Below, one piece after another: positions 1-64,000 of a stretch of DNA of 64,000 bases. Under the pieces are notes generated by a model. That model saw nothing but the letters and a program-made list of their open reading frames with translations, did no database searches and was not told where the DNA came from. The translations under genes were made by a program, and so were the position numbers. Source of the DNA: Scenedesmus sp. PABB004 (taxonomy: Eukaryota); NCBI GenBank assembly GCA_014905635.1, contig JABVCE010000014.1, positions 558,001 to 622,000 of the forward strand. Reading direction: 5' to 3'. Within the stretch, counting starts at the first letter, position 1. Each line of letters starts with the position of its first letter.

Positions 1-704
1 GCGTCGCGGGAGCTGCTCGACAAGCTCGCCTTCTACGTCTCCCAGCTCGGCGGCAGCCTCGGCGAGGGCTGGCGGTGCGACGTGAAGATCGTGACCGTGT
101 CGGGCGAGACCGGGACGTGCAACGCGAGCTACCTCACGCCCGGCGGCAAGCGCCTGCGCTCGCGCGGCGAAGTCGCAAAGTTTCTGGGGCTCGACGTCCC
201 CGGCGGCAAGGGCAGCCGGCAGGGCCTCGGCGGCGGCGGCGGCGGGCACGGCCCTGCGCGGCCGCGCGGCAGCGACGCCGGTGGCGGCGGCGAGCCGGGC
301 GCCGCGGCGGGCGAGCTGGGTGGCGCCGCCGAGTCGCCGGGCGTGCCGCGCGAGGCGGCCGCCGCGGCGGCGCGCGCGCGCGGCGCGGCGCTCGCCGCCG
401 ACGGCGTCGCGCCGCCGCTGGCGCTGAAGAACGGCGTCGTCGTGGAGGCGCTCGGCGCCGTGGACGCGCGGCCGGCGTTCAGCACGCCGCTCGGGCTGCT
501 CACGCCGGGCTACCGAGCGGTGCTGCGCGACGCCGCGGTCGGCGCGTTTGTCAGTGAGATCGTGGCGCCCCCAGGCAGCAAGCACCCGGCGTTTGAGGTC
601 AGCCTGCGCCCCGACGCCGTGGTGCTCGCGCAGCTCGAGGCCGCCGCCGGCGGCAGCGCGGGCGGCGGCAGTTCGGGCGGCGGCGGCGCCGTGCCCGGCC
701 TGGG

Positions 705-737
<33 letters not shown>

Positions 738-3246
738 CAGCGGCGGCGCCGCGGGCGGCGGCGCGGCGCGCACCTTCCTGCTCGCGTCGGCGCGCAACGC
801 CGACGTCGTGTGGACGCAGGTGGAGGGCTTGCAGGAGCGCGCGCAGCTGCAGGTCGAGGCCGCGGCCGCGGCGGCGTCGTCGGGCAGCGGCGGCCCGCCG
901 CCGCCGCCGGCCGGCGGCGCGCCCGGCGGCGCCGGCGCCGGCGCGCCGGCGCACGGCGACGCGCCGCTGGACCCCGTGCTCGCGCAGCTGCTCGCGCGCG
1001 CGGCGAGCCTCAAGGGCGCGTGGGGGCGGGCGATGTTTGGGCTGGCCGACGCGGAGGTGCTGCAGCTGCTCGAGGCGCTGCCCGGCGCGGAGGGCGCGGC
1101 CAACTACCAGTTTGTGGATGAGCGCGGCGGCTGGGACAAGGAGCGCGAGCTGCTCGCCAAGGGCCGCTGGGCGCGGCGCAGCGGGCTGCAGGCCGGCGCG
1201 CGGCGCGCGCCCGCCGCCGGCGCGGCCGCAGCCGGCGCGGCCGGCGGCGGCAGCAGCGGCAAGGCGGCGGCCGCCGCCGGCGGCAAGGCGCCCGCACCGG
1301 GCGAGCCCGCCGCGGGGCGCAAGCGCGCGCACCCCGCGAGCGCGGCCGCGGCCGCGGCCGCCGCCGCGGCGGGCAGCGGCAGCGCGCTGTTTGGCCCCGC
1401 CGCGGCAAAGCGCTACCGCGGGCTGTCCCGTGACGACAAGGCCGTGGCGACTGCGGTGGACCAGACGCTGGACAAGGTCATTCGCAAGCTGGAGACCTGG
1501 TGGGTGCACGAGACGGCGCGCGAGGCCAAGCGGGCGGAGGCCGCGGCGCGGCGCGAGGACGCGAAGCGCGCGCGCGCCGAGGCCAAGGCGGCGGCCAAGG
1601 CGGCGGCCAAGGCGGAGCAGGTGCGTGTGAGTGTGGGTCGGTGCGCGCGCGCGCATGGCCAGCCGCTGCCGGCGGCCGGCTGCGCGCCGGCATGGGCCGC
1701 CCCCGCCCGCGCTCGCGCGCGCACCTCACGCGCTTCGCGCCGCGCCACGCCTCGCAGGGCGCGGCGGAGGCGGCCGCCGACGGCTCGCCCAAGCCGCCTG
1801 CGGCGCCGCCAAAGGCGCCCCTGCGGGAGGACCTGTCCCTGCCCGGCGCGGCCAGCACGCCCGCGCCCCCCGCGGCGCCGTTGCTGCGCGTGCTGCGCGG
1901 CCGCCAGGCGGCGCAGCTGCTGCAGGTCTGGGAGTGCGCCTGCCGCTTCGGCCCGCTGCTGGGGCTGGACGCGGTGCCGACGCCGGAGCAGCTCGAGGCG
2001 GGCCTGCTGGGCCTGGTGTCGCACACCGGAGCCATGGCGAGCGGCGTGGCGGCGCAGCTGGCGGCCGTGGCCGCCCCGGGCGGCGGCGCCGCCGCCGACG
2101 GTGGCGGCGAGGCGGCCGGCGACGGGCCCGGCCCCGCCGCGGCGGCGGCCGCGGCCGCTGCCGCCGCGGCGGCGGGCGCGGGCGGCCTGGCGGGCCTGGC
2201 GGCGCTCGCGCCGTCGGCCGAGGCGGTTGCGGCGGACGCCGCCGCGGGCGCGGCGTGGGTGGGGCTGCACACCGCGGTGCTGGGCGTGCTGATCGACGAC
2301 GCCTTTGGCGCCGTGGCGGACGTGCTGTTTGACACCGAGGCCATGCGCGCGCCGCAGCGCCGCGACCTGCGTGACGCGGCGCCGACGGCGGACGCCGACA
2401 CGTGGCCCGAGGCGGCGCGGCGCTACCTCGCCGCCGCGGCGACCGCGAGCTTCCTCGCGGCGGGCGAGCCGCGCAGCAGCGCGACCGGCGCCGCCGCGCG
2501 GCAGCTCGACCTGCCGGGCCACCTGCGCGCCATGGAGGCGCCCGACTGGGCACAGTACCTCTGCGGCGGCCTCAACGCACCCGACCTGGTCTCGCGAGTC
2601 GCGCTGCTGCCGCAGGTGCGCCCGCGCTTGCGGCCGCGCGCGCCGCGCACTGCTCGCCGCGCGGAGCCCGCCGCCGAGCCCGCCGCCGAGCCCGCCGCCG
2701 AGCCCGCCGCGCCCGCCCTCTGCCACGGCGGCCCCGCAGGGCAGCAGCGAGACGGCGGCCGAGTCGCTGCTGATGCTGGACGACGCCGCGGCGCTGGCGG
2801 CGGCCGAGGCGGTGCTGCAGTCGCTGGCGGGCGGCGCCGGCGCGCAGGCGCAGCAGCAGCAGCAGCAGGGCGAGGCCATGGACGTGGACGGCGCGGCGGC
2901 GCCAGGCGCCGGCGCCGGCGACGCGCGCGCGCGCGAGCTGCTGCGCGGCCGCCGCCTGCTTCAGGCGCTCGTGGGCGTGTGGGGCGAGCGCTCGGCGAAG
3001 CAGAGCGGGCGGCGGCTCTGCTTCTACGCGCAGGAGCTCAGCAGCAAGCTCGGCCGCCCGCGCGGGCTGGACCTGCACGCCGTGGCGGCGCGGCTCGAGT
3101 CGGGGCTGTACGCCCAGTCGGGGGCGCCCCTCGAGGTGCGGGCCGGGCCGGGCTGGGCCCCGCACAGCCTCCGCCGCCGTCTCCTCCGCCGCGCCGCCTC
3201 CGCCGACGCCCCGCCCCGCACGCGCCCACACCGCCGCCGCCGCCCA

Positions 3247-3282
<36 letters not shown>

Positions 3283-4068
3283 GTCGCCAGGCGCTCGCCG
3301 CGGACGTGTCGCTCGCGTGCGACCTGTGGCGCGACGCGTTCAACACGTTCGACATGAGCCACGAGGAAGGCTTCCGCACCGCCGACGGCCGCCTGGCCGA
3401 CGCGGTGGAGGAGCGCCTGGGCGAGCTGCTCGCCGAGGCGGCCGCCGGCAGCGACCTCGCGGCCGCGGCGGGGCTCGGAGCGACGGGCCCGGCGCCCGCG
3501 CCGGCGGGGGAGGAGCAGCCCCGCGGCGCGGCGCCCGCGCCTGCGCCCGCGCCGGCGGGCGCAGAGGAGGAGCGGGAGGCTGGCGCGCCCGCGCCGGGCG
3601 GGGAGGCTGCAGGCGGCGCGGCGCCGGCAGCCTCGGCCATGCAGGTCGACGGCGGCGGCGGCGGCGGCGAGCCCGCGCAGCAGCAGGAGCGGACAGCCGC
3701 AGCGGCGGGCGGCGACGCCATTGCGCCCTCGGGCGAGGCGGGCGCGCAGCAGCAGGGCGAGCAGCAGCAGCAGCAGCACGACCAGCAGCAGCAGGACCAG
3801 GGGCAGCAGCAGGCGCAGCAGCAGCAGCAGCAGCAGCAGCAGGCCCAAGAGGGGGCCGGGGGCGAGGACGACCCGCACGGCCTGCGCGACGCGGCGCGGC
3901 CGTTCAACCCGCTCTCCGGCTGCCGCGTGTGCTGGCGCGACGACGACACCCCCAAGTTGCTTATCTGCGACGGCTGCGACGCCGAGTCGCACTGCTACTG
4001 CATCACGCCCGCGCTGCTGGAGGTGCCACAGGGCGACTGGTTCTGCGCCGCCTGCGTGGCGAGCGGCC

Positions 4069-4108
<40 letters not shown>

Positions 4109-7100
4109 GGTCGCGCCCGCGGCCGCGCCCGCGGCGGCCGGCGCGCCGCACGCCTGGGGCGACGCGGCCGACGGCGCGGCGCTGCCGCCCGCGGCGCGCG
4201 CCGCGGTGGACGCGGCAGGCGACCGCGCCGACCTGCGCGACGTGCTGCGCCTGGCCGGCACGGCGCAGCGCCTGTCGGCCGCGCCGTACGGCGCGTGGCC
4301 GCTCGCCGCGCGGCTCGACCTCGCGGAGCTGCTCTGCGACCTGCTGGCCGCGTCGCGCGTGGGGCGGCGCTGGATGGCCGAGCGCATGGACGAGCGGGAC
4401 CAGGCGAAGCGCGAGCTCGCCGACGCGCGCGGCCGCATCAAGCGCGCGCGCAAGGAGGCGGCCGAGGCCGCGCGCGCGGCGCGCGCGGCCAAGAAGGCCG
4501 GCGGCGGCTCGGGCGGCAAGGCCGGCAGCGCGGGTGCGGCGCGCGCGCGCTCGCCTGCGACGCGCGGGCGCTCGCCTGCGCGGGCCCCTCGCTGCGCCGC
4601 GCGCCGACCGCCCGCGCCCGGCCGCCCCGCGCCGCGCAGCGCCCGCGGACGAGCCCAAGCCCGACGGCAAGGGCGGCAAGGCCCGCGGCGGCGGCGGCGG
4701 CGGCGCGGCGGCCAAGGCCACGCGCGCGCACGGCCCCGCGGAGGGGCCGTTTGACGAGGCGGCCCAGCTGCGCGCGATCGCGCACGCGCAGCGCCGCATC
4801 GAGCTCGTCGCCGTGCGGCGGCACTGCCTCGGCACGGACCGCTTCCACAACCGCTACTGGCTGCTCGGCGCGAGCGAGCTGCCGCCGGCCGGCGGCGCGA
4901 ACGGCGGCGCCGCCGACCCCGCGGCGCCGGCGGCGCCCGGCGGTGGCGGCGGCGGCGGCGGCGGCGGCCAGCACAAGGGCAAGGCCAAGGCCAGCGGGCA
5001 CGGCCACGGCCACAGCGCCGGCGGCGACGCCAACGAGCTGGGCAGCTGCGGCGTGGTCGTCGTGGAGCCGCCGGACGAGGCCGGCGACGGGCTGTGGCCG
5101 GACGAGCCCGGCCCGCTGCCCGGCCGCCACGGCGGAGGCGGCGGCGGCGCGGCCGACGGCGGCGCCGGCCCGCTGCGCCAGCTCGCAGCGGCCGGCGGCG
5201 AGCCGCGCAGCGCGGCGCAGCCGCTCACGCTGCTGCCGGCGCTGCAGGCGGCGCCGGCGCCGGCCGGGGGGCCCGCGCCCGGCGCGTACCGGACGGTTGC
5301 TGAGCTGGACGCGCTGCGCAACTGGCTCAACCCGCAGGGCGTGCGCGAGGCGCGGCTGCGCACCAGCCTGGCCCGCGTGCGCGACTCGATGCTGCTCTTT
5401 GCACCGGACCCGCCCGCCGGCGGCGCCGGCGAGCCGCAGGCCAGCCGCGCGGGGTCGCCTGGCGGCGCGCCGCCGGCAACGGCCGCGGCGGAGCCGGAGC
5501 CGGCGCACCCGAAGCTCAAGCTCAAGCTCCAGCGGCAGCGCAGCTCGGCGGACGGCGGCGCCGACTCAGCGCAGCTGGGCGCGGCGGCGGACGCCGCGGC
5601 GGCGCCGGCGCCACCGGCGGCGGCGCCGCCGGGCTCGGCCGCGGCGCTGCTGGCCGCCGCTGCGGCCGCCGACGACGCGGCCGCGGCCGACGCGCTGCGC
5701 GCGCGCCTCGCCAAGTTCCAGGCGGGCCTGCACGAGCTCAGCCTGCACGAGTTCTGGGGCAGCGAGGCGCGGCGCGACGCGTGGCAGGCGGCGCTGGCGG
5801 CCGCGTCGACGCCGGCGCACTTTGCCGCGCTGGTCGCGGCGCTGGAGCCCATGCTGCTCGCCGACAGCTGGCGCATGGGCTGGCAGCTCTGGGCGCTGCC
5901 CGCGCAGCACCCGGACGGCCTCGCGGCGGGCTGGCCGTCGGTGTGCTACCGCGTCGCCGCGCTCGAGGCGGCGCGGCGCCCCGGCCTCCCCACGCGCGCG
6001 CAGCGCGAGCGCGCGCAGGAGCGCGCGTGGCGCGCCGCCGCGCCCGGCCGCGCCGGCGGCCAGCCGCAGCGCAAGCGCAGCCGGCAGGAGGGCGAGGGCG
6101 AGGAGGAGGAAGACGACGAGCGGTCGGACGACGGGCCGCCCAGCGGGCGCGGCGCGGCGCGCCGCCCGGCGCCCGCGTCCGGCGCCCGTCGCGCCGCCGC
6201 GCCCGGCGGCGCCGGCCGCGCGGGCGCCCGTGCCCGCGCGGCGGGCGGCTGGGAGGACGAGTTTCTGCACCGCAGCGGCCGCGCGGCGGCCGCCAAGGCG
6301 GCGGCCGCGATCACGCAGCAGACGCGCGGGCTCGCCATGCCCGCCGGCCGCGGCCGGCGGCGCGGCGGCAGCAGCGACGACTTCTCGGACGACGACGACG
6401 ACGGCGGCGTCTCGTCGTCGGAGGCGCCCAGCGACGGCGACGGCGACGACGACGACGACCAGGAGGCGCGCGACGCCGCGCTGGCGGCGGCGCTCGCGGC
6501 CGAGGCGCGCGGCGTGCCGCGCCGCGCGGCGGCGGCCGCGGCGACCGCCGCGATGGCCGCGGGCAGCGGGCACCACCCTGCGGCGGCCGGCGCGGGCAGC
6601 CGGCGCGGCAGCGGCGCCGCCGCCGGCGGGCGCGCCAAGGCCGCCGCCGCGGCCAAGGCCAGGGCGGCACGCGCGGCGGCGTCCTCCAAGGCCAGGGCGG
6701 CGGCCGCGGCGGCCGCGGCCCGGGCGGCGCGGGGCAGGGCGCGCAAGGGCAGCCGGCGCGACGACAGCAGCGACGAGGAGGAGGCCAGCGACGCCAGCGA
6801 TGCCAGCGACGACGAGGAGGCGGAGGCGGGCGCGGGCGCGCCGAGCAGCAGCAGCAGCGAGCCGGAGCCGTCTCCGGAGAGCTCCGACGAGCAGGAGCAG
6901 CGGCAGCGGCGGCAGCCGAGCTCCGGCCCGGGCGGCGAGGCCGGGCCTCCGCCGCGCAAGGCGTCCGCCAGCCCGGCCAAGCCGCCGCGGCGGCCGTCGC
7001 CGCAGCAGCAGCACGTGCCCCCCAAGGCGCGCGCCAAGCGCGCGGCCGACGGCGGCGACGAGCCGGGCGCCGGCTCGCCGGCCAAGCGGGCCAGGGCGAG

Positions 7101-7632
7101 CCCGGCGCCGGGCCACGCCGGCGGGGGCGCGCGCGGCTCGCCGGCCGCGGGCGCGCGCGGGTCACCAGCCGCGGGCGCGCGCGGGTCGCCGGCCGTCGCC
7201 GCGCGCGGATCGCCCGCCAAGCCGCCGCCCGCGGCCAAGCCCAAGTCCAAGGCGGAGGCCCTGCAGGACCTGCTCGGCGGCGGCGCCGCGCCGCTGGTGA
7301 CGCTGTCGGGCAAGCCCGCCGCGCCCGCGCCCGCCGGCGCCAGGGCGCCCGGCGCCCGGCCGGCCGGCGCGGCGCCGCTGCAGGCGGGCGGCGCGGCCGC
7401 CGGCGGCCGGGCGGGCGACGCGCGGGGCGTGCTGTCGCCCAAGCGCATGCTGCTGGAGCGGCACGAGGCGGAGCAGCAGCAGCGGGCGGGCGGCCTGCGC
7501 GCGCCCGCGTCGCCGCGCTCGCCGCGCGCCGCCGCCGGCGCGCACGGCCGGGCGGCCGCCGCGAAGGCGCAGGCCGATCCCAAGCTGGCCAACAAGGCCA
7601 AGGTCGCGTGGGAGGACGAGGACGACGACTGA
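1..7632 (+). CDS. MBD9-like chromatin reader (MBD, FYRN/FYRC-like, DDT-like, bromo-like, PHD finger, WHIM/WSD); 5' end lies outside the window
   Basis: Motifs: MBD-like GWRCDVK..YLTPGGKRLRSRGEVAKFLGL; FYRC-like MFGLADAEVLQLLEALPGA; PHD CRVC..LLICDGCDAESHCYC..VPQGDWFCAAC; LGTDRFHNRYW; LRNWLNPQGVREARL. Inferred GT-AG introns 1621-1757, 2616-2739, 3136-3290 and 4534-4639 join the frames. Stop TGA 7630-7632. Confidence 0.8.
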
Positions 7633-7868
7633 GCCGTGTGTTGTGGGCGGGAGTTGAAGCGTCGACGGCAACACAGTTGCGGTTCTGCGGGCCGCCGTCC
7701 TGCCGCCGCTCGCGCCTCGCCGTCGCCCGACCTCCCGTTCCCCTCGCCCCAGGCGGCCCCCCGCAGCCAGGCCCCCGCCCGCAGCCCCTGCGCCGCGCGT
7801 GCGAGCAGCGGCGCGGCAGCGCGCCCTTGACCGCCGTGGCCGCGCCAGCTGCCTGTGGCGCTGGCCCC

Positions 7869-9952
7869 ATGGATCACGGAGACTCGGTAAGCCGCGTACT
7901 CGCCGTCAGGGCCTCTCGCGCAGTGTTGGCGTGGCGGCGCCAGACGCGCAACGGCGGCGCTGCTCCAGCTCGCACCCTGCCGCCCCGGCGCCCCGCGCCC
8001 TGCCGCCCCGCCCCCAGGCCCCGGCCGGCACAGACGACGACGCCTTCGCGCGGCTGCCGGGCGGCCTGCTGCCGCGCGTGCTGGCGGTGCTCCCCCAGCG
8101 CGAGCGCCTGGGCGCCGCCGCGCTCGTGTGCCACGCCTGGGCCGACGCGGCTGCGGCGGCCTGCCGCGAGCTCAGCATCGACGTGAGCGCGCTGCCGGGC
8201 GCCAGCGCCAAGCAGCAGCGCCTGGACGCCGCGGGCGCGTGGCTCGCGCGGCACGCGTCGCGCGGCAGCGTCGAGCGCCTGGCGGCGGCCACCAACGCCC
8301 GTGTCGTTGACGCCCCGCTGCGCCTGGAGCTGCCCTGGGCGCAGCTGCGGCAGCTGCGCAGCCTGGAGTGCGTGTTCATCAGGCCGGTGCCGTCGCCGCG
8401 CGCCAGCGCTGCTGGCCCTGCCGGCACTGCCGGCGGCGCGCCGCTGCTGCCGGCGCTGACGTCGCTGCACCTGCGCGGCGTCGAGGGCTGCGGCCGCCTC
8501 CTCGCGCCCGCCCCGGCCGGGCTGAGGGACTTGAGCGTTTCTGCTGCTGATGCGGGCGACCTCGCCGCAGCGCTGCTCGCGCTGCCGCGCCTCACGTCGC
8601 TGTTTCTCGAGTCGTGCTCCGTGGTCGACCAGCGCGCGTTTGTGGCGGCAGTCGCCGCGCTGCGCGAGCTGAGGCACCTGGTGGTGCACGTGTTTGACTC
8701 GACACGGGACGACGCGCCGTTTGAGGTCCCGCGCCTGCCGGCGCACCTCACGCACCTCCGCGTGCGCGGCCTCGCGTCGGGCTGCTGGTCTGGCGCCGCG
8801 CTGGCCCACCTGACGGGCCTGCGCCACCTCTGCCTGGAGAACTGCGCGGACGTCGACCCCGCCGCGCTCGCGCCGCACACGCACCTCACTGACCTGGAGC
8901 TCAACCTGGAGCAGGTGCCCCCGCGGAACGCTGCGGCGCTGCTGCGCGTGCTGCCGGGCCTGAGCCAGCTGCAGAGCCTGTCGCTGGCCTCGCCCGTCTG
9001 CCTGGTGGGCCCCGCGGAGAGCGGCGGCGTGGTGTCGTCGCCACGCCTCGCCCGGCTATATCTGGAGGACATCGCACTCGCGCCCGGCGCGGCGGCGCGG
9101 CTGTTCTCGCGGCCGCTGCTGCACCTGCACAGCCTGTGGCTCGAGAACCTGCGCCCCGCGCTGGCGCAGGCCGAGCTGGACGCGCTCGTCGGCGCGTGCC
9201 CCCGCCTGGTCAGCCTGTGCCTGCCCCTCGCGCTGCGCGACGGCGTGTCGAGCGCCTGCCTGCGCCGGCTGGGCGGCCTCACGTCACTGACGCTCTACGG
9301 TGACGTCATCAGCAGCCTTGACGTGCTGCAGCTCACCGACGGCTGCCCGGCGCTCGCGTCGCTCGTCGTGCTGGGCGCGCGGCGGCTGTGCTCGGCCGGC
9401 GTGGTGGGGATGATGAACTTCACGCGCCTGGGCCGCCTGGAGCTCATGGGCTGCGGCTTCCAGCGCGGCGACGAGCCCCTGTCGCTCGCGTGCTCGGTGC
9501 GGCAGGGGGGCACGCGCCCGCCGGCGGGCGCGCGCGCGCGGGCCGGCCGGCGCCGCCGCCGCTCACGCGTGCGCCGCGCGGCCGCCGCCGCGCAGAGGGA
9601 CCCGCCGACCGTGACGGCGCAGTTGGAGGCGCTGTGCGCCGAGGACAACGAGCTGTCGGTCGCGTACCGCGTGGCGTGCGGTGAGCGCCGCCGGGCGGCG
9701 GGCGCCCGCGGCTGTGCCGGGGTGGCGGGCGCTGCATCGCGGCCGTCGCGGCCGTCCGACCGCCGTGCCTGCCCGCCGTGCCTGCCCGCCTGCCGCGCGC
9801 AGCCGCCGGGGACAGGGCCTTCTAGGTGCCGGCGGCAGGACGGCAGGACGGTGGTCTCGCTGGTTGGACAGGGCCAGGGCCAGGCCTGGCCCTGGGTTGC
9901 CCAGGCGCAGCGGCAGGGCGGCGCGCCGGCCGCCCTGTGCGTCCCAAGTTGA
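7869..9952 (+). CDS. F-box/leucine-rich-repeat protein (3' exons uncertain)
   Basis: ATG 7869 followed by a GTAAG donor. F-box-like FARLPGGLLPRVLAVLPQRERLGAAALVCHAW, then many LxxLxL repeats (LPALTSLHL, LPRLTSLFL, LTGLRHLCL, CPRLVSLCL). Confidence 0.75.
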
Positions 9953-9997
9953 AACTGCGAGTTGCAGCCGTGCCGCCCCGCGCCCGCCGACCTGCCG

Positions 9998-10236
9998 CTA
10001 CCGCGCCTGGCGCGCCGCCCCCGCCGGCTCCGCCCCTGCCTCCTCCACCTCCTCCAGCGCCGCCGCGACCGCCGGCATGAGCGCAGGCAGGGCGGACAGC
10101 TGCGCGAAGCGCACGACCGCGCCGTCCACTGCCAGCAGCGGCCGCGCGCGCCAGGGCCGCGCGGCCGCGGGCCAGCCGCCCGGCAGCTTGGGGTAGCGCT
10201 GGCTGAAGTGGGTCAGCACCGTCCTGCGAGCGAGCG

Positions 10237-10314
<78 letters not shown>

Positions 10315-10920
10315 AGCCGTGAGTGTGGGGGAGCCTGGCGGGACGGCGGCGCTCGCTGGGCCGTTCGGCCGCCACCACCGGCGCGCAGCAGCCTGGCGCG
10401 GCGCACGCAAGCTGGCGGCGCGGCGCGCACCGGTAGGCTCCCATGCGCGCCGCGACGCCGAGCGCCTCGTGCAGCGTGCTGTGGCCCTTGGCGCGCGCGT
10501 GGTGCGCGAGCTGCGCCTCAAACGTCGCCTCGTGCAGCAGCAGCGTCGCGCCGGCGCCGGCGGCCGCGAGCGCGTCGCACGGCCGCGTGTCGCCTGTGCA
10601 CGCGCTCACGCGAGCGGCGGCGGCGGCGGCAGCGGCGGCGGCGGCTCGAGCGAGCGGGGCCGGGCCTGCCCACCCCGCGTGGCGGCGCGCGCGCGCGCGC
10701 GCGCGCGCGGCGTGCTCGCCCCGGGCACGGCCCGCACCCGAATACACGAGCTTCCATCCCTGGCGGTGCGTGAGCACCAGGCCGTGCGCGCCGGCGCAGT
10801 GCGCCACCGGAACCGAGCGCCACGCCGCAAAGCCGAGCAGGCGGGCCATGACGGCTGCACCGGGACTCGGCGGCGCGTGCTGCTGCGGCGGTGCCTGCTT
10901 CTGCTGCGCCTGCCGCTGCG

Positions 10921-10972
<52 letters not shown>

Positions 10973-13900
10973 ATGCTGGCACTGCTGCAGCTGCCACTGC
11001 TGCTGCTGCCACTGCTGTGGCGGTTGCGGGGCCACGCCCCACGGCGGCGTGACGCAGCCGGGTGGCGCCCACGGCATGCCCCAGTGCATGCCGGGCGGCG
11101 GCCCGCCCATCCAGAGCTGCTGCTGCATCATGAGCTGCTGCTGCTGCATCATGAGCTGCTGTTGCTGCTGCATCATGAGCTGCTGCTGCTGGTGGTGCTG
11201 CTGCTGCTGCTGGTGCTGGTGCTGGTGCTGGTGCTGGTGCTGCTGCTGCTGGTGGTGCTGGTGCTGCGTGGGCAGCTCTGCCGCCGCTCCGTTGAACTCC
11301 GCCAGGGGCACGAAAGTGTAGCGCCAGCGACCATGCCCCGGCAGCTCCAGCAGCCAGGCCTGCAGCTCACGCGGCCCCACCAGCAGGAGCGCCGGGCTGG
11401 CGTGGTCGCCGCCACGCCGCGCGTCGAGCTCCGCGCGCGCCTCCAGCAGCGCCGGCACGCCGAGCATGTGGTCGGCGTGCTTGTGGGACACCCACACGCA
11501 TGCGAGGCGCGACACCACGCCCGCGGCGCCGGCGCGGCCCATGAGGCGGCGCAGCGCGCCCAGCGTGCCCTCGCCCGCGTCCATCAGCAGCCAGCGCGCG
11601 CCGTCGCCGCCGTCGCCGCCGTCGCCGGGCCACAGGTCGGCGGCGCCGCGGCCCTCGTCCGCGCTCGTCGGCGCCGCCACGCCGGCGCCGCCGCCGGGCA
11701 CCAGGCGCAGCAGGATCGCGCTCGGCCCCCGATACTTGGAGGGCTCGGCGGAGCCCGTGCCCAGGAACACAACAGCCGTGCGCGCAGCCCAGGGCTCCGC
11801 GAGCAGCCGCGGCGGCGCCTCGTCGTCGTCGTCGTCGTCGCCGTCGCCGCCGCCGTCATCGCCGCCCGCGTCCGCGGCCGCCGCGGGCGGCGGCGCGGCG
11901 GCAGCCTCCAGGGCAGGCTCGGCGGCGCGCGCCTGCCCCGGCCGCGGCTGCTTGCGCGCCAGCCGCTCGCGGAGCGCCTCGGCCGCCGTCTTGTTGGCGC
12001 TGCCGGCAGGCCGTCCAGGCGCACCGCTGGCCTGCTCCGCGCCGCGCGCCGCCGCCGTCAGGCGCGCCCAGCGGCGCCGCGTGGCCGGCAGCAGCTGCCG
12101 CAGCCGCGGCCGCTGCAGCAGCAGCTCCCGCTGCAGCTCCGCGGCGACCACGGGCTGCGGCGGCTCCGGCGGCGGTGGCAGGTCCCACCGCGTGCGTTGG
12201 TCTGGCAGCAGCGCCGGCGGCGCGAGCGCAAGCTCCAGCCCCCGCCACACCAGCTGCTGCAGCAGTCGGCCGTGCAGTAGCACTGGGTCAGCTGGCGCGC
12301 TGCGGCCGCCGTCGCCGTCGAGCGCCGACCCGCCGCCGCCAGCCGTGCGCTGCTGCTCCTGCTCCTGCGCGGGGCTCGCGACTTCCGGCTGCGCCGCCGC
12401 GCCCGCCGCCGCCTCTGCGATCGCCGCCGCCTCCTGCTCGTGGCTCAGGCCCTGCTGCGGCCCCGCGCTGCGCGGCAGCGGGAACATCTCGGGCGAGATG
12501 AGGCTGAGCCGCGACACGACGCGCGCCGACGCCCTGAAGCCGAGCGCGCCGCCGCCGCTGTCCTCCTGGAAGCCGCCCCGCTCAGTGCCAGCCGCCGCCG
12601 CAGCCGCCTGGCCCGGCTCGGCGTCCGGGTCGGCCCCGCCGGCGAGGCCGAGCCCTCCCTCGGCCGGCAGCAGCACCTGCTGCCCCGGCAGCTCGCGCAG
12701 CCAGGCCTGGTACCGCGCGCCCGCCGCGAGCGCCGGCGGCGCAAAGTGCAGGACGGCGAGCACGCGCGGCGCGCACGCGCAGAGCGCCGCGACCGCGGGC
12801 GTGCGCTGCAGCGCCGCCAGCTGCGCCACGCTGCGGCAGAACAGCACGGCGAGGAGCTGGCCCGCGCCGGCGGGCGCCGGCGCGGCCGCGGCCGGGTGGG
12901 CCTGCGGCGGGCCGGGGAGCGGCAGCACGTGCAGCACATACCCCAGCAGCTCCTGCGGCTGCCCGTGTGCGGCGTCCGCGGCGCTGGGCCCAGAGCGCGC
13001 CGGGCGCCCCGGCGCAGCCGCGCCGCCGTGCAGCCGCTGCCTCTTGCCAGACGGGCTCGCCTCAGGAGCCTGCCGCTTGCCGCCCCCGCCGTCGCCGTGG
13101 ACGCCGCCGGCAGCCGCCCGCGCGGCTGCGGGCGCAGACGGCCCGGGGCGGCCGCCCAGCGCCGCGAGCGCCGCCGCACGCACGCCGGCGCCCCCGGCCG
13201 GCTGCGCGCGCAGGGCCGCCCTCGCCGCCGCAGCGCCGCGCCCCAGGCCTGCGGGGCCTGCTGGCGAGGCCATGAAAATCTTGTCGAGGGCGGCAAACAG
13301 CTGCTGCTTGCCGCCGCCGCCGCCGCCAGGTGAGGCGACCGCTGGCGGCTGCTCCGCGCCGTCGCTGCCCTCGCTCGCGCCGCTGCTGCTCGCGTCACTG
13401 CTGCTGCCCTTCTCGCCGCTGCCGCTGGTCCCGTCGCTGCTGCTCTCCTCCTCTTCCTCGCTGCTACTGCTGCTGCTCTCGTCGCTGCTGCCCGCAGCGG
13501 CCGGCTTGTCGGCCCCGCCGTCGGCGGCCGGCCCGTCGCCGTCGGCGGCCGCCCCGTCGACGCCGGCGCTGTCGTCACTGCTCGTGACGCCCGCGCTCCT
13601 AAAGCTGCTGCTGCTGCTCTCGCTGCTGCTGCTGCTGTCCTCGCCGCTGCCGCCGTTGCCGCCGCCGCCGCCCGCGCAGCCGGTGTCTGCACCCGACGCG
13701 ATGGCCGCGGTCGGCAGCAGCCAGGCAGGCGGCTGCCAGGCGCCGCCCCCGGCCTCGCCGCCGGCGAGGCCAAAGCCGAGCACCTGAACGTGGCGGTCGC
13801 CGTACGCGACACCGCGCCGCGGGGCCTCCGCGCCCCCCGCCCCCGCCGCCGCCGGGCCCTGCGCCTCCGGCTCCGTCACGGTGATGCGCGGGTGCTGCCA

Positions 13901-14353
13901 GCTGATGAAGCGCGACACGCCGCCCAGGCAGCCGGCGGTGCCTGCGGCGCGGCGCGCGGCGGCCGGGTGAGCGGAGCGGGCGCAGCGCGCGCTCTGCGGC
14001 TCGTGGCGCCTGCCGCCGCGGCCGTTCTGTCGCGGCACGCGTGCCGACAGCCCACCTGGCGGCCCCACCAGCTGCAGCGCGCCGTGGCCGTCCTGCTTCA
14101 GCCGCAGCACCAGCCCGCCAAGCCCGCCCGCCTCGGCCGCACCGCCTCCGCCGAGCAGCACCGCACGCAGCGCGAGGCCCGCGCGCGCGCGGTGCTCCAG
14201 CATGAGCCGGGACAGGCCCTCGGGCGCGTTCACGAGCAGCTGCGCGAGCACGCGCTGCCGGCCGTCCGACACCGCGAGCAGCGTTGCCGGGCCCACGCCG
14301 TCGCCGGGCGCGCCCAGGAGGGTGACCGACACGGTCGCCAGCGGCTGCGCCAT
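9998..14353 (-). CDS. TRZ: tRNase Z, long form (ELAC2/TRZ-like metallo-beta-lactamase)
   Basis: Motifs in order across exons: FLGTGSAEPSKYR, LMDAGEGT, SHKHADHMLG (HxHxDH), VAHC, YSGDTRPC, HEATF, HST, LTHFSQRYPK. Confidence 0.9.
10241..10312. repeat. (AG)n microsatellite in the last tRNase Z intron
   Basis: Pure AG dinucleotide run. On the coding strand it reads (CT)n just upstream of the acceptor. Confidence 0.95.
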
Positions 14354-14685
14354 GCTGTCGCGGGCGGTCGCGGGCGGCGGCCGCGCGGCGGAGCCGGCGC
14401 GGCGGCCGCCGCTGCCGCCGCCGCTGCTGCCGCTCTGCCGCCGCCGCTCGCTGCGGGCCGCTGGGGCCGTCGCCCGTGCGCGCGCTACAAGCTTCCCATC
14501 TCAGTGTCTCGCGGGTGACGGCGTTGGCCGACGGCCGGTGCCGGGCCAGCGGCGACAACTCTGAAGCGCAGCGTGGTGCGGCCGAGCCCGCGCGCACCGG
14601 CTGCTTGCGTGTATGTGCGGGAGCAGCTGTGGGACGCGACTCGGGGCCCGACGACGGCGGTTCAGGGCCGGGCGCGGTTCACTCG

Positions 14686-15556
14686 TCACGCCGCCGGCGC
14701 GGGCGACGCCGCCGGCGGGTCCTCCTGCGGCGCGCCGAGGTGGGCGCCCCTCTGCAGATCCAGCACCAGCTCCGGCTGCCACGCGAGCGCCGCGGGCACG
14801 TCCAGCGCCGGCATGAGCCGCGCCGCGTCGTCGAGCGCGGCGGCAAAATCGTCGACGTCTAGCACCTGCGGGTGCGCCGCCACAAAACCCTCCACGCACA
14901 CCCCCGGCGGCAGCAGCCCGCCCCGCAGGCACGCCACCGCGGCCGCGACCGCGTCGAGGTCTTCGTCCGCCAGCAGGCTGAGCCGGCGGGACACGAGCGC
15001 GCTCACGTCGGCCTGCGCGGCGCGGGCCAGCCTGAGCCGGCGTCAGCCGGCGCGACTGCGGTCGAGCGCGGCACGCGCGCGCGCGAGTGCGCGCCGCACC
15101 CCCGGCAGCAGCGTGCGCAGGCGCAGCAGGCGCGCGGCGACGCGGGGGACGTCGCGCGCGAGCGCCGCCAGCAGCTCGGGCGGCGCTCGCGCGAGGCGGG
15201 GCGCCAGGTCCGGCAGCAGCACCGCGAGCGACGACAGCCGCGCCTCCAGCTCATCCGTGGTGATGCCCAGCCGCTCCGCCGCAACGCGCTGCTCGGGACA
15301 GGCAGGTCGGGCGGGGGTCGGGCGGCGGCGCGCCGGCTGGGCAGCCGCGCTGGCTGCTGTGGCCGGGCGGCCGCGCCGAGCCAGGCAGCGCACCGTGACC
15401 AGGCGGCGCTTGATGTCGTCGTCCCACAGCAGCCGCTGCTCGCCGACAGCCCAGGCCACGCCCCAGGGCTCCGCGGCGCTCGCGCCGCTCGCGAGCGGCC
15501 CGCCTGCGCCGGGCTCGAAGTGCCGCCGCGCCTCCTGCGAGAAGACCAGCTCCACC

Positions 15557-15598
<42 letters not shown>

Positions 15599-15844
15599 GC
15601 CGACGCGCTGTCCGGAGCGCCGGGAGCAGCGCGGGCGACGGCCCGGCGCCGCGGGCGCGGCGCCCGCGCGTGCGGCGCGCTGCAGGCGCACCGCCACTGC
15701 TGTTCCCGGAGCGCTAAGCCGCCTGAGAACCTGTGCGGCGGGAGGTGAGCCGCCGTGAGACGAGGGAGCGGCGGCGGGCGCGCAACGCGCGAGCAGCGGC
15801 CGGGCGCCGTTCGCCGCCGCCGGGGGCGACGCGCACCCGCGCAT
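14686..15844 (-). CDS. Hypothetical protein, possibly plastid-targeted, helical-repeat-like
   Basis: Protein-like exons VELVFSQEARRHF..WDDDIKRRLVT / RVAAERLGITTDELEARL.. / ADVSALVSRR..PELVLDLQRG, separated by GT-AG introns. The N-terminus is Ala/Arg/Ser-rich. Confidence 0.6.
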
Positions 15845-16372
15845 GCTGTCGGCTGTCGCTCGGGGCGTCAGGAGAGCCAGTGCCGGGCCCGGGGCGAGCG
15901 TGCGGAGGCGGAGCGCGGCGGGAGAAGCTGCCGAAGGAAGAGGGCGAGTCGAGAGCTCACGGGCTGGGCGTTGCTGGATGGCGCGGCGAGGTCCCGTGCG
16001 TGCGCTCGTGGGCGTGCGGTCGAGCAGAAGCCAGTCGCGGCGGAGCGGTTCAGCGCTGCAGCGAGCGCGCGCCGTTGCCGTCGCCGGCCGCGCCGCAGCT
16101 TGTCCAGCTGCGCCGCCCGCCCGCGCCGCCGCGCCCAGGTCCGCCCCCCTGATTCTTCTCTCGCGCCGTCGCAGCTCTCCGCGCGCCACGGGGCGCGCCG
16201 CGACGGCCGCTCTGGCGCGACTGGCGCGCGCTGCAGGCCCCCCGCCCCTCGCCCGCGCCCGCGCACGCTCTCGCTGCCGGCCCCCCGCACGAGGAGGGCG
16301 CGCGCCGCCCGCGCCCTCGCGAGCCGCACGCTCAGCTCAGCGCACTCAGCGCGCCCAGCGCGCGCAGCGCGC

Positions 16373-19300
16373 TCAGGCCTTGAGCTGGTACTTGTCCGGC
16401 TTGCCCAGGACCTTCTGCTCCACCACCTCGCGTGCGATCGCAAAGCCCAGCTGCAGCGCCACGTCGGGCCTGCGCGCCGGCGCCGGCGGCGGCGGGCGCG
16501 TCGGCGGGCGTGCCGCCGGCGCCCGCGGCCTCGCGCGCGCGCGCACTTGCGCGCGCGCCGGCCCGGCCTCGCGCGCCGACCGCGGCGGCCCCAGCCCGCG
16601 AGGCCCCTTCCGCCCTTGACCTCAGCCCCTGTCCTCAGCCCCTTGTTCTCAGCCCCCTGTTCTCAGCCCTGTTCTCACCTGAAGAAGTAGGTCTTGGGCT
16701 GCATGCAGGTCATGATCTCCGCCCACTTGGCCATGAACGCGTCGCCCTTGCGGCAGACCTCGCTCGCCATCGCGTCCATGATGATCGGGTACCTGGGGCC
16801 CGGGGTGTAGGGGTTCAGGGGCCGCGGCGGCGATTTAGACAGCAGCAGCAGCAGCAGCAGCAGCAGGCACGGGCCCCGACCTGGCGCGGCTCGGCCGCAG
16901 CCGTGCGCGCGATTCAGACGGCCCGTGCCGCCGCCGGCATGCACAGACTCGCCTGAATGGTGCCCGCGACCGCGGCCACGGCCGGCCGCGGCGCTCGGCC
17001 GCAGCCGCGCGCGCGCGCGCGCGGCGCACGCAGCGCGCGCGCCCCCGCGCCTGCCTGCCCCGGGGGCTCCCCCCCCCCCCCCCCGCGGCGCTGCGCCGCG
17101 TGCTGTGTGTTGTGCCGTGCGTCACCTGTAGATGAGCGCGGCAAACGCGGTGGACATGGGGAAGTCGTGGCCAAACGCGCGCATCCAGCGGCGCCGGTAC
17201 GCCGCGCAGCTCGCGGCGCTGAAGTCGCCCGTGGCCCGCATGTCCAGCAGCGTCTCCGCGGCCGCCTTGCCGCCCATCATCGCGGTGTGGATGCCCTCGC
17301 CTGCGCGGCGGGGATGGAGCAGCGGCGACGCGCGGGGCGCGGCGGTGTGGGCGGCGTGGGCGGGGGCCACGCGCGCGGCCGCGGACACGCGGCGTCGGCG
17401 CCGCCCGCCGCCGCTCCCCCGCCGCTCTGCCGCTGCTCTTCCCCTCCCTAGCCCCGCGACGCCGCCCCTCCCCTCCTCCCCACGCCCACGGCCGCAACCC
17501 CGCACCGGTGAGCGGGTCGATGTGCCCCGCGGCGTCGCCGATGATCAGCAGGTGGTCGTCGAACGACGTCGACAGGCCCTGCCCGCCGAGGCGCAGCGCC
17601 GCGGCGCGCATGCGCTCGAGCTTGGCGTTGGGGCCGAGCGCGGCGGAGATGAAGGGGTCCTGTGTGGGGGGGGTTGGGTTGGTTGTGTGGTTGCGGGGGG
17701 CAGTGAGTGAGTGGGGGCGGGTGGGTCGGTCGGTGGCGCCCCCTGCCCCACGCACGCTCCGCCGCCCGCCGCGCGGCGGCGCGGCCGCGCCGCCCGCGCC
17801 ACGCGCCTTGGTGATCGCGTCGTTGTGCAGGCGCGCGAGGTCTGCCTCGGTCACGTCGCCGCACTGCCCCGGGCCCTTGCCGCAGGGGATGAGGTAGTAG
17901 CAGTAGTTGAGCTCGTCGTTGGGGTGCCTGGGGTTGCGGGGTTTGCGGGTGCGTGGGTGGGTGTGGGTGGGTGGGTGTGTGGGGGCAAGGGAGGGCGCGA
18001 GGGAGCGAGCGGCGCGGCGCGGCCGCGGCGGCTGTGGCCCGCTGCGCCCCCGCGCGCCAGAGCCGGGGCCGCCACCGCCGCACTTGAACAGCGCCGCATA
18101 GCCGGGCAGGCTCCACTTGGGGTAGAAGCACACGCCGTCAAAGTTGGCGTTGTGCGTGCCGCCGCTCACAAACGCGCGGCTGCACACGCCGCGCGGCGGC
18201 TCTGCGGCGGCGGCCCGCGGCGCGGCGGCGGCGGCGCGCGTGTCGGCGCCCGCCCGCGCGCGACCGGCGCCTGCGCGGGGGCTGGGCCACGCGCCCGCTG
18301 GCCGGGGCGTTCCAGGGCCCTCGGGCCACGCGGCGCGCGCGCACCGGTGCAGTAGCCCAGCTTGGTCGCGAGCTGGCTGGTCGCGCCGTCGGCGCAGACG
18401 AGCACGCGGCCCTTGACCGTCGCGCCGCCCGCCGACGTGACGGTCCACAGGCCCGCCGCCTTGTCAAACGTCGCGCTCGTCACCTGCGCGGCGCGCGCCG
18501 CGGCGTGGGGGCTCTCGGCGCGCCATCTGCTGCCCGCCGCCCGCCGCCCGCCGCCCGCCGCGCCGCCGGCCGCCGCGCCACCGCGTCCGCGCGGGCACGC
18601 GCGGGCGCGCCGCGCACACACAGAGGCCGCGCGCGCACCTCGAAGCCCTCCTTGAGGTCGGCGCCGGTGGCCTTGGCCTTGCGCGCGACGCGGACGTCGA
18701 GGTTGACGCGCTTGACCGCGCAGCACGCCGCCTCGCCGAGCTTCTCCTTGGAGGCGCCCACGTAGCTGATGCCCATCGGCGACACAAAGCCACCTGCGCG
18801 GGGGGCAAGGCGGCACGGGCGGTGGCGCGGCCGCGCGGTGGCCGCACGCGCCGCGCCGCGGCCGGCGGGGCTGCGCCGCTGGCATGAGAGCCTTCGCGCG
18901 GCGCGGCCCTCGCGCGCGCGGCCGCACCCGCGTCGGCAAAGTGCGCCTCGTTGTTGTCGACCAGCTCCTTCAGCACGCCCATGTCCTCCAGGATCCTGCG
19001 GGCGGGCGGGCGCGCGGGCGGCGCGTGAGCCGGCGCAGCGCAGCCGGGCGCGCCGCGCGGCCCCCGCCGAGCGCAGCCGGCCGCGCACTTGATCGCGGGC
19101 GTGCAAACGGCGTCGCCGCAGTACTTGTCTGCGTCGGCGCGGGAGCGGACGCGGGGGCGTGGTGAGGCAGCGCCGCCGGCGCTGGCAGCACACCGGTCCG
19201 CCGCTGCGCCGGAGCGCCGGGCGGCGCTCCGCGCCGCCGCGGTGACCCCGCGCCACGCCGGCGCGTGGGCGCTGCGGGGCGATCGGCGCGCGTCCGTGCG

Positions 19301-19650
19301 CCGCGCGCGGGTCGCTGGCTGCCGGCATGCGGCGGGCGGGGGAGGGCGCTGATGGGCGGCCGATGCCTGGTGCTCTCACCGCGCGGGAAGGTGGCCTTGT
19401 CCAGCAGCGCCACCTTGCCGCCCGCCTTGGCCATGTAGTAGGCGCACACGCTGCCGCTGGGGCCCGCGCCCACGATCACGGCGTCGTAGGCGCCCGCGGG
19501 CAGGCTGCCCACCGGGTAGGGCCCCGCCGCGGGCACGGCGTTGGCGGCGCGGCGGTAGAGCACCGCGCCGGCGGCCACGGCGGCCGCGCCCGCGGCCACG
19601 GCGGCCACCGTGCCCTTATTAGCCTCCAGCTTGGCCGCGACCCGCTCCAT
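16373..19650 (-). CDS. Geranylgeranyl-reductase-family FAD-dependent oxidoreductase
   Basis: YDAVIVGAGPSGS..LLDKATFPRDKYCGDAV, VLVCADGATS and LLIIGDAAGHIDPLTGEGIHTAM are family-typical motifs. Multi-exon. Confidence 0.88.
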
Positions 19651-20362
19651 GCTGCTGCGTCTGCTGGTGCGTGGGCCACGGGCGTGACCTGCGGGGAGCG
19701 AATGGAGGGAGGACGCGCAGGGCGGGGAAGCCACGGGAGAGCAAACGCGAGGGGGTTGGTTTTGGCGCGCTCCAGCCCACCACCGCGCCGTGCAAGCAGC
19801 TTGCGCCGCTCACGGGCGCTGCTGGAGGTCAAGCCCGATCGACGTGGCGGGCCGCCGCCGCCGCGCGCTGCCGGCGCCGCGCGCTGCGGGCGCCGCCGCG
19901 CTGCTGCCGCCGCGCGCTGCGCTGCCGCCGCCGCGCGACGGGCCGAGGTGGCGGCGTTGCACGCAGCAGCCGCCACCGCGAACATGAGAAGGTCGCGGCC
20001 GCCCCGCGTCGGGGCCCGAAGCGCCGCTGCCGGCGCGCCGCTGCGCTGCGCAGCGGCGCGCCGTCCGCAAGTGCTGTGTGAGCCCGCCCCGCCCGGCCCG
20101 CCCTGCTGCCCGCTGGCCCCGCCCCGCCTCCGCCGCCCCGCCCGGCTGCCCGCGCCCGTGCGCCCTGCTCCGTCTGCTCCAGCTGCCCCGCCGGCAGCTG
20201 CCGCCGCTGGCAGCTCCGCCAGCAGCTGCCCCGCCGCACGCCCCGCCTGCTCCAGCTGCCCCGCCGGCAGCTCCGCCAGCGCCTCCGCGCCGCGCCGCGC
20301 CGCGCCCAGCAGTGCCGCCGCGCCGCGCCCAGCAGCAGCCGGTGGCGGCCGGCCGCTCGCGC

Positions 20363-21035
20363 TCAGGCGCCCATCTGCTCCGCCTGCTCGATCTGCATGT
20401 AGACGCCCTCGCTGATGAGCGGGATCTCGCAGTACCAGCCCCTGGGTTTTAGGGGGGTCAGGGCAACGGCGGTTCAGGGCAGCGGCGGCGGCGCGGCGGC
20501 AGGGCGGCGGCGCAGTGTGCGGGCGCACAGCGGGGCGTGGGGTCCCAGGGGCGAGGGGGCGGCAGCGCTGGCGCGGGCGCCACGCCCGCGACGGCCGCGG
20601 GTCTGCTGCCGCGTCGCCACGCGCCAGAGAAGGGCGGCAGCGCAGTAGCAGACCCGCGGCCGCCGCCGCGCGGCGGCGCAGCGACGGCCGCCCGCGCGCC
20701 CGCGCGGCGCACAACCGCTGGCAGCGACGGCGCGGCCAAACAACGACCGCCGCCAGGCGCGAGCAAACAACGCGCCCTGACCAACCAACCGCCAGCCCCT
20801 GTAGGGCCGCGTGCTCACATGAAGCAGAAGAAGAGGCAGTAGGCGACGAGGAGGAAGACAAACCAGAACATGAGCGCGTAGAAGAGGTCGCTCCAGGGCG
20901 TCCACAGCACGCCAAAGGGCAGGTTCTCCTCGACGACGATGAGGATCATCGCCACGATGTCCAGCATCACGCCCTGGGGGGGAGCGCGTGTGCGTGTGCG
21001 TGTGCGTGTGCGTGTGCGTGTGCGTGTGCGTGTGC

Positions 21036-21098
<63 letters not shown>

Positions 21099-22593
21099 CG
21101 TGGGAGGGTGCGCGCGGGGGAGGCGGGCGGCGCAGGCGGCGCAGAGCCTGCGCGCCCCGCGGCCCGCGCGCCCGCAGCCTGCACGCCGCCCGCCGCCCGC
21201 CGCCGGGGTGCACCTAAGCCCTGGGCCTCCCTAAACCCTGGCCCCCCTGGGCCCCCCGCCGCGGCCGCCGCCCCGCGCGCGCGCCCGCCACGCCGCGCGC
21301 CGCGCACGCACCATCATGATGTGGTACCGCGCGACGTGCGGGATCTTCTTGTTGCGCACGATGCCGAGGTACGTGCCGAAGAAGATGATGAGCGGCGCCC
21401 ACTCGTGGATGTAGAACCAGTGCTCAAACGGCTCTGGTGTGGGCGGGCGCGTGCGGGGCGCGTGGGGGGCGTGAGGGTGGGTGGGTGGGTGTGGTGCGGT
21501 GGTGGTGGGTGGGCGAGTGGGTCGGGGTGGGGGAGGCAGCGGCGCGTGGCAGCGCGCGGCAGGATCGTCACAGCGCTGCAGCAGCACCGCCGCCGGCGCG
21601 GCGTGGAGTGTGGAGTGTAACGGCCCTGCCCCGCGCCGGCCGCGCACCGGTGAAGTACTCTGTCCAGGCGAAGACTGGGAAGCGCTCGATGAAGTAGACG
21701 GTCTTCTCGGTCACGTCCACCCAGGGCAGCATGTAGAGGATCGCGGCGCACAGCTTCCACGGCCACGACATGCCGCCCTCGTTGCGGCCTGGCGCGTGGG
21801 CGTGCGCGTGCGCGGGCGCGGCGATTGGGCGGAGAGTGGGCGGCGGGCGGCGGGTGGGCGGTGATTGGGCGGCGCGGGGCGGCGCGGGCGCGGCCGCTGC
21901 CGCGGCGTGGCCGCCGCCGGTGCACGGCCCCGTGCGGCGCGGCCGCTGCTGCCGCCGCAGCGCTGCTACGTCCGCCCGCCCGCCGGTGCGCACCAAACTT
22001 CCAGTCCTTCTTTGCCTCGTCCTCCTCCTCGCCGCCCGCTGCCGCGTCGCCGCCCTGCTTCGCGACCAGCGTCAGCTGCGGCGGCGGCGGCGGCGGCGGC
22101 AACGGGGACGTGAGAGGGGCCGCCGCGCCGCGGCGCCGCGCGGGCGGCTGCCGGCGGGGGGCGCAGCACGCAGGCGGCGCCGGCCGCTGCGCGGCCGGCG
22201 GCCGAGCGCGCGCCCCCGCGCGCCCCCGCGCGCGGGGCCGCAAGGTAACCCCGCGCGCCCGAGGCCGCCCCGGTCCGCGCCCCGCCGCCCCGGCCCCCGC
22301 GCGGCCGCGCCGCCGCCCGCAGCCGCCGCCGCTGCTGCGCACCTTTCGCCGGCTCGGCCGCTGCAGCTGCCTGCTGCTGCGTCTGCTGCCCAGGCCTGCG
22401 GATTCGCGGCGCGGTGCGGGTGAGGGCCCCGGCGGGTCGTCGCCGGCGGTGCGCTCGCCCCGGGGGCCGCACCTGCTGCCTGCGATCCCCGCAGCAGCGC
22501 TGCTGCCGGCCGCAGCGGCGCGCGTGCCGGGCCGGCCGGCCGGCACTGCGCCGCGGCCGCCAGGCCCGGCCGGGCGCCCAGCGCGGCGGCCAT
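20363..22593 (-). CDS. TIC20: Tic20-family chloroplast inner-envelope import channel
   Basis: Transit-peptide-like N-terminus, then WPWKLCAAILYMLPW, IFFGTYLGIVRNKKIPHVARYHIMMGVMLDI and GWYCEIPLISEGVYMQI. Confidence 0.85.
20988..21095. repeat. (GTGTGC)n/(GT)n microsatellite in a Tic20 intron
   Basis: Directly visible compound repeat. Confidence 0.95.
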
Positions 22594-23196
22594 GCTGCGC
22601 CGCGCCGCCCGCCCGCTGCTGCTCCCGGGCTGCTGCCGCCGCTGGGGGCGCGGGCACGGTGCGCGCGATGGACGGGAGGGTTGCGGTGGATCGGGCGAGC
22701 GCCGTGCGGGGCCGGCGCGCTCGAATGCGCAAGCCAGGCGCGCGGAACTGCTCTTCGTGTTCGGGCCCCCGCGGCACAGGCGCGGGGCTCGCTCGTTCAC
22801 GTTTCACTCTCGCTTCAGCACCCCGGCACGGCGATCGTCCAGGCCCGCGCTCAACAAGCCGCCGCCGCTGCGCGCTGAGCCCGCGCCGAGCCCGCGCGCG
22901 CGACGGGCGCACAGCGCGCCGCGCCGCCGCCGCCCGCAAGCCCACGCCGAGCTCGCTGCGCTGCCGTGCTCGGCTGGACCCGATCACGATTTATGCAGCG
23001 AGCTCGCCGAGCTCGCGGCCAGCGGCGGTCCGCGCTCGGCGGTCAGCGGCGGCGCGCAGCAGTGCGCGCTTGGCCGCACGGCGCGGCGGGGCGGACCGCG
23101 CGCACCCGCCGCGGCCGCCGCCTCGCGGCAGCGCTGCAGCATGGCCGGGGCGCCACCACGGGCGTGCGCGCGGCGTGCCGGGCAAGCGGGCGCTTG

Positions 23197-24140
23197 CCCT
23201 CGTGCGCGTGTGCACGCGCGCCGCCGGCACGGGCGCTGCGGAAGGCGCAGCCCTGCCGGCATGTCGATGCCCTCGATGCCACTTTCACATCAAGCACTTC
23301 CACAAGCCAGCAGGGCTGGGCCTTCCTCGGCGCCGGCGGTCGTGTGCACCGCGCAGGGAGCCAGTCGACCTGCGGCGAGACGACGACCCACCAGCGCGTG
23401 GCCGCCCACCCCGCGCCGATCTGCGCGACCCCGTGCCGAGGCCCTCGACCCTGGCGACGCGCGCGCCGCCGGCGCTCGGGTGCGTCACGTCCCGCAGCTG
23501 GTCGGTCACGGCAGCTGATCGGCCGCGTCGATGACCAGCTGCGGGGGTGAAGCACCCGAGCACCGGCGGCGGCGGCGCTGAGCGCCCGCGCGCCGGCGCG
23601 CATGCTGTCGGCGAGGGCCCCTCTGTGCGGCGACCGCGCCGCGGCCCGGCGACTCGCAGACAAACGCGACGCGGACGCCCGTGTTTGTGTGCGAATCACA
23701 GGGCTGCGGCGTGGGCACCGCGAAGGCCCGCCCGATGCGGCGGCCATCGCCGCGGGGCTGGCGGCGCTGAGCTCCCGCAGCGCCGCGCCGCCGAGGCCCG
23801 TCGGCCTCCGCCGCGCGGGAGCAGGCGCCGGCGGGGCGCCGGCGGGCGCTGCAGCGCCCAGCCGACCGGCGGCAGGCGCGTCAGCTGACCGGCGGCGGTC
23901 GAGCCGCGCGGCGCCGCGTGCTGCGCTGCGCTGCGCGGCGCGCTGCAGCGCGGCCGGCGGCGGCGCGGCGCGCCGGTGCACGTGACGCGCGCCGCGCGGC
24001 GAGCTTGCCGCAGCCGCGCCTGGTCCCAAATGTTGTGCGCGACGCCCAGGTGGTGGCCCTTGTCCGGCGCCATGTTGAAGAATCCGGAAAAACTGCCGTT
24101 CTGGATTTTTCAACATAGCGCGGGAGAAGGGCCACCACCT
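23197..24140. ncRNA. Putative cluster of four pre-miRNA-like hairpins
   Basis: Long imperfect inverted repeats at about 23197-23358, 23464-23571, 23627-23721 and 24048-24140, in a region with no convincing CDS. The miRNA identity is an inference. Confidence 0.5.
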
Positions 24141-24658
24141 CCGTGAGCGCGGCCGCCTCCCACGATGGGCTTCGTCCGTTGACCGGGCTATGGCGCCCTC
24201 CTGCGGGCGGGGCAGGCGGGGCGGCGGCGCGGCGCGGAGCAGGCGGATGCGGTCGCGCAGCAGCGGGCGCGCAGCAACGGCGGCGCGCTCCGCGGCCCCG
24301 CGCGCGCGCGGCGGCGGCCGGGCCTGCGCGCGGGCGTGCCGGGAGCCTGGGCGCGACGTTAAAGCGCCAGGCGAGGCCGCCGCAGCGGCGCGGCAGGCGC
24401 CCCACGGCGCTGGCCGCAGGGCGCGCGCGCCGCCGCTGCTGCGCGCGTTCGCCTCGCCTGAGGTCGGCCAGGGCTCGGCGAGGGCGGACGGGCGGCAGCG
24501 GCGTGCGAGAGTGGCCTCGGCGGGTGGGGGCGACGGGAGTGCGCGGCGCGCGCCGCCGCTGTGACGAGCGGCCGCCCGCCTCCCGGCGTCGGAGGGCAGC
24601 AGCGAGGCCGGCCTGACGGCTCGTGACTCTCTCGTTTCACTCGCACACGCGCGCGATC

Positions 24659-27600
24659 TCAGCAGCCCGGCACGGCGACCGCCCAGGCGCCGCGGCCCGC
24701 GCTCGCGACGCCGCCGCCGCTGCCGCGCAGCGCCGCCGAGCCCGCCAGCGTGACGGGCGCGCAGGGCGGCGCCGCCGCCGCGCCGCGCACCGACGCAAAC
24801 GCGGGCGCCGGCGCCGCCGCGGCCGCGGCCGGCAGCGGCCCGACGCGCAGCGTGTAGCGCAGCTCCGCCGCGCCGCACAGCTCCGCCGGCAGCGGGCCGA
24901 CCGGCTCGAGCACCGGCTGCGGAAGGTCAACCTCGCTCGCCGGCGGCGTGCCGGGCGCGCTCGCGTTGGCGCCCGCGACCGCCGCGCCGGTCGGGGTGAG
25001 GACGAGCTTGAACGAGCTCGTGACCGCGACGCAGCGGTCCACCTCCAGCGGCGGCGCGTCCGCGAGCACGACCGGCGACGGCGGCGACTGCACGACGACG
25101 CCGGCCGCGCCCGCGCCCGCCGCGCCCGCAGCGGCGCCCGCCGTGGCGGCGCCCGGCGCCGACGCGTTGCCGCTCGCGTTGCCGGGCGCGGCGGCGAGCG
25201 CGAGCGGCGGCGCCGCCGCCGCCGGCGCCGCGTCGCCGGGCAGCGGCGCGGTCGCGTTGGCGAAGACCACGACCGCCGGCGCGGAGGCGAGGTCGATGCC
25301 GTCGAATGAGAACGCGCACGTCGCGGGCAGCTCCACCGCGCCGCCGCCGGGGCCGGCGGCCTCGCAGCCGCCGCCCGTGAAGTTGCCCCGCAGCGAGCCG
25401 CCGCACGGCAGCAGCGCAAACACGCCCACCCCGCGCGCGCGGGTGGGCGCGCCTTCGCCGTCGCCCGGCGCGAGGAGCAGGCTGCCGGACAGCCGGCCGG
25501 TCGCCGGCGCCGCGCGCTTGGAGTGCTTGGCGACGAGCACGATGCTGGTGGAGGCCAGCCCGGGGGCGAGCTCAATGGTGGTGCCGTTGCCGCCCGCCAG
25601 CGCGGGCACCGGCGCACCGCCGGCGCCCGGCGGCGCGCCGACCGGCTCCAGCGCGAGGCGCGACGTCCACACGTAGCGCGTGACGACCTGCCCCGCCAGC
25701 CCGCTGAGCGAGAGCACGACCGGCGGGCCGCTCCACGTGAAGTTGGCCGCCGCGTCGGCGCCCGCGCCGGGGTCGGCCGCGCCGCCGCCCGCTCCTGCGC
25801 CGCCCGCCCCGGCACCGCCCGCCCCGGCGCCGCCCGCCCCGGCGCCGCCTGCACCGCCAGCACCAGCGCCGCCTGCACCGCCAGCACCGCCAGCGCCGCC
25901 TGCACCGCCAGCACCACCAGCGCCGCCTGCGCCGGCGTCGCCGTCGTCAACAGCGTACGGGTCATCGGCCCCCGGGTCGGCGTCGGCGTCGCCGGGCGCG
26001 CCCCCGGCCGGCGGCGGGGCGCCAGCGGGCGGCGGCGCGCCCGGGTCTGGGCGCGCCGCCCGGTCGGCGGCGGCGCGCCCGCGGCAGGCGTGCCGGCCTG
26101 CATGAACGCCGTTGACTGCAGGCTGGCCACCGTGGTGGTGCCGTCACCGCTCGGCGCTACAGCTCCGCCAGAGCCGCCGGCGGCCGCGTCGGATGCGCCC
26201 GCGTCGCCGGCGGCGCCTGCGTCGTCCGCTGGCGCATCGCCGGCCGCGTCGCCAGCGCCTGCGCCGTCCGCTGGCGCGCCACCGGCCGCGTCGCCCGCGC
26301 CTGCGTCGCCGCCCGCTGGCGCGCCGCCGCCCGCGCCGCCCGCGCCTGCGTCGTCCGCTGGCGCGCCGCCGCCCGCGCTGCCCGCCGGCGCGCCGCCGCC
26401 CGCGCTGCCCGCCGGCGCGCCGCCGCCCCCACCGCCCGCGCCGGCGTCGCCAGCTGGCGTGCCGCCGCCTGCGCCGGCCGCACCGGCGTCGCCTCCCGCG
26501 CCGCCCGCGTCGGCCGCGCCGCCCGCGCCGGCGTCGCCGCCGCCGGGGGCGCCGCGCCGACGGCGGCGCCGGGCGTGGCGCAGTCGCCGCTGATGGTGAT
26601 GCCGCTCGGCACGTTGATCACGGCCGGGCTCAGCCGGCCCGCGCCCGTCCAGCCGTCGTTGTCCGGCAGCACCGCGCCCACGCAGTGCACCGCGTAGGCG
26701 CCACACTGCAGGCGCGTGTACCCCGCCGCGGGCGCCATGACGGCCACCTGCTTGACCGGCTCCGTCGCGCCGCACACGCGCACGCAGCGCGCGCCGCCGC
26801 CGTCGAGCGTCGTGCCGTTGGGCCCTGCGGCCGCGAGCGCGGCGGCCTCGGCGCTGCCGTTGAGCGGAAGCACGTCCGCGAGCACGACGCCCGACGAGAG
26901 CTGCGCGCACGCGCCGACCGCCGCCTGGCGCAGCCCGCCCGGCGCGGTGCCGTTGCCGCCGGCGCCGCCGCCGGGGACAAAGCTGAACGCCGCCGGCACG
27001 CTCAGCACGTCGGCCGTCGCGCCGCCGGCGGCGTCGAGCACCACCTCTGCCGTCGCGGCCACGCTGCCGACGAGGGCGATGAGCGACTCGTCGGCGGGCG
27101 AGGCGGCGAGCTTGAGCTCGAACGTGCAGTTGGTGCGGCGCGACGGCATGAGCTGCACCTGCCCCGCCGCGTTGGAGCCGCGGCAGTCCGCGACCGCCGT
27201 GACGCTGCGCACGCGCGCGCCGACGCCGCTCGTGGCGGTGGCCGTCACCGTCACGCCCCGCACGGTCAGCAGCCCGCCGCCGGGCGGGTTGCCGAGCCGC
27301 ACCACGCCCGTGACGAGCTGCGCGGTCACGCCGGGGTCGCGCTCTGCGCGCAGCCAGCAGCCGAGCTCGACCGCGTCGCTGGCGTTGTTGCGCTCCGCGA
27401 CGGGCGCCGCCGAGAGCGACCAGCTGTAACTCGTCAGCAGCGTGGGCGACGCCGACAGCACCGCGACGCGCAGCGCCGGCGCCGGCGCCGCCCCTGCCGC
27501 CGCCACCGCCGCCGCCGCCGCCGCGCGGGCGCGGGCGTCGCGGCCGGCGCCGGCCCCGCCGCCGCCGGCGGCGCGGGCGTCGCGGCCGGCGCAGGCCCCG

Positions 27601-29433
27601 CCGCCGGCGACGGCACCGCCGGCACCGGGCCGGCGCTCGCGTCGGCGCTCGGGTCGAGCGGCAGCGGCGCCGCCTGGGCGGCCGACGCAAAGCGCAGCCC
27701 CGCGGCAGCGGCGGGCGGCGGCAGCTGCATGCCCCGCCGCCCGCCCGCCGGCCGCGTGTCGGGCTCGGCCGCGAGCTCCACCGACTGGAAGCTCGGCGCG
27801 CCGCGCGGCGGCGCCGGCCGCGCCGCGGCCGGCGGCTGCGGCGCGGCCGCCGGCCGCGCCTTGGCCGCCTCGGGGACCGCCGCCGCCGGCGCGCGCGCGG
27901 CGCCGCTGCCGGCCGGGGGCGGCGGGCAGATGACCTGTAGGTAGGCGTAGGTGCCCAGCGTGGCGACAGGCTGCGAGCCGTCCACGTACGCGGCCGCGGC
28001 CGTGCTCTGCACCTCGTACGTGCCGCACGCCGCAGGCAGCAGCGGGCCAAAGACCATGCCGTACGAAAAGGTGCGGCTGGCGCAGATGCGGCGCGGCGGG
28101 TCGGTGCCCGCGGGCTTGCCGTTGAGGCCCATCGGCGGGCGGTCGCCCGTGATCTGGGGAATGGGCCACCGGAAGTCGCTGCCGCCGCGCGACGGCGCCG
28201 AGAGCTGGCGCAGGCCGCGGCGGCGGCGCGCGGCGCGCGCGGCCGCGCGGCGCGCGGCGCCCGCGCCCGCGAGGCGCCGGCTCCACCTGGGCGCGCCGGG
28301 CGGGGGCGGCGCCGGCGGCGGCGCGCGGGCGGGCGTGAGGGACGGCGCGCGGCGGCTGCGGCGCGCGGCGCCGCCGCGTGCGTGTGCGGCCGCGCGACAG
28401 CCCGTGTGCGGGCGCGCACCAATCGTCGCTTGGCATGTCTGCGGAGGCGATGCCGGCGTTGAACCCCGGCGCCGCGTCGACGACCGCGCTCGGCGTCGGC
28501 AGCGTCGGCTCGGTCCGCGGCGGGCCGAGCGTGGACGAGGTGACGTCGTTCACGGCGAAGAGCTGGCTCGTCGACACGGGGCCCGCCGCCGCCGCGCCGG
28601 CGCGGTCGCTGTAGCGGTTGACGATGAAGCTGCCGTCGGTGACCTCCACGCAGTCGCCCACGCTCTGCGACACGCACGCGGCCGGCGCGGCGGCGGCGCC
28701 GGCCGCGGCCGGCGCCGCGGCGCCGCCGGCGCAGCCGGCAAAGGAGAAGGGCACCGCCTCGGCCGCGACGCGGCCCTGCGAGGTCGAGAGGAAGCCGACG
28801 AGGTTGCCGGCCCCCGGGTCGGCGTCGAGCGCTACAGTGAACGCGCACGAGACGCTCTCGCCCGGCGCGAGCGCGTAGCTCCGCGCGGGCAGGCCCTTGC
28901 ACGGCGGCGACGCGGGCGTGGTGCCGGCGTAGAGCGTGACGGCCGAGAGGGTGAGCACGTTGCTGCCAGAGGGGTTGGTGATCTCCAGCGACCCGGACAG
29001 CACGTACTGGCGCGACGCGAGCGACTTGGTGTAGCTCAGCGTGTAGCCTGGCGGGCCGGGCGGCGGCGCGCGGCGCGGCTGCGAGTGAGCGGGCCAGCGG
29101 CGGGCGCGGGCGCGGGCCGGGCGGCGGGCGGGCGCGGGCGCGCGGCGCTCGCGCACCGAGCTGCTTGCGCTCGCGGCCGTCGGCCGTGATGGCGACGCCG
29201 CTCGCCGACGACGCGCGCGAGAGCGTCCAGTTGTACGTGGACACGGTGGTGGCCTTGACGCCGCTGATGAAGAACTTGGGCGGCACGTAGGGGTTGGCCG
29301 CGGTCGCCGGCGCCGCGGGCGCGGCCTGCGCCGCGGCGCCGCGGGCCGACGCGGCGAGCGCCAGCGCCACCGCAAGCAGCGTAAGCGCTGTGGCGGGGGA
29401 GCGGGACGGGGCAGGGTCAAGCGGGCGTTGCAT
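24659..29433 (-). CDS. Large secreted Ala/Gly/Pro-rich protein with three copies of a Cys-containing beta-rich domain; apparent single-base frameshifts
   Basis: Signal-peptide-like ALTLLAVALALAASARGAAAQ. The three domains begin TYNWTLS, SYSWSLS and RYVWTSR, each with a C-x-F motif and FSF. Frame switches near 27525, 26560 and 26050 have no splice signals. Confidence 0.7.
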
Positions 29434-30056
29434 GGCGGCGGCGGCGCGCGGCGGCGAGGAAGCTGCCGTCGCTGCTTCATTGGGTCCGGTGGCGCGTGGC
29501 GCCCGAGTACAGCGACTTGGCGGCTGGTGCCGACCTCAGCGCCTCCTGTACGGCGGCGCACGCGCTGCGGACGCCCCAGCGCGCGGGGGCTCGCCATCGC
29601 TCACCTCCTGCCATCGCCCGGCGCCGCCCCCGGACCGGCGCGTCGCGCGCCGTCATGCTGAGCGCGTGCACATGCTCCGCCAACCGGCCTGGGGCTCCCT
29701 GCGCACGCCCGCCGAAACTGCTCGCGGTGCGCCCGTCCCTGCTGCCTCCTCGTGCGTCGTGGGTGCGTGCGTGATGGCGCGGCTGCTGTAGCGGAATGAA
29801 TGAACGGCGGCGCGCGCCGGCGCGGCGCCGGGACTGCCGTGTGCGGCGGTGCACCGCCGCCGCTCTGATGCCCCGTCGCGGCGGGGTCGCACGGCCTGCG
29901 CGCAAGCGCCACGGGCGCCGCCAGACCTGCTGCAGCGCCTCCGCGACGCCCGCGGCAGCAGCGCGACAGCCGCCGCGCGCGCAGCCGCCGGCAGCAGCGG
30001 CAGCGGCCCCTCGCCGCCCGCGCCCGCCCGCGCGCGCGAGCAGCCGTCTGCGCCAC

Positions 30057-31361
30057 ATGAGCGGCGCCGCCGCGGCGGTGACGCCGCCGACGGCGGCCGG
30101 CGGCGCCGTGCTGAAGCGGGTCGCGCTGCTGCGCGGCCACGGCGACGCGGTCGCGTGCGCGGCGGCGAGTCCCGACGGCGCGCTGCTGGCGTCGGGCGCG
30201 GAGGTGCGGCCGCGGCGTGCCTGCCCTCCGCGCAGCCGCCCCCGGCGAGCCCGCCCCGCGCGCGCAGGACGGCGGCCTGTGCGTGCACTGCCTGGCGACG
30301 TACGAGCTGCTGCTGCACGAGACGCTCGACGCGGCCGGGGGCGTCACGGCGCTGGCGTTTGCGCCGGACGGCGGGCGCGGCGGCGGCGCGGCGCGGCAGC
30401 TGTTCGCGGCGGTCGGCCGCGAGCTGCTGCACCTCGCGCTCCTCCAGCAGGCGGCGCCGCCGCAGCAGGAGCAGCCGGCGCAGGAGCACCAGGAGCAGCC
30501 GGCGCGGCAAGCGCAGCAGCAGCAGCAGCAGCAGGCGGCGTGGCGCGTGGAGCTGCGCGCGCGGGCGCTGGTCGCGGTGGATGACATCGGCGCGCTGGCG
30601 GTCAACGCCGCCGGCACCTTCCTCGCAGCCGCAGACGACTCGGGTGGGCTGGCCGCGCCGCCGCCCGCGCCCGCCCGCGCCGCCCGCGCCGCCCGCGCGC
30701 GCCGCAGAGCGCCGGTCACCCCCGCCGCCGCCGCTGCCGCGGCCGCCAGGCGACGTGAGCGTTTTCGACCTGGCCCGCCTCGCGGCGCAGGCGAGCGGCG
30801 GGCCCAGCAAGGAGGCGCCGCTGCAGCCGGTGCGCGTCATCCGCGCCGCGCACGAGCCGCTCGCCGCGGCGGTTGCGTTCCGCCGGCACAAGCCCTGGCA
30901 GCTGCTCTCGGGCGGCATGGACAGCCGCGTCGCGGCGTGGGACTTTAGCCGGCCGCGGCGCTGCCTGGCGTCGTGGGCGATGCAGGGCATGGCCGGCGCC
31001 AGCCCGGCACCGCGCGGCGCGGCGCCACGCACCGCCGCCGGCGGCGCGCAGCAGGCGCAGCAGCACGCCGGCGGCGAGGGCGACGGGCAGCTGTGGAACC
31101 CGCCAATGGTGCACGCGCTCGCGCTGCCGTGGGGGGAGGGCACCGCCGAGTGCGCCGTGAGCGCTGGCGGCGTAGCGGCGGCGGCGCCGGTGGTGCCGCC
31201 GGCGCTGCTGCGCCGCGTGGTCGCGGCCGCGCGCGGCGACGGCGTCGTCGCAGTGTTTGATGCCGACGCCGACGCCAAGCCCGACGCCAAGCCCGGCGGC
31301 AGGCCCACGGCGGCGGCGGCAGCCAACGGCGCGGCCAGCAGCGGCGGCAGCGGCGGCGGCC

Positions 31362-31404
<43 letters not shown>

Positions 31405-31756
31405 AGGCAGAGGCGAGGCGGAGCAGCTGGCGGAGCTGCCGCCCGGCTTCCACGTCTGCCTCGGCGCGGAGCGCGGCGGGCACCGCGTGCCCGCCTCGGT
31501 GCTCGCGTTCCTGCCGTGGGCCGGCGGCGCGCGCGTCCTCGCCTCGGGCGGCGAGGACGGGCGGCTGCTGCTCTGGGACTGGGCGGCGGCGTGGCGCGGC
31601 GACGGCGGCGGCTGCCTGCTCGCGGCGCGCGAGCACAAGCGCAAGGTCAACGCGCTGGTCGCGCTCCCGGGGCGCGGCGGCGGGAGCGCGGCGCGGCTCG
31701 TCGTGGCGGACACCGCGCCGCGGCTCACGGTGTATGTTGCGCTGCCGCCGCCCTGA
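30057..31756 (+). CDS. WD40-repeat protein (WDR53-like)
   Basis: LRGHGDAVACAAASPDGALLASGAEDG, LLSGGMDSRVAAWD, WNPPMVHALA, LASGGEDGRLLLWD. Two introns. Confidence 0.85.
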
Positions 31757-31863
31757 CGTGGCGCGGCGGTCGATCGGACAGCGCGCGCGGCGGTTGCCGC
31801 GGCTGCTGCGGTTGCCAGCCCAGTCGGTAACCGCACTCCCGGCGGACACGTCGCTGCGGCTAC

Positions 31864-33676
31864 TCACTTGGCGCGCGTGCCGCCTGTGAGAGCGTCGGCC
31901 CACGCCGTGCCCACCGCGTCCGGCAGCGCGGCCCCGGCCGCCGGGAAGGCCCGGTCCGGCCGGTACGGCGCGAGCCGCTCCAGCGTCGCAGCGCTCGGCG
32001 GCCCGCCCGCCACCGCGACCTCCTCCGCGACCAGCGCGCCGACGAGGGGTGCCAGGGTGAGGCCCGAGTGCGTGACCGCGAGATAGGCGTTCGGGCAGCT
32101 CGGCAGCCAGCCCAGCACCGGGTAACCGTCAGCAGGGAAGGGCCGGAAGCCGAGCTGCATGCCTGCGCGGCGGTGGCGCGCAGGTGGCGCGCAGGCGGCG
32201 CGGTGCCGCGAGCACCGGCGCGCCGCCGCACCGGGCAGCCGCGGGCGCGCCGGCGGGCGCAGCGGTGGCGGCGGCGCGCGCGCGCACCCTCGGCGGTGGC
32301 CGCGCCGAGCGCCGGCACCGCGGCCGCCGCCGCTCGGAGCAGCCGCTCCGCGGCCGCGGGGCTCGTGTCGGTCGTCGCCGCCTCGCTGGGCGAGGTCTCG
32401 CCGATCACCACGCGCCCGTCGTGGCGCTGCGCGCGGCGGCCGGCGGCGGCGGGGGCCGGGGCTCGCTGCTGGAGGGTGCCCACGCGCGGCTCCGGGCCGC
32501 GCCGCCGCGCCGGGCCGCGCCGCCGCGCCGGGCTTCGCCGCCGCGCCGGGCCGCGGCGGCGCACCTGCAGGATGAACACGCTGCCGGTCTGCTCCGCGCC
32601 GCTCGTGATGACCATGCGCCGCACCAGGCCCGGCGGCAGGGGCGCTGTCAGCAGCACAACCGCCGGCTTGTGCAGCAGCGGCAGCTCGTGCCCGAGCGAC
32701 GCCGCGAGCGCCGCCGAGCCGCCCCCGGCGGCAATGACGACGGCGCCGGCCTCGTGCACGCGCGCCGCCGCCGGCGCGCCGCCGCCGGCCGGCGCCGCAA
32801 CGACGACGCCGCGCGCGCGGCCGTCGGGCCCCCGCGCGACGCCCTCGACCTGCCCGCGCGCGGGCGGCGGCGGCGTGGGCGGGCGCCGGCGCCGCGCGCG
32901 CGGCCGCCGCGCCGCCGCAAGCGCTCCCCGAGGCCGCGCGCGGCGCCGCGCCGCGCCGCGCGTCACCTGCTGGCCGTACAGCACCTCTGCGCCCTGCGCG
33001 CGCGCCCGGGCCAGGAACCAGTCCGTCGCCTCGACCGGGTCCGTCCAGCCCTCGCTGGGGTAGAGCCGCGCGTGCGTGCAGCGCGCCGCGAGCGCGGGGC
33101 ACAGCCCCGGCTCGAGCTCCAGCAGCTCCGCGCCTGCGCAGCAGCAGCAGCAGCAGCAGCACGCGGCGCCGCGTGACGCGCGGCGCGGTGCGTCCCTCAC
33201 GGCGCGCAGCAGCAGGCGGGCCTGAGCGCACCCTGCACCGCGCGCTGCGGGTAGCCTGGCTCGGCCAGGTCGGGCCTTTCGTCGTGAAGGAACAAGCAGC
33301 CTGTGAAGGTGGCGACGTCGCCGCACTCGCGCCAGAGCCGCATGCTCTCGACGCTGAGATCTGACGCGCGCGGCCGGCGCGAGGGCGGCGGCACGGCAGG
33401 CGCGTCAGCGCGCGGTCGGCGCGGTCAGCGCGGGCCGGCCGCGCCAGCCGCCGCGCGCCGGGCAGCAGCGCGCGGCGCGGCCGCACCGAAGTAGTGCTTG
33501 GGCTCCTTGTAGTTCGCGTTGAGCCACGCCCACGACGCGGCCGTCGCGCCCTGGGCGTGGCCCGGCGCGGCCTCGAGCACGATGACCCGGACGCCGCGCT
33601 CGGCCAGGTGCTTGGCGACGGCGGCGCCGATGATGCCCGCGCCGACCACGACCACGCGCGGCGGCGGCGTGCTCAT
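31864..33676 (-). CDS. FAD-dependent oxidoreductase, D-amino-acid/glycine oxidase (DAO) family
   Basis: VVVVGAGIIGAAVA..GATAASWAWLNAN, VVIAAGGGS, GFRPFPADGYPVLG, AVTHSGLTLAP. Multi-exon. Confidence 0.88.
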
Positions 33677-34047
33677 CGCGGCGGCAGCGGCGGCGGCAGC
33701 GCGGCGCAGCGACGGCAGCGCCAGCGGGCGCGGCAGCGGCAGCAGCGGCGGCGCCAGCGCGCCGGTGCGACGGCCCCGCCGTGCCCCGTGTGTGACGCCT
33801 GTGCAATGGAGGTGGTGTCGCGGGGGCGCCCGGAATGACCGGCGCGCCCAGCGGCTGCCGGGCCGCCGCCGCGCTCGTCACAGACGCCGCCGCTCTCCTC
33901 ATCCTCGTGCCTCCCAGCGCGGCGCACCGCACTCGCCCCTCCACTCCGCGCGCGGCCCGCCCAGCAGACAGCGCAGCCGCCGCCGGAGGGCAGCAGAGCA
34001 GCGGCGGCGGCAGCGAGCGTTCGCCGCCAGCAGCGCGGGCGCTCTCG

Positions 34048-34521
34048 ATGGCGAAGCAGCAGCACAAGGGCGGCAAGCAGCGGCCCAAGCAGCAGCCCCC
34101 GCCGCGCCCCCAGGGGAAGCCGACCAAGGCGGCGGGCAAGGCGGCGGCCGCGCGGCGGCAGGCCGGCGCGCTCGCCGCCGCGGCCAGCGAGCTCGGCGGC
34201 GCCCGGCTGGCGGCGCTCGCGGCGGCGACCGGCGCGGAGCTGGCAGAGAAGGGCCTGGGGCGCCGCGGCGCGCTGCGCGCCCGGCCGGCGGCCGCCATGG
34301 AGGCCGCCGTTGAGCAGCTGGCGGCGGCTGCTGCTGCGCCGGCGGCGGAGGCGCTGGCGCCGCCGCAGCCGCCGCAGCCGCAGCGGTCGGCCCCGGCAAC
34401 AGCGCAGCCCAGCATCGACGTGCTGCTGGGCGGCTGGAGCCTGAGCCAGAAGCAGCAGCAGCAGGAGCAGCGGGCGCCGGCGGCGGCGGACGGGAGCGCG
34501 GGCGACGCGGCGGGCGGCTGA
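34048..34521 (+). CDS. Small basic hypothetical protein (single exon)
   Basis: ORF MAKQQHKGGKQRPKQQ..SIDVLLGGWSLSQKQ with host-like GC3 codons. Divergent from the oxidase gene. Confidence 0.6.
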   Translation: MAKQQHKGGKQRPKQQPPPRPQGKPTKAAGKAAAARRQAGALAAAASELGGARLAALAAATGAELAEKGLGRRGALRARPAAAMEAAVEQLAAAAAAPAAEALAPPQPPQPQRSAPATAQPSIDVLLGGWSLSQKQQQQEQRAPAAADGSAGDAAGG

Positions 34522-35375
34522 TGGCCTGAGGCGCGCCACACGCTCTTTGCCCCTCCGCCCTGTCCACCCCTCGCCATCCCTCCTCCAGCTGGCGCCACAC
34601 GCCTGCCGCCGTCGCCGTGGCGGCCCGCGGCTCGTGGCGCCGCGGCAGCCCCCGTCGCGCGGCGCCGTCGCTCGTGGCCGGCCCGCCGCGCTGCGCGTGC
34701 TGTGTGCGCTGGCTGGACGACCAGCGAGCCCGTCGGCCGCGGCCGTCGCGCTGCCCGAGCTGTTTCAGCAGGAGTTTCCCAGAGGAGCCGCCGGGCGCGG
34801 CAGCCGCCCGTTGTGACCAACCGAGCGCGCGCCCGCGTGTGCCCGCCGCCCGCCGCTGCCGCCCCCGCCGCTGCCGCCGCCCGCCGCCTGCCGCTGCCGC
34901 CGCCTCGCAACGCTGCGGCCGCTGGCGGATTGCAGGGCTCAGCGCCGGTACCCCTGCAATCCTCCAAGTACGGTACTCGGGTACTCGGGGCCTCGGCCGA
35001 ACCCGGGGCGTGGAATCGCTGTGCCCCGGCGTCCGCGCCTGCGCTGCCCCCCACTCGCCCGCCAGCGCAACGGGCTCGCACGCCCACACGCCCACGCCCG
35101 CACAGCCAGGCAGCCACCGCGGAGGCGCACCACAAAGGCGAGCGGGGCCGTTGCGCGCGAAAGAGGCCGCCTGGGACGCGCGCCTTGGGCAGCTTTGGGA
35201 CGCCCTGAGCCCTCGGGCGGCGCCGCGCGGCCCCGCGCGCCCGCGCGCCCGCACGCGGGCGCAGCGCAATCGCCTTGAGCGCGGCCGCGGCGCGCGCACC
35301 GCTCCGCAGGCGGCGAGCGGGCGAGCTGGGCGTGACCGGGGCGTGAACCGACCTCCAGCCCGCAGCTGAGGCGCC

Positions 35376-36243
35376 ATGGAGGGCGAGCCCGACGCCAAGC
35401 GGGCGCGACAGGATGGTGGCGAGTTTGGCGGGCCCAGGTGGGCGCCGGCAGGACCGGCGGGGCGCCGGCGGGCCGCCCTGCGCACGTGGACCGCCGCGAG
35501 GCGCCTGCTCTCGCGGCCGCACGGCACCGGGCGGCGGCACCGGGCGGCGGCGCCCCCGGTCGCGCCGCCGCGGCGCGCCGCCGCTGCCGCGCCGCCGCCC
35601 CCTCACCCGCGTGCCGCCGCCCCCCCCCTCCCCCCGGCAGCGGTGAGGGCGTGGAGCAGAAGCAGGAGGAGGCGCACGAGGGCGAGCCGCAGCACGACGA
35701 CGGCGGCGGCGGCGCGGCGGCGGGCGAGGAGCAGCAGCAGCACGCGCCGGCGGAGGAGCAGGCGGCCGACGGCGGCGAGCAGGCGGCGCCGGCCGATGGC
35801 GCGCCCGCCGACGCGGCCGCCGGTGCGGACGCGGACGCGGCCGCAGCAGCAGCCGCGGCCGCGGCCGCCGCCGCCGCGGCCGTGGCGCACATGAGTGGCC
35901 TGACGGCGGAGCAGGCGCAGGCGGTGCACGAGCTCAACATGGCGCAGCTCGCGGCGGCGGGCGTGGACCCGTCGCAGGCCGCGGCGCTCGCCGGCGTGCC
36001 CGTGAGCGCCGGGCTCGCGCTCGACCCCGCGGCGACCGCGGCGGCGCTCGCGCAGGCCGGGCTCGGCGCGTTTGCGGGGCTCGTCGGCGTCGACGGCCAG
36101 CCGCTGCAGCTCCTGCCGGACGGCCTGCAGCTGCAGGCGCACAGCGAGATGTTTGCGGCCGCGGCGCACCAGCACCACCAGCACCACGGCGGCCAGGACG
36201 ACGGCGGCCGCGACAACAACTGGGACGCGGGCGGTGCGCGCCG

Positions 36244-36289
<46 letters not shown>

Positions 36290-37950
36290 CCGCCCCGCCC
36301 CGCCCCGCGCGGCGGCGGCGCCCGCGCGCCCGCGCGCCCGCGTCGACGCCCGCCCGCCCGCGGCGCAGACATGCACCGGCAGCACATCGAGGGGCAGCGC
36401 AAGTCTGACTACCAGGCCCTGGCCGCCGCCAAGCGCCAGGGGCAGCTCGTGACGCTGACCTTCACGCTCGACCTGCCCCCGGAGCTGGCAGACATCGAGA
36501 TCACAGACAGGCGCGCGCGCCCCCGCGCTGCCCGCGCTGGCCGCTGCCCGCATTGCCCGCGCCCCCGCGCTCGCGCCCGCGCGGCGCCGCGGCCGCCGCC
36601 CGCGGCCCACGCCGCTTCGCCGTTGCGCCCGCCGCCACGCGGCGCAGGACGGGCATCGTGGAGGTGCCGGCCGGCGGCGACGTGGCGATGCTCAAGCGCC
36701 TGTTCCAGTACCAGGCGCAGAACAAGCTGCTGCCCCAGCTGCAGGCGCGCAGCAGTGCAGCACAGCGCAGCGCAGCGCGCGCCGCGGCCGGCCGGCTCCG
36801 CGCCGCGCCGCGCCGCGCCGCGCCGCGCCCGCGCCCGCGCGCGCCGAGCCAAGGCGCGCCCGCGCCCGCGCCCGCGCCGCCGCGCGCGCCCGGCGCGCAG
36901 ACGCTGATCACCGAGACGGGGGAGGAGATGGTGGAGGTGAAGGAGGACGGCGGGCCCATGCCGCTCGCGCAGTACAATGTCGGCAACGGCAGCTCCATAA
37001 TCCTCAAGATCACGGTGACCGCCCCGCCAGCCGCCTCGCCGCGCGCGCGCCTCGCCGGGCTGGCAGGGGCCGCCTCCCAGGCGGCCCCGCGCCGCCGCCG
37101 GCGCCGCGCGCCGCCGCCTCGCTCACCGCGCCGCGCCGCGCGCCGCCGCGCCACGTGCACCACCCGCCGCTGAGCCAGGTGCCGGACGACGTCGACCACA
37201 TCCCCATGATTGATGAAGCGCTCACGAGCGCGGCCTACACCACCAACAGCAGCGCCCAGCGCACGACGTCGCGCAAGACGCGCTGGACGACGGAGCAGGT
37301 CGGCCGCGCGCGCGGGGCCCGCCGCAACCGCGGCCGCCGCCCGCCGCTGCTGCCCACGCTGCCGCCGCTGCTCCCGCCGCCGCCGCAGATTGAGGCGCTG
37401 ATCGAGGGCGTTGAGAAGTACGGCCTCTCCGCGTGGCGCACGATCGTCATGGTGCGGCCCCCGCACCGCCCGCGCCGCCCCCGCCGCCCGCGCGCAGCAG
37501 CCCCTCCCCGCGCCGGCGCGCCGCCCTCGCCGTGCCAGCGCGCCCCTCTGCCGCGCGTGCGCCCCGCTGCCGCGCGTGCGCCCCGCTGCCGCGCCACACA
37601 CCGCGCCACACACCGCGCGTCCTCCGCGCGTCCGTGTCGCCCGCGCGCAGGACCCGCGGCTGGCGAGCAAGAACAACATGCAGTGCAAGGACAAGTTCCG
37701 CAACCTCTGCCTCACCATCATCCAGGGCCGCCCCGAGCGCGGGCTCACGCTGCCGTGGCAGCTCAAGGACCGCGTGCGCGCGCTCATCGAGCAGGAAAAC
37801 ATCAAGGCGCGCGCGCTGCGCGGCGCACTGTGGAGCACGGGCCGGCGCCCGCCGCGCCGCGCCGCGCGGCCGCCCACCCCGCCGCGCCGCCGCGTCGCCG
37901 CCGCGCAGGGCGCCGGCGCGTTTGCCAACATGGGTGGGATGTCGGAGTGA
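35376..37950 (+). CDS. Telomere-repeat-binding-like (TRFL/TRP-type) protein: ubiquitin-like domain plus C-terminal single Myb and Myb extension
   Basis: RWTTEQIEALIEGVEKYGLSAWRTI..QCKDKFRNL followed by RGLTLPWQLKDRVRAL. Upstream Ubl-like VAMLKRL..PLAQYNVGNGSSIILKI. Confidence 0.75.
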
Positions 37951-39583
37951 GCCCGAGCCCGAGCCCGCGGCGGCCAGGGCGGGGCGCGGGCGCGCCCGGG
38001 CGGGCGGCGCGGCCAGGCGCGGGTGGGAGGCGAGCGGGGTGCGCGCGCGCTGGCGGCGGCTGTGAGGCCTGGCGGCGGGGGCGGCGCCTGCGGCAGCCTG
38101 GAGGACTGACTGACTGCGGCTGTCTCTTGACGATGACGACGAAGAGTGAGGTCTGGTGGAGCTTTGACCGCGCGGGCGTGGGGGCCTGACTGACTGCGCG
38201 CGCTCTCTGAGTTGGCGAGGCGAGCCCCGACTGTAACGCGCGCCTGGCGGTCGGTCGAGTGCCTTTACAGGCCAGCAACGGCTGCGCCGCGCGGCCAGTC
38301 GAAGCCGCCACGCATCAGCCGACCTCGGCGCCTGTGCGGCGCACCGGTCAGGTCGATTCGCGGGGTGCGGCTGCCCAGCCGTTGCCGCGTGGGCGGCAGC
38401 ACCTGCAGCCAATTGGCAACCTGCAGCACACTCGGTCAGTCGCTGGGAGCGCGCTCGATCAACCAAGCGCACGCGCAGCCTGCGCCGGCGGCCCCTCTGC
38501 ACAGAGGGGCGCGCCGGGTTCGCCGCCTTGAGGGCTGGCTGGAGGAGGAGGGGCAGTGCGTGTGACTGGGGGCCGACCCGCCGCCCGAAACAATCGATCT
38601 CAAGCCATGAAGGGGAGGAGAGGAAGGCCTGCCTGAGCTGCACTGACTGCACTCAAACAATAAACCAACTCGTCTGGGGGCCTTGGTTCTGATCGCGAAC
38701 GATGGGGGATGGGAGGCACACTGGGCCGCGCGCCGCCGGCGCGCACAAGCCGGTGGCGGCAACTTGCTTTGAAAGCATTGAGGCATGGGAGTCAAATTCT
38801 AACCGAGCGAGCCGGGCGCCCGTTGCCCGGCTTGATTGGTTGTGCAGGGGGCGCGCGGCGCGCGCGCGCCCGGCGGCGGGCAAGGCCGCTTCGCTCGGGC
38901 GCGGGCCGGCGGCCCCCGGGATCACAGGAGTGGGGAGAGGGAGGAGTTCAGGCTGGCCGCGCAAATGCGCGGCCAGTGCATGTGGCGGTTGCTGCGCCGG
39001 CGGCAGCAAGCTGTGTGCACAGCTTGCCGCCGCCGCGCAAAGTTCTTGTGTGTGCAACACGCTGTGGCCCCAGACACAGGGCACAACAACAGCTCGAGTG
39101 CGCGGCCAATCTGCGCGCGCCCGGCCGGTGCACGCCGGGCGTGCCGTGCGCGCGCGCTGGCGCGCCTCCCGCCAGCTGCGCGGCGCGCACAGTACAGTGA
39201 GGCGCGCGGCGCGCCTCACTGAGGCACACACACTCCAACAGCAGACGCCCTCAGCCGGCGGCGGCGGGCGGGCAGCGCCCGCCCGCACGCTCGCAGCAGC
39301 AGGGGGCTAAAAACAGCGACCTCCGGCATGGCAGAGTGACGCGAGGCGCCCCTGCAGGGGGCGGATCACATGCCGGCGGCCGCGCGGAACGGCTCCCGCC
39401 CAACAGCCGTGCACGACACACGCTCTCCCCGAGGTCCCTGTACCGCGCGCGCTGCCCCAATCGGGCCGCGCAGCGAACAGAGCCCCGCCCTGAGGGCGGA
39501 GGCCCCGGCCTGCTGCTCACGCCGGCGCGCGCAGCAGGCGCGCCGGGCGCCGCCGCCCGGCGCCGCGCAGGCGGCGTCGCCGC

Positions 39584-42500
39584 TCACGCGCGGCAGTCGA
39601 CCGTCGCGGTCGCGAGCGCGGTGGCCTGGCCGTAGAGGTCGTCCACGCTGAAGATGAAGGTGTCGCTCTTCCCCGCGGTGCAGCTGCCGCCGTTGGGCGT
39701 GTACACAAATAGGCCGCGGCTGGGCTGCCACGCGGCGACGCCAAACTCGGGCTTGCCGTCGATCGCGACCGTGAGGTTGGCGCCCGCGGGGCGCAGCGTG
39801 GGCGTGATCTCCACGCTCGCCGCGCCGGGCCTGAGCACCGCGGTCACGTCGTCCGCGCTCGGCGGCGGCGGGCAGAGCACGGTGATGGTCAGGCTGCCGT
39901 CGGCGTACGCGCCAAAGGCGTCGCTGACCATGAAGAACGCGCTGTCGGTCGCGCCGTCGATGGAGCAAAAGCCCTCGTGCGGCGTGTACACGACGCTGTA
40001 GTTGGCGCTCACGTCTGACAGGTCGCCCTCGTTGGGGGGCGCATAGAACATAAAGTCGAGCGGCGGCGCGCCGGTGACCTGCAGCTTGATCGTGCGGTTG
40101 CGCTCGCCGGCGGCGAGCGTGACCGTCTGCTCCTTTGCCGTCGGCGGGTCGGGGCAGGTGAGGAAGACGGAGCACGTCGCCTCGCCAAACTGGCCAAACG
40201 GGTCGTACACGATCCAGTTGAACGGGTCGGGCGAGTCGTCGGACGAGCAGTAGCCCTCGTACGGCGTGAACACCGTGCGCGCGATGCGCGGGTCGGCGGC
40301 GTCGAGCTCGATCGTCGTCAGGAAGCCGTTCATGGGGTCGATTGACGTCTCGATCTGGTACGGCTGCGTCCCGCGCGGGATGGAGAGCGAGATGTTGAGC
40401 GGCGCGCGCGCCGCCGCGGGCGAGCGGACGATGCTGTCCATCGGCGTCGGTGCCGCGGGGCAGAGGACCTTGACGAACACGAGGGCGAACGCGTACTGGC
40501 CGTAGAGGTCGGTGACGTCGTAGCCCCAGTTGTCGAGGTTGTCCTGCTGCGAGCAAAAGTCAAAGTCGGGCGTGTAGCTCGCGACGCCGGCGGCGCTCGG
40601 GCCGTCGACGACGCCCCAGCTCGGGTAGAGGGAGACCTCGAAGCTCAGCGGCGCGGTCGACACGACGCTCAGCACCTGCTCCTGCGCCGTCTGCGCAGGC
40701 GTCTCGAACGACTGGCTCTCCGCCGTCGGCGCGGCGGGGCAGACGACGTTGAGCGTGACCGCGCCGTCCATGAACTGGCCGTACTTGTCATACACGGTGT
40801 AATAGAAGCCGTCGTAAAAGTCAAAGAGGCTGCAGTACGTCGTCTCTGGCGTGTACGACGTGAGCCCCGCGCCGTCGATGCCGGTGATGTTGCCGTTGAG
40901 GGGCGGGCCGATGATGTCAAAGGTGAAGGGGCCGGAACCCATCACCTGGCGGGGCGGCGTGCGGCGCGGGGCGGCGCGGGGGCGGGGAGCGGGAGGGGTG
41001 AGGCGAGGCGCACAACACGGGCGCGCTGCTGCCTGCGTGCGCGCGTCAGGCTGCTGGCTGCTGGCTCCCTGCCAGCGCCGCCGCCGCCGCGCTGCCCGCC
41101 GCCGCGTGCGCCGGCCCGCGCCGCGCGCGCGGCGCACGCACCCCGAGGTCGATCGCCTGCACCGTGCCGGGCGTCATGTTGAACAGCATCTCCGGCGGGA
41201 CGACGGGCGGGTCGGGGCACTGCACCGTCACGTCGACGTAGCCCGTCGCGCTCGTGCCGTAGCGCTCGCTGACCTCAAACGCGAACGAGTCGCCGAAGCC
41301 GTCGGTGGAGCAGTAGGTGTCGTTGGGCACGTACGTGAAGGTCACGTCGAACTCGGTCGGGAAAATCGCCGCGATACTCCCGCCCTCGGGCTGCTGCGTG
41401 ATCTTGACCTTGTACGGCAGCGCGCCGCCGGCGACCATGGCGGTGATGTCGATGCTCAGCCCCGCGCCGGTCGTGACGAACTGGTCCTCCGTGTAGATCG
41501 ACTCGGGGCAGTCGACCGTGACGGCGGCCTTGGCGCTTGAGCGCCCGCCGCGCGCGTCGGTCACCGTGTACTTGAACACGTCGGCCTTGCCGGTGAGGGA
41601 GCAGAACGAGCGCGCGGGCGTGTACTTGACGCGCTGGTTGACCTGGTCGACCTCGCCCAGGCCGCCGTGCTTGGGCTCGCCGCCGGGGAGGACGGCAAAC
41701 ACAAACGGCGGGCGGTTGCCGCGCGCGTCAAAGTTGACCCACACCGGCTTGGGCGCGAGCGTGTAGGCCTCGACGTCGCGCGCGACGACCTCCTTGTAGC
41801 CCGGGTCGGGCCGCGGGCTGGGGCTGGGGCTCGGCCGCGGCGGGCGCGGGCTCGGGCTCGGGCTCGGCCCGGGGCGCGGGCTCGGCGCCGGGCTCGGCCG
41901 CGGCCCGGGGCTCGGCGGCGGCGGGCTCGGCCGCGGCGCCGGGCTCGGGTCGACCGGCGGCCAGGGCCTGACCGGGAAGTCAGGGAAGGGGAAGCCGTTG
42001 GGGTCGCCGCCTACGGGCACCTCATACGCGACTGCGCGGCAAGCAGCGACAAGCGACGGCGGCGCAGTGAGCACGCGTGCGGGCGGGCGGCGCCCGCGGC
42101 GCGGCGCGGCGAGGCGGCGCGCGGCGCGCGCGCGGACGCAGCGGCGGCGGGCGCGGCGGCTCACCGCAGGCGGTCTGGTCGTCGTTGGCGTGCGTGCCCC
42201 AGGGGCAGGGCGTGCAGGTGACCTCCAGCGCGCTGCCGCCGGGCGACACGCTGCCGGGCGGGCAGGGCATGCAGGGCACCCACATCCACTGGTTGGCGTC
42301 GCCGCCGTAGTCGAGCGCCGGCGGCGCGTCGCCGCCGGCGCTGCCGGTGCGCTGCGGCGACGGCGTGGGGCGCCCGCGCGGGCGCTGCCGGCGCCCGCCG
42401 CTCTTGGACTTCGGCGGGCTCGACGGCCCCAGCTTGCGCGCGAGCCGGCCGGGCGTGGCGGGCTTGGCCAGTGCGCCGCGCTTGCCGGCAAAGCCGGCCG

Positions 42501-44300
42501 CGGTGCGGGGGCCGCTCACGAGCGCCATGCCACCCAGGCGGGAGGGCTTGCCCCCCGCCGCCGCGGGCGCCGCGGCGCCGCCCTCGGCGCCGCCCGCCAG
42601 CAGTGCCGCCGCGCCGCGGCGGCCGCCGCCGAGCGGCACGGCCTTGGCCTTGAAGGCCGGCTGCGGCGCCTCGACCACCGCCGCGCCGGCGCCCGCGGGC
42701 GCGGGCGCGGACGCGCCGCCGCGGCGCTTGCCGGCGGCGGCGCCGCCGGGCTGCGACGCCGCCGACGCCGCCTTGCGCCGCGCCGCGGTGGGCGCGCGCG
42801 CGGCGAGGCGCGCCGTCACGTCGGCAAGCTGCTGCTTGAAGCGGGCCTCGATGGTCGCCTTGCGCTCCGCGCGCCGCGCGTCTAGCCGCGCCTGCGCGGC
42901 CGCGAGGGCCGCCTCGGCGCGGCCCGCGCTCGCGGCGGTGCGGTTGGCGGCGCGGCTCGCGGCCGTGACCGTCGCGCGCGCGCTGAGGCTCGCGGGCGCG
43001 ACGCTGGCGGAGGCGACCGCGGCCGCCTCGGCGGCCTTGGCCGCGACCGCCGCGTCGCGCGCGCGCGAGAGCGCGGCCTTGTGCGACTCGCTGATGCTGC
43101 TGGCGGCCTCCAGCTTCTTCGCGGCCGCCTCAGCGCGCGCCGCCTCGAGGCGCGCGGCCTTTGCGGCCACCGCCGCGGCGTACTCTGCATCGGCGGCCGC
43201 CTGCAGCTCCGCAACGCGCGCGGTCAGCGCCTCGCTGCGGTTGCGCGGCGCCGCGGCGCCCTCGGCCGGCGCCGTCGCGTTGGCGGGCTGCTGCTCCGTC
43301 GTCGCGTTGGCGGGCTGCAGCTCCGTCACATTGGCGGGCTGCAGCTCGGTCGTCGCGTTGGCGGGCTGCAGCTCCGTCGTCGCGTTGGCGGGCTCCTGCT
43401 CCGTCGCGTTGGCGGGCTGCAGCGGCGCCGCCGCGTCGGCGGGCTGCTCCATCGTGGCGGCGGGCGGCTGCTCCGCCGCAAGCTGCTCACTCTGCTGCTG
43501 CTGCTGCTGCTGCGCCTCCGCGGGCGCCGGCTGCTCCGGCTGCAGCTGCTGCTGCTCCTCCGCCGGCTGCTCCTGCAGCAGGCGGCGGCCGTCGTAGGTG
43601 GCGCCGTTCTCGGCCACGAAGCGCGTGTGCACGGGGCCCCAGTACTCGTTGATCGTCGGCGCCAGCTTGCGCACGTAGCCGTGGCCCGGCTTGCACACTG
43701 CGGGCGGACGGCGCGCGCGCGCGGGTGAGCAGCGCGGCGCGGGCGGCGCGGGCGTCCGCCCCCCCCCCCCCCCCCCCCCCGGCTGGCGTGCGTTGTCAGC
43801 AGGAGCAGGGATGCGAGATCATACAGGTCCCGGGGGGCTGGGGGGACCGGGGGGGGGGGCCTGGCCTGGCTGGCCTGGCCGCTGCACGCCGCTGCCGCTG
43901 ATGACCAGGCGCGCCCGCCGGTGACTCAGCCTCCCCGCGCGCCGGCGCTGCCCCGGGGCCTCTGTCGCGGCGCGGGCCATCGATAGCGGCGCCGCGACGG
44001 GCCGCGGGACCGGCTCCCGCGCCGCGCCGCGAACCGGAGCAGAAGCGGTCCCGGTCACTCACCGCAGGCGCCGGCTGAGAGCGCGAAACCTTGCGGTCCA
44101 TCGCGCGCGCAGGCGGTGCAGAGCGTCGAGCTGGCGCCCGGCGCGCGGGGCGCGCCGGACGTCGCGCACGCGACGCAGCCTGTCGCGGTGCAGCTGCCGC
44201 TGCTGGCCGCCCACAGCGGGGCGTTGGCCGAGCCCGGCGCCGCGGCGGCTGCCAGGATCAGGCCCAGCAGCCACGCGGCCAGGGCGAGGCGGCTGCCCAT
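39584..44300 (-). CDS. Large secreted/surface protein: Cys-rich N-terminus, tandem repeats, coiled coil, Cys-rich GCC2/GCC3-like module, Pro linker, seven cadherin/Big_9-like Ig repeats
   Basis: Signal peptide MGSRLALAAWLLGLILAAAAA; CMPCPPGS..CTPCPWGT; seven ~95-aa repeats of the form (Y/F)xP...C...DxFxYxVxDxYG...VxVxC. Confidence 0.8.
43272..43420 (-). repeat. Coding minisatellite (24-27 nt units, QPANATTEL)
   Basis: About five or six degenerate copies of gtcgcgttggcgggctgc. Each encodes an N-x-T sequon. Confidence 0.85.
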
Positions 44301-44779
44301 CGCGGCGCGGCCTAGTGCGGCTCCATGGGTGGGTCTCCGACGGGTCTGGCGGGTCGACGTGCTGGCTGTAACGTTTGGGGAGCGCACCGAATGGCGCGGC
44401 GGGGGCGGGGCCGACCCTACGTCGAGGCGCACGGCCCGGGAGAGGTCTGTCACATCGTTACACCGGCTTGCAGCGCCGGGGCACCAAAAAGCTGCGTTTG
44501 AGACCCGCAAAATGCGTCCTCGGGGCCGCTGCGGCCGCGGGCTGGCGGCGCGCGCGCACCGGACTTCACCTTGATCTTCGCGCTCGCGCTGCGCGGTGGT
44601 GTGGTGACCACTCTTCCGCGCCGGTGGCGCGTTGCCGCGCCCTGCTGCGCCCCGCCGCCAGGAGCCTCCCGACCTCCCGCGCGACCCAGCGCGACCCAGG
44701 CCTGCCGCCGCGCGCCGCCGGCGGCGTCACTCGGCGCCGCCGCTGTCGCCCGCGTGCTGCCGCGCGCCCGCCCGGAAGC

Positions 44780-47592
44780 TCAGAGGATGATGTTGGGCTG
44801 CTGCACCGACTCCTTGATCTCCTTGTGCGGCAGCACCACCGCGCCGTTGAGGTACAGCTCGTCCTGCAGCGGCGGCCCCGCGGGCGCGCGGCAGCGCGGG
44901 CGGCGGCGTCAGGCGGCGCGGCCACCGCCGGCGCAGCGCTGCAGCAGCGGGCGCTGCCGCCGCTGCTCGCTCGCGCGCCGGCTGTCCAGCGCACCTTGAC
45001 CTGCACGTCCTCGCCCAGCACGCAGTGGTTCTCCAACCGGCTCCACGCGCCCACGGTGCTGTCCCAGCCGACGATGCTCTTGTCCACCTGCAGGGCGGCG
45101 CAGGGCGGCGGTGCAGGGAGCGGGCACTTGGGGTTGGAGCCCGCCGCACCAGGCGCCGCCGCCGCGCTGGGGCCAGGCGGCCGCCCCCGCGCTGAGCGCC
45201 GCGCGGGGCGCCGCAGCTGCAGCCACGGCGGCGCGCGGCGCCGCGCGGGCGCGGGCGCGGGCGCGGGCTCAGCGCCCGCTGAGCAAGGCGCCGCGCCTTG
45301 CTGTGGTCCTTGATCGTGACGCCCCGCATGATCACGCAGCTGCTCAGCCGCACGCCCGCGCCGATGGTGCACCCCGCGCCGATGCACACGTCCGGCCCGA
45401 TCAGGCACCCCTGCGCGGCCGGCGGCGGCGCCGGCAGCTTGGCGGCAGCGGCGCCGCGCGGCGCGGCTCGCTGCCGCGCTCTCTCGCTGCAGCTGCCCGC
45501 GCGCGCGCGCGGCGTTGATGGCGCTGCCGCCGCGCGCGCACCGGGCCGATGCTGGCGCTGGGGTCGACCAGCACGTTGCCGGTGAACTGCGGCCCGCTGG
45601 CCAGCGAGGGGCGCGAGTGGATCTTGAGGCTGTCCAGGTGCAGCGTCAGCCCTGCGCGCGCGGCGGCGGCGGCGGCGACGGTGTGGTCAGGCGGCGCGCC
45701 CGCCGCGCAGCGCACCCCCGCCCCGCCCCGCCCCGCCGGCCGCGCCGCGCCGCGCCGCGCCGCGCCTGCCGCGCGCCGCACCCACCCTTGAGGTAGTCCT
45801 TGGGCTGGCCCACGTCCATCCAGTACCCGGGGAGAGTGAAGGCAAAGAGCCGCTTGTCCGCCGCGACGTGGGGGAAGACCTCGCGCTCGATGCTCGTCGG
45901 GCGGAGCTCGATGCGGTCCAGCACGCGCGGACTGCACACGTAGATGCCGGCGTTGATCTTGTCGCCAACAAACTCCTGTTTGGCGCGTGCGTGTGCGTGT
46001 GCGTGTGCGTGTGCGTGTGCGTGCGTGTGTGTGCGTGGCGCGGCGGCGGTCAGGGCCGCGGCGACCGCGGGCGCCCCGGCGTGCGGGCGGCGGCCGCGGA
46101 GAGGCGGCGGCGGCCGCGCGTGGCGTGCCAGCGGGGGTGGTCACCTTTGGCTTCTCCACAAAGCGCTGCACCTGGCCGTACTCGTCGATGATGACCACGC
46201 CGTACTTGCTGGGGTCGTCCACCTGCGTGCGCGCACATGTGCGTGCGTATGTGTGTGAGTGTGTGTGTGTGTGTGTGTCGGGGGGAGGGAGAGGGGGGGG
46301 GGTCAGGCGCGGCATCAGGCGCGGCGGCCGCGCGCTGCGCGGGCTCGCCGCCACTGCCAGCTGCCCGCCGCGAGCTGCCAACTGCCCGCCGCCTGCCGCC
46401 AGCTGCAGCTGTCAAACAGTGCGGCCCGCCGCCGGCGGCGCCGCGCGCCTTGGTGACGAGGATGGTCGCCTCGGCCTCGCGCGCCAGGTGGAAGTCCAGC
46501 ATGTCCTTCATCGGGTAGGGGCACACGACGTCACTGTCAGTAACAAGTCAGAGTGACAAAGACGGCCGGCGCGGAGGGCGGGGCGGCGCGGCGGACGGCG
46601 GCGGGCGTCGGCGGCGGGCTCCGCCGACCGGCGCGCTCGCTTGCCCCTGCTGCGCGCTGCCTCGTGCCGCTGCTGCAGCGCCTGCACCCCCGGTGCCGCG
46701 CCGCCTGTGCCGCGCCGCCTGTGCTGCCCCCCCCCCCCCCGCTGCTGCGTGCTGCCGCCGCTGCGTGCTGCCCCCTGCTGCGTGCCGCCCCCGCTGCTGC
46801 GTGCTGCCGCCGCTGCGTGCTGCCCCTGCTGCGTGCCGCCCGCGCCCTGTTGGCCCGCGCCCGCGCCCTGGCCCGCGCCCGCGCCTGTTAAGCACGAAGA
46901 AGGGCTTGCCCGAGCCGTCGTCCAGCAGGTGTCGCGCGAGCGCCAGCGGGCCGGCCGTGCCCATGGGCTCCGTCTCCTGCGCGCGGCAGCCGGTCAGCGC
47001 GGGCCCGCCGCCGCGCCGGTCCCGGCCCCCCGCGCAGGCGCCGGCGCGCGCACGCGCCTGGGAGCACACGATGCGCACGCCCAGCTTGTCGGCCCACTCC
47101 TTGATGAAGCCCATCATCACCTGCGGCCGAGCCGCCCAGCGGGGCGGGCGGCGCGCTGCTCGCGCCACGGGCGCGCCGCGCCAGCAGCGGCGGCGGCGGC
47201 TGCCCCCGCGGCCACGCGCGAGCGCTGCAGGGGCACCCGGCTGGACCCCAGGCTGGCCGGCCCAGCCGGCCGGACGGGCTGGCGCCGCCCGCGCCGGCGT
47301 TTCGGCCGGCCCGCCATCGCCGCCCCCGCCCGCACCTCTGGCTGGTAGTTGATTGCCAGCACCACGTCCGTCACGCCGGCAGCCTTCAGCGCCTGCACAG
47401 CACGCCGCGAGGGCGCAATTCGGGCGCGCGCCGCGGGGAGAGGCGGGCAGCAGCGGTTGCACGCCTCGCCCGCACCTCTATCTGGTGCACGATCATGGGC
47501 TTGTTGCAGAAGTCCACCAGCGGCTTCGGCTTTGTCAGCGTGAGCGGCCGCAGCCGCGTGCCGTAGCCCCCGACCAGGATGAGCGCCTTCAT
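44780..47592 (-). CDS. VTC1: GDP-mannose pyrophosphorylase (mannose-1-phosphate guanylyltransferase), 11 exons
   Basis: [69 protein letters not shown], hexapeptide repeats, [10 protein letters not shown]. Confidence 0.97.
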
Positions 47593-48335
47593 CGCGCCTG
47601 CTGCAGCGGCTGGTGGGGGCTGCGGCGGCGCGGCGCACGCCGGGCTGGAGCTGGAGCTGGGGAGGACGTGCCAGGCAGTGCGCCGCTCGGCGGGCCGCCG
47701 GCGCGCGTGGCGGCGGGGCGCCGGGCGCGGCGCACCGGCGTTGTGCCCTGCGTTGCAATCCCAGCCGCGCCCCAGCCTCCGCGCCCCTCCCCGGGTCAGC
47801 AGCGCACAAAATCATGTACAAAGCTCGCACAGGCGCCATCCTGTGAGGCCGGCAATAGAACTACACGCGCGCGCGCGCAGCGGCGCCGCGCGGTGGCGGG
47901 CCGCGCACGTGCTCGAGCCCCGGCGCAGGGCGGGGCCGCCCTCAACGACACACGCGCGCCGCGGACGCGGTCAACGTCCCCGGTCGCCCGCGCGTCAGTG
48001 GTCGTGTGTCGCCGGCCGCATGCACGCCCGGCAGGGCGCCATGCACGCCAGCGCGGCCGCGCCGGGCCGGCGGCGCCCGAGGCGCGCACGCTGTCTGGCG
48101 CCGCGCCCGCCTCGCGCCGCGCCGCCGGCCGGGCCGCCGGCCGCCGGCGCGCCGGTGCGGCGGTCCGGCGGGCGCTCCGGGCTGGTCGCGCCGAGCGCCG
48201 CCGCGCGCCCAGCCGTCCTGGACAAGGCACTGGGGCTGCGGCGCACCATCTCAACTGCCCTGGTCGGCAGGCCGGGCCGCCTCGTGGTCCCGGGCGGCAC
48301 AGGCTCTGCTGCGCCTGTCCATGTCGTTGTCGGGG

Positions 48336-50211
48336 TCAGATGTCCATCTCGTTGGCCATGCCGTAGTCGGGCTGCTCGTCGTCGTCGCTGTTGTACGCGT
48401 ACTTGCTGTCCTCCTCGTCCTCCTGCGCCCGCCGCCCAGGAGGAGCGCGGCAACGCAACGGCGTCAGCGGCGGCGTCGGCGCCGCCGCGCGCGCGTCTCA
48501 GCGGCGCCGCCCGCGCACCCGCCTCCCCCCCCCCCCGCCGCTGCGCCGCCGCCGCGCCGCGCCCGCCGCTGCGCCGCCGCCGCCGCGCCTTGTCCTCGCC
48601 CGCGGCGGCCTTGCTGACCGCCTTGACGCCGATGTAGAGGATGCGCTTGAGCTTCTTGTTGTAGAAGAAAAAGTTGAAGGCCCACACCGTCGCCTTCTCG
48701 CCTGCGCAGACGCGGCGTGCGTGCGTCGGGTGGCGGGCGCGGCGGGCGCTGCGGCGCGCGGGCCGTGCCCGCGCGGCGGGTCCCTCTCTGCGGCGCGGCG
48801 CACCGAACGGGTCGGTCTCGCCGTCGCTCTTGTAACTGTAGACGTCGCAGTCCTTGAGGTCGATGGCCTGCAGCGGCGGCAGCGGCGGCGGCGGCGGCGC
48901 GGGTGTGGCGTCGGCGGGCGCGGCGGCCGGGTCGCGCGGGCGGCCGCCGCTGTCGGGCGCCGCGCGCCGTGCGGTTGCGGCGCCGCGCGCCCTCGCCTCA
49001 CCTCGTCGATGGACGACCACAGCGTGTCCAGCAGCGGCGCCTCGCCAAAGCCGGGCGTGTTCTCCCAGACCTGCGCGCCGGCGACAGCGGCGGCGCCGGG
49101 TCGGCGCACGCGCCCCTTGCCGTCGACGCCCCTCATCTCTCCGCACGCCCGCGCGCGGCGGCACCGGAGCACTTGCAGCATGCAGCGCGGCACACACGCC
49201 CACACCCACACCCACACCCACACGCCCACACAGGAGCACACGCGCGCGCGCGCCTTTGAGACCTCGATGAGGTGCGTGTCGACCAGCTCCTCCGCGCGGC
49301 CGAGGCCGGCCTCCTTGCGGAAGTGGTGCGCGCGGAGCTGGCTGAAGTCGTAGTCGGGGTAGATGTGGTTCAGCGTGAGGATGAGGAAGATGAGCGTCTT
49401 GCGGCTGCGGGACGCGTCACGGGGGCGTTTGTACTCGTTATAACCGGGCGACAGGGCTCAGGGGCGGGGCGGTGGTGGCGCACCGCGCGAGCGAGGGCGC
49501 GCGAGCGAGGAAGGGCACGCACGAGGCTGCCGCCGCCACAGCTGCGGCCGCCGCGGCCGCTGCTGCTGGCGTTGGCTGCTGCTGCCGCTGCTGCTGCCGC
49601 CGCCACAGCTGTGACCGCAGCGACCGCTGCCACCGCTGCGGCCACCGCTCCACCCGCTGCCGCCGCAGCGACCGCCGCAGCTGCGCTGCCGCTGCGGGCG
49701 CGCTGCGCTGCCACGCGCGCCGCGCGCGCCGCGCACCTGGCGGCGTCGGTGAGCGGGCCGACGGGGGAGCGCGAGAGCTCCAGCGGCGAGCTGCCCGCGC
49801 TCGAGGCGACCTGCACCTCCGCGTCGAGGCTGCGGCTGAGCTTCTTGTCCAGCCCCGCCAGCTTGCCTGCGCAGGGGTGGGCGCAGCAGCGGCGTGAGGC
49901 CGCGGCGCACACCCCTCGCCAGCAGCGGCGCCGCTTGCCAGCAGCGATGCAAGCGCAGCGGCGCCCGCCGCGCCGCACGCAGCAGCGGCGCCGCGCGCGC
50001 ACAGGAGTAGGCCTCCAGGTCGCCGTAGACGATGTAGTCCCCAACGTCCACGTGGTCCAGGAAGCTGTTCAGCCTGCGATGCCACCCCGCGCGGCGCAGG
50101 CCGTGGGGCGCCGCGCTGGCGCGGGGCGAGCGGGCCACGCGTGCAGCATTGTGGTGGGCGCCCCGCCCGGGGCCCGCACCGCGAGAGCTGGCTAATGTCG
50201 AGGAACTTCAT
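48336..50211 (-). CDS. MAF1: Repressor of RNA polymerase III transcription MAF1
   Basis: MKFLD..GDLEAYSCKLAGLDKKL, SPVGPL, SRKTLIFLILTLNHIYPDYDFS, VYSY..DPFGE..VWAFNFFFYNKKLKRILY. Confidence 0.95.
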
Positions 50212-50629
50212 GATGTCGGAGCGCTTCTGAAGGGCTCAACAGCAGGTTATATCGAATGCATCGATCGCCCCGGGAAGCAGCATATTTTTGCGGGCCCCCG
50301 CGTCGCGGGGTGGCGTGCTGGCAGGCAGGCAGCGCCTGGGACGGACGTCTGAGGCGAGGGCCACGCGTGGGCGGCGCCCGTGAGCGCGGAGCGGCCTCGG
50401 CTTTCATCGCATCTTTGCGCTCGCCCTTGAAACGCATGGGCGTGCTCCCCGGCCTCGCTACCGCCGTGGGAGCGCCGGCCGGTGGTCTCAACACCGGCGG
50501 CTGGGGGGATGGGGGCTGCCGGGGCGCCCCGGGGGGCGCCCCGGCGCCGCGGGCGCGCGGCGCGCGTGCGCGGCGCTGCCACCGCCGCGCGCGCGCGCCG
50601 CCGCCGCCAACACCGACCATGGGCATCCT

Positions 50630-50853
50630 CTGATCGCCGGCCGCCTGAAACAGGCCACAGCGGCGCGAGGCATGACGGTTTGGGACCGGCCCGCAGGTCG
50701 GTGCCCCGCGAGGGGTCGCCCCCACCCGGAACGGGTGACAAGGCGAGAAACGCACGCGCACACGCCTGACCTAACCTGGCAACACAACACAACAGCAAGA
50801 GGCCTTTTATCGTCCTGCCCAGGACGGAGAGCGCAGCGCACCGCACACGCCGC
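50630..50853 (-). ncRNA. Candidate Fanzor omega-RNA scaffold (boundaries unknown)
   Basis: Lies immediately 3' of the Fanzor stop and contains at least five adjacent stem-loops. The position matches known Fanzor omega-RNAs. Confidence 0.45.
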
Positions 50854-52705
50854 TCACGCCGGGGGGTCCACCGCGGCGGCGGCCGCCTGCCGGAACGCGC
50901 CGGCGAGGCGCGCGCCGCCCGCCGTGCCGCGGCCGCCGCGCAGCAACTCGTGCAGCGTGAGCGCGCAGATGTTGCGCGCCGCGTTGTCGTCGCGCGGCGC
51001 GACGACCGTGCACCCGGGGCACTGCACCAGACCATAGATGCCCCGCAGCTTCTCCACGCGCGCCCCGCAAACAGAGCAGGTGATGCTGGTCCGGTGCTCG
51101 TCCATGAGCACCGCGGCGACGCGCCGGCGCGCGTAGTACGTGCGCAGCAGCGCCAGCAGCGCCTGCCGCGGCGGCCCCGGCCCCGAGATGCAGCCCCCCA
51201 TGCCCAGGCTGGCGTCCCCGATGCCCAGCACCACCGCGGGCAGGTCGGCGGGCAGGCGCGCGTGCTGCCGGACGCGCCCGCGCACAAAGACCCGGCCGTA
51301 TGCAGTCAACTGAATCGCCGCATGCAGCGCGCGCTGCTTCAGCCCGTGCTTCCGCAGCCGCCACGCACACTCTGCACGGCACGCAAGCAAGCTATATGCG
51401 AATTCATTGTCCAACACATGATGCACCCGGCCGTTGCGCCACGCCCCGGCGGCGGCGACGCTCGTGCCCGAGTAGGCAGGGACGCGGTTCAGGCAGGCAT
51501 GCACGCAGTCGCCGCCGCCGGGCGGGCGGCGTTCATACCGCCCCGGCCGCCCCGGCCGCCCCTGCTGCCACAGGCGGTGCCGCTCGATCCCGCGCGAGTC
51601 GCGGTGCGCGGCGGTCTTTATTCTAATGATGCGCTCCGCCTCGTAGCGGCGGCCGTGGTCGCCGCGGTGGCGCGGCGCGTTGGGGCAGCGCCGCTGCGCG
51701 ATGCGGCGGTGCGCGACGCGCGTGCAGCCCGGGCCCTGCCGCCAAGTCGCGGCGCATATCATGCGCGCCCGGCCCGGGTCGATTCCGACTATGCGCACGC
51801 CCGCGTGCACGGCCGCGGCCGCGCCGTGCAGCGCGTGCCCCGGCGGCAGGCCATCCACGCCGCGCAGCTCGCACGGGTCGAGCGGCAGCGCGTCGAGCGC
51901 CGCCTCGTCGGCCACGCCGTGCGGCGCCAGCGCGTCGCAGAGCAGCCGCCGCGCTGCCGCCGCGCCCGCGCGGTGCTCTGCCGCGCGCTGCGCCGCCTTG
52001 GCGGCGCGCGACTGCTGGCCGTGGCGCGGGGCGGGGTCGGCGGCGCCCTCGACCCGCACGCGCACGTGCAGCGCCGCCAGATCAAACGTCACAGAGCCCG
52101 CGAAGCGCGTGTTGGCGTGCAGCACGCCGCGCGCGCGCCCGGGGTGCCGGCCAAAATCAAAATATGAGTCCCAGATGGGATCATAATCCCCATGGGGCGG
52201 CGGCGGCGCGGGCGGCGGGGCGCCTCCGCCCGGCGGGGCGGTGTTGGGCGGCGGCGGCTGGCCTGCCGGCTGGCCCCCCGCGAGCGCCTTGGCCTGACGC
52301 GCGCGCAGCGCAGCATCCAGCGCCTGCATGCCCGAGGTGGACAGGTGCAGGTGCTGGGTGCCGTACTTGGGCACCGGCGCCAGCGTGAAGGCGCGCCGCT
52401 TGGGCAGCGCCACGCGCGCGGCGTGCCGCGAGCGCAGGGCGCGCAGCACCTTGCACGCGCCCGCGACCGCGATGAGCGCGTCGGGGTGCTGCCCCGCGCC
52501 GCCGGCGCGCTGCGGCGGCTGCGCGCCGCCGCTGCGGCCGCCGGGCGGCGCCGGCGCCGCCGGCGGCGGCCCCGCGCCGGCGGCGGTCGCCGCAGCCAGC
52601 ACCGCCTCGAGCGTCGCGCACACCGCGCGGCGCCAGCCGGCCGGGACATCGCGACGCAGCGCCGCGACAGCCGCCGCCGCCTCCTCGAGCGTGCGCGGCG
52701 CGGGC

Positions 52706-52738
<33 letters not shown>

Positions 52739-53859
52739 GCCGGCGGCGCCGGCGCAGCGCGACCCTGCGCGGCCGCTGTGGCCGCCAGGTAGCCGCGCGC
52801 GGCCGCCAGGTAGCCGCGCGCGGCCGCCAGGTAGCCGCGCGCGGCCGCCAGTCGGGCGCCGCAGTCGCCCAGCAGACGCGCGCCCTGGTCGCGCGCGGCG
52901 CGCGCGGCGTCCGCCGCGCGGCGGGCCGCGTCCGCGTCAGGCGCCGCCGCCGCGCCGTGCGGTCGCGCGAGCCGCCGCTGGTGCTGCACGAGCGCCGCGT
53001 CGCGCTCGTGGTGCTGCACCACGGCAGCCTGCCACTCCGCCTCCACGGCTGCGAGGTCGGCCTCCACCGTCGCGTCGCCGGCGGCGGTCAGCGCGGCCAG
53101 CGCCAGCCGCAGCCGCTCCGCGGCCGCGGCCGGCAGCGCCGCGCCCGGCCCCTGGCCCGGCGCCGCGCCCGGGCCCTGGCCCGGCGCCGCGCCCGGCGCG
53201 GCGCCTTGCCCCCGGGCGCGGAGCAGCCGCGCCTCCGCGACGGCCAGCCGGCGCCGGAGCGCCGCCGCGTGCGCGTCCTTGCGCTGCAGGCGGCGCAGCC
53301 GGTTGCGCGCGTGGTCGGGCGGGCCCGTCATACCTCCCTGGACCGCAGCGCGGCTGGCGACCTCCCGCTGCAGGTCCTTGAGGGGTTCCTTGCGCAGACG
53401 CACGGCCGCCTCGCTGGCATCCACGGCGGCGCGCAGGCGCTGCACCGCCGCCTCGAGCTTGCCCAGCTCGCGCGCCCGCTGCAGCTCGCGCAGGCGCGGC
53501 TCCTGGGCGCTGGCGTCCAGCAGCTTGGGGGGCGCCGGCGGACGCTGGCCGCGGCTGCGGCTGCTGCTGCTGCCGCTGCCGCTGCCGCTGCGCCCGCTGC
53601 TGCCGTCCAGCGCCTCTGCCAGCGACTCGACGGCCGCCGCGAGCGCGCCGGCCGACGCGGGCTCCGGGGCCGCCCCGAGCGACGCGGCGCGGCGCAGCAT
53701 CGCCTCCAGCGCCGGCCGCGCCGCCGCGCCCTGCTGGGCTGCCAGCGAGTCCGCGAGCCGCGGCGCGCAGGCAGCAAACATGTGCTGTTGGCCGAGCATG
53801 ACGACAAAGTCGCGCGCGACGCGGCGCGACTTTGTCGTCATGCTCGGCCAACAGCACAT
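50854..53859 (-). CDS. Fanzor (eukaryotic TnpB-family, Fanzor1-like) RNA-guided endonuclease, intronless; start codon uncertain
   Basis: RuvC-I IVGIDPG, RuvC-II LMDEHRTS, Zn finger CSVC..CPGC, RuvC-III RDDNAARNI. Upstream FTLAPVP..LHLS, WDSYF and RFAGSVTFD resemble Fanzor1 blocks. Confidence 0.88.
52780..52851 (-). repeat. 21-nt tandem repeat x3.4 inside the Fanzor ORF (AAARGYL)
   Basis: Exact copies of ggccgccaggtagccgcgcgc start at 52780, 52801 and 52822. Confidence 0.95.
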
Positions 53860-53860
53860 G
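53779..53860. repeat. Perfect 37-bp inverted repeat with 8-nt spacer
   Basis: 53779-53815 (catgtgctgttggccgagcatgacgacaaagtcgcgc) is the exact reverse complement of 53824-53860. Confidence 0.97.
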
Positions 53861-54126
53861 CGCCATGGCGTCGGCGTCGCCCTCCCGGTACGCCAGGCCC
53901 TCGAGCCCTCGAGCTGCCGGGCCAGGCTCCCGCCCTGCTGGCTCGAGCTGCTCCGAGCGGGCCCTCGAGCTCAATCGGGCGTCAGCGCGTTCCAGCCCGC
54001 CCAGCGACGGCAGGCGCTCGCGGCGGCGGCGCGCGGCACACTGCGCAGCGCGCGCCGGCACACGTGAGCGCGCGGGCGCTCTGTTGTGCGTCCTCCTGCG
54101 CGGCCTCCCACCGCCCCGGCAGCCGC

Positions 54127-55617
54127 TCACTGGCGGCCGGCCGCCGCCTCGGCCGCCTGCAGCGCCGGCGCCGCCGCGGCCTGCGCGGGGAGGCGAAGCG
54201 CGCAGACCGACGTGCGATACCGCCCCGTGCTCACGCTGCCCTCGTCCGCGGCGCTCGACAGCCGCGTGCTGTAGGCGACGTAGACCAGCGTAGACCGGCT
54301 GGGGTCGTAGAGCCGCCGCACGCGCAGCGTCTGCGCGGCGCGGCGCGGCGCGCGGTTTGCGGGGCTCGGCCAGGCGCGCTCCTCCAGGCTGCAGCCCAGC
54401 GCCCCCTCTCCGCGCGTGACCCCCCTCTGCACGTGCCGCACCTTGTCCTTGAAGATGGAGAGGCCCTTCTTCTCGCTGAACACCTCCTTGCCTGCGGCCC
54501 GGGGCGGGAGAAGCGAGCAGCATCGCCGGGTTGGTGGGCTGCCGCCTCGACCACCCCACGCGCCAACAGCAGCCGGCCCGCCGTGCCGCGCGGCGCCGCG
54601 CGCACCCTCGACGCCGCCGAGGCCGGCGGGGTTGGTCACGGCGGCGTCGGGCGCGATCGAACACGTGAGGCTCGCCTGGCTCGGCTCGGCGAAGAAGTCC
54701 TGCCGCGCGCGCGGGCGGGCCGGCGGGCGGGCCGCGCGGCGGGGACGCGGGCGGGCGGGCGGCGTGAGCGCGCGCGGCCCTGCCGCGATCGTACGCCGCC
54801 CGAGCGGCGGGGCGGCCACGCGTGCGTCTAGACTCAGCGTGCCGGCGCACACACCTTCTGAAGCTTGTCTACGAGGCTCCTCTTGAAGTCACTGAAATAG
54901 ATCGTCACGCCCGGCACTGCGCGGCGGGCGGCACGGCGGGCGCGGGCGTCGGCGGGGCGCGTCCTGCGAGCGCGGCGACGTCGTGCAGGCGCGGCGCCGT
55001 GTTGCGGGCGCGGCGCCGTCCTGCGAGCGCGCACCCTCGGGGTCGTCCAGGGCGTTGACCTCAACCGAGTCTTTGAACAGGAAGCCACTTGCCTTGCGGG
55101 CGTTCAGGGGCGCGCGGCGGCGCATCCATGCGAGCACAGGGCGCGGGCGGTGCGGGTCGGGTCGTGGCCACCGACGGGCGGGGCGGCGCGCGGGCAGCAG
55201 CAGGGCGCGGGCGCGGCGGGCGGCACCTGAAACTCGCCGATGCGCTCGCGTGCCGCCTGCGCGCTGCCTGCGCGCAGCAGCGAGGGCGGCGGCGGCGGCG
55301 GCAGGCGCCGCGCGTTGGGGGCGGGCCGCCGCGCGGGCGGGACGCCGCTGGCAGGCACGGCGGCGCGTGCGCGCGCGCGCGGGGCGGCCGCGGCGCCGCG
55401 CACCCGGCGCGGCCAGCAGCGCCGCCGCGGCGAGCGCGGCGCCCGCCGCGCGCCAGTCTGCGCCGCCGCGCTGCGCCGCCGCGGAGACGCCACGCTGCCG
55501 CCGCTGGGTGGCGGCTGCTGCTCCCTGGCGACCGCTCGCAGTGGCGGCGGCGAAGGGCCGGCGCGCGCGGCTGGCAGCGGCACCGCCGGACAGCGAGGCG
55601 CGGGCGGCGGTCTGCAT
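54127..55617 (-). CDS. CreA-family protein, probably plastid/thylakoid-targeted
   Basis: ASGFLFKDSVEVNALDDPEVPGVTIYFS, EPSQASLTC, EVFSEKKGLSIFKDKTLRVRRLYDPSRSTLVYVAYS. Transit-like N-terminus. Confidence 0.85.
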
Positions 55618-56396
55618 CGCGGCGGGTGGTGCAGCGCAGGGCGGGTGGGGCGATCAGGGCGTGCGGCAGGCGCTCTGGTGGCGGGCGCCGGCGGCCGCGG
55701 GCGAAGGGCGACGTGGCGGTGCAGCGGCGAAACCGCGCGGCCGCCGCCGCAACCAGCGCCCCGTCGGGTGTCCGGAGCGCGCACACCGGAGCGTGATTGG
55801 CCAGACGCGAGGCCCCGAGGCGTCCCCGCTGCAGCGCACCGGAGCAAGGCCCGTGCCGACCGCGGAGGCTTTTGAGTCGATCGTTGCTTCGATCGCTGCT
55901 CTTGGCGGTGCGCGGGCGCTGTTTGCTGCACGGGCGCACACGCCAGGCCCGGCGCTGGGCACCTGCAGGCCAGGCCCGGCGTCGCGTGCGGGCGTCCTTG
56001 GACCGAGCACGGCAGCGCAGGGCCAGCCGGGACTGAGGGAGGCTCGCAGCCGCAGCCGGGGCGCCTGCAGCGCTGCGGGGGCGCCCTTGGGCCGGGGCCA
56101 TCTGCCTCGGCCCGCGCCGGGCAGCCTGGCGCGCGTGGGCCTGGGCTCGCTCGCGTCAGCGGCTCAGCGCGGGCAGGCCCATCCATCCCGCAGCGCCACG
56201 CGCTCTTTCCGAGCCCGCGCGGCCGGCAGCAGCAGGCCCTGGGCTTCCGCGAGCCAGGCCGCGCCCGCCCGCCCCTCACGCGCGTCCCCCCGACCCGCCA
56301 CCCGTCCCGCAGGCGCCCGCGACAGCGGCGCGCACCCCCGCACCCCGCCTCGCGCGGCCGCGCCGACCCGGCGCGGCGCCGCGGCAGCGGCGGGGC

Positions 56397-58570
56397 ATGT
56401 CTGGCGCGCCGCGGAGCGGGCCCTACGCCATCAACGGCTCGGGGGCGGCGTTCCCCAAGATCTATGGCGCCGACGGCGCGCCCGACGGCGACGGTGCGCG
56501 CGCCGCGCCGGCGCGCGCGCGCCGCGCGGCTCGGCGCCGCCGCCGGGGCGCGGCGCCCACAGCGCGCGCGCCGCCCGCCGCCGCCCCGCAGGCCGCGGCG
56601 CGCCGCTGAGCAGCGCCATGGGCAGCGGCTACCCGGCGCCCATGTACGGCCTCAACGGCGGCGCGGGCGGTGCGGGCGGCTACCCGCCCGCGGGCGCGAC
56701 GCCCGGCAGTGGCTGGAGCAGCAGCACGGGCGGCCCGCCCGGCAGCGGCCTGCCCGGCGGCAGCACCTGCACGAGCGGCAGCGTGCCGCTCCCGGGCGGC
56801 GCCGGCCCGCCCGGCGGCAGCAGCGGCGGCGGCAGCCTCCAGCAGCCGGGCCTCAGCGCCGGGCCGCCGGCGTCCTACCCCTACGCCGGGGCGCTCGGCG
56901 GCGGCGCGGGCGGCGGCGGCGGCGGCGTGCCGATGTCGGCGCCCGGCGTGCTGGGCTACGCGCCGTCGGCGCCGAGCAGCGGCCCCACCTACGGGTCGAG
57001 CTACATCAGCGCGAGCGGCGGCCCGCCCAACCCCGCGGCCCGCCCCGCGGCCGCGAGCCTCGCCGCCGCCGCGCTCGCGGGCGTCGCGAGCAGCAAGGCG
57101 TCCGCGCTCGGCGGCCTGCCGCTGCACGGCGGTGGCCTCGCGCCGCCCACGAGCCGGCCCCAGCTCGGCGACGACCTGTTCTGCAGCTGCCCCATGGTCT
57201 GCGTCGTCGGCACCAACGCGGGCGCGCCGCACGCGGTGCCGCTCACCATCATGAGCCTGCGCTTCGACGTCTCCTGCCACATCAGCCAGGCCTTTGTCGA
57301 CGCGCAGCTCGTCTGCCAGTACCCCGCGGTGCGGCGCTCGCGGCGCCCGCGGCGGCGCGCGGGCTCCGCGGGGGTTAGTGAGGCGCGCGCGCGCGCGGCG
57401 CCGCGGAGCGCCGCGCCCGACGCCGCCGCGCCTCGCCGACTGCCCGCCCCGCCCGCCTGCACCGCCGCGCCGCGCCGCCAGTCCTGGAACGACGCGCCGC
57501 TGGTCTTCTTCTTGCCCAAAACCGCGGGTGGGTCCTGGGTTCAGGCGCCAGGGCTTGGTCCCTCCCACGCTCTCCAGGCCGCCGCGCAGCGCGCCGGCCG
57601 CGTGCCCCGGGCCTGCTGCGCCCGCCGCCCACGCCGCCGCGCCCGCTCCCCCGCCGCTCCCGCCGCCAGACACGACCATCACCGAGCTGGCGATTGAGAA
57701 CATGGTGCGGCCAAGCGTGTTTGCCACGGCCGTGGTGCCGGTGGACGACGTCAAGAGGTTTGCCGGCAAGGGCGGCGGTGAGCGCGGGGCGCGGGGGCCG
57801 CGGGGCGCGGCGCGGGGCGCAAGGCGCGGGGCGGGGCACGGCGGGGGTCGCGCTGACGCCGCCGCGCCGCGCCGCGCAGCGGGCGGCGGCCCGAACAACG
57901 CGGTGGGCGAGCCCGAGGACGGCTCGGGGCCCGACCCGGAGCTGCTGATGCTGCCGCTGCCGCCGGGCATGCCGGGGGACCAGTACCGCGTGAAGCTCTC
58001 CTTCTTCCTGCCCATGGCCTTTGACGTGGCGCAGGGCCGATACGTGCTGCGCCTGCCGACGACGGTGCCGCCGGTGCGCGGGGCCGCCCGGGCGCGCGCG
58101 GGCGCGCGCGCACAGGCCGCGGCGGCGCACCCGCGCCCGCGCCCGCGCGCCGCCGACGCCGCGTGTCCCCCGCGCGGCGCCCGCCCGCCGGCGCAGGTGT
58201 GCCTGGCGCAGGGCGCGAGCGTGAACAGCGTGCTGGACGTGAGCGTGACGATCAACACGGGTGCGCGCTGCGCCGCCGCGCGTCCCCCGGCGCCCCGCCG
58301 CGCGCCCCTGCACCCGGCTGCGCTGCCCCGCGCGCGCGAGCCCCCACGCGCCCCCGCGCGCGCGCGTGCGCAGGCAACGGCGAGGAGGTGGACCTGCTGG
58401 TGCCGAGCCACCCCACAGCCATCATGGACAGCCAGCGCGGCAGCATCGCGTTCGAGCTGGACAACAGCCAGGTCTGGCGGCGCCGCGGGCCGCGCGCTGC
58501 GCTGCGCGCGGCGCAGCGCGCGGCGGGCCCGGCCGGCAGCCGGCCGCGCCGTGGTCTGACGCACGTGCGT

Positions 58571-58650
<80 letters not shown>

Positions 58651-61564
58651 GGCGCAGCCGTGGGACAACGGCGACTTCATTGCCGGCTACAGCGTGTGGC
58701 GCGACAGCATGACCGCGACCGTGCACGTCGAGCCGCCGCAGCCGGGGCTGCCCGACCAGCGCGGCACGTTTGCGCTCAGCATCACGCCGCCGGGTGCGCG
58801 CCGCGTGGCGGCGCGGGCGGCGCCCCGCCGCGCCGGCCGTCGCCGCCGCCGCAGCCGGCGCCGCCGCCGCTCACACGCACCGCCCGCCGCGCTGCCGCCC
58901 CCAACAGGCCCCGAGCACAGCGTGCGCTTCCCGCGCAGCGTGGTGTTCATGTTTGACCGCAGCGGCTCGATGACGGGCGACCCCATCCGGTGCGCGGCGC
59001 GTGCGGCGCGGCGCGGGAGGCGGCGCGCCGCCGCGGCGCACGAGGCGGCACGCCGCGCGGCGCGGGGCGCGGGGCACGGGCGCGCGGCGCGGGGCGCGGG
59101 GCCCCGACGCCCTCCCGCGGCGCGCGTGCTGTGTGTGCTGTGTGACCACTGCAGGTACGCCAAGGCCGCGCTGCTCAACGGCCTGCACATGCTCGGCCCC
59201 GAGGACCGCTTCACCGTCGTCGCGTTTGACCACGAGCAGCTCTGGTGGACCGGTGCGCCCCGCCGCGCCGCGCCGCCGCCGCCGCCGCGCGCGCCGCCGC
59301 CCTCCCCGTCCGCACGCGCCCACGCGCGCCCTCATCCGCCCACGCGCGCGCCCACACCCCTGCACGCCCATGCAACCACGCACACACACACGCTCAGACC
59401 GGCTGATCGAGGCGACGCCGGAGAACGTGGTGACGTGCATGCACTGGGTGAACGACGACCTCTCCGCGCGCGGCACGACCGACATCCACGGCCCCCTCGC
59501 GCGCGCGCTCAAGCTGCTCAGCGGCGCGCCGGGCCTGCCGCTCGTGTTCCTGCTCACAGACGGTGCGCGGCGCCGCCGCCGCGCGGCCAGGCCTCAGGGC
59601 GCAGGGCGGCCGGCCGGGCACCCCCAAGGAAACCACCCCTTCGCCAGAGGGCGCAGCCGTTGACCGCCCGCCCGCCCGCCCGCCCGCCCGCCCGCCCGCG
59701 CGCGCGCGCAGGCTGTGTGGAGGACGAGCGTGACATCTGCAGCATGGCCGAGGCCGCCATCGCCGCGGCGGGGCGCCCCGGCGACGCGAACAACGGCCTC
59801 GGCGCGGCGCCGCTCGGCAGCGCGCTCGGGGGGCCGCCGCCGAGCAGCGGCTCGGCCGTGAGCGCGGTGCACAGCGTGCCGCCGCCGCCGGCGGCGCCGC
59901 CGGCGCTCGCGCCGCGCGTCTTCACCTTTGGCATCGGTGCGCCCCCGCCCGGCTGCCGCCGCCGGCGCCGCTGCGCCGCGCTGCGCCCGCTCACCCGCAC
60001 ACAACCAACCACAACGCCCTCAACACGCACACCACACACCCCCCCTCCAGGCCCCTACTGCAACCACTACTTCCTCAAGCGCCTCGCCGCGCTGGGGCGC
60101 GGCATGGCGGGCCTCGCGTTCCGCCCGCACGCCATCCAGGCGGGCATGGAGGCGATGCTCGCTGCCGCGGCGCTGCCGATGCTGAGCGACGTCCACATCC
60201 GCGTCGAGGTGCGGCGCGCGGCACGCGCTGCGCGCTCGCCGCCTTTTTTTTCAGTTTCCCGCCAAAGCCCTCAGTCGCGCAGGGTTCAGGTGATGACGCC
60301 GCCGCCGCCTCCCCGTCCGCCTGCCCGCCCTCCCCAGGGCCTGACGAGCGTCGAGCTCTACCCGTTCCCAATCCCCGACGTCTTTGTCGGCTGCCCGCTG
60401 CTCGTGAGCGGCAAGTTTGAGGGCGACTGGCCCGAGAGCGTGGAGATTGCGGGCACCCTGCCCGACGGCACGAGTGAGCGGGCAGGGCGGGGAGGCACCG
60501 ACGCGCGGCGCGGCGCAGGGGGCTGGCTGCGGCCCGCACCGCGCGCCTGTGGGAGGGAGGGCCGGCGCGGCACGCGCCTGGCTGACCCCTCCGGCGCGCC
60601 GCCGCGCCGCCGCGCCGCGCGCAGGCTGGTGCCAGGAGGTCCCGACGCTCGCGGCGGGCGAGCTGCCGCTGCAGAAGATCTTTGCCAAGAGCCAGCTCGA
60701 CCTCATGACCGCAAACGCCTGGATGGCGGGTGCGCGCCGCGCCGCGCCGCGCCACGCCGCGCCGAGCTCGGCGCCGCGGCGCCGCCTCGGCGCTCGGCCG
60801 CAGTGGGCGCGCCGCGCGTGCGGCCCCGGAAGGGCCCCCGCGGCATGCACTGAGCGCCGCCCGCCGCGCCGCGCCGTCGTGCAGGCGACCCGCCGGCGAT
60901 GGTGCGCGCGATCGTAGACCTCTCGGTCGCGAGCGGCGTTGCGAGCGCGCACACGGCGATGGTGGGCTTTGAGACGACGCCGGAGCGCTATGAGCAGATG
61001 CAGGCGCGGCGCGGCGCACGGCGGCGGCGGCTGCGGCGCGCGGCGCTCGGCGGTGGCGGCGGCTGCGGGCCGCTCTCTGCCTGCCGCGGCGGCCCGGCCG
61101 CGGCACGCGCGCGCGCAGCCCTCTCTTCAGATGGAGCACCCCCGCCGACAGCCCTCGGCCCACCGCGCGCCGCCGCGCCGCGCAGGCGGTGCCTCCGAGC
61201 GAGCGGCGCAAAAAGATTATCAAGTGGGCCATCGGCGGCGCCGCGGGCGTGGGCCTCGTCGCCGGCGTCGCGGCGGCGCTCACGTTTGGCGACCTCGCCG
61301 GCACCATCGGCAACCTTCCGGTGCGCGCGGCGCCGCGCTCAAACGCCCGCCGAGCCGCCCGCGCTGCCCCGTGCCGCGCGCGCTGAGCCGCCCCGCGCTG
61401 CCGCTCCGCGCCGCGCCGCGCCGCGTCAGGTCGGGGACGCCATGGGCGCGCTCGGCGGCGACCTCGGGGGCTTCTTTGAGAGCCTCGGCGGGGGCATGGA
61501 CTGCTGCGGCGGCTGCGACTGCGGCGACTGCGGCGACGCGTGCGGCAGCTGCCTCACCTGCTGA
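56397..61564 (+). CDS. von Willebrand factor A domain protein (ITIH/VWA5-like) with C-terminal hydrophobic segment and Cys-rich tail
   Basis: MIDAS VFMFDRSGSM, FTVVAFD, GTTDIHGPL, VFLLTDG, RVFTFGIGPYCNHYFL. Many short introns. Confidence 0.88.
58571..58650. repeat. (GCC)n trinucleotide run in a VWA intron
   Basis: Directly visible pure run just upstream of the acceptor. Confidence 0.95.
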
Positions 61565-62104
61565 GCCGGCGCCGCCGCGCGGGGAGGCGAGGGCGGGCAA
61601 GGGGTGGGAGGGGGGGGGGGGGGGGGCTGTGACAGTGGCATCCGCCTGGGCGGCGGCGGGGCACGGCACGGCACTCGTTGACTGACCGCGTGGCGGCGCG
61701 GCGCGGCGCGCCGCCCCTGTACACCCACACGCACGCCCACGCGGCGGCGGGCGGGCGGGTGACGGCGACCGCGCCGGCCCGCGCTGCTGCTGCATGTGCA
61801 ATGCACGCAAACGCACTGCCATACGTATCGCTCGCGTGAGCGTTGACGCTGACTCTTGACGACTCTGCTGCACAGCCTGACAAAGCCACACTCACCCCCC
61901 GCGGCCGCGCAGGCGCCGTTGCTGCCGTCGCTGGCCTTGCTGCTGCTGCGCGCGCGCGCGTGGGACGCTAGCGACACTCCCGGCCGCTGCCTCGGCGCAC
62001 GGTCGGGGCGGGTCCATTTAACCGCAATCCCGGCACCAACGTTCGCGTGCTGCGGCCCCGCAACTCGGCCGCGCGACTGCAGCCTCGCCTCGCCTCGGCA
62101 GGCC

Positions 62105-62703
62105 TCAGTCTGCGGGCGGGGGCGCGGGTCGGTCGGCGCGGCCAGCGCGGCCAGCGCGGCCAGCGCGGCCAGCGCGCGGTGCCCGCAGCCCGCCGCACCC
62201 TGCAGCGGGGCGCGCTCCTCCTGGCCCGCGGCCTCCGCCTCGGCGGCGCCGCTGGCGCCACCCGGCGCGCCCTCCTCCTCGCGCCCGCCGCCCGCCTCGG
62301 GCGCGGAGCCCTCGGCGTCGCCGCCGGCGCGCGCCAGCTCGGGCGCGCCACCGGCGCTCGCCGGCTCGGGCGCTGAGCCCTCGGCGTCGCCGCCGGCGCT
62401 CGCCGGCTCGGGCGCGGCGCGCTCGGCGTCGCCGCCGGCGCTCGGCTCGTCGGGGCGCGGTGTCTTCATCTCCTGCTTGCCCTGGAGGATCTCGCCGCGC
62501 TCGCCCACGAGCTGGTCGTCGTTCTCCGCCCCCGTGTCGCTAGAGAGCATCGCGACGCGGCGCCGCGGCGCCGGCCGCGGCGCGGGCGACGGCGCGGGCG
62601 CGGCGCCGCTGCGCGGGCGCGGCGCGGGCGCGGGCCGCTGGGCGCGCCCCACGCGCCTGGACGTGCCAGGGCGGGCGGACAGGGCGCGGGAGGAGGCGAG
62701 CAT
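62105..62703 (-). CDS. Small acidic, probably organelle-targeted hypothetical protein with internal SAGGDAE repeats
   Basis: MLASSRALSARPGTSR is transit-like. Exon SSDTGAENDDQLVGERGEILQGKQE... The last intron and stop are inferred. Confidence 0.55.
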
Positions 62704-62920
62704 CTTTGCGGCGGCGGGCGGCAGCTGCGACGCGTGACCGGGCGGCGGCGTGCGCCTGGCAGCGACGGGCTGCGCGTGCGTGCCGGCCCTCGGCGGCGGC
62801 TGGGGGGATGTGTCGTGGGGCGGCCGCCGCGCCGGTGGAGGTGGCGCCGACGCGCGGCGTGCTGAAGAACCGCCCGCCGCCGCGACAACGTTCGCGCGTT
62901 GCTGGCGCCCGCGCAGTTGC

Positions 62921-63730
62921 TCATTCGCCCGCGCCGCCGCCGTCGCGCACGTATCGCGGCAGCATGTGCAGGAGGAGAAATCCAAACAGGTTGAAGGACC
63001 AGAAGGCGGCGTTGGCGGCCGCGAGCGCGGCGTGCCACGGCCCGAGCGCCGCGCCGCGCGCGCACCACGCCGCGAGCGGCGCGAGGCGCCAGGCGTTGAA
63101 GCCGATCGGCACGAGCAGCCGCGGCAGCAGCGCCCAGCGCGTGCTCGTTGCCTCGGCCGCCACCTGCGCAGCATGCGCGGCACGCGGCGCCTCGGTGGAG
63201 GTGCCACGGCGTGCAGGGTGCGCGCGCGCGGGTGCTTTCGCTGCTGCCGCCGCCGCTTCTGCCGCCGCCGCTTCCGCCGCCGCGCCTGGGCGGCAGTGAG
63301 GTAGAGGTGGGGCGCCAGGGCGGCCAGCAGCTCCTGGTCCCCCCGCACCGACGCGGCGGCGGCGAGGCCGCCAGGCAGCAGCAGCGCGAGCACGCCGGCG
63401 ACGGCCGCGTAACTGCGCACCCAGGCCTCCGCCGCGAGCGGCGCGACGCGCGGCGCGCGCCGGGCGGCCGCCGCGGCCGCGGCAAACCGCGTGGCGCTCG
63501 CGGCGGCCAGGTACGCTGGCCAGGCGAGGCTGAACGCGAGGTCGCGCTGCGGCACGTGCCCTGCCGAGCGGCGCGGCGGCGCGAAGTGCGCGCGGGCGGG
63601 CTGCAGGCGGCAGCGGCGCAGCGGCGGCGGCCTCACCTGTCGCCGCCAGCGCCACGCAGCCCGCAGCCAGCACCAGGGCCGCCGGGCTGATGGCCGCAGC
63701 CGCCGGCGCCGCTCGCCGCGGCTGCGACAT
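62921..63730 (-). CDS. Uncharacterised multi-pass membrane protein of a plant/algal family
   Basis: Hydrophobic exons DLAFSLAWPAYL, APHLYLTAAQ / RLLVPIGFNAWRL, LAAANAAFWSFNLFGFLL..LPRY. Two introns, the second with a GC donor. Confidence 0.7.
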   Translation of the reverse strand: MSQPRRAAPAAAAISPAALVLAAGCVALAATGEAAAAAPLPPAARPRALRAAAPLGRARAAARPRVQPRLASVPGRRERHAVCRGRGGRPARAARRAARGGGLGAQLRGRRRRARAAAAWRPRRRRVGAGGPGAAGRPGAPPLPHCRPGAAAEAAAAEAAAAAAKAPARAHPARRGTSTEAPRAAHAAQVAAEATSTRWALLPRLLVPIGFNAWRLAPLAAWCARGAALGPWHAALAAANAAFWSFNLFGFLLLHMLPRYVRDGGGAGE

Positions 63731-64000
63731 GCCGCCGCTGCTGCTGCTGCTGCTGCCTCGCCGCGGCGCGGCCCACGCGCCACTGCGCGGCCCAGGCGCT
63801 CGCGAGCGCGGTGTGTTCGTCGGGCAGACCACTCCCGAAACTGCGCCTTGGCTGGCGAGCATCGGCTGCTGCCGTGGCGGCGACAGCGGCCGCTGGCACG
63901 CGCGTGGCCCAGCGCGCTTGGGCGGAGCGTGCGCGGGGGCGAGTTGCTGCCGTGGGAGCGAGTCACGACAGGTCTCCTGCGGCTGAGCGGCGCCTCGTGC

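Follow-up and report, generated by a model that had tools for sequence, protein, structure and literature searches.

A cluster of unrelated fold-backs downstream of a coding gene in a GC-rich chlorophyte: candidate substrates of a Dicer-like enzyme

What is the origin, and what might be the role, of several long and mutually unrelated fold-backs lying side by side in the gap between two genes of a green alga? An earlier note on this DNA had reported four of them at positions 23197..24140 of a 64-kb stretch (hereafter the window, that is, the whole stretch of DNA analysed) and had proposed that a single non-coding precursor carries them as a polycistronic miRNA locus. The sequence itself and RNA folding placed four fold-backs at these positions, and an inverted-repeat search reported two of them (HP1 and HP4). 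The cluster is, in addition, larger than first reported, with one strong fold-back (HP0) and one weak fold-back (HP5) outside the coordinates given then. The six structures are the following:

22915-23035, no strand assigned: HP0, the fifth fold-back, outside the first-reported coordinates and abutting a decayed copy of a gene end
23197-23345, no strand assigned: HP1, with core arms 23232-23278 and 23288-23334 (47 nt, 79% complementary) and a 9-nt loop
23465-23575, no strand assigned: HP2, a fold-back of ~46 base pairs
23640-23705, no strand assigned: HP3, a short fold-back of ~24-25 base pairs
24040-24148, no strand assigned: HP4, with arms 24048-24089 and 24099-24140 (42 nt, 88% complementary) and a 9-nt loop
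24345-24465, no strand assigned: HP5, the sixth fold-back, weak and marginal, in very GC-rich DNA

The arms had been described as 40-70 nt long with short loops, which is accurate for structures such as HP1 and HP4 but not for the much shorter HP3. HP1 bears an extra, separate small hairpin of 8 bp at its 5' edge, and the GC content drops locally to 0.58-0.60 at HP4. Arm-to-arm mismatches in the folds of HP1-HP4 are mostly symmetric 1x1 substitutions. We found the four hairpins to be mutually unrelated, as had been claimed: pairwise blastn-short comparisons returned only GC-rich words of 7-11 nt, all with E values of at least 0.015. They constitute neither a tandem repeat nor a CRISPR array, with no sequence common to the hairpins and only short GC microsatellites detected between them by TRF.

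The RNA minimum free energy (MFE) of each structure was compared, on each strand, with those of 200 dinucleotide-preserving shuffles. In all eight folds of HP1-HP4, none of the 200 shuffles was as stable, the z-scores on the plus and minus strands being -5.2 and -6.6 for HP1, -9.3 and -10.3 for HP2, -3.3 and -4.3 for HP3, and -11.8 and -9.9 for HP4. HP0 reached -91.2 kcal/mol on the minus strand (z -6.5) and -74.4 on the plus strand (z -4.6), with 0/200 shuffles as good on either strand; for HP5, the minus-strand z-score was -3.05 and two of the 200 shuffles did as well. A global minus-strand fold of positions 23180-24160 retained all of HP1-HP4, with a z-score of -11.4 (20 shuffles).

We also scanned the whole 64-kb window using the MFE of 110-nt segments, corrected for GC by regression, and recorded the local minima with z < -2. 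On the plus strand, five out of 26 minima fell inside 23231-24351, where 0.5 were expected (Poisson P 1.7e-4, a post hoc value since the region had been picked for its hairpins), and the three strongest minima of the window were located at 53761, 24031, and 23461. Among the 23 minus-strand minima, those ranked 2-5 were located at 24041, 23461, 23231, and 22921. HP4 and HP2 occupy ranks 2 and 3 in the window on both strands, and HP0 rank 5 of 23 on the minus strand. Another apparent hairpin of these scans, at 43270-43400 (z -8.2 on the plus strand), was rejected: it is a 27-nt tandem repeat in a coding frame, which mimics a hairpin in MFE scans, and not a fold-back. A census of ungapped inverted repeats counted 14 in the window versus 0-2 in each of eight Markov-1 controls, and three of these 14 lie within the fold-back cluster (binomial P 9e-4). 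The census and the binomial result together indicate a general excess of fold-backs in this DNA, with a strong concentration at the cluster; their clustering exceeds chance.

The window has a GC content of 0.68-0.85 in every 1-kb bin, mostly ~0.80, and its coding exons reach GC3 values of up to 1.00, which makes it an unusually GC-rich chlorophyte nuclear region. It encodes eukaryotic domains (MBD, FYRC, and WSD, identified with Pfam) as well as a Tic20-like exon, and its RNase Z ORF has its best homologues in Myrmecia, Chlamydomonas, Tetraselmis, Volvox, and Parachlorella (41-52% identity), in agreement with the Protein Atlas. Judged by these sequence similarities, the source organism is a chlorophyte green alga, with no close relative in the protein libraries.

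The genes and gene remnants surrounding the fold-backs are all on the minus strand:

24659-25640, minus strand: last coding exon and stop of gene X (stop codon 24659-24661, where the translation ends; GC3 0.95-0.99 in windows starting at 24681-25521)
22786-22945, minus strand: decayed direct duplicate of the gene X end (the final ~40 codons, the stop, and ~30 nt of flank on the 3' side), interrupted by an in-frame stop
within 21571-22071, minus strand: further exon of the Tic20-like gene, recognized from translations
21312-21407, minus strand: exon of the Tic20-like gene (PF16166 TIC20, E 1.5e-7, residues 102-133 of ORF 21234-21710)

Between the two genes, the absence of any credible coding sequence that the earlier note had remarked upon was corroborated by codon-phase GC, whose range did not exceed 0.25 in any 240-nt window starting at 21801-24561; the hairpin region is thus embedded in ~2.7 kb without coding periodicity. 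None of the 31 stop-to-stop ORFs of at least 40 aa overlapping 22800-24660 had a Pfam match, and ARAGORN found no tRNA in the hairpin region. A derivation of the HP4 arms from a coding exon, suggested by a coding-like minus-strand stretch of 26 aa that reads away from the loop, was dropped as unsupported; this peptide had no Pfam match and no homologue (34 word-sharing candidates, none with E <= 10).

On the higher side of the gap, codon-phase GC revealed a strong coding signal of minus-strand order in windows starting from 24681 to about 29100. The corresponding gene X (24662-29200, minus strand) is rich in Gly, Ala, and Pro, with many N-x-S/T motifs and no Pfam domain, and its C-terminal 370 aa had a single weak match (E 4e-5) among 1.84 billion representative proteins. 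It is therefore an orphan gene. On the lower side, small minus-strand exons were detected by codon-phase GC between about 16500 and 21800; the Tic20-like exon had no usable match in the Protein Atlas. The hairpins therefore occupy a gap of ~2-2.7 kb downstream of gene X and upstream of the Tic20-like gene, both of which are on the minus strand. They span 194-1744 nt below the gene X stop on that same strand, the first being HP5 at 194 nt, followed by HP4 at 519 nt. We found no TGTAA-type poly(A) signal on the minus strand below gene X, the only minus-strand TGTAA motifs of the window being at 38265 and 44458, so that this search marks no transcript end for gene X.

The decayed copy of the gene X end sets the other limit of the hairpin-rich stretch. 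Self-blast aligned 24659-24786 with 22815-22937 (79% over 132 nt, E 4e-23), and the alignment runs ~30 nt past the gene X stop (22786-22945 versus 24626-24795). The lower copy sits 1.84 kb downstream of the original and contains a premature stop, which identifies it as a decaying duplicate. The ~1.7 kb between both copies is where the hairpins accumulate, the six fold-backs covering ~40% of it. Divergence between hairpin arms amounts to 12-21%, as compared with 21% for the gene-end duplicate; arm divergence in the range of that of the duplicate fits a shared rearrangement-type origin, or neutral decay after one rearrangement.

Our preferred explanation, which we hold tentatively, is that the hairpins lie in the 3' UTR or a read-through tail of gene X, are cut by a Dicer-like enzyme, and were born by inverted duplication. 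Five or six inverted duplications, independent of one another, would make up the locus, whose DNA would most likely be transcribed as a long 3' UTR or read-through tail of gene X and, less likely, as a separate non-coding RNA. In the transcript, each repeat would fold into a near-perfect stem of 24-48 bp that a Dicer-like RNase III could cut. This cutting may release young, lineage-specific small RNAs, either siRNA-like or imprecise miRNA-like; as a second consequence, the host transcript would be cleaved in cis and thereby lose stability. We infer the transcription of the region and its strand, as well as the cutting by Dicer and any regulatory effect, by analogy with known algal hairpins and from several observations made on the locus. 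The fold-backs are clustered and more stable than shuffled sequences on both strands, they occur in a stretch without coding signal or protein family, both neighbouring genes are on the minus strand with hairpins beginning 194-519 nt below the gene X stop, and the host is a chlorophyte. The minus-strand fold has the more negative z-score in four of the five strong hairpins, the exception being HP4. Two other strong fold-backs of the window, at 20565-20685 and 38940-39070, likewise lie just downstream of minus-strand coding exons.

Published work on Chlamydomonas provides the closest parallel. Its DCL3 enzyme cleaves stem-loops that reside in 3' UTRs, in introns, or in non-coding RNAs. The outcome is siRNAs more often than miRNAs, and in some cases no stable small RNA results; host mRNAs of these hairpins are reported to rise in dcl3 mutants (Valli et al. 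2016, PMC4817775). Bona fide miRNAs are described as a less common product of long near-perfect Chlamydomonas stems than heterogeneous, siRNA-like reads (PMC4817775, PMC5511227). As in Chlamydomonas reinhardtii, we deal here with a green alga and with lineage-specific, long, near-perfect stem-loops in or next to the non-coding parts of protein-coding transcripts; the dual outcome described for DCL3 hairpins, namely small-RNA production together with cutting of the host mRNA in cis, is what we would predict for the present locus. Unlike the cases described in that study, which have one structure per UTR, this locus has five or six unrelated structures in a row; it also differs in belonging to a genome of ~80% GC and in being known from its DNA sequence alone. 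In structure and position, the fold-back locus appears to fit the DCL3-type pattern of UTR hairpins. Algal miRNAs are reported to be young, not conserved even within Volvocaceae, and often derived from fairly long, imprecisely processed hairpins (PMC5511227), so missing homologues do not count against the Dicer-substrate explanation.

The requirements listed for canonical miRNAs include a single-hairpin precursor and a mature RNA that pairs with the opposite arm with no more than four mismatches (PMC5511227). Our fold-backs are single stem-loops on both strands, with 0/200 shuffles as stable, and every hairpin, on either strand, contains 21-nt duplex windows in which unpaired bases number four or fewer and asymmetry does not exceed 2 nt. 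Such windows were as many as those examined (8-32 of 8-32 per arm), which makes such duplexes possible without being proof of their production. No Dicer or Argonaute domain appeared in the Pfam scans of the ORFs of the 64-kb window.

Drosophila hpRNA loci are an example of hairpin-RNA genes born by inverted duplication. The arms at the present locus, 79-88% complementary and differing mainly by point substitutions, are as expected soon after such an event. Young miRNA and hairpin-RNA genes have been proposed to arise in this way (PMC5511227); unlike what is expected of them, we found here neither a parent nor a target gene. A search of the arm 21-mers against the rest of the window for cis targets, allowing up to three mismatches, gave only three GC-rich end matches for each of HP1 and HP2.

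Several observations weigh against the Dicer-substrate explanation. The association of hairpins with the downstream side of genes is drawn from three loci only. For HP4, the best hairpin, the plus strand gives the better fold, and gene X is followed by no minus-strand TGTAA. G-U wobbles favour neither strand, as had been said of them: HP1-HP4 contain nine on the plus strand and 12 on the minus strand (binomial P 0.66), or 11 and 16, respectively, when HP0 is included, HP1 alone having one on the plus and five on the minus strand. With no strand preference in these counts, there is no real signal of selection on the RNA fold. Moreover, the similarity between arm divergence and the 21% of the gene-end duplicate also fits neutral decay after one rearrangement.

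It is indeed possible that the whole stretch is inert debris. Either a single complex event or a few repairs by template switching or fold-back may have duplicated the gene end directly and short segments invertedly, the resulting palindromes then decaying neutrally with no small RNA of consequence. The position of the decayed gene X copy, which bounds the hairpin stretch, speaks for such an origin, as do the matching divergence values, the prevalence of 1x1 substitutions among arm mismatches, the lack of strand bias in G-U pairs, and the general excess of inverted repeats in the window (14 versus 0-2 in controls). The identical 9-nt spacers of HP1 and HP4 also look like the product of one mechanism. 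However, long near-perfect stems, if transcribed in a cell that bears Dicer, would be cut whatever their origin; inert debris therefore needs a silent region or an absent pathway. It would also require repeated events at one spot, given that four of the five strongest minus-strand fold-backs of the 64 kb lie within 1.2 kb. Finally, the arms are no more diverged than the gene-end duplicate, even though one of the duplicate copies is under coding constraint.

Transposon remnants, that is, small palindromic non-autonomous elements (MITEs or foldback elements) embedded in a landing zone between genes, seem to us an unlikely source of the cluster. Intergenic clustering of MITE-type insertions is common, and the size (63-150 nt) and palindromic build of the fold-backs fit these elements, which are also short palindromic intergenic DNA. 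Yet the four elements are unrelated and no transposase-like ORF accompanies them. Among the matches listed by self-blast, which comprised their own inverted matches and GC-rich noise, none was a second copy of HP1-HP4 in the 64-kb window; at about one copy per 64 kb per family, zero extra copies for all four would have a probability of ~0.02. Neither did we find convincing target-site duplications: there were none at the HP4 repeat ends, and the other hairpins were flanked, with a tolerance of +/-4 nt, only by GC-only words of 4-7 nt, which are as expected in 80% GC DNA. Searches with sequence patterns in viral, metagenome, and prokaryote contigs added no relative. The earlier note had suggested comparing the arms with algal viruses; in viral contigs, HP4, HP2, HP1, and HP3 had 0, 0, 3, and 0 loci, and we rejected the three loci with the HP1 pattern as chance, the match being only 17-18 nt long. 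One metagenome locus with the HP4 pattern was discarded on similar grounds (an exact match of 24 nt, with no extension, in coding-like DNA of ~60% GC). Prokaryote genome contigs contained no HP4 pattern and, for the C-terminus of gene X, 592 pattern matches with 0 relatives.

The proposal from which this work started, taken strictly, supposes one dedicated non-coding primary transcript giving rise to several discrete miRNA/miRNA* pairs, polycistronic and non-homologous. We consider it improbable. The fold-backs have the structure that it calls for, and all 12 sub-threshold matches of a permissive Rfam search were to miRNA-precursor models, although these reflect generic hairpin shape only: at gathering thresholds Rfam gave no match in the window, and the best model, mir-9223, scored 32 bits against a threshold of 53. 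Polycistronic precursors of non-homologous miRNAs are known in plants (Merchan et al. 2009, PMC2812943) and resemble the present locus in that several unrelated hairpins within ~1 kb could share one transcript. What sets the plant precursors apart is that the report cited defined them through the sequences of mature miRNAs and through target functions in common; compared with theirs, the stems of the present locus have greater length and fewer imperfections. More generally, stems of 40-48 bp, near-perfect, exceed typical miRNA precursors in length and perfection, and the G-U pairs of five hairpins (11 versus 16) favour no strand. The location immediately behind a coding gene likewise argues against a dedicated non-coding gene; with the hairpins directly downstream of gene X on the same strand, the term 'non-coding precursor' is itself uncertain. 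The non-coding region, the chlorophyte host, and the 21-nt duplex windows are compatible with the miRNA claim without being specific to it.

An extended form of the Dicer-substrate explanation would make the locus an animal-style polycistronic small-RNA cluster of a unicellular alga: the tail of a coding gene would contain, on one transcript, five or six hairpins that are unrelated to each other, serve as substrates of Dicer, and also control the host mRNA and shield the Tic20-like gene from read-through; we think it quite doubtful that all of this applies together. A purely structural role at the DNA level or during transcription, either as a cruciform-prone spacer or as a fail-safe termination or insulation zone against read-through from gene X into the Tic20-like gene, is in keeping with two co-directional genes ~2-2.7 kb apart whose gap is filled by hairpins, but it is pure conjecture to which no specific feature points, and we deem it very improbable.

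Should the Dicer-substrate explanation hold, with the region expressed and cut, a single algal transcript would bear several small-RNA hairpins without mutual relation, in a compact and natural example. The 'UTR hairpin' mechanism of the DCL3 type would then extend past Chlamydomonas to a chlorophyte that is distant from it and extremely rich in GC, and the locus would offer a case for studying the birth of small-RNA genes from inverted duplications. If the region is not expressed, it would be an ordinary patch of rearrangement debris. At present, the locus is a candidate for checking against RNA data and not a discovery.

Other features of the window deserve mention. The stop codon 20815-20817, which closes a Tic20-like transmembrane exon and is a putative gene end, is followed 130-250 nt further down by the fold-back at 20565-20685 (minus-strand z -5.6). 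Two near-perfect hairpins, one with an 11-bp and one with a ~21-bp stem, occupy 38940-39070 (plus-strand z -3.1, minus-strand z -5.7); a gene encoding Big_9 Ig domains on the minus strand has its low end ~0.5 kb above them. Nearby, TGTAA occurs once per strand, 33 nt apart, at 38232 (plus) and 38265 (minus), an arrangement suggestive of two convergent genes whose 3' ends face each other. An open frame of 1038 codons on the minus strand (50857-53970, GC3 0.92) encodes a Cas12f1-like TNB domain (Pfam E 1.4e-9) and has a weak match to the solved 'TnpB-like protein L79' (E 0.008); both similarities make it a green-algal gene of the Fanzor/TnpB-like kind. The strongest fold-back of the window (z -12), a perfect 37-bp palindrome with an 8-nt loop, lies at 53779-53860, close to the 5' end of this frame.

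Follow-up and report, generated by a model that had tools for sequence, protein, structure and literature searches.

The question raised by this locus was whether an intron-free open reading frame (ORF) of 3 kb, lying between two genes of the alga Scenedesmus sp. PABB004, encodes an intact RNA-guided nuclease, and whether such a gene would be mobile, domesticated or dead. All positions refer to the window, the whole 64,000-nt stretch analysed (GCA_014905635.1 JABVCE010000014.1:558001-622000), and feature coordinates are collected in Table 1. An earlier reading of the window's sequence alone (the sequence-only reading) had proposed a stand-alone TnpB/Fanzor RuvC nuclease.

The ORF was read as a single uninterrupted frame, on the same strand (minus) as the CreA-domain gene upstream and the Maf1 gene downstream. 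Maf1 was identified by PF09174 matches in ORFs 48501-49457 and 47998-49416. Both neighbours were taken to be intron-bearing because their coding parts are spread across several frames, and a GMPPB-type gene on the same strand nearby is split in the same way. The Fanzor gene is thus in a nuclear eukaryotic setting, surrounded by same-strand, intron-split genes. It lies inside a CreA-Maf1 spacer of ~3.9 kb, with 267 nt from the CreA stop to its ATG and 642 nt from its stop to the Maf1 ATG; there is little space for a promoter because the CreA stop is so close. Between 47,000 and 56,000 the minus strand shows no TGTAA or other obvious polyadenylation signal. A domain search of 194 stop-to-stop ORF translations (113 + 81) from 38,000-64,000 returned domains of host type only and no transposase, Rep or helicase domain within ~10 kb, and blastn and tblastn of the locus gave no second copy in the 64-kb window. 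The surroundings were therefore as the sequence-only reading had described them: two host genes with fragmented frames, gaps of ~270 bp to the CreA stop and ~640 bp to the Maf1 start, and a gene standing alone, with no transposase, Rep or helicase beside it.

The same reading had treated a 3-kb open frame as remarkable, and this had to be given up. At 79% GC, 139 stop-to-stop frames in the 64 kb reach at least 250 aa and 7 reach at least 1000 aa, so the length of the ORF is no evidence; nor does openness alone indicate selection, since long open frames persist by chance at this composition. GC3 exceeded GC1, and GC1 exceeded GC2, across the entire Fanzor frame, with GC3 at 0.938 in the N-terminal part and 0.906 in the Fanzor core against 0.946 in 652 pooled host codons. 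The patches of A/T-ending codons pointed out earlier are real, but mild: GC3 was 0.80-0.81 in residues 526-600 and 776-850.

Family membership was assessed by domain, profile and structure searches. Residues 908-964 matched Pfam PF07282 (Cas12f1-like_TNB; E 1.4e-9) with 38.4 bits, above the gathering score of 26.3, which places the motif set beyond chance, and the NCBIfam TnpB models scored 19 bits only against cut-offs of 100-425. A phmmer search of 1.84 billion representatives gave 26 matches at E<=0.001 (top 4.5e-19), 23 of them carrying PF07282 at E<=0.01 and 18 above the gathering cut-off. The closest homologue, P0029 (644 aa), was aligned by BLASTP over residues 464-601 (E 1e-5) and 689-973 (E 3e-28). 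A profile built from the query and 8 homologues (A1) matched the Spizellomyces punctatus Fanzor1 SpuFz1 best (8gkh_P; E 2.3e-14) over profile positions 6-427, spanning the WED strands, RuvC-I, a RuvC-II lacking Glu, the DExxTS Glu, the zinc ribbon and RuvC-III. PpFz was matched at E 2.9e-11 and mimivirus Fanzor2 at E 1.3e-13; Fanzor2 and TnpB were matched in the TNB region only. Judged by these profile matches, neither Fanzor2 nor TnpB would stand as near to the core as Fanzor1. The part that is demonstrably Fanzor comprises residues ~464-994 only.

In an AF2 model the RuvC/TNB part was predicted at pLDDT 73-91. Foldseek with this model placed SpuFz at ranks 1-4 (E ~6e-7), and in VIA-align model residues 281-600 matched Cas12f at Z 12.7, with SpuFz, PpFz and TnpB all at 11.6. 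The model thus predicts an RNase H-like RuvC fold whose closest structures are Fanzor, Cas12f and TnpB (Z 11-13). The sequence-only reading had named beforehand what would speak against the family, namely a predicted structure without a RuvC fold or best matches in another family; when the searches were run, a RuvC fold was predicted and the best matches were Fanzor, Cas12f and TnpB. Together, PF07282, the SpuFz profile match and the predicted fold support membership in the TnpB/Fanzor RuvC nuclease family.

Further relatives were looked for with word-indexed searches, which score the 8000 candidates sharing most words with the query; Ala-rich words probably crowd these candidates. Among the 8000 scored, the core gave no match to proteins of 550-1752 aa. 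A single-protein scan of viral contigs turned up a single locus (L002), 39% identical across 51 TNB residues. A metagenome-contig locus (L001) considered as a Fanzor was rejected as a chance pattern match; its contig is of bacterial type and carries methyltransferase genes but no Fanzor.

Table 1. Positions of the features discussed, numbered from the first letter of the window.
Feature	Position	Strand	Details
Last exon and stop of the upstream host gene (CreA domain)	54127..54330	-	PF05981, E 1.1e-8, ORF 54130-54888
Perfect inverted repeat	53779..53860	.	37-nt arms, 8-nt loop; 100% complementary
Fanzor ORF	50854..53859	-	1001 codons and TGA stop; protein P0001; standard code
N-terminal extension, residues 1-463	52471..53859	-	Ala/Arg/Leu/Gln-rich; predicted long helices; in-frame tandem repeats
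Fanzor1 core, residues ~464-1001	50857..52470	-	WED-like strands, split RuvC, TNB; by homology
RuvC-I, predicted catalytic D694 in GIDPG (692-696)	51778..51780	-	column invariant in homologues
Canonical RuvC-II strand VVLGIGDAS (876-884), no Glu	51208..51234	-	aligns to SpuFz 'VMGDWSD'
Displaced RuvC-II Glu, E921 in DEHRTS (920-925)	51097..51099	-	invariant in A1; aligns to SpuFz 'LLDEYKTS'
Zinc ribbon CSVC (928-931)...CPGC (947-950), TNB domain	51010..51078	-	PF07282
RuvC-III, predicted catalytic D957 in RDDNAARNI (956-964)	50989..50991	-	motif reading and conservation
3' segment with raised metagenome contig depth	50596..51570	-	contig-depth table
Deletion variant of 102 nt, residues ~956-989 including the RuvC-III motif	50892..50993	-	9 other letters, in frame
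3' non-coding stretch, expected omega/fRNA site	50596..50853	-	also present in contigs X1 record 2, X7 record 26, X2 record 12, X3 record 20
Maf1 gene ATG, downstream	50209..50211	-	ORF 49438-50211, N-terminus MKFLD

The codon positions given earlier for GIDPG, DEHRTS and RDDNAARNI proved exact in a minus-strand read-out with index. In RuvC-I, D, P and G are shared by all 8 homologues, and RuvC-III shows no variation among homologues at R, D, N, A and N; the two cysteine pairs are placed between DEHRTS and RDDNAARNI. The Glu of DEHRTS is present as claimed, but as the displaced Fanzor-type residue and not as the canonical TnpB RuvC-II Glu: E921 lies ~44 residues downstream of the canonical strand. 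By Jiang et al. (2023, PMC10530073), Fanzor RuvC-II is described as rearranged in this manner, with a canonical strand without Glu and a conserved Glu ~45 residues downstream. D694, E921 and D957 are thus predicted to form a catalytic triad of the rearranged Fanzor type, and the triad taken earlier to look intact is present with its conserved columns kept.

The integrity of the coding sequence was judged against the homologues. The query kept 45 of the 52 columns invariant in the 5 closest homologues and all 20 of those invariant in 8. In a leave-one-out comparison it kept 52 of 63 conserved positions (83%; homologues 79-93%), so that by alignment the family-conserved residues appear to be kept no less well than in genuine family members. 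No frameshift relative to P0029 was found across residues 464-973. Among the metagenome-contig records listed, 17 coding differences were recorded, 9 of them synonymous and 10 at third positions. In this superfamily the WED domain serves to bind the guide-RNA scaffold. Its strands were aligned to SpuFz by A1; the WED/REC part of the AF2 model had pLDDT <50 and no strands, and the WED motif reads FDLA here, where, of the 5 homologues aligned at this point, 4 have TDG(V) and one has TDA. The altered motif and the low pLDDT were counted against an intact gene. On balance the gene is a full-length and apparently intact Fanzor1-type copy.

In a single-sequence AF2 model the N-terminal extension forms four helices, each 39-59 residues long, and mean pLDDT over 10-residue blocks is mostly ~60-89. 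Foldseek of this model against the PDB gave no match at E<=0.001, comparison with the Atlas gave scores <=0.83 (chance level), and no homologue was found by BLASTP to P0012 and P0029 or by phmmer and word-indexed protein searches. Tandem repeats in the extension have periods divisible by 3 (e.g., 21 nt x3.4 at 100%, GCT x10), and with a simple codon model the ORF frame outscored the other five frames in all 8 sub-windows. As to a nuclear localization signal, the ORF has only the basic runs RRR 202, KRR 487 and RRR 911.

The 5' edge of the ORF is occupied by the perfect hairpin, which holds the first four in-frame ATGs (M1, M7, M21 and M27). Its RNA fold was -83.9 kcal/mol (z -13.4), and 0 of 200 shuffles were as good. 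In an mRNA leader, a hairpin of such strength would keep scanning ribosomes from initiating, and its position over the start codon was counted against an intact gene. The Met residues after the hairpin are M54 and M177, with none further in frame until 511. One metagenome contig (X1 record 8) stops within the hairpin loop, at 53822.

Evidence for other copies came from a public protein and from metagenome contigs. In the A1 profile search and the shorter-protein search, the sole match among the 8000 candidates sharing most words was P0028, a hypothetical protein of 271 aa with the source name Scenedesmus sp. PABB004. It is a chimera of a Fanzor tail, 100% identical to residues 887-1001, followed by an Ssb-like OB-fold gene of which the entire window has no copy; this protein shows what is probably a second locus elsewhere encoding the identical 115-residue tail. 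No RNA run was listed as containing the locus; seven metagenome runs contain only 6-12% of the sampled words, and contigs of four (X1, X2, X3 and X7) were compared; these are 97-100% identical to the window (30 of ~4,350 records listed). Depth on 50596-51570 was 29-31 in X3 (2-4.8 elsewhere), 13.3 in X2 (4.2-6.3) and 6.6-10.5 in X1 (2.3-6.5), or 2-10x the flank depth, contig depth not being equal to copy number. The deletion variant was seen at depth 31.1 in X3 and in X7 record 26, and the intact form in X2 record 12 and X1 record 3. These contigs hint at further copies, mostly 5'-truncated or internally deleted.

No contig of the four runs bridged an element end, and no pair of terminal inverted repeats (TIRs) or target-site duplication was found in the DNA of this one copy, where only GC-rich low-complexity matches were returned. 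Inverted matches of at least 9 nt between 53,700-54,200 and 50,150-50,900 were likewise GC-rich low-complexity strings only, and a 9-mer common to the CreA and Fanzor stop regions was at chance level for that match list. TTTT is absent from the minus strand at 53,860-54,130, a weak test, as the true 5' end of the element is not fixed. At the other end, the guide RNA of CrFNuc has been located in the 3' UTR (Jiang et al. 2023, PMC10530073). Folding of the 3' region here was no better than that of shuffles (z -0.87 for 261 nt and -1.96 for 451 nt), and no Rfam family was matched, with sub-threshold microRNA-model matches on hairpin or repeat DNA only. The missing 3' fold signal, Rfam match and element ends were counted against a mobile nuclease.

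The reading that we consider probable is that of a full-length, apparently intact Fanzor1-type gene on a non-autonomous mobile element inserted in the CreA-Maf1 spacer. A reading to which we give a smaller, though real, chance concerns the protein only: residues 1-~460 would be a 5' leader, a captured or separate host coding piece, or differently joined exons, and the true product would begin either at a Met inside the frame or in an exon spliced on from upstream. It would explain an extension without homologue by sequence, features or fold, and first ATGs covered by the hairpin; the mirror plus-strand frame 52168-54831 is likewise open, and P0029 has only ~45 residues ahead of the shared WED region. 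The start of P0029 is itself uncertain, however, because a metagenome gene call ignores introns. Against a shorter protein, the ORF frame is favoured in every sub-window with GC3 above GC1 throughout, and the tandem repeats all preserve the frame. A start after the extension would moreover remove the first WED strand, RRAFTLAPVP (488-497), as M177 is followed by no in-frame Met before 511. The mobile-element reading could also be carried further, in a form that we regard as a long shot: the gene would be the one full-length master of a young Fanzor1 family whose copies become 5'-truncated, encoding an active nuclease with a helical N-terminal module seen in no other Fanzor and a functional 82-nt boundary hairpin, which would be either a rolling-circle-like transposition terminus or a translation-gating switch. 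If true, the Fanzors would gain a new architecture, one into which a regulatory hairpin is built.

Two further explanations differ on whether the gene is mobile or alive. That it is a silent relic, a young dead insertion kept open only by the rarity of stop codons at 79% GC, is unlikely in our judgement. It draws on the 7 long frames of the same window, the ATG inside the hairpin, the changed TDG motif of the WED region, the missing guide-RNA fold signal, the abundance in one metagenome of deleted copies lacking RuvC-III, and the failure of CrFNuc-1, the one characterised chlorophycean relative, to cleave in vitro although an RNP was formed (Jiang et al. 2023, PMC10530073). A relic would not be expected from ~540 homologous residues without frameshift or stop, from the retention of every family-invariant column (20/20) with all catalytic and zinc ligands, or from variants biased toward third positions. 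Those conserved residues and the synonymous excess among the variants listed would also suit a domesticated Fanzor, a fixed single-copy host gene whose extension perhaps serves a new role, the 3' copies being unrelated dead fragments. Nearly host-like codon usage, the strand shared with both neighbours and the tight spacing fit this as well, as does flank-level depth over the N-terminal part and residues 455-508 (X1 records 5-8, X2 13-14, X3 22). The identical tail beside a different gene at a second locus speaks against domestication, and the raised depth of the 3' kb points to recent copying. Domesticated Fanzors are not known to be established, and we hold this the less likely of the two explanations, with only the master-copy form ranked below it.

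Under the preferred reading, a non-autonomous element carrying a gene of Fanzor1, an RNA-guided RuvC DNA endonuclease and TnpB's homologue in eukaryotes, would have landed between the CreA-domain gene and Maf1. The 3' end of the gene, together with the downstream stretch, would give rise to a guide RNA that the protein binds, as in SpuFz, CrFNuc and TnpB, and the complex would cut guide-matching DNA beside a short target-adjacent motif. Such cutting may help the element to persist or spread, its mobility presumably relying on a transposase encoded elsewhere, and most remaining copies would be 5'-truncated or internally deleted. The 463-residue extension may be a lineage-specific helical or disordered addition translated together with the core.

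Among known systems, SpuFz1 (8GKH, 9CEU-9CEZ) was the best match by both profile and Foldseek. It too is encoded by a single intron-free ORF, and its element SPu-1 is small and non-autonomous (Bao and Jurka 2013); identity in structural alignments is just 14-18%, however, and the protein has ~630 aa against 1001 aa here, where the 463-residue extension is added. The 33-bp TIRs and TA duplications given for SPu-1 in the same text were not found in the present window. The CRe-1/2/3 elements of Chlamydomonas reinhardtii (CrFNuc, Fanzor1c), which are non-autonomous Helitron2 elements, are alike in their chlorophycean host and in carrying no transposase of their own. Their 5'-truncated or internally deleted copies and 3' over-abundance, as related by Bao and Jurka (2013), resemble the present depth pattern and deletion variant. 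A 5' terminal hairpin is also described there; the present one, at the ORF's 5' edge, has 37-nt arms against the 8-15 bp described. CRe genes, compared by description, have 5-10 exons against a single frame here, and neither the Helitron2 ATIRs of 8-15 bp nor insertion after TTTT or another T-rich tetranucleotide (Bao and Jurka 2013) was found at this locus, where TTTT was looked for.

Within the green lineage, a Fanzor repeat of Auxenochlorella has no recognised transposase and is reported as the most abundant repeat of that genome (Craig et al., PMC12633428); it is compared by description, and its host belongs to a different class (Trebouxiophyceae). KnFNuc of Klebsormidium nitens is an intron-less, multi-copy Fanzor1 with demonstrated cleavage (Jiang et al. 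2023, PMC10530073). Its host is a streptophyte, and the likeness is one of description. The bacterial ISDra2 TnpB (IS200/IS605; 8H1J/8EXA) and Cas12f share the RuvC and zinc-ribbon fold and the motif order (Z 11.6-12.7), but carry the Glu on the canonical RuvC-II strand, from which it is displaced by ~44 residues here; and TnpB is bacterial, whereas the present gene is eukaryotic and lies between intron-bearing genes.

Stand-alone, truncated and non-autonomous Fanzor elements have been known in green algae since 2013 (Bao and Jurka 2013). The present gene is a new example of this mobile gene type and not a new system. 'Scenedesmus' was absent from the supplements searched of the two 2023 Fanzor censuses, and no Fanzor paper was found that pairs both names. 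The public record appears to miss the gene, the only related annotated protein being the P0028 chimera.

For general biology this is an expected find. Fanzors are eukaryotic RNA-guided nucleases now mined for genome editing, and the present Fanzor1, apparently intact, intron-free and adapted to extreme GC, is a usable candidate for expression tests. With it, Scenedesmus-like Sphaeropleales are added to the algal lineages carrying Fanzor genes.

Long open frames were treated with caution in assigning the ORF at 50854-53859 (minus strand; 1001 open codons). Its 3-kb length had been counted as evidence by the sequence-only reading and is void as such: the window is 79% G+C and contains 139 stop-to-stop frames of at least 250 aa, 7 of them at least 1000 aa. 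With so many long chance frames, the case for a gene must therefore rest on homology. The ORF is overlapped on the other strand by an 887-aa frame, the second codon positions being common to both. Mirror-frame ORFs were also found opposite real genes in the window, and reasoning from ORFs is unreliable throughout this genome.

Residues 908-964 matched the Pfam Cas12f1-like TNB zinc ribbon (E 1.4e-9, 38.4 bits, cut-off 26.3), and NCBIfam TnpB and Cas12f models matched the TNB stretch with scores far under their cut-offs. Residues 470-1001 were searched exhaustively by phmmer against 1.84 billion representatives, yielding 26 proteins at E≤0.001 (top 4.5e-19, identity 37%), with the TNB domain present at E≤0.01 in 23 and above its gathering cut-off in 18. 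The matches are unnamed metagenome proteins, bar one labelled by its source gammaproteobacterial MAG. One of the 26, P0003, was rejected as a relative and is an unrelated repeat protein. A family profile built from the query and eight phmmer matches aligned over nearly its full length to the Spizellomyces punctatus Fanzor1, SpuFz (E 2.3e-14), spanning the F-x-x-x-P WED strand, RuvC-I, the zinc ribbon and RuvC-III; mimivirus Fanzor2, Cas12f and TnpB matched the profile through the TNB region only.

Residues 395-1001 were modelled with AlphaFold2 from a 28-row alignment (mean pLDDT 58.7; RuvC/TNB part 73-91); the model is unreliable in its WED/REC part. Foldseek placed SpuFz entries in the first four positions (E ~6e-7), followed by Cas12f, PpFz, mimivirus Fanzor2, GtFz and TnpB. 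In VIA-align, model residues 281-600 matched Cas12f at Z 12.7, with SpuFz, PpFz and ISDra2 TnpB all at 11.6. The predicted fold is that of RuvC and the best matches are Fanzor, Cas12f and TnpB, and therefore the preset test of fold and family did not refute the assignment; membership in the TnpB/Fanzor family, proposed by the sequence-only reading, is borne out by the Pfam TNB match, the SpuFz profile match and the predicted RuvC fold. The coordinates it gave for the GIDPG, DEHRTS and RDDNAARNI motifs agreed exactly with the minus-strand read-out, and CSVC and CPGC lie between the latter two. Where canonical TnpB carries its RuvC-II Glu, the strand reads VVLGIGDAS (876-884) and lacks one; the conserved residue is instead E921 in DEHRTS, ~44 residues further on, and each of the two segments aligns to its SpuFz counterpart. 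From this arrangement the catalytic triad is predicted to be D694, E921 and D957. A displaced RuvC-II Glu, exactly so arranged, is described for Fanzors by Jiang et al. 2023 (PMC10530073).

Motifs, in-frame repeats and metagenome contig depths at the Fanzor locus (X1, X2, X3 and X7, metagenome runs with contigs matching the window; contig depth is not copy number, and depths are from the 30 records listed of ~4,350)
Feature	Position	Detail	Basis
GIDPG	residues 692-696	Asp codon 51778-51780	ORF read-out
DEHRTS	residues 920-925	Glu codon 51097-51099	ORF read-out
RDDNAARNI	residues 956-964	first Asp codon 50989-50991	ORF read-out
(GCT)10, encoding Gln10	within extension repeats 52707-52851 / 53136-53205	in frame	
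21 nt x3.4, perfect, encoding AARGYLA repeats	within extension repeats 52707-52851 / 53136-53205	in frame	
24 nt x2.6	within extension repeats 52707-52851 / 53136-53205	in frame	
X3 contig depth	50,596-51,570	29-31 vs 2-4.8 elsewhere	
X2 contig depth	50,596-51,570	13.3 vs 4.2-6.3 elsewhere	
X1 contig depth	50,596-51,570	6.6-10.5 vs 2.3-6.5 elsewhere	
X7 contig depth	50,596-51,570	3.7-6.9 vs 2.3-6.5 elsewhere; excess not clear	

Homology to P0029, the closest relative (644 aa, metagenome gene call), runs in a single frame over residues 464-973. The query kept 45 of 52 columns invariant among the five closest homologues and all 20 that are invariant among eight, and in leave-one-out comparison retained 52/63 conserved positions (83%; homologues 79-93%). 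Coding differences in near-identical metagenome contigs (n=17, a small, selected sample with 40 of 89 rows listed) fell at third positions in 10 cases and were synonymous in 9. The WED motif is FDLA in the query, TDG(V) in four of five aligned homologues and TDA in the fifth.

The CreA-domain exon ends 267 nt upstream of the ORF and the Maf1 gene starts 642 nt downstream, with a GMPPB-type nucleotidyl-transferase gene beyond Maf1, further downstream; all three are on the same strand as the ORF, the coding parts of each lying in several frames. Domains were scanned in 113 stop-to-stop ORF translations (at least 70 aa) from 44,000-60,000 and in 81 of the 84 ORFs (at least 80 aa) listed for 38,000-43,798 and 60,100-64,000, the other three having been scanned already. 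Only NTP_transferase/Hexapep/GMPPB_C, Maf1, CreA, Big_9/cadherin-like and DUF7733 domains were detected; no transposase, Rep or helicase domain occurred in the 113 + 81 translations spanning 38,000-64,000. CreA and Maf1 as flanking host genes, and the stand-alone setting, were thus found as the sequence-only reading had claimed. In ORF pieces at 39587-42515 (minus strand) the domains are of Big_9 (bacterial Ig-like) and cadherin-like type (E 2.4e-12, 6e-9), and the pieces are probably parts of a large intron-split host surface protein. Halves of the DUF7733 domain in two frames at 61429-64000 (minus strand) belong to a host gene running past the window end. Chlorophytes usually signal polyadenylation with TGTAA; it is absent downstream of the CreA, Fanzor and Maf1 coding ends (47000-56000, minus strand), and the two strands of the whole window together contain only 8. 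A different poly(A) signal may therefore be in use in this alga.

Four freshwater and sludge metagenome runs yielded short contigs with 97-100% identity to the window, host flanks included. In X3 and X7 contigs, 50,892-50,993 (102 nt), comprising the RuvC-III motif and the next 25 residues, is swapped for 9 other letters with the frame kept, and this replacement is the high-depth form in one of the two runs. The deletion pattern and the metagenome depths, depth not being copy number, resemble the Chlamydomonas Fanzor elements CRe-1/2/3, whose copies are 5'-truncated, internally deleted and 3'-over-abundant (Bao and Jurka 2013). The sole related annotated protein, P0028 (hypothetical protein, Scenedesmus sp. 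PABB004; 271 aa), is identical over its first 115 residues to query residues 887-1001 and continues into an Ssb-like OB-fold domain (PF21473). The 64-kb window contains no such domain, and therefore P0028 is from another locus or another genome's arrangement. In its gene model the Fanzor stop is apparently removed by splicing at an overlapping GTGAGC (window 50853-50858), and P0028 is probably another Fanzor copy mis-annotated as a chimera. The 3' region gave no Rfam match for a guide RNA and fold z-scores of -0.87 and -1.96, and none of the sequencing runs listed for the locus was of RNA. A putative guide RNA site is expected at the ORF end plus 145-258 nt or more downstream, sequence also carried by metagenome contigs.

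A perfect inverted repeat (37-nt arms, 8-nt loop) lies at 53779-53860, exactly at the 5' edge of the ORF. It is ~57% GC amid 79% GC, folds as RNA at -83.9 kcal/mol (z -13.4) and contains M1, M7, M21 and M27. Such a hairpin, if transcribed in the mRNA leader, would block initiation by scanning ribosomes. One metagenome contig (X1 record 8) ends in the loop, consistent with a genuine palindrome in related strains. No target-site duplication was found beside the hairpin, no partner at the 3' end and no further copy within the window. The locus was not classed as a Helitron2 element: the search, in which the element's true ends were not located, showed no ATIR between 53,700-54,200 and 50,150-50,900 and no minus-strand TTTT at 53,860-54,130.

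Searches by sequence, by language-model features and by fold yielded no homologue of residues 1-463. This extension is Ala/Arg/Leu/Gln-rich, is predicted as four long helices and abounds in tandem repeats, every period a multiple of three. The perfect or near-perfect repeats tabulated look like recent expansions. Translation in the ORF frame is favoured by GC3 exceeding GC1 throughout the extension and by a codon model, with 1190 codons from host genes and the core as training set, in which that frame was best in 8/8 sub-windows. No in-frame Met occurs between 177 and 511, and therefore a later start would delete the first WED strand, which also favours a translated extension. On these sequence signals the extension is probably coding; it is not demonstrably Fanzor.

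Precedents for stand-alone, non-autonomous Fanzor elements of green algae are given by Bao and Jurka 2013, Jiang 2023 (PMC10530073) and an Auxenochlorella preprint (PMC12633428), and Fanzors without introns are on record in Jiang 2023. 'Scenedesmus', 'PABB004' and the protein accession are absent from the Jiang 2023 and Saito 2023 supplement files searched (one Saito PDF was unreadable), and the Auxenochlorella preprint, the paper listed for Fanzor with Scenedesmus, contains no discussion of this locus. The locus appears to be unreported.

GC3 was 0.938 in the extension and 0.906 in the core against 0.946 in host codons, and dips to 0.80-0.81 fall on conserved Tyr/Asp/Phe/Asn-rich motifs. The near-host GC3 thus indicates a Fanzor gene almost fully adapted to host codon usage, and the locus, which shows the testable characters of Fanzor1, would work like a Fanzor1.

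Follow-up and report, generated by a model that had tools for sequence, protein, structure and literature searches.

A perfect 37-bp palindrome over the start of an algal Fanzor gene, possibly a fold-back copy of the gene's own 5' end

The DNA analysed here is a continuous 64-kb stretch, referred to throughout as the window, and the locus of interest within it is a long minus-strand reading frame encoding a Fanzor-type protein, which lies between two host genes and whose first codons fall within a perfect palindrome. The features needed to follow the argument are listed below in the order in which they are met on the gene's strand, followed by a second hairpin elsewhere in the window.

54127..54489, minus strand: final exon, with the stop codon, of a CreA-like host gene lying upstream (PF05981, E 1.4e-7)
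53864..53866, minus strand: ATG in the context gccATGgcg, just beyond the stem and +1 out of frame with the Fanzor ORF
53824..53860, minus strand: upstream arm of the palindrome, putative reverse-complement copy, 37/37 complementary, containing the ATGs M1 and M7
53816..53823, no strand: loop of the palindrome, 8 nt
53779..53815, minus strand: downstream arm of the palindrome, putative source, residues 16-27 of the ORF, containing the ATGs M21 and M27
50854..53859, minus strand: Fanzor ORF (P0001), unbroken, 1001 codons, with the TnpB/Fanzor core at the C-terminus
48999..50211, minus strand: downstream host gene, Maf1-like, several exons (PF09174, E 1.4e-15)
24048..24140, minus strand: older hairpin, 42-nt arms with 37 matches and a 9-nt loop

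Between the CreA-like gene, whose stop codon is 267 nt upstream of the palindrome, and the Maf1-like gene, nothing looks coding apart from the Fanzor ORF and its mirror frames, and the position of the Maf1-like ATG at 50211 limits any Fanzor element to approximately 3.9 kb at most. The ORF has no introns. Its product begins with an N-terminal extension of approximately 430 residues that is Ala/Gln-rich and coiled-coil-like, and a TNB zinc-finger domain (Pfam PF07282) is found at residues 908-964 (E 1.4e-9; 38.4 bits, cut-off 26.3). The top match among solved structures is 9b0l, 'TnpB-like protein L79' (E 0.008), and the nearest Atlas cluster is chlorophyte and carries PF07282. An exhaustive profile-free search returned 25 relatives, all of them distant, the best with an E value of 8e-19 and 37% identity. 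Alignment with relatives revealed conservation of the motifs GIDPG, DEHRTS, and RDDNAARNI, which we take to be RuvC I-III with their catalytic Asp-Glu-Asp; the DE of DEHRTS is invariant in all six aligned sequences, as is the RD..N of RDDNAARNI, and GIDPG pairs with G[VI]DPG or DPG in three of the four relatives that cover this position. Judged by its sequence, the gene on which the palindrome sits is apparently an intact RNA-guided nuclease. The ORF also appears to be under purifying selection, as 15 of the 27 differences listed inside it between metagenome contigs and the window fall at codon position 3 (P = 0.014), and the same holds for six of the seven ORF differences listed for one run, X1, alone.

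The relatives found by these searches bear little on the palindrome itself, as none of the 25 reaches the N-terminal 430 residues, which makes them uninformative on this point. Protein word searches with the whole ORF, with residues 480-1001, and with the first 65 residues against longer proteins gave no match, and such searches are weak for low-complexity sequence. A scan of metagenome contigs for related loci produced two weak loci, one of which (L002) is 1.2 kb long with a 44-residue match; the other (L001) was dropped, as it is a bacterial-looking contig matched through a chance peptide word. The equivalent scan of viral contigs produced none, and no Rfam family matched anywhere in the 64-kb window. 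The region 3' of the Fanzor ORF (50200-50850), where the guide (omega) RNA of such a nuclease would be encoded, folds into several hairpins.

In a repeat search of the window, the two arms of the palindrome were complementary at 37 of 37 positions, confirming the exact 37-bp inverted repeat with an 8-nt loop described in the first-pass annotation. Even when up to three mismatches are allowed, the arm sequence occurs at only two places in the 64 kb, and none of 100 shuffles produced a match. The palindrome scored 78 bits in a composition-weighted hairpin scan, in which none of five block-shuffles reached 25 bits with spacers of up to 40 nt and the top shuffle score with spacers of up to 200 nt was 25.3. 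Folded as RNA, the 82 nt have a predicted free energy of -78.4 kcal/mol (z = -16), and none of 200 shuffles was equally stable. The loop is asymmetric and has no self-complementarity. A perfect 12-nt palindrome is present at 53809-53820, and an identical 7-mer occurs at 53814-53820 and 53824-53830. The arms are 59% GC, compared with 80% for the surrounding DNA, and the AT-richer tract extends beyond the left arm into coding sequence.

The palindrome spans the first 27 codons of the 1001-codon ORF, and the ORF start falls inside the right arm. The first-pass annotation counted three of the in-frame ATGs nearest the 5' end within the inverted repeat; there are four of them (M1 at 53859, M7 at 53841, M21 at 53799, and M27 at 53781), all in the arms and none in the loop. 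The claim that the ATG with the best context, at 53866, is outside the stem and one base out of frame was borne out, as it lies 7 nt upstream of M1, and the peptide predicted to follow from removal of one base is consistent with the translations of both frames. Deletion of exactly the 82-nt palindrome also places ATG 53866 in frame (82 = 3x27+1), although this is weak evidence, as such an outcome has a prior of one in three. The protein as predicted probably begins with 20 residues that are not ancestral, and it is uncertain whether the true start is at 53866, 53799, or 53781.

The interpretation that we favor, and to which we would give about an even chance of being correct, is that the palindrome arose recently and in one step as a fold-back copy, by template switching or snap-back synthesis, of the Fanzor gene's own 5' end. 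Of the three options offered previously, a fold-back duplication is the one that fits best, given the identity of the arms, the short asymmetric spacer, a left arm that leads into clearly coding sequence, and the lack of a partner, a target-site duplication, or a second copy in the window; the event would be recent on this reading, although perfect identity of the arms could also be maintained by repeated palindrome correction or by selection. The event could have been a template switch during replication or snap-back synthesis in the repair of a break. The growing DNA end would have paired back on its own or the sister strand near 53809-53830, and the first part of the Fanzor frame, approximately 30-37 nt at its 5' end, would have been copied in reverse complement before synthesis returned to its template. 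The loop and the inner 7 bp of the arms form a possible pre-existing seed for such priming. This mechanism is inferred, as is the assignment of the left arm (53779-53815) as source and the right arm (53824-53860) as copy. The GC1/GC2/GC3 periodicity of the ORF frame runs from approximately 53785 to 50860 and is continuous with the left arm, while no clear periodicity is apparent across 53860-54130, and it is because the outer flank of the right arm is GC-rich at once and has no clear coding periodicity that we regard the right arm as the copy. That copy would now sit between the Fanzor gene and the 3' end of the CreA-like gene, and the copying would have had as side effects two new in-frame ATGs, gained by chance, and the stranding of the good-context ATG at 53866 one base off.

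This polarity is not free of contrary indications. A stretch of approximately 15 codons immediately before the right arm, read in the frame set by ATG 53866, looks codon-like with a score of 10.3, which is at the threshold, and the right arm may therefore be the original. At this base composition, a coding frame still looks coding when read as its reverse complement, and the codon argument for the source arm thus draws only on the flanks and one synonymous change. That change is found in a 159-nt contig from a freshwater metagenome, which spans 53664-53822 (the left arm and seven of the eight loop bases) and differs from the window only at 53788 (T>C), a synonymous CAA>CAG in the ORF frame. 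The metagenome, viral, and protein searches turned up no ancestral or sister sequence that lacks the right arm.

A fold-back origin has precedents. Template switches have been described as creating perfect stems in a single event, with examples that range from 28 to 83 bases, and a length of 30-55 bases for new stems has served as a criterion (PMC10710096). In the features described for template-switch and quasi-palindrome systems (PMC10710096, PMC5453318), the present case is similar in its perfect arms, its short spacer, a 37-nt stem within the reported range, one arm that passes without a break into its flank, and the lack of a target-site duplication or another copy. The difference is one of setting, as those cases concern unconstrained primate sequence, whereas the putative event here falls where a protein-coding gene begins, in DNA of 80% GC. 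Snap-back synthesis by polymerase theta, as described in PMC4912351 and PMC5728401, likewise resembles the palindrome in producing an inverted templated insertion beside its template from few-base priming and with a small loop. The 7-bp pairing around the 8-nt loop that is present here would be usable for such priming, although, in contrast to polymerase theta end joining, no break or deletion scar is identifiable. Snap-back insertions made by this polymerase are usually shorter. Two other origins were considered and set aside. Opening of a hairpin (P-nucleotide addition) yields a palindrome with no spacer, and the asymmetric 8-nt loop rules out a hairpin-opening footprint of an excised element; a head-to-head second copy that was later deleted is less economical than a single fold-back.

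It had also been suggested that the palindrome is a terminal hairpin of the mobile element that carries the nuclease gene, and several observations point toward a structural end. The green-algal Fanzor1 elements CRe-1, 2, and 3 are described as non-autonomous Helitron2 elements with hairpins at both ends, often truncated at the 5' end (PMC3627910), and the present palindrome could correspond to the 5' hairpin of such a Helitron2-type Fanzor carrier or to the junction of two terminal inverted repeats. Alternatively, an 82-bp fold-back element (or one of 74 bp with a CATG duplication) could have inserted between codons 2 and 3. The one long ORF without introns, flanked by two host genes, does have the palindrome at its 5' edge, the ATG at 53866 comes into frame upon exact removal of 82 nt, and the arms are less GC-rich than the DNA in which they are embedded. 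Of these points, the in-frame outcome carries its prior of one in three, and the AT-richer tract does not stop at the arm but passes it into coding sequence.

The comparison with CRe-1, 2, and 3 (Bao and Jurka 2013, PMC3627910) extends to a Fanzor1-type gene, a green-alga-like genome, and a hairpin on the 5' side. The Helitron2 5' hairpins described in that paper use ATIRs of 8-15 bp that recur upstream of the 3' hairpin, and the elements insert directly after TTTT or another T-rich tetranucleotide; neither trait is seen at the present locus, and the CRe genes have 5-10 exons, in contrast to the intron-less ORF. No match of 9 nt or more to the specific, AT-richer part of either arm is present in 50150-50900, and across 48.5-53.7 and 53.9-56.5 kb, the only such match is a 10-mer at 54562. 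In 48500-53700, only GC-rich words derived from the loop find matches, and the palindrome is to that extent unlike a Helitron2 5' hairpin. There is no T-rich tetranucleotide before the palindrome, where the bases on the gene's strand are G/C-rich and end in ATGGCG. The search for terminal repeats and target-site duplications returned GC-rich words at chance level only, and no direct repeat above chance flanks the Fanzor gene. The window thus holds neither the matching end repeat nor the target-site duplication nor the multiple copies of a TIR element or fold-back MITE: there is no second copy of the arm within it, and a degenerate pattern of the arm's peptide had zero matches in the metagenome contigs and zero in the viral contigs. 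As the 3' region contains no partner of at least 9 nt that could serve as a Helitron2 3'-ATIR or a TIR, and the stem lies inside a reading frame, the proposal is not supported, and on the fold-back reading the mobile element does not end at the palindrome; taken over all the forms listed above, a structural end is an improbable explanation. For annotation, that reading means that the hairpin should not be used to mark a transposon boundary.

Some minor observations belong here. The terminal CATG can be read as a 4-bp duplication but is self-complementary and hence indistinguishable from the stem, and a 9-mer is common to the stop-codon regions at 54122 and 50849, where approximately 12 such 9-mers are estimated by chance. 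Elements of the IS200/IS605 type carry a Y1 TnpA transposase and have a short imperfect hairpin at either end. The present stem is perfect and much longer than their subterminal hairpins.

The possibility must also be weighed that the right arm is not present in the genome. Inverted chimeras produced during amplification are a known artefact, and either such a chimera or an assembler fold-back at a small native palindrome could have added an arm that the true genome lacks. The perfect 12-nt palindrome at 53809-53820 is the kind of site where chimeras arise. Words from the window were found in seven metagenome runs in small shares (0.07-0.17 of the sampled words), with no RNA run among those listed, and among the contig pieces listed, which come from assembly of four of the seven runs and are all short, none bridges 53779-53860, which leaves the assembly of the window itself as the only support for the right arm. 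The one listed contig that enters the palindrome, the 159-nt piece described above, ends in the loop at 53822 with a depth of 3.4. This same contig also counts against an artefact, as it places the left arm and seven loop bases in another run, one that looks independent (run X1 may be related to the window's sample). The palindrome moreover lies midway in a 64-kb stretch with no N, and 37-nt arms around an asymmetric 8-nt loop fit no break point that we could derive for k = 31. The end of the contig at 53822 likewise matches none that we could derive for a k = 31 graph, and we read nothing into it. A similar hairpin near 24 kb has five mismatches, which fold-back by an assembler would not yield, and this indicates that the genome makes such hairpins naturally. 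An artefact is accordingly an unlikely source of the palindrome; were it one, the palindrome would point to an assembly error at this spot, within a gene that is of interest to biotechnology.

The hairpin near 24 kb, with arms at 24048-24089 and 24099-24140 that differ at 5 of 42 positions, is the one for which the resemblance noted in the first-pass annotation to hairpins at 23-24 kb stands; those at 23.2-23.7 kb are weaker, with 21-28 bits, close to the top shuffle score of 25, and are not solid. Its downstream arm contains an ATG at 24073, in the context caacATGgcg, that is 16 nt from the loop and followed by a short coding-like stretch. Three of the mismatches are transitions with G/C in the ATG-bearing arm and A/T in the upstream arm, a pattern as expected for a decaying inverted copy of a gene's 5' end. 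In both hairpins, the ATG is exactly 16 nt from the loop (53815 to 53799 and 24089 to 24073), and an equal distance is not something that a random copying accident predicts.

Such a coincidence could mean that both hairpins mark a process centred on the transcript 5' end or the transcription start, for example, snap-back at the end of a cDNA that then converted the locus, or repair of a promoter-proximal break. The gene-side arm begins 16 nt before an ATG in both of these outlier hairpins, both lie in the spacer behind an upstream gene on the same strand, the Fanzor ORF is without introns, and transcription-linked quasi-palindrome mutation has been described in yeast (PMC3820800). However, these are two cases that were noticed after the fact, the chance of an equal offset is roughly estimated at ~5% with two ATGs in one arm, and the gene at 24 kb seemingly has a short first exon followed by non-coding sequence, which is unlike a cDNA copy. 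We consider a process of this kind very improbable.

Whatever its origin, the palindrome would be expected to hinder translation or to be diced if transcription starts upstream of it, and the earlier suggestion of a translational brake or Dicer substrate is physically plausible. Its stem geometry fits that of a Dicer precursor. A stronger form of this idea is that selection maintains the hairpin because it acts in cis as a brake on a nuclease that may be harmful, blocking scanning ribosomes and being cut by a Dicer-like enzyme, with the resulting small RNAs able to silence other copies in the manner of a miniature 'Mu killer'. In maize, Mu killer, which consists of part of a transposase gene duplicated in inverted orientation, silences MuDR (PMC3440606), and Chlamydomonas mRNAs with hairpins in exons or UTRs are reported as direct DCL3 targets, at least 43 of them inferred (PMC4817775). 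As these systems are described, the likeness lies in a transposon gene whose 5' part is duplicated in inverted orientation and could yield double-stranded RNA, and in an exon or UTR hairpin that turns the host mRNA into a Dicer target (PMC3440606, PMC4817775); the Mu killer hairpin RNA is ~4 kb, whereas the present stem is 37 bp. The 37 perfect pairs, with the stability given above, cover all four of the 5'-most in-frame ATGs, and apparent purifying selection on the ORF would give the host or the element a reason to control the nuclease. Nothing, however, shows conservation or compensatory change, and the older hairpin at 24 kb has decayed by uncompensated mismatches, which argues against maintenance. 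Retention by selection seems to us improbable on this evidence. If it did occur, a self-copied 37-bp hairpin would keep the nuclease translationally off and feed small RNAs directed against its relatives. Doubtful to a somewhat greater degree is the broader proposal that a loop 16 nt upstream of an ATG is a recurrent trait of this GC-rich alga, as a footprint of copying or as a means of silencing in cis, with the Fanzor hairpin acting as a miniature Mu killer.

Should the fold-back origin be correct, the locus would be a clean natural case of one copying slip building a perfect, stable hairpin on the start of a gene. Such a slip could stop translation or create a Dicer substrate in a single step, and it would be one possible way for genomes or elements to bring Fanzor nucleases under control.

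The palindrome covers the 5' end of the Fanzor reading frame, in a window whose G+C content is ~80% throughout, and it is one of two strong hairpins:

53779-53815 and 53824-53860: palindrome arms, 37 nt each, 100% complementary, 8 nt apart
24048-24140: 24-kb hairpin, 42-nt arms with 37 matches, 9-nt loop

The coordinates and geometry that the first-pass annotation had assigned to the palindrome were correct, as was its placement of the ATG at 53866 (gccATGgcg), which is 7 nt upstream of M1 and therefore one base out of frame, but the three in-frame ATGs it counted are actually four within the arms (M1, M7, M21, and M27, at 53859, 53841, 53799, and 53781). In a scan with our own script, in which each pair is weighted by base composition, these two hairpins were the only ones in the window to reach at least 32 bits with spacers of up to 40 nt (78 bits for the palindrome and 57 bits for 24048-24140), and none of five block-shuffles contained one of at least 25 bits at that spacing. 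With spacers of up to 200 nt and a threshold of 20 bits, the window held 34 hairpins versus 1-9 in five shuffles, where the top score was 25.3 bits. The 82-nt palindrome is predicted to fold at -78.4 kcal/mol as RNA (z = -16) and -54.4 kcal/mol as DNA, and, when up to 3 mismatches are allowed, its arm is matched nowhere else in the window and in none of 100 shuffles.

The palindrome is most likely a one-step fold-back copy: its arms repeat each other perfectly in inverted orientation, its short loop lacks self-complementarity, and it lies beside its own template, the signature of such an event. Among the origins proposed in the first-pass annotation, fold-back duplication is thus the best supported. 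Template switching in replication is described by Mönttinen and colleagues (PMC10710096) as making perfect stems in a single event, with cited events of 28 bases and as many as 83, and stems of 30-55 bases used as a criterion; the same product would result from snap-back synthesis during polymerase-theta end joining. The 7 bp of the stem next to the 8-nt loop form a candidate seed, the identical 7-mer also occurring 10 nt earlier, and the fold-back may have been primed there, presuming that the seed preceded the event. The left arm would be the source and the right arm the copy, because the left arm is continuous with unmistakably coding sequence, an AT-richer tract extends past it, and both this arm and 7 loop bases are present in a metagenome contig, where the one difference in the arm is synonymous (CAA>CAG). 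The assignment is tentative, since an arm with codon structure also appears codon-structured when reverse-complemented, and ~15 codons upstream of the right arm are weakly coding-like in the frame of ATG 53866. Protein word searches and searches of metagenome and viral contigs found no relative of the 5' region, so the direction of copying, the age of the palindrome, and any selection on it are matters of inference.

The imperfect 24-kb hairpin also bears on whether the palindrome is an artefact, a reading that we regard as improbable: none of the metagenome contigs listed bridges the palindrome, but the 24-kb hairpin suggests that structures of this kind arise naturally in the genome, and an imperfect hairpin is not what an assembler would have made. 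On its gene-side arm is an ATG at 24073 (caacATGgcg), after which coding periodicity is seen for a short distance; the arm farther upstream is the inverted copy. At all three positions where the arms differ by a transition, G/C stands on the gene side and A/T upstream, the pattern to be expected of a decaying copy and a constrained source. Hairpins of this kind apparently erode and are not maintained. Upstream of both strong hairpins is a same-strand gene, with the hairpin in the spacer that follows it, and in both the distance from the start of the gene-side arm to an ATG is exactly 16 nt (53815 to 53799 and 24089 to 24073). The ATG is thus part of the hairpin in each case, and neither hairpin shows a connection with the 3' end of a Fanzor. 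This offset is an oddity that fits no simple model; we put the chance of coincidence at roughly 5%, an estimate of our own from two cases noticed post hoc. Just downstream of the 24-kb hairpin, several weaker inverted repeats (23240-23694; 21-28 bits, spacers of 17-58 nt) may be due to chance, since their scores are near the best shuffle score (25).

The alternative that the palindrome is the terminal hairpin of a mobile element, as the first-pass annotation had also suggested, or a TIR or MITE, is unsupported, because all tested end features are absent and the stem is long and in frame. The Chlamydomonas Fanzor1 elements CRe-1, 2, and 3 are described by Bao and Jurka (PMC3627910) as non-autonomous Helitron2 elements, with a short 5' hairpin formed by an asymmetric terminal repeat (8-15 bp), a further occurrence of this repeat upstream of a 3' hairpin, insertion after T-rich tetranucleotides, and frequent 5' truncation. 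In contrast to those repeats, the palindrome stem is more than twice as long and lies within the reading frame. For the AT-richer, specific portion of each arm, no match of at least 9 nt lies in 48.5-53.7 kb, where the only matching words are G+C-rich ones from the loop. The bases preceding the palindrome on the gene's strand are G/C-rich with no T-rich tetranucleotide, no direct repeats above chance flank the Fanzor gene, and the 64-kb window, which was the scope of the copy search, holds no second arm copy; excluding a dispersed 82-bp element needs the whole genome.

The gene beneath the palindrome and its neighbors are as follows:

50854..53859, minus strand: Fanzor ORF, 1001 residues, uninterrupted
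48999-50211, minus strand: Maf1-like gene, split, ATG at 50211, downstream of the Fanzor ORF
Stop at 54127, minus strand: last exon of a CreA-like gene, upstream of the Fanzor ORF, stop 267 nt before the palindrome

The C-terminus of the ORF matches Pfam PF07282 (Cas12f1-like TNB; E 1.4e-9), and among solved structures the closest chain is 9b0l, "TnpB-like protein L79" (E 0.008). An exhaustive search of residues 480-1001 against 1.84 billion representatives returned 25 proteins at E ≤0.001, only one of which, P0002, reached E ≤1e-10 (8e-19, 37% identity). The relatives are Ala/Gln-rich, and PF07282 is at least weakly present (E ≤0.01) in four of the five scanned, two of which reach Pfam's own cut-off; the nearest Atlas cluster is eukaryotic and mostly Chlorophyta. 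The nuclease looks intact, as the GIDPG, DEHRTS, and RDDNAARNI motifs and the zinc-finger cysteines are conserved in the alignment. None of the 25 relatives contains a counterpart of the N-terminal ~430 residues, and protein word searches returned none; this extension (52560-53860, minus strand, residues 1-430) is coiled-coil-like and Ala-rich, with a ten-Gln run, an AARGYL unit present ~3 times (52765-52872), and a GQGPGAAP repeat. Judged by codon-position composition, it is coding, because the G+C pattern of the Fanzor frame (GC1 high, GC2 low, GC3 ~0.9-1.0) persists from ~53785 to 50860. The ORF has no introns, in contrast to adjacent genes, which consist of many small exons.

Metagenome runs from freshwater and sludge include short contigs that match the Fanzor gene at ~95-99%. 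In these related populations, purifying selection seems to act on the gene, because differences favor third positions (15 of 27 within the ORF among those listed, P = 0.014; 6 of 7 among those listed for one run, X1, alone) and two indels inside the ORF in one contig, of 15 and 6 nt, are both multiples of three.

If the right arm is the copy, it would have brought in M1 and M7 by chance and left ATG 53866 out of frame by one base; if exactly these 82 nt were lost, that frame would be restored, an outcome with a 1-in-3 prior. Scanning ribosomes are stopped by hairpins stronger than ~-50 kcal/mol. Were transcription to start upstream of 53860, the transcript would carry the 37-bp hairpin at its 5' end, whereas a start inside or after the stem would leave no hairpin effect, and M21 or M27 could serve as the start codon. 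A role for the palindrome as a translational brake or Dicer substrate is putative; Chlamydomonas mRNAs bearing exon or UTR hairpins are described as cut by DCL3 (PMC4817775). The palindrome itself is a fresh instance of a known mutation type at an interesting site.

The surroundings are those of an intron-rich eukaryotic genome, with split genes including the Maf1-like gene, a nucleotidyl-transferase, and an FAD oxidoreductase. The Fanzor ORF sits between the CreA-like and Maf1-like genes, both on its strand, and no boundaries of a mobile element were found around it; any such element would be at most ~3.9 kb, because the CreA-like stop (54127) and the Maf1-like ATG (50211) bound the ORF. The region 3' of the Fanzor stop (50200-50850, minus strand), the expected location of a guide (omega) RNA, is less GC-rich and non-coding, with several stable hairpins, and 50596-50865 is covered by metagenome contigs from three runs with a few substitutions and small indels. 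A 9-mer common to the CreA-like stop (54122-54130) and the Fanzor stop (50849-57) is probably meaningless, because about a dozen such 9-mers are estimated by chance between those regions. Elsewhere in the window, large exons at 39596-41807 (minus strand) encode repeated bacterial-Ig-like (Big_9) domains and have lower G+C (GC1 ~0.6), a composition visibly different from the rest of the window.
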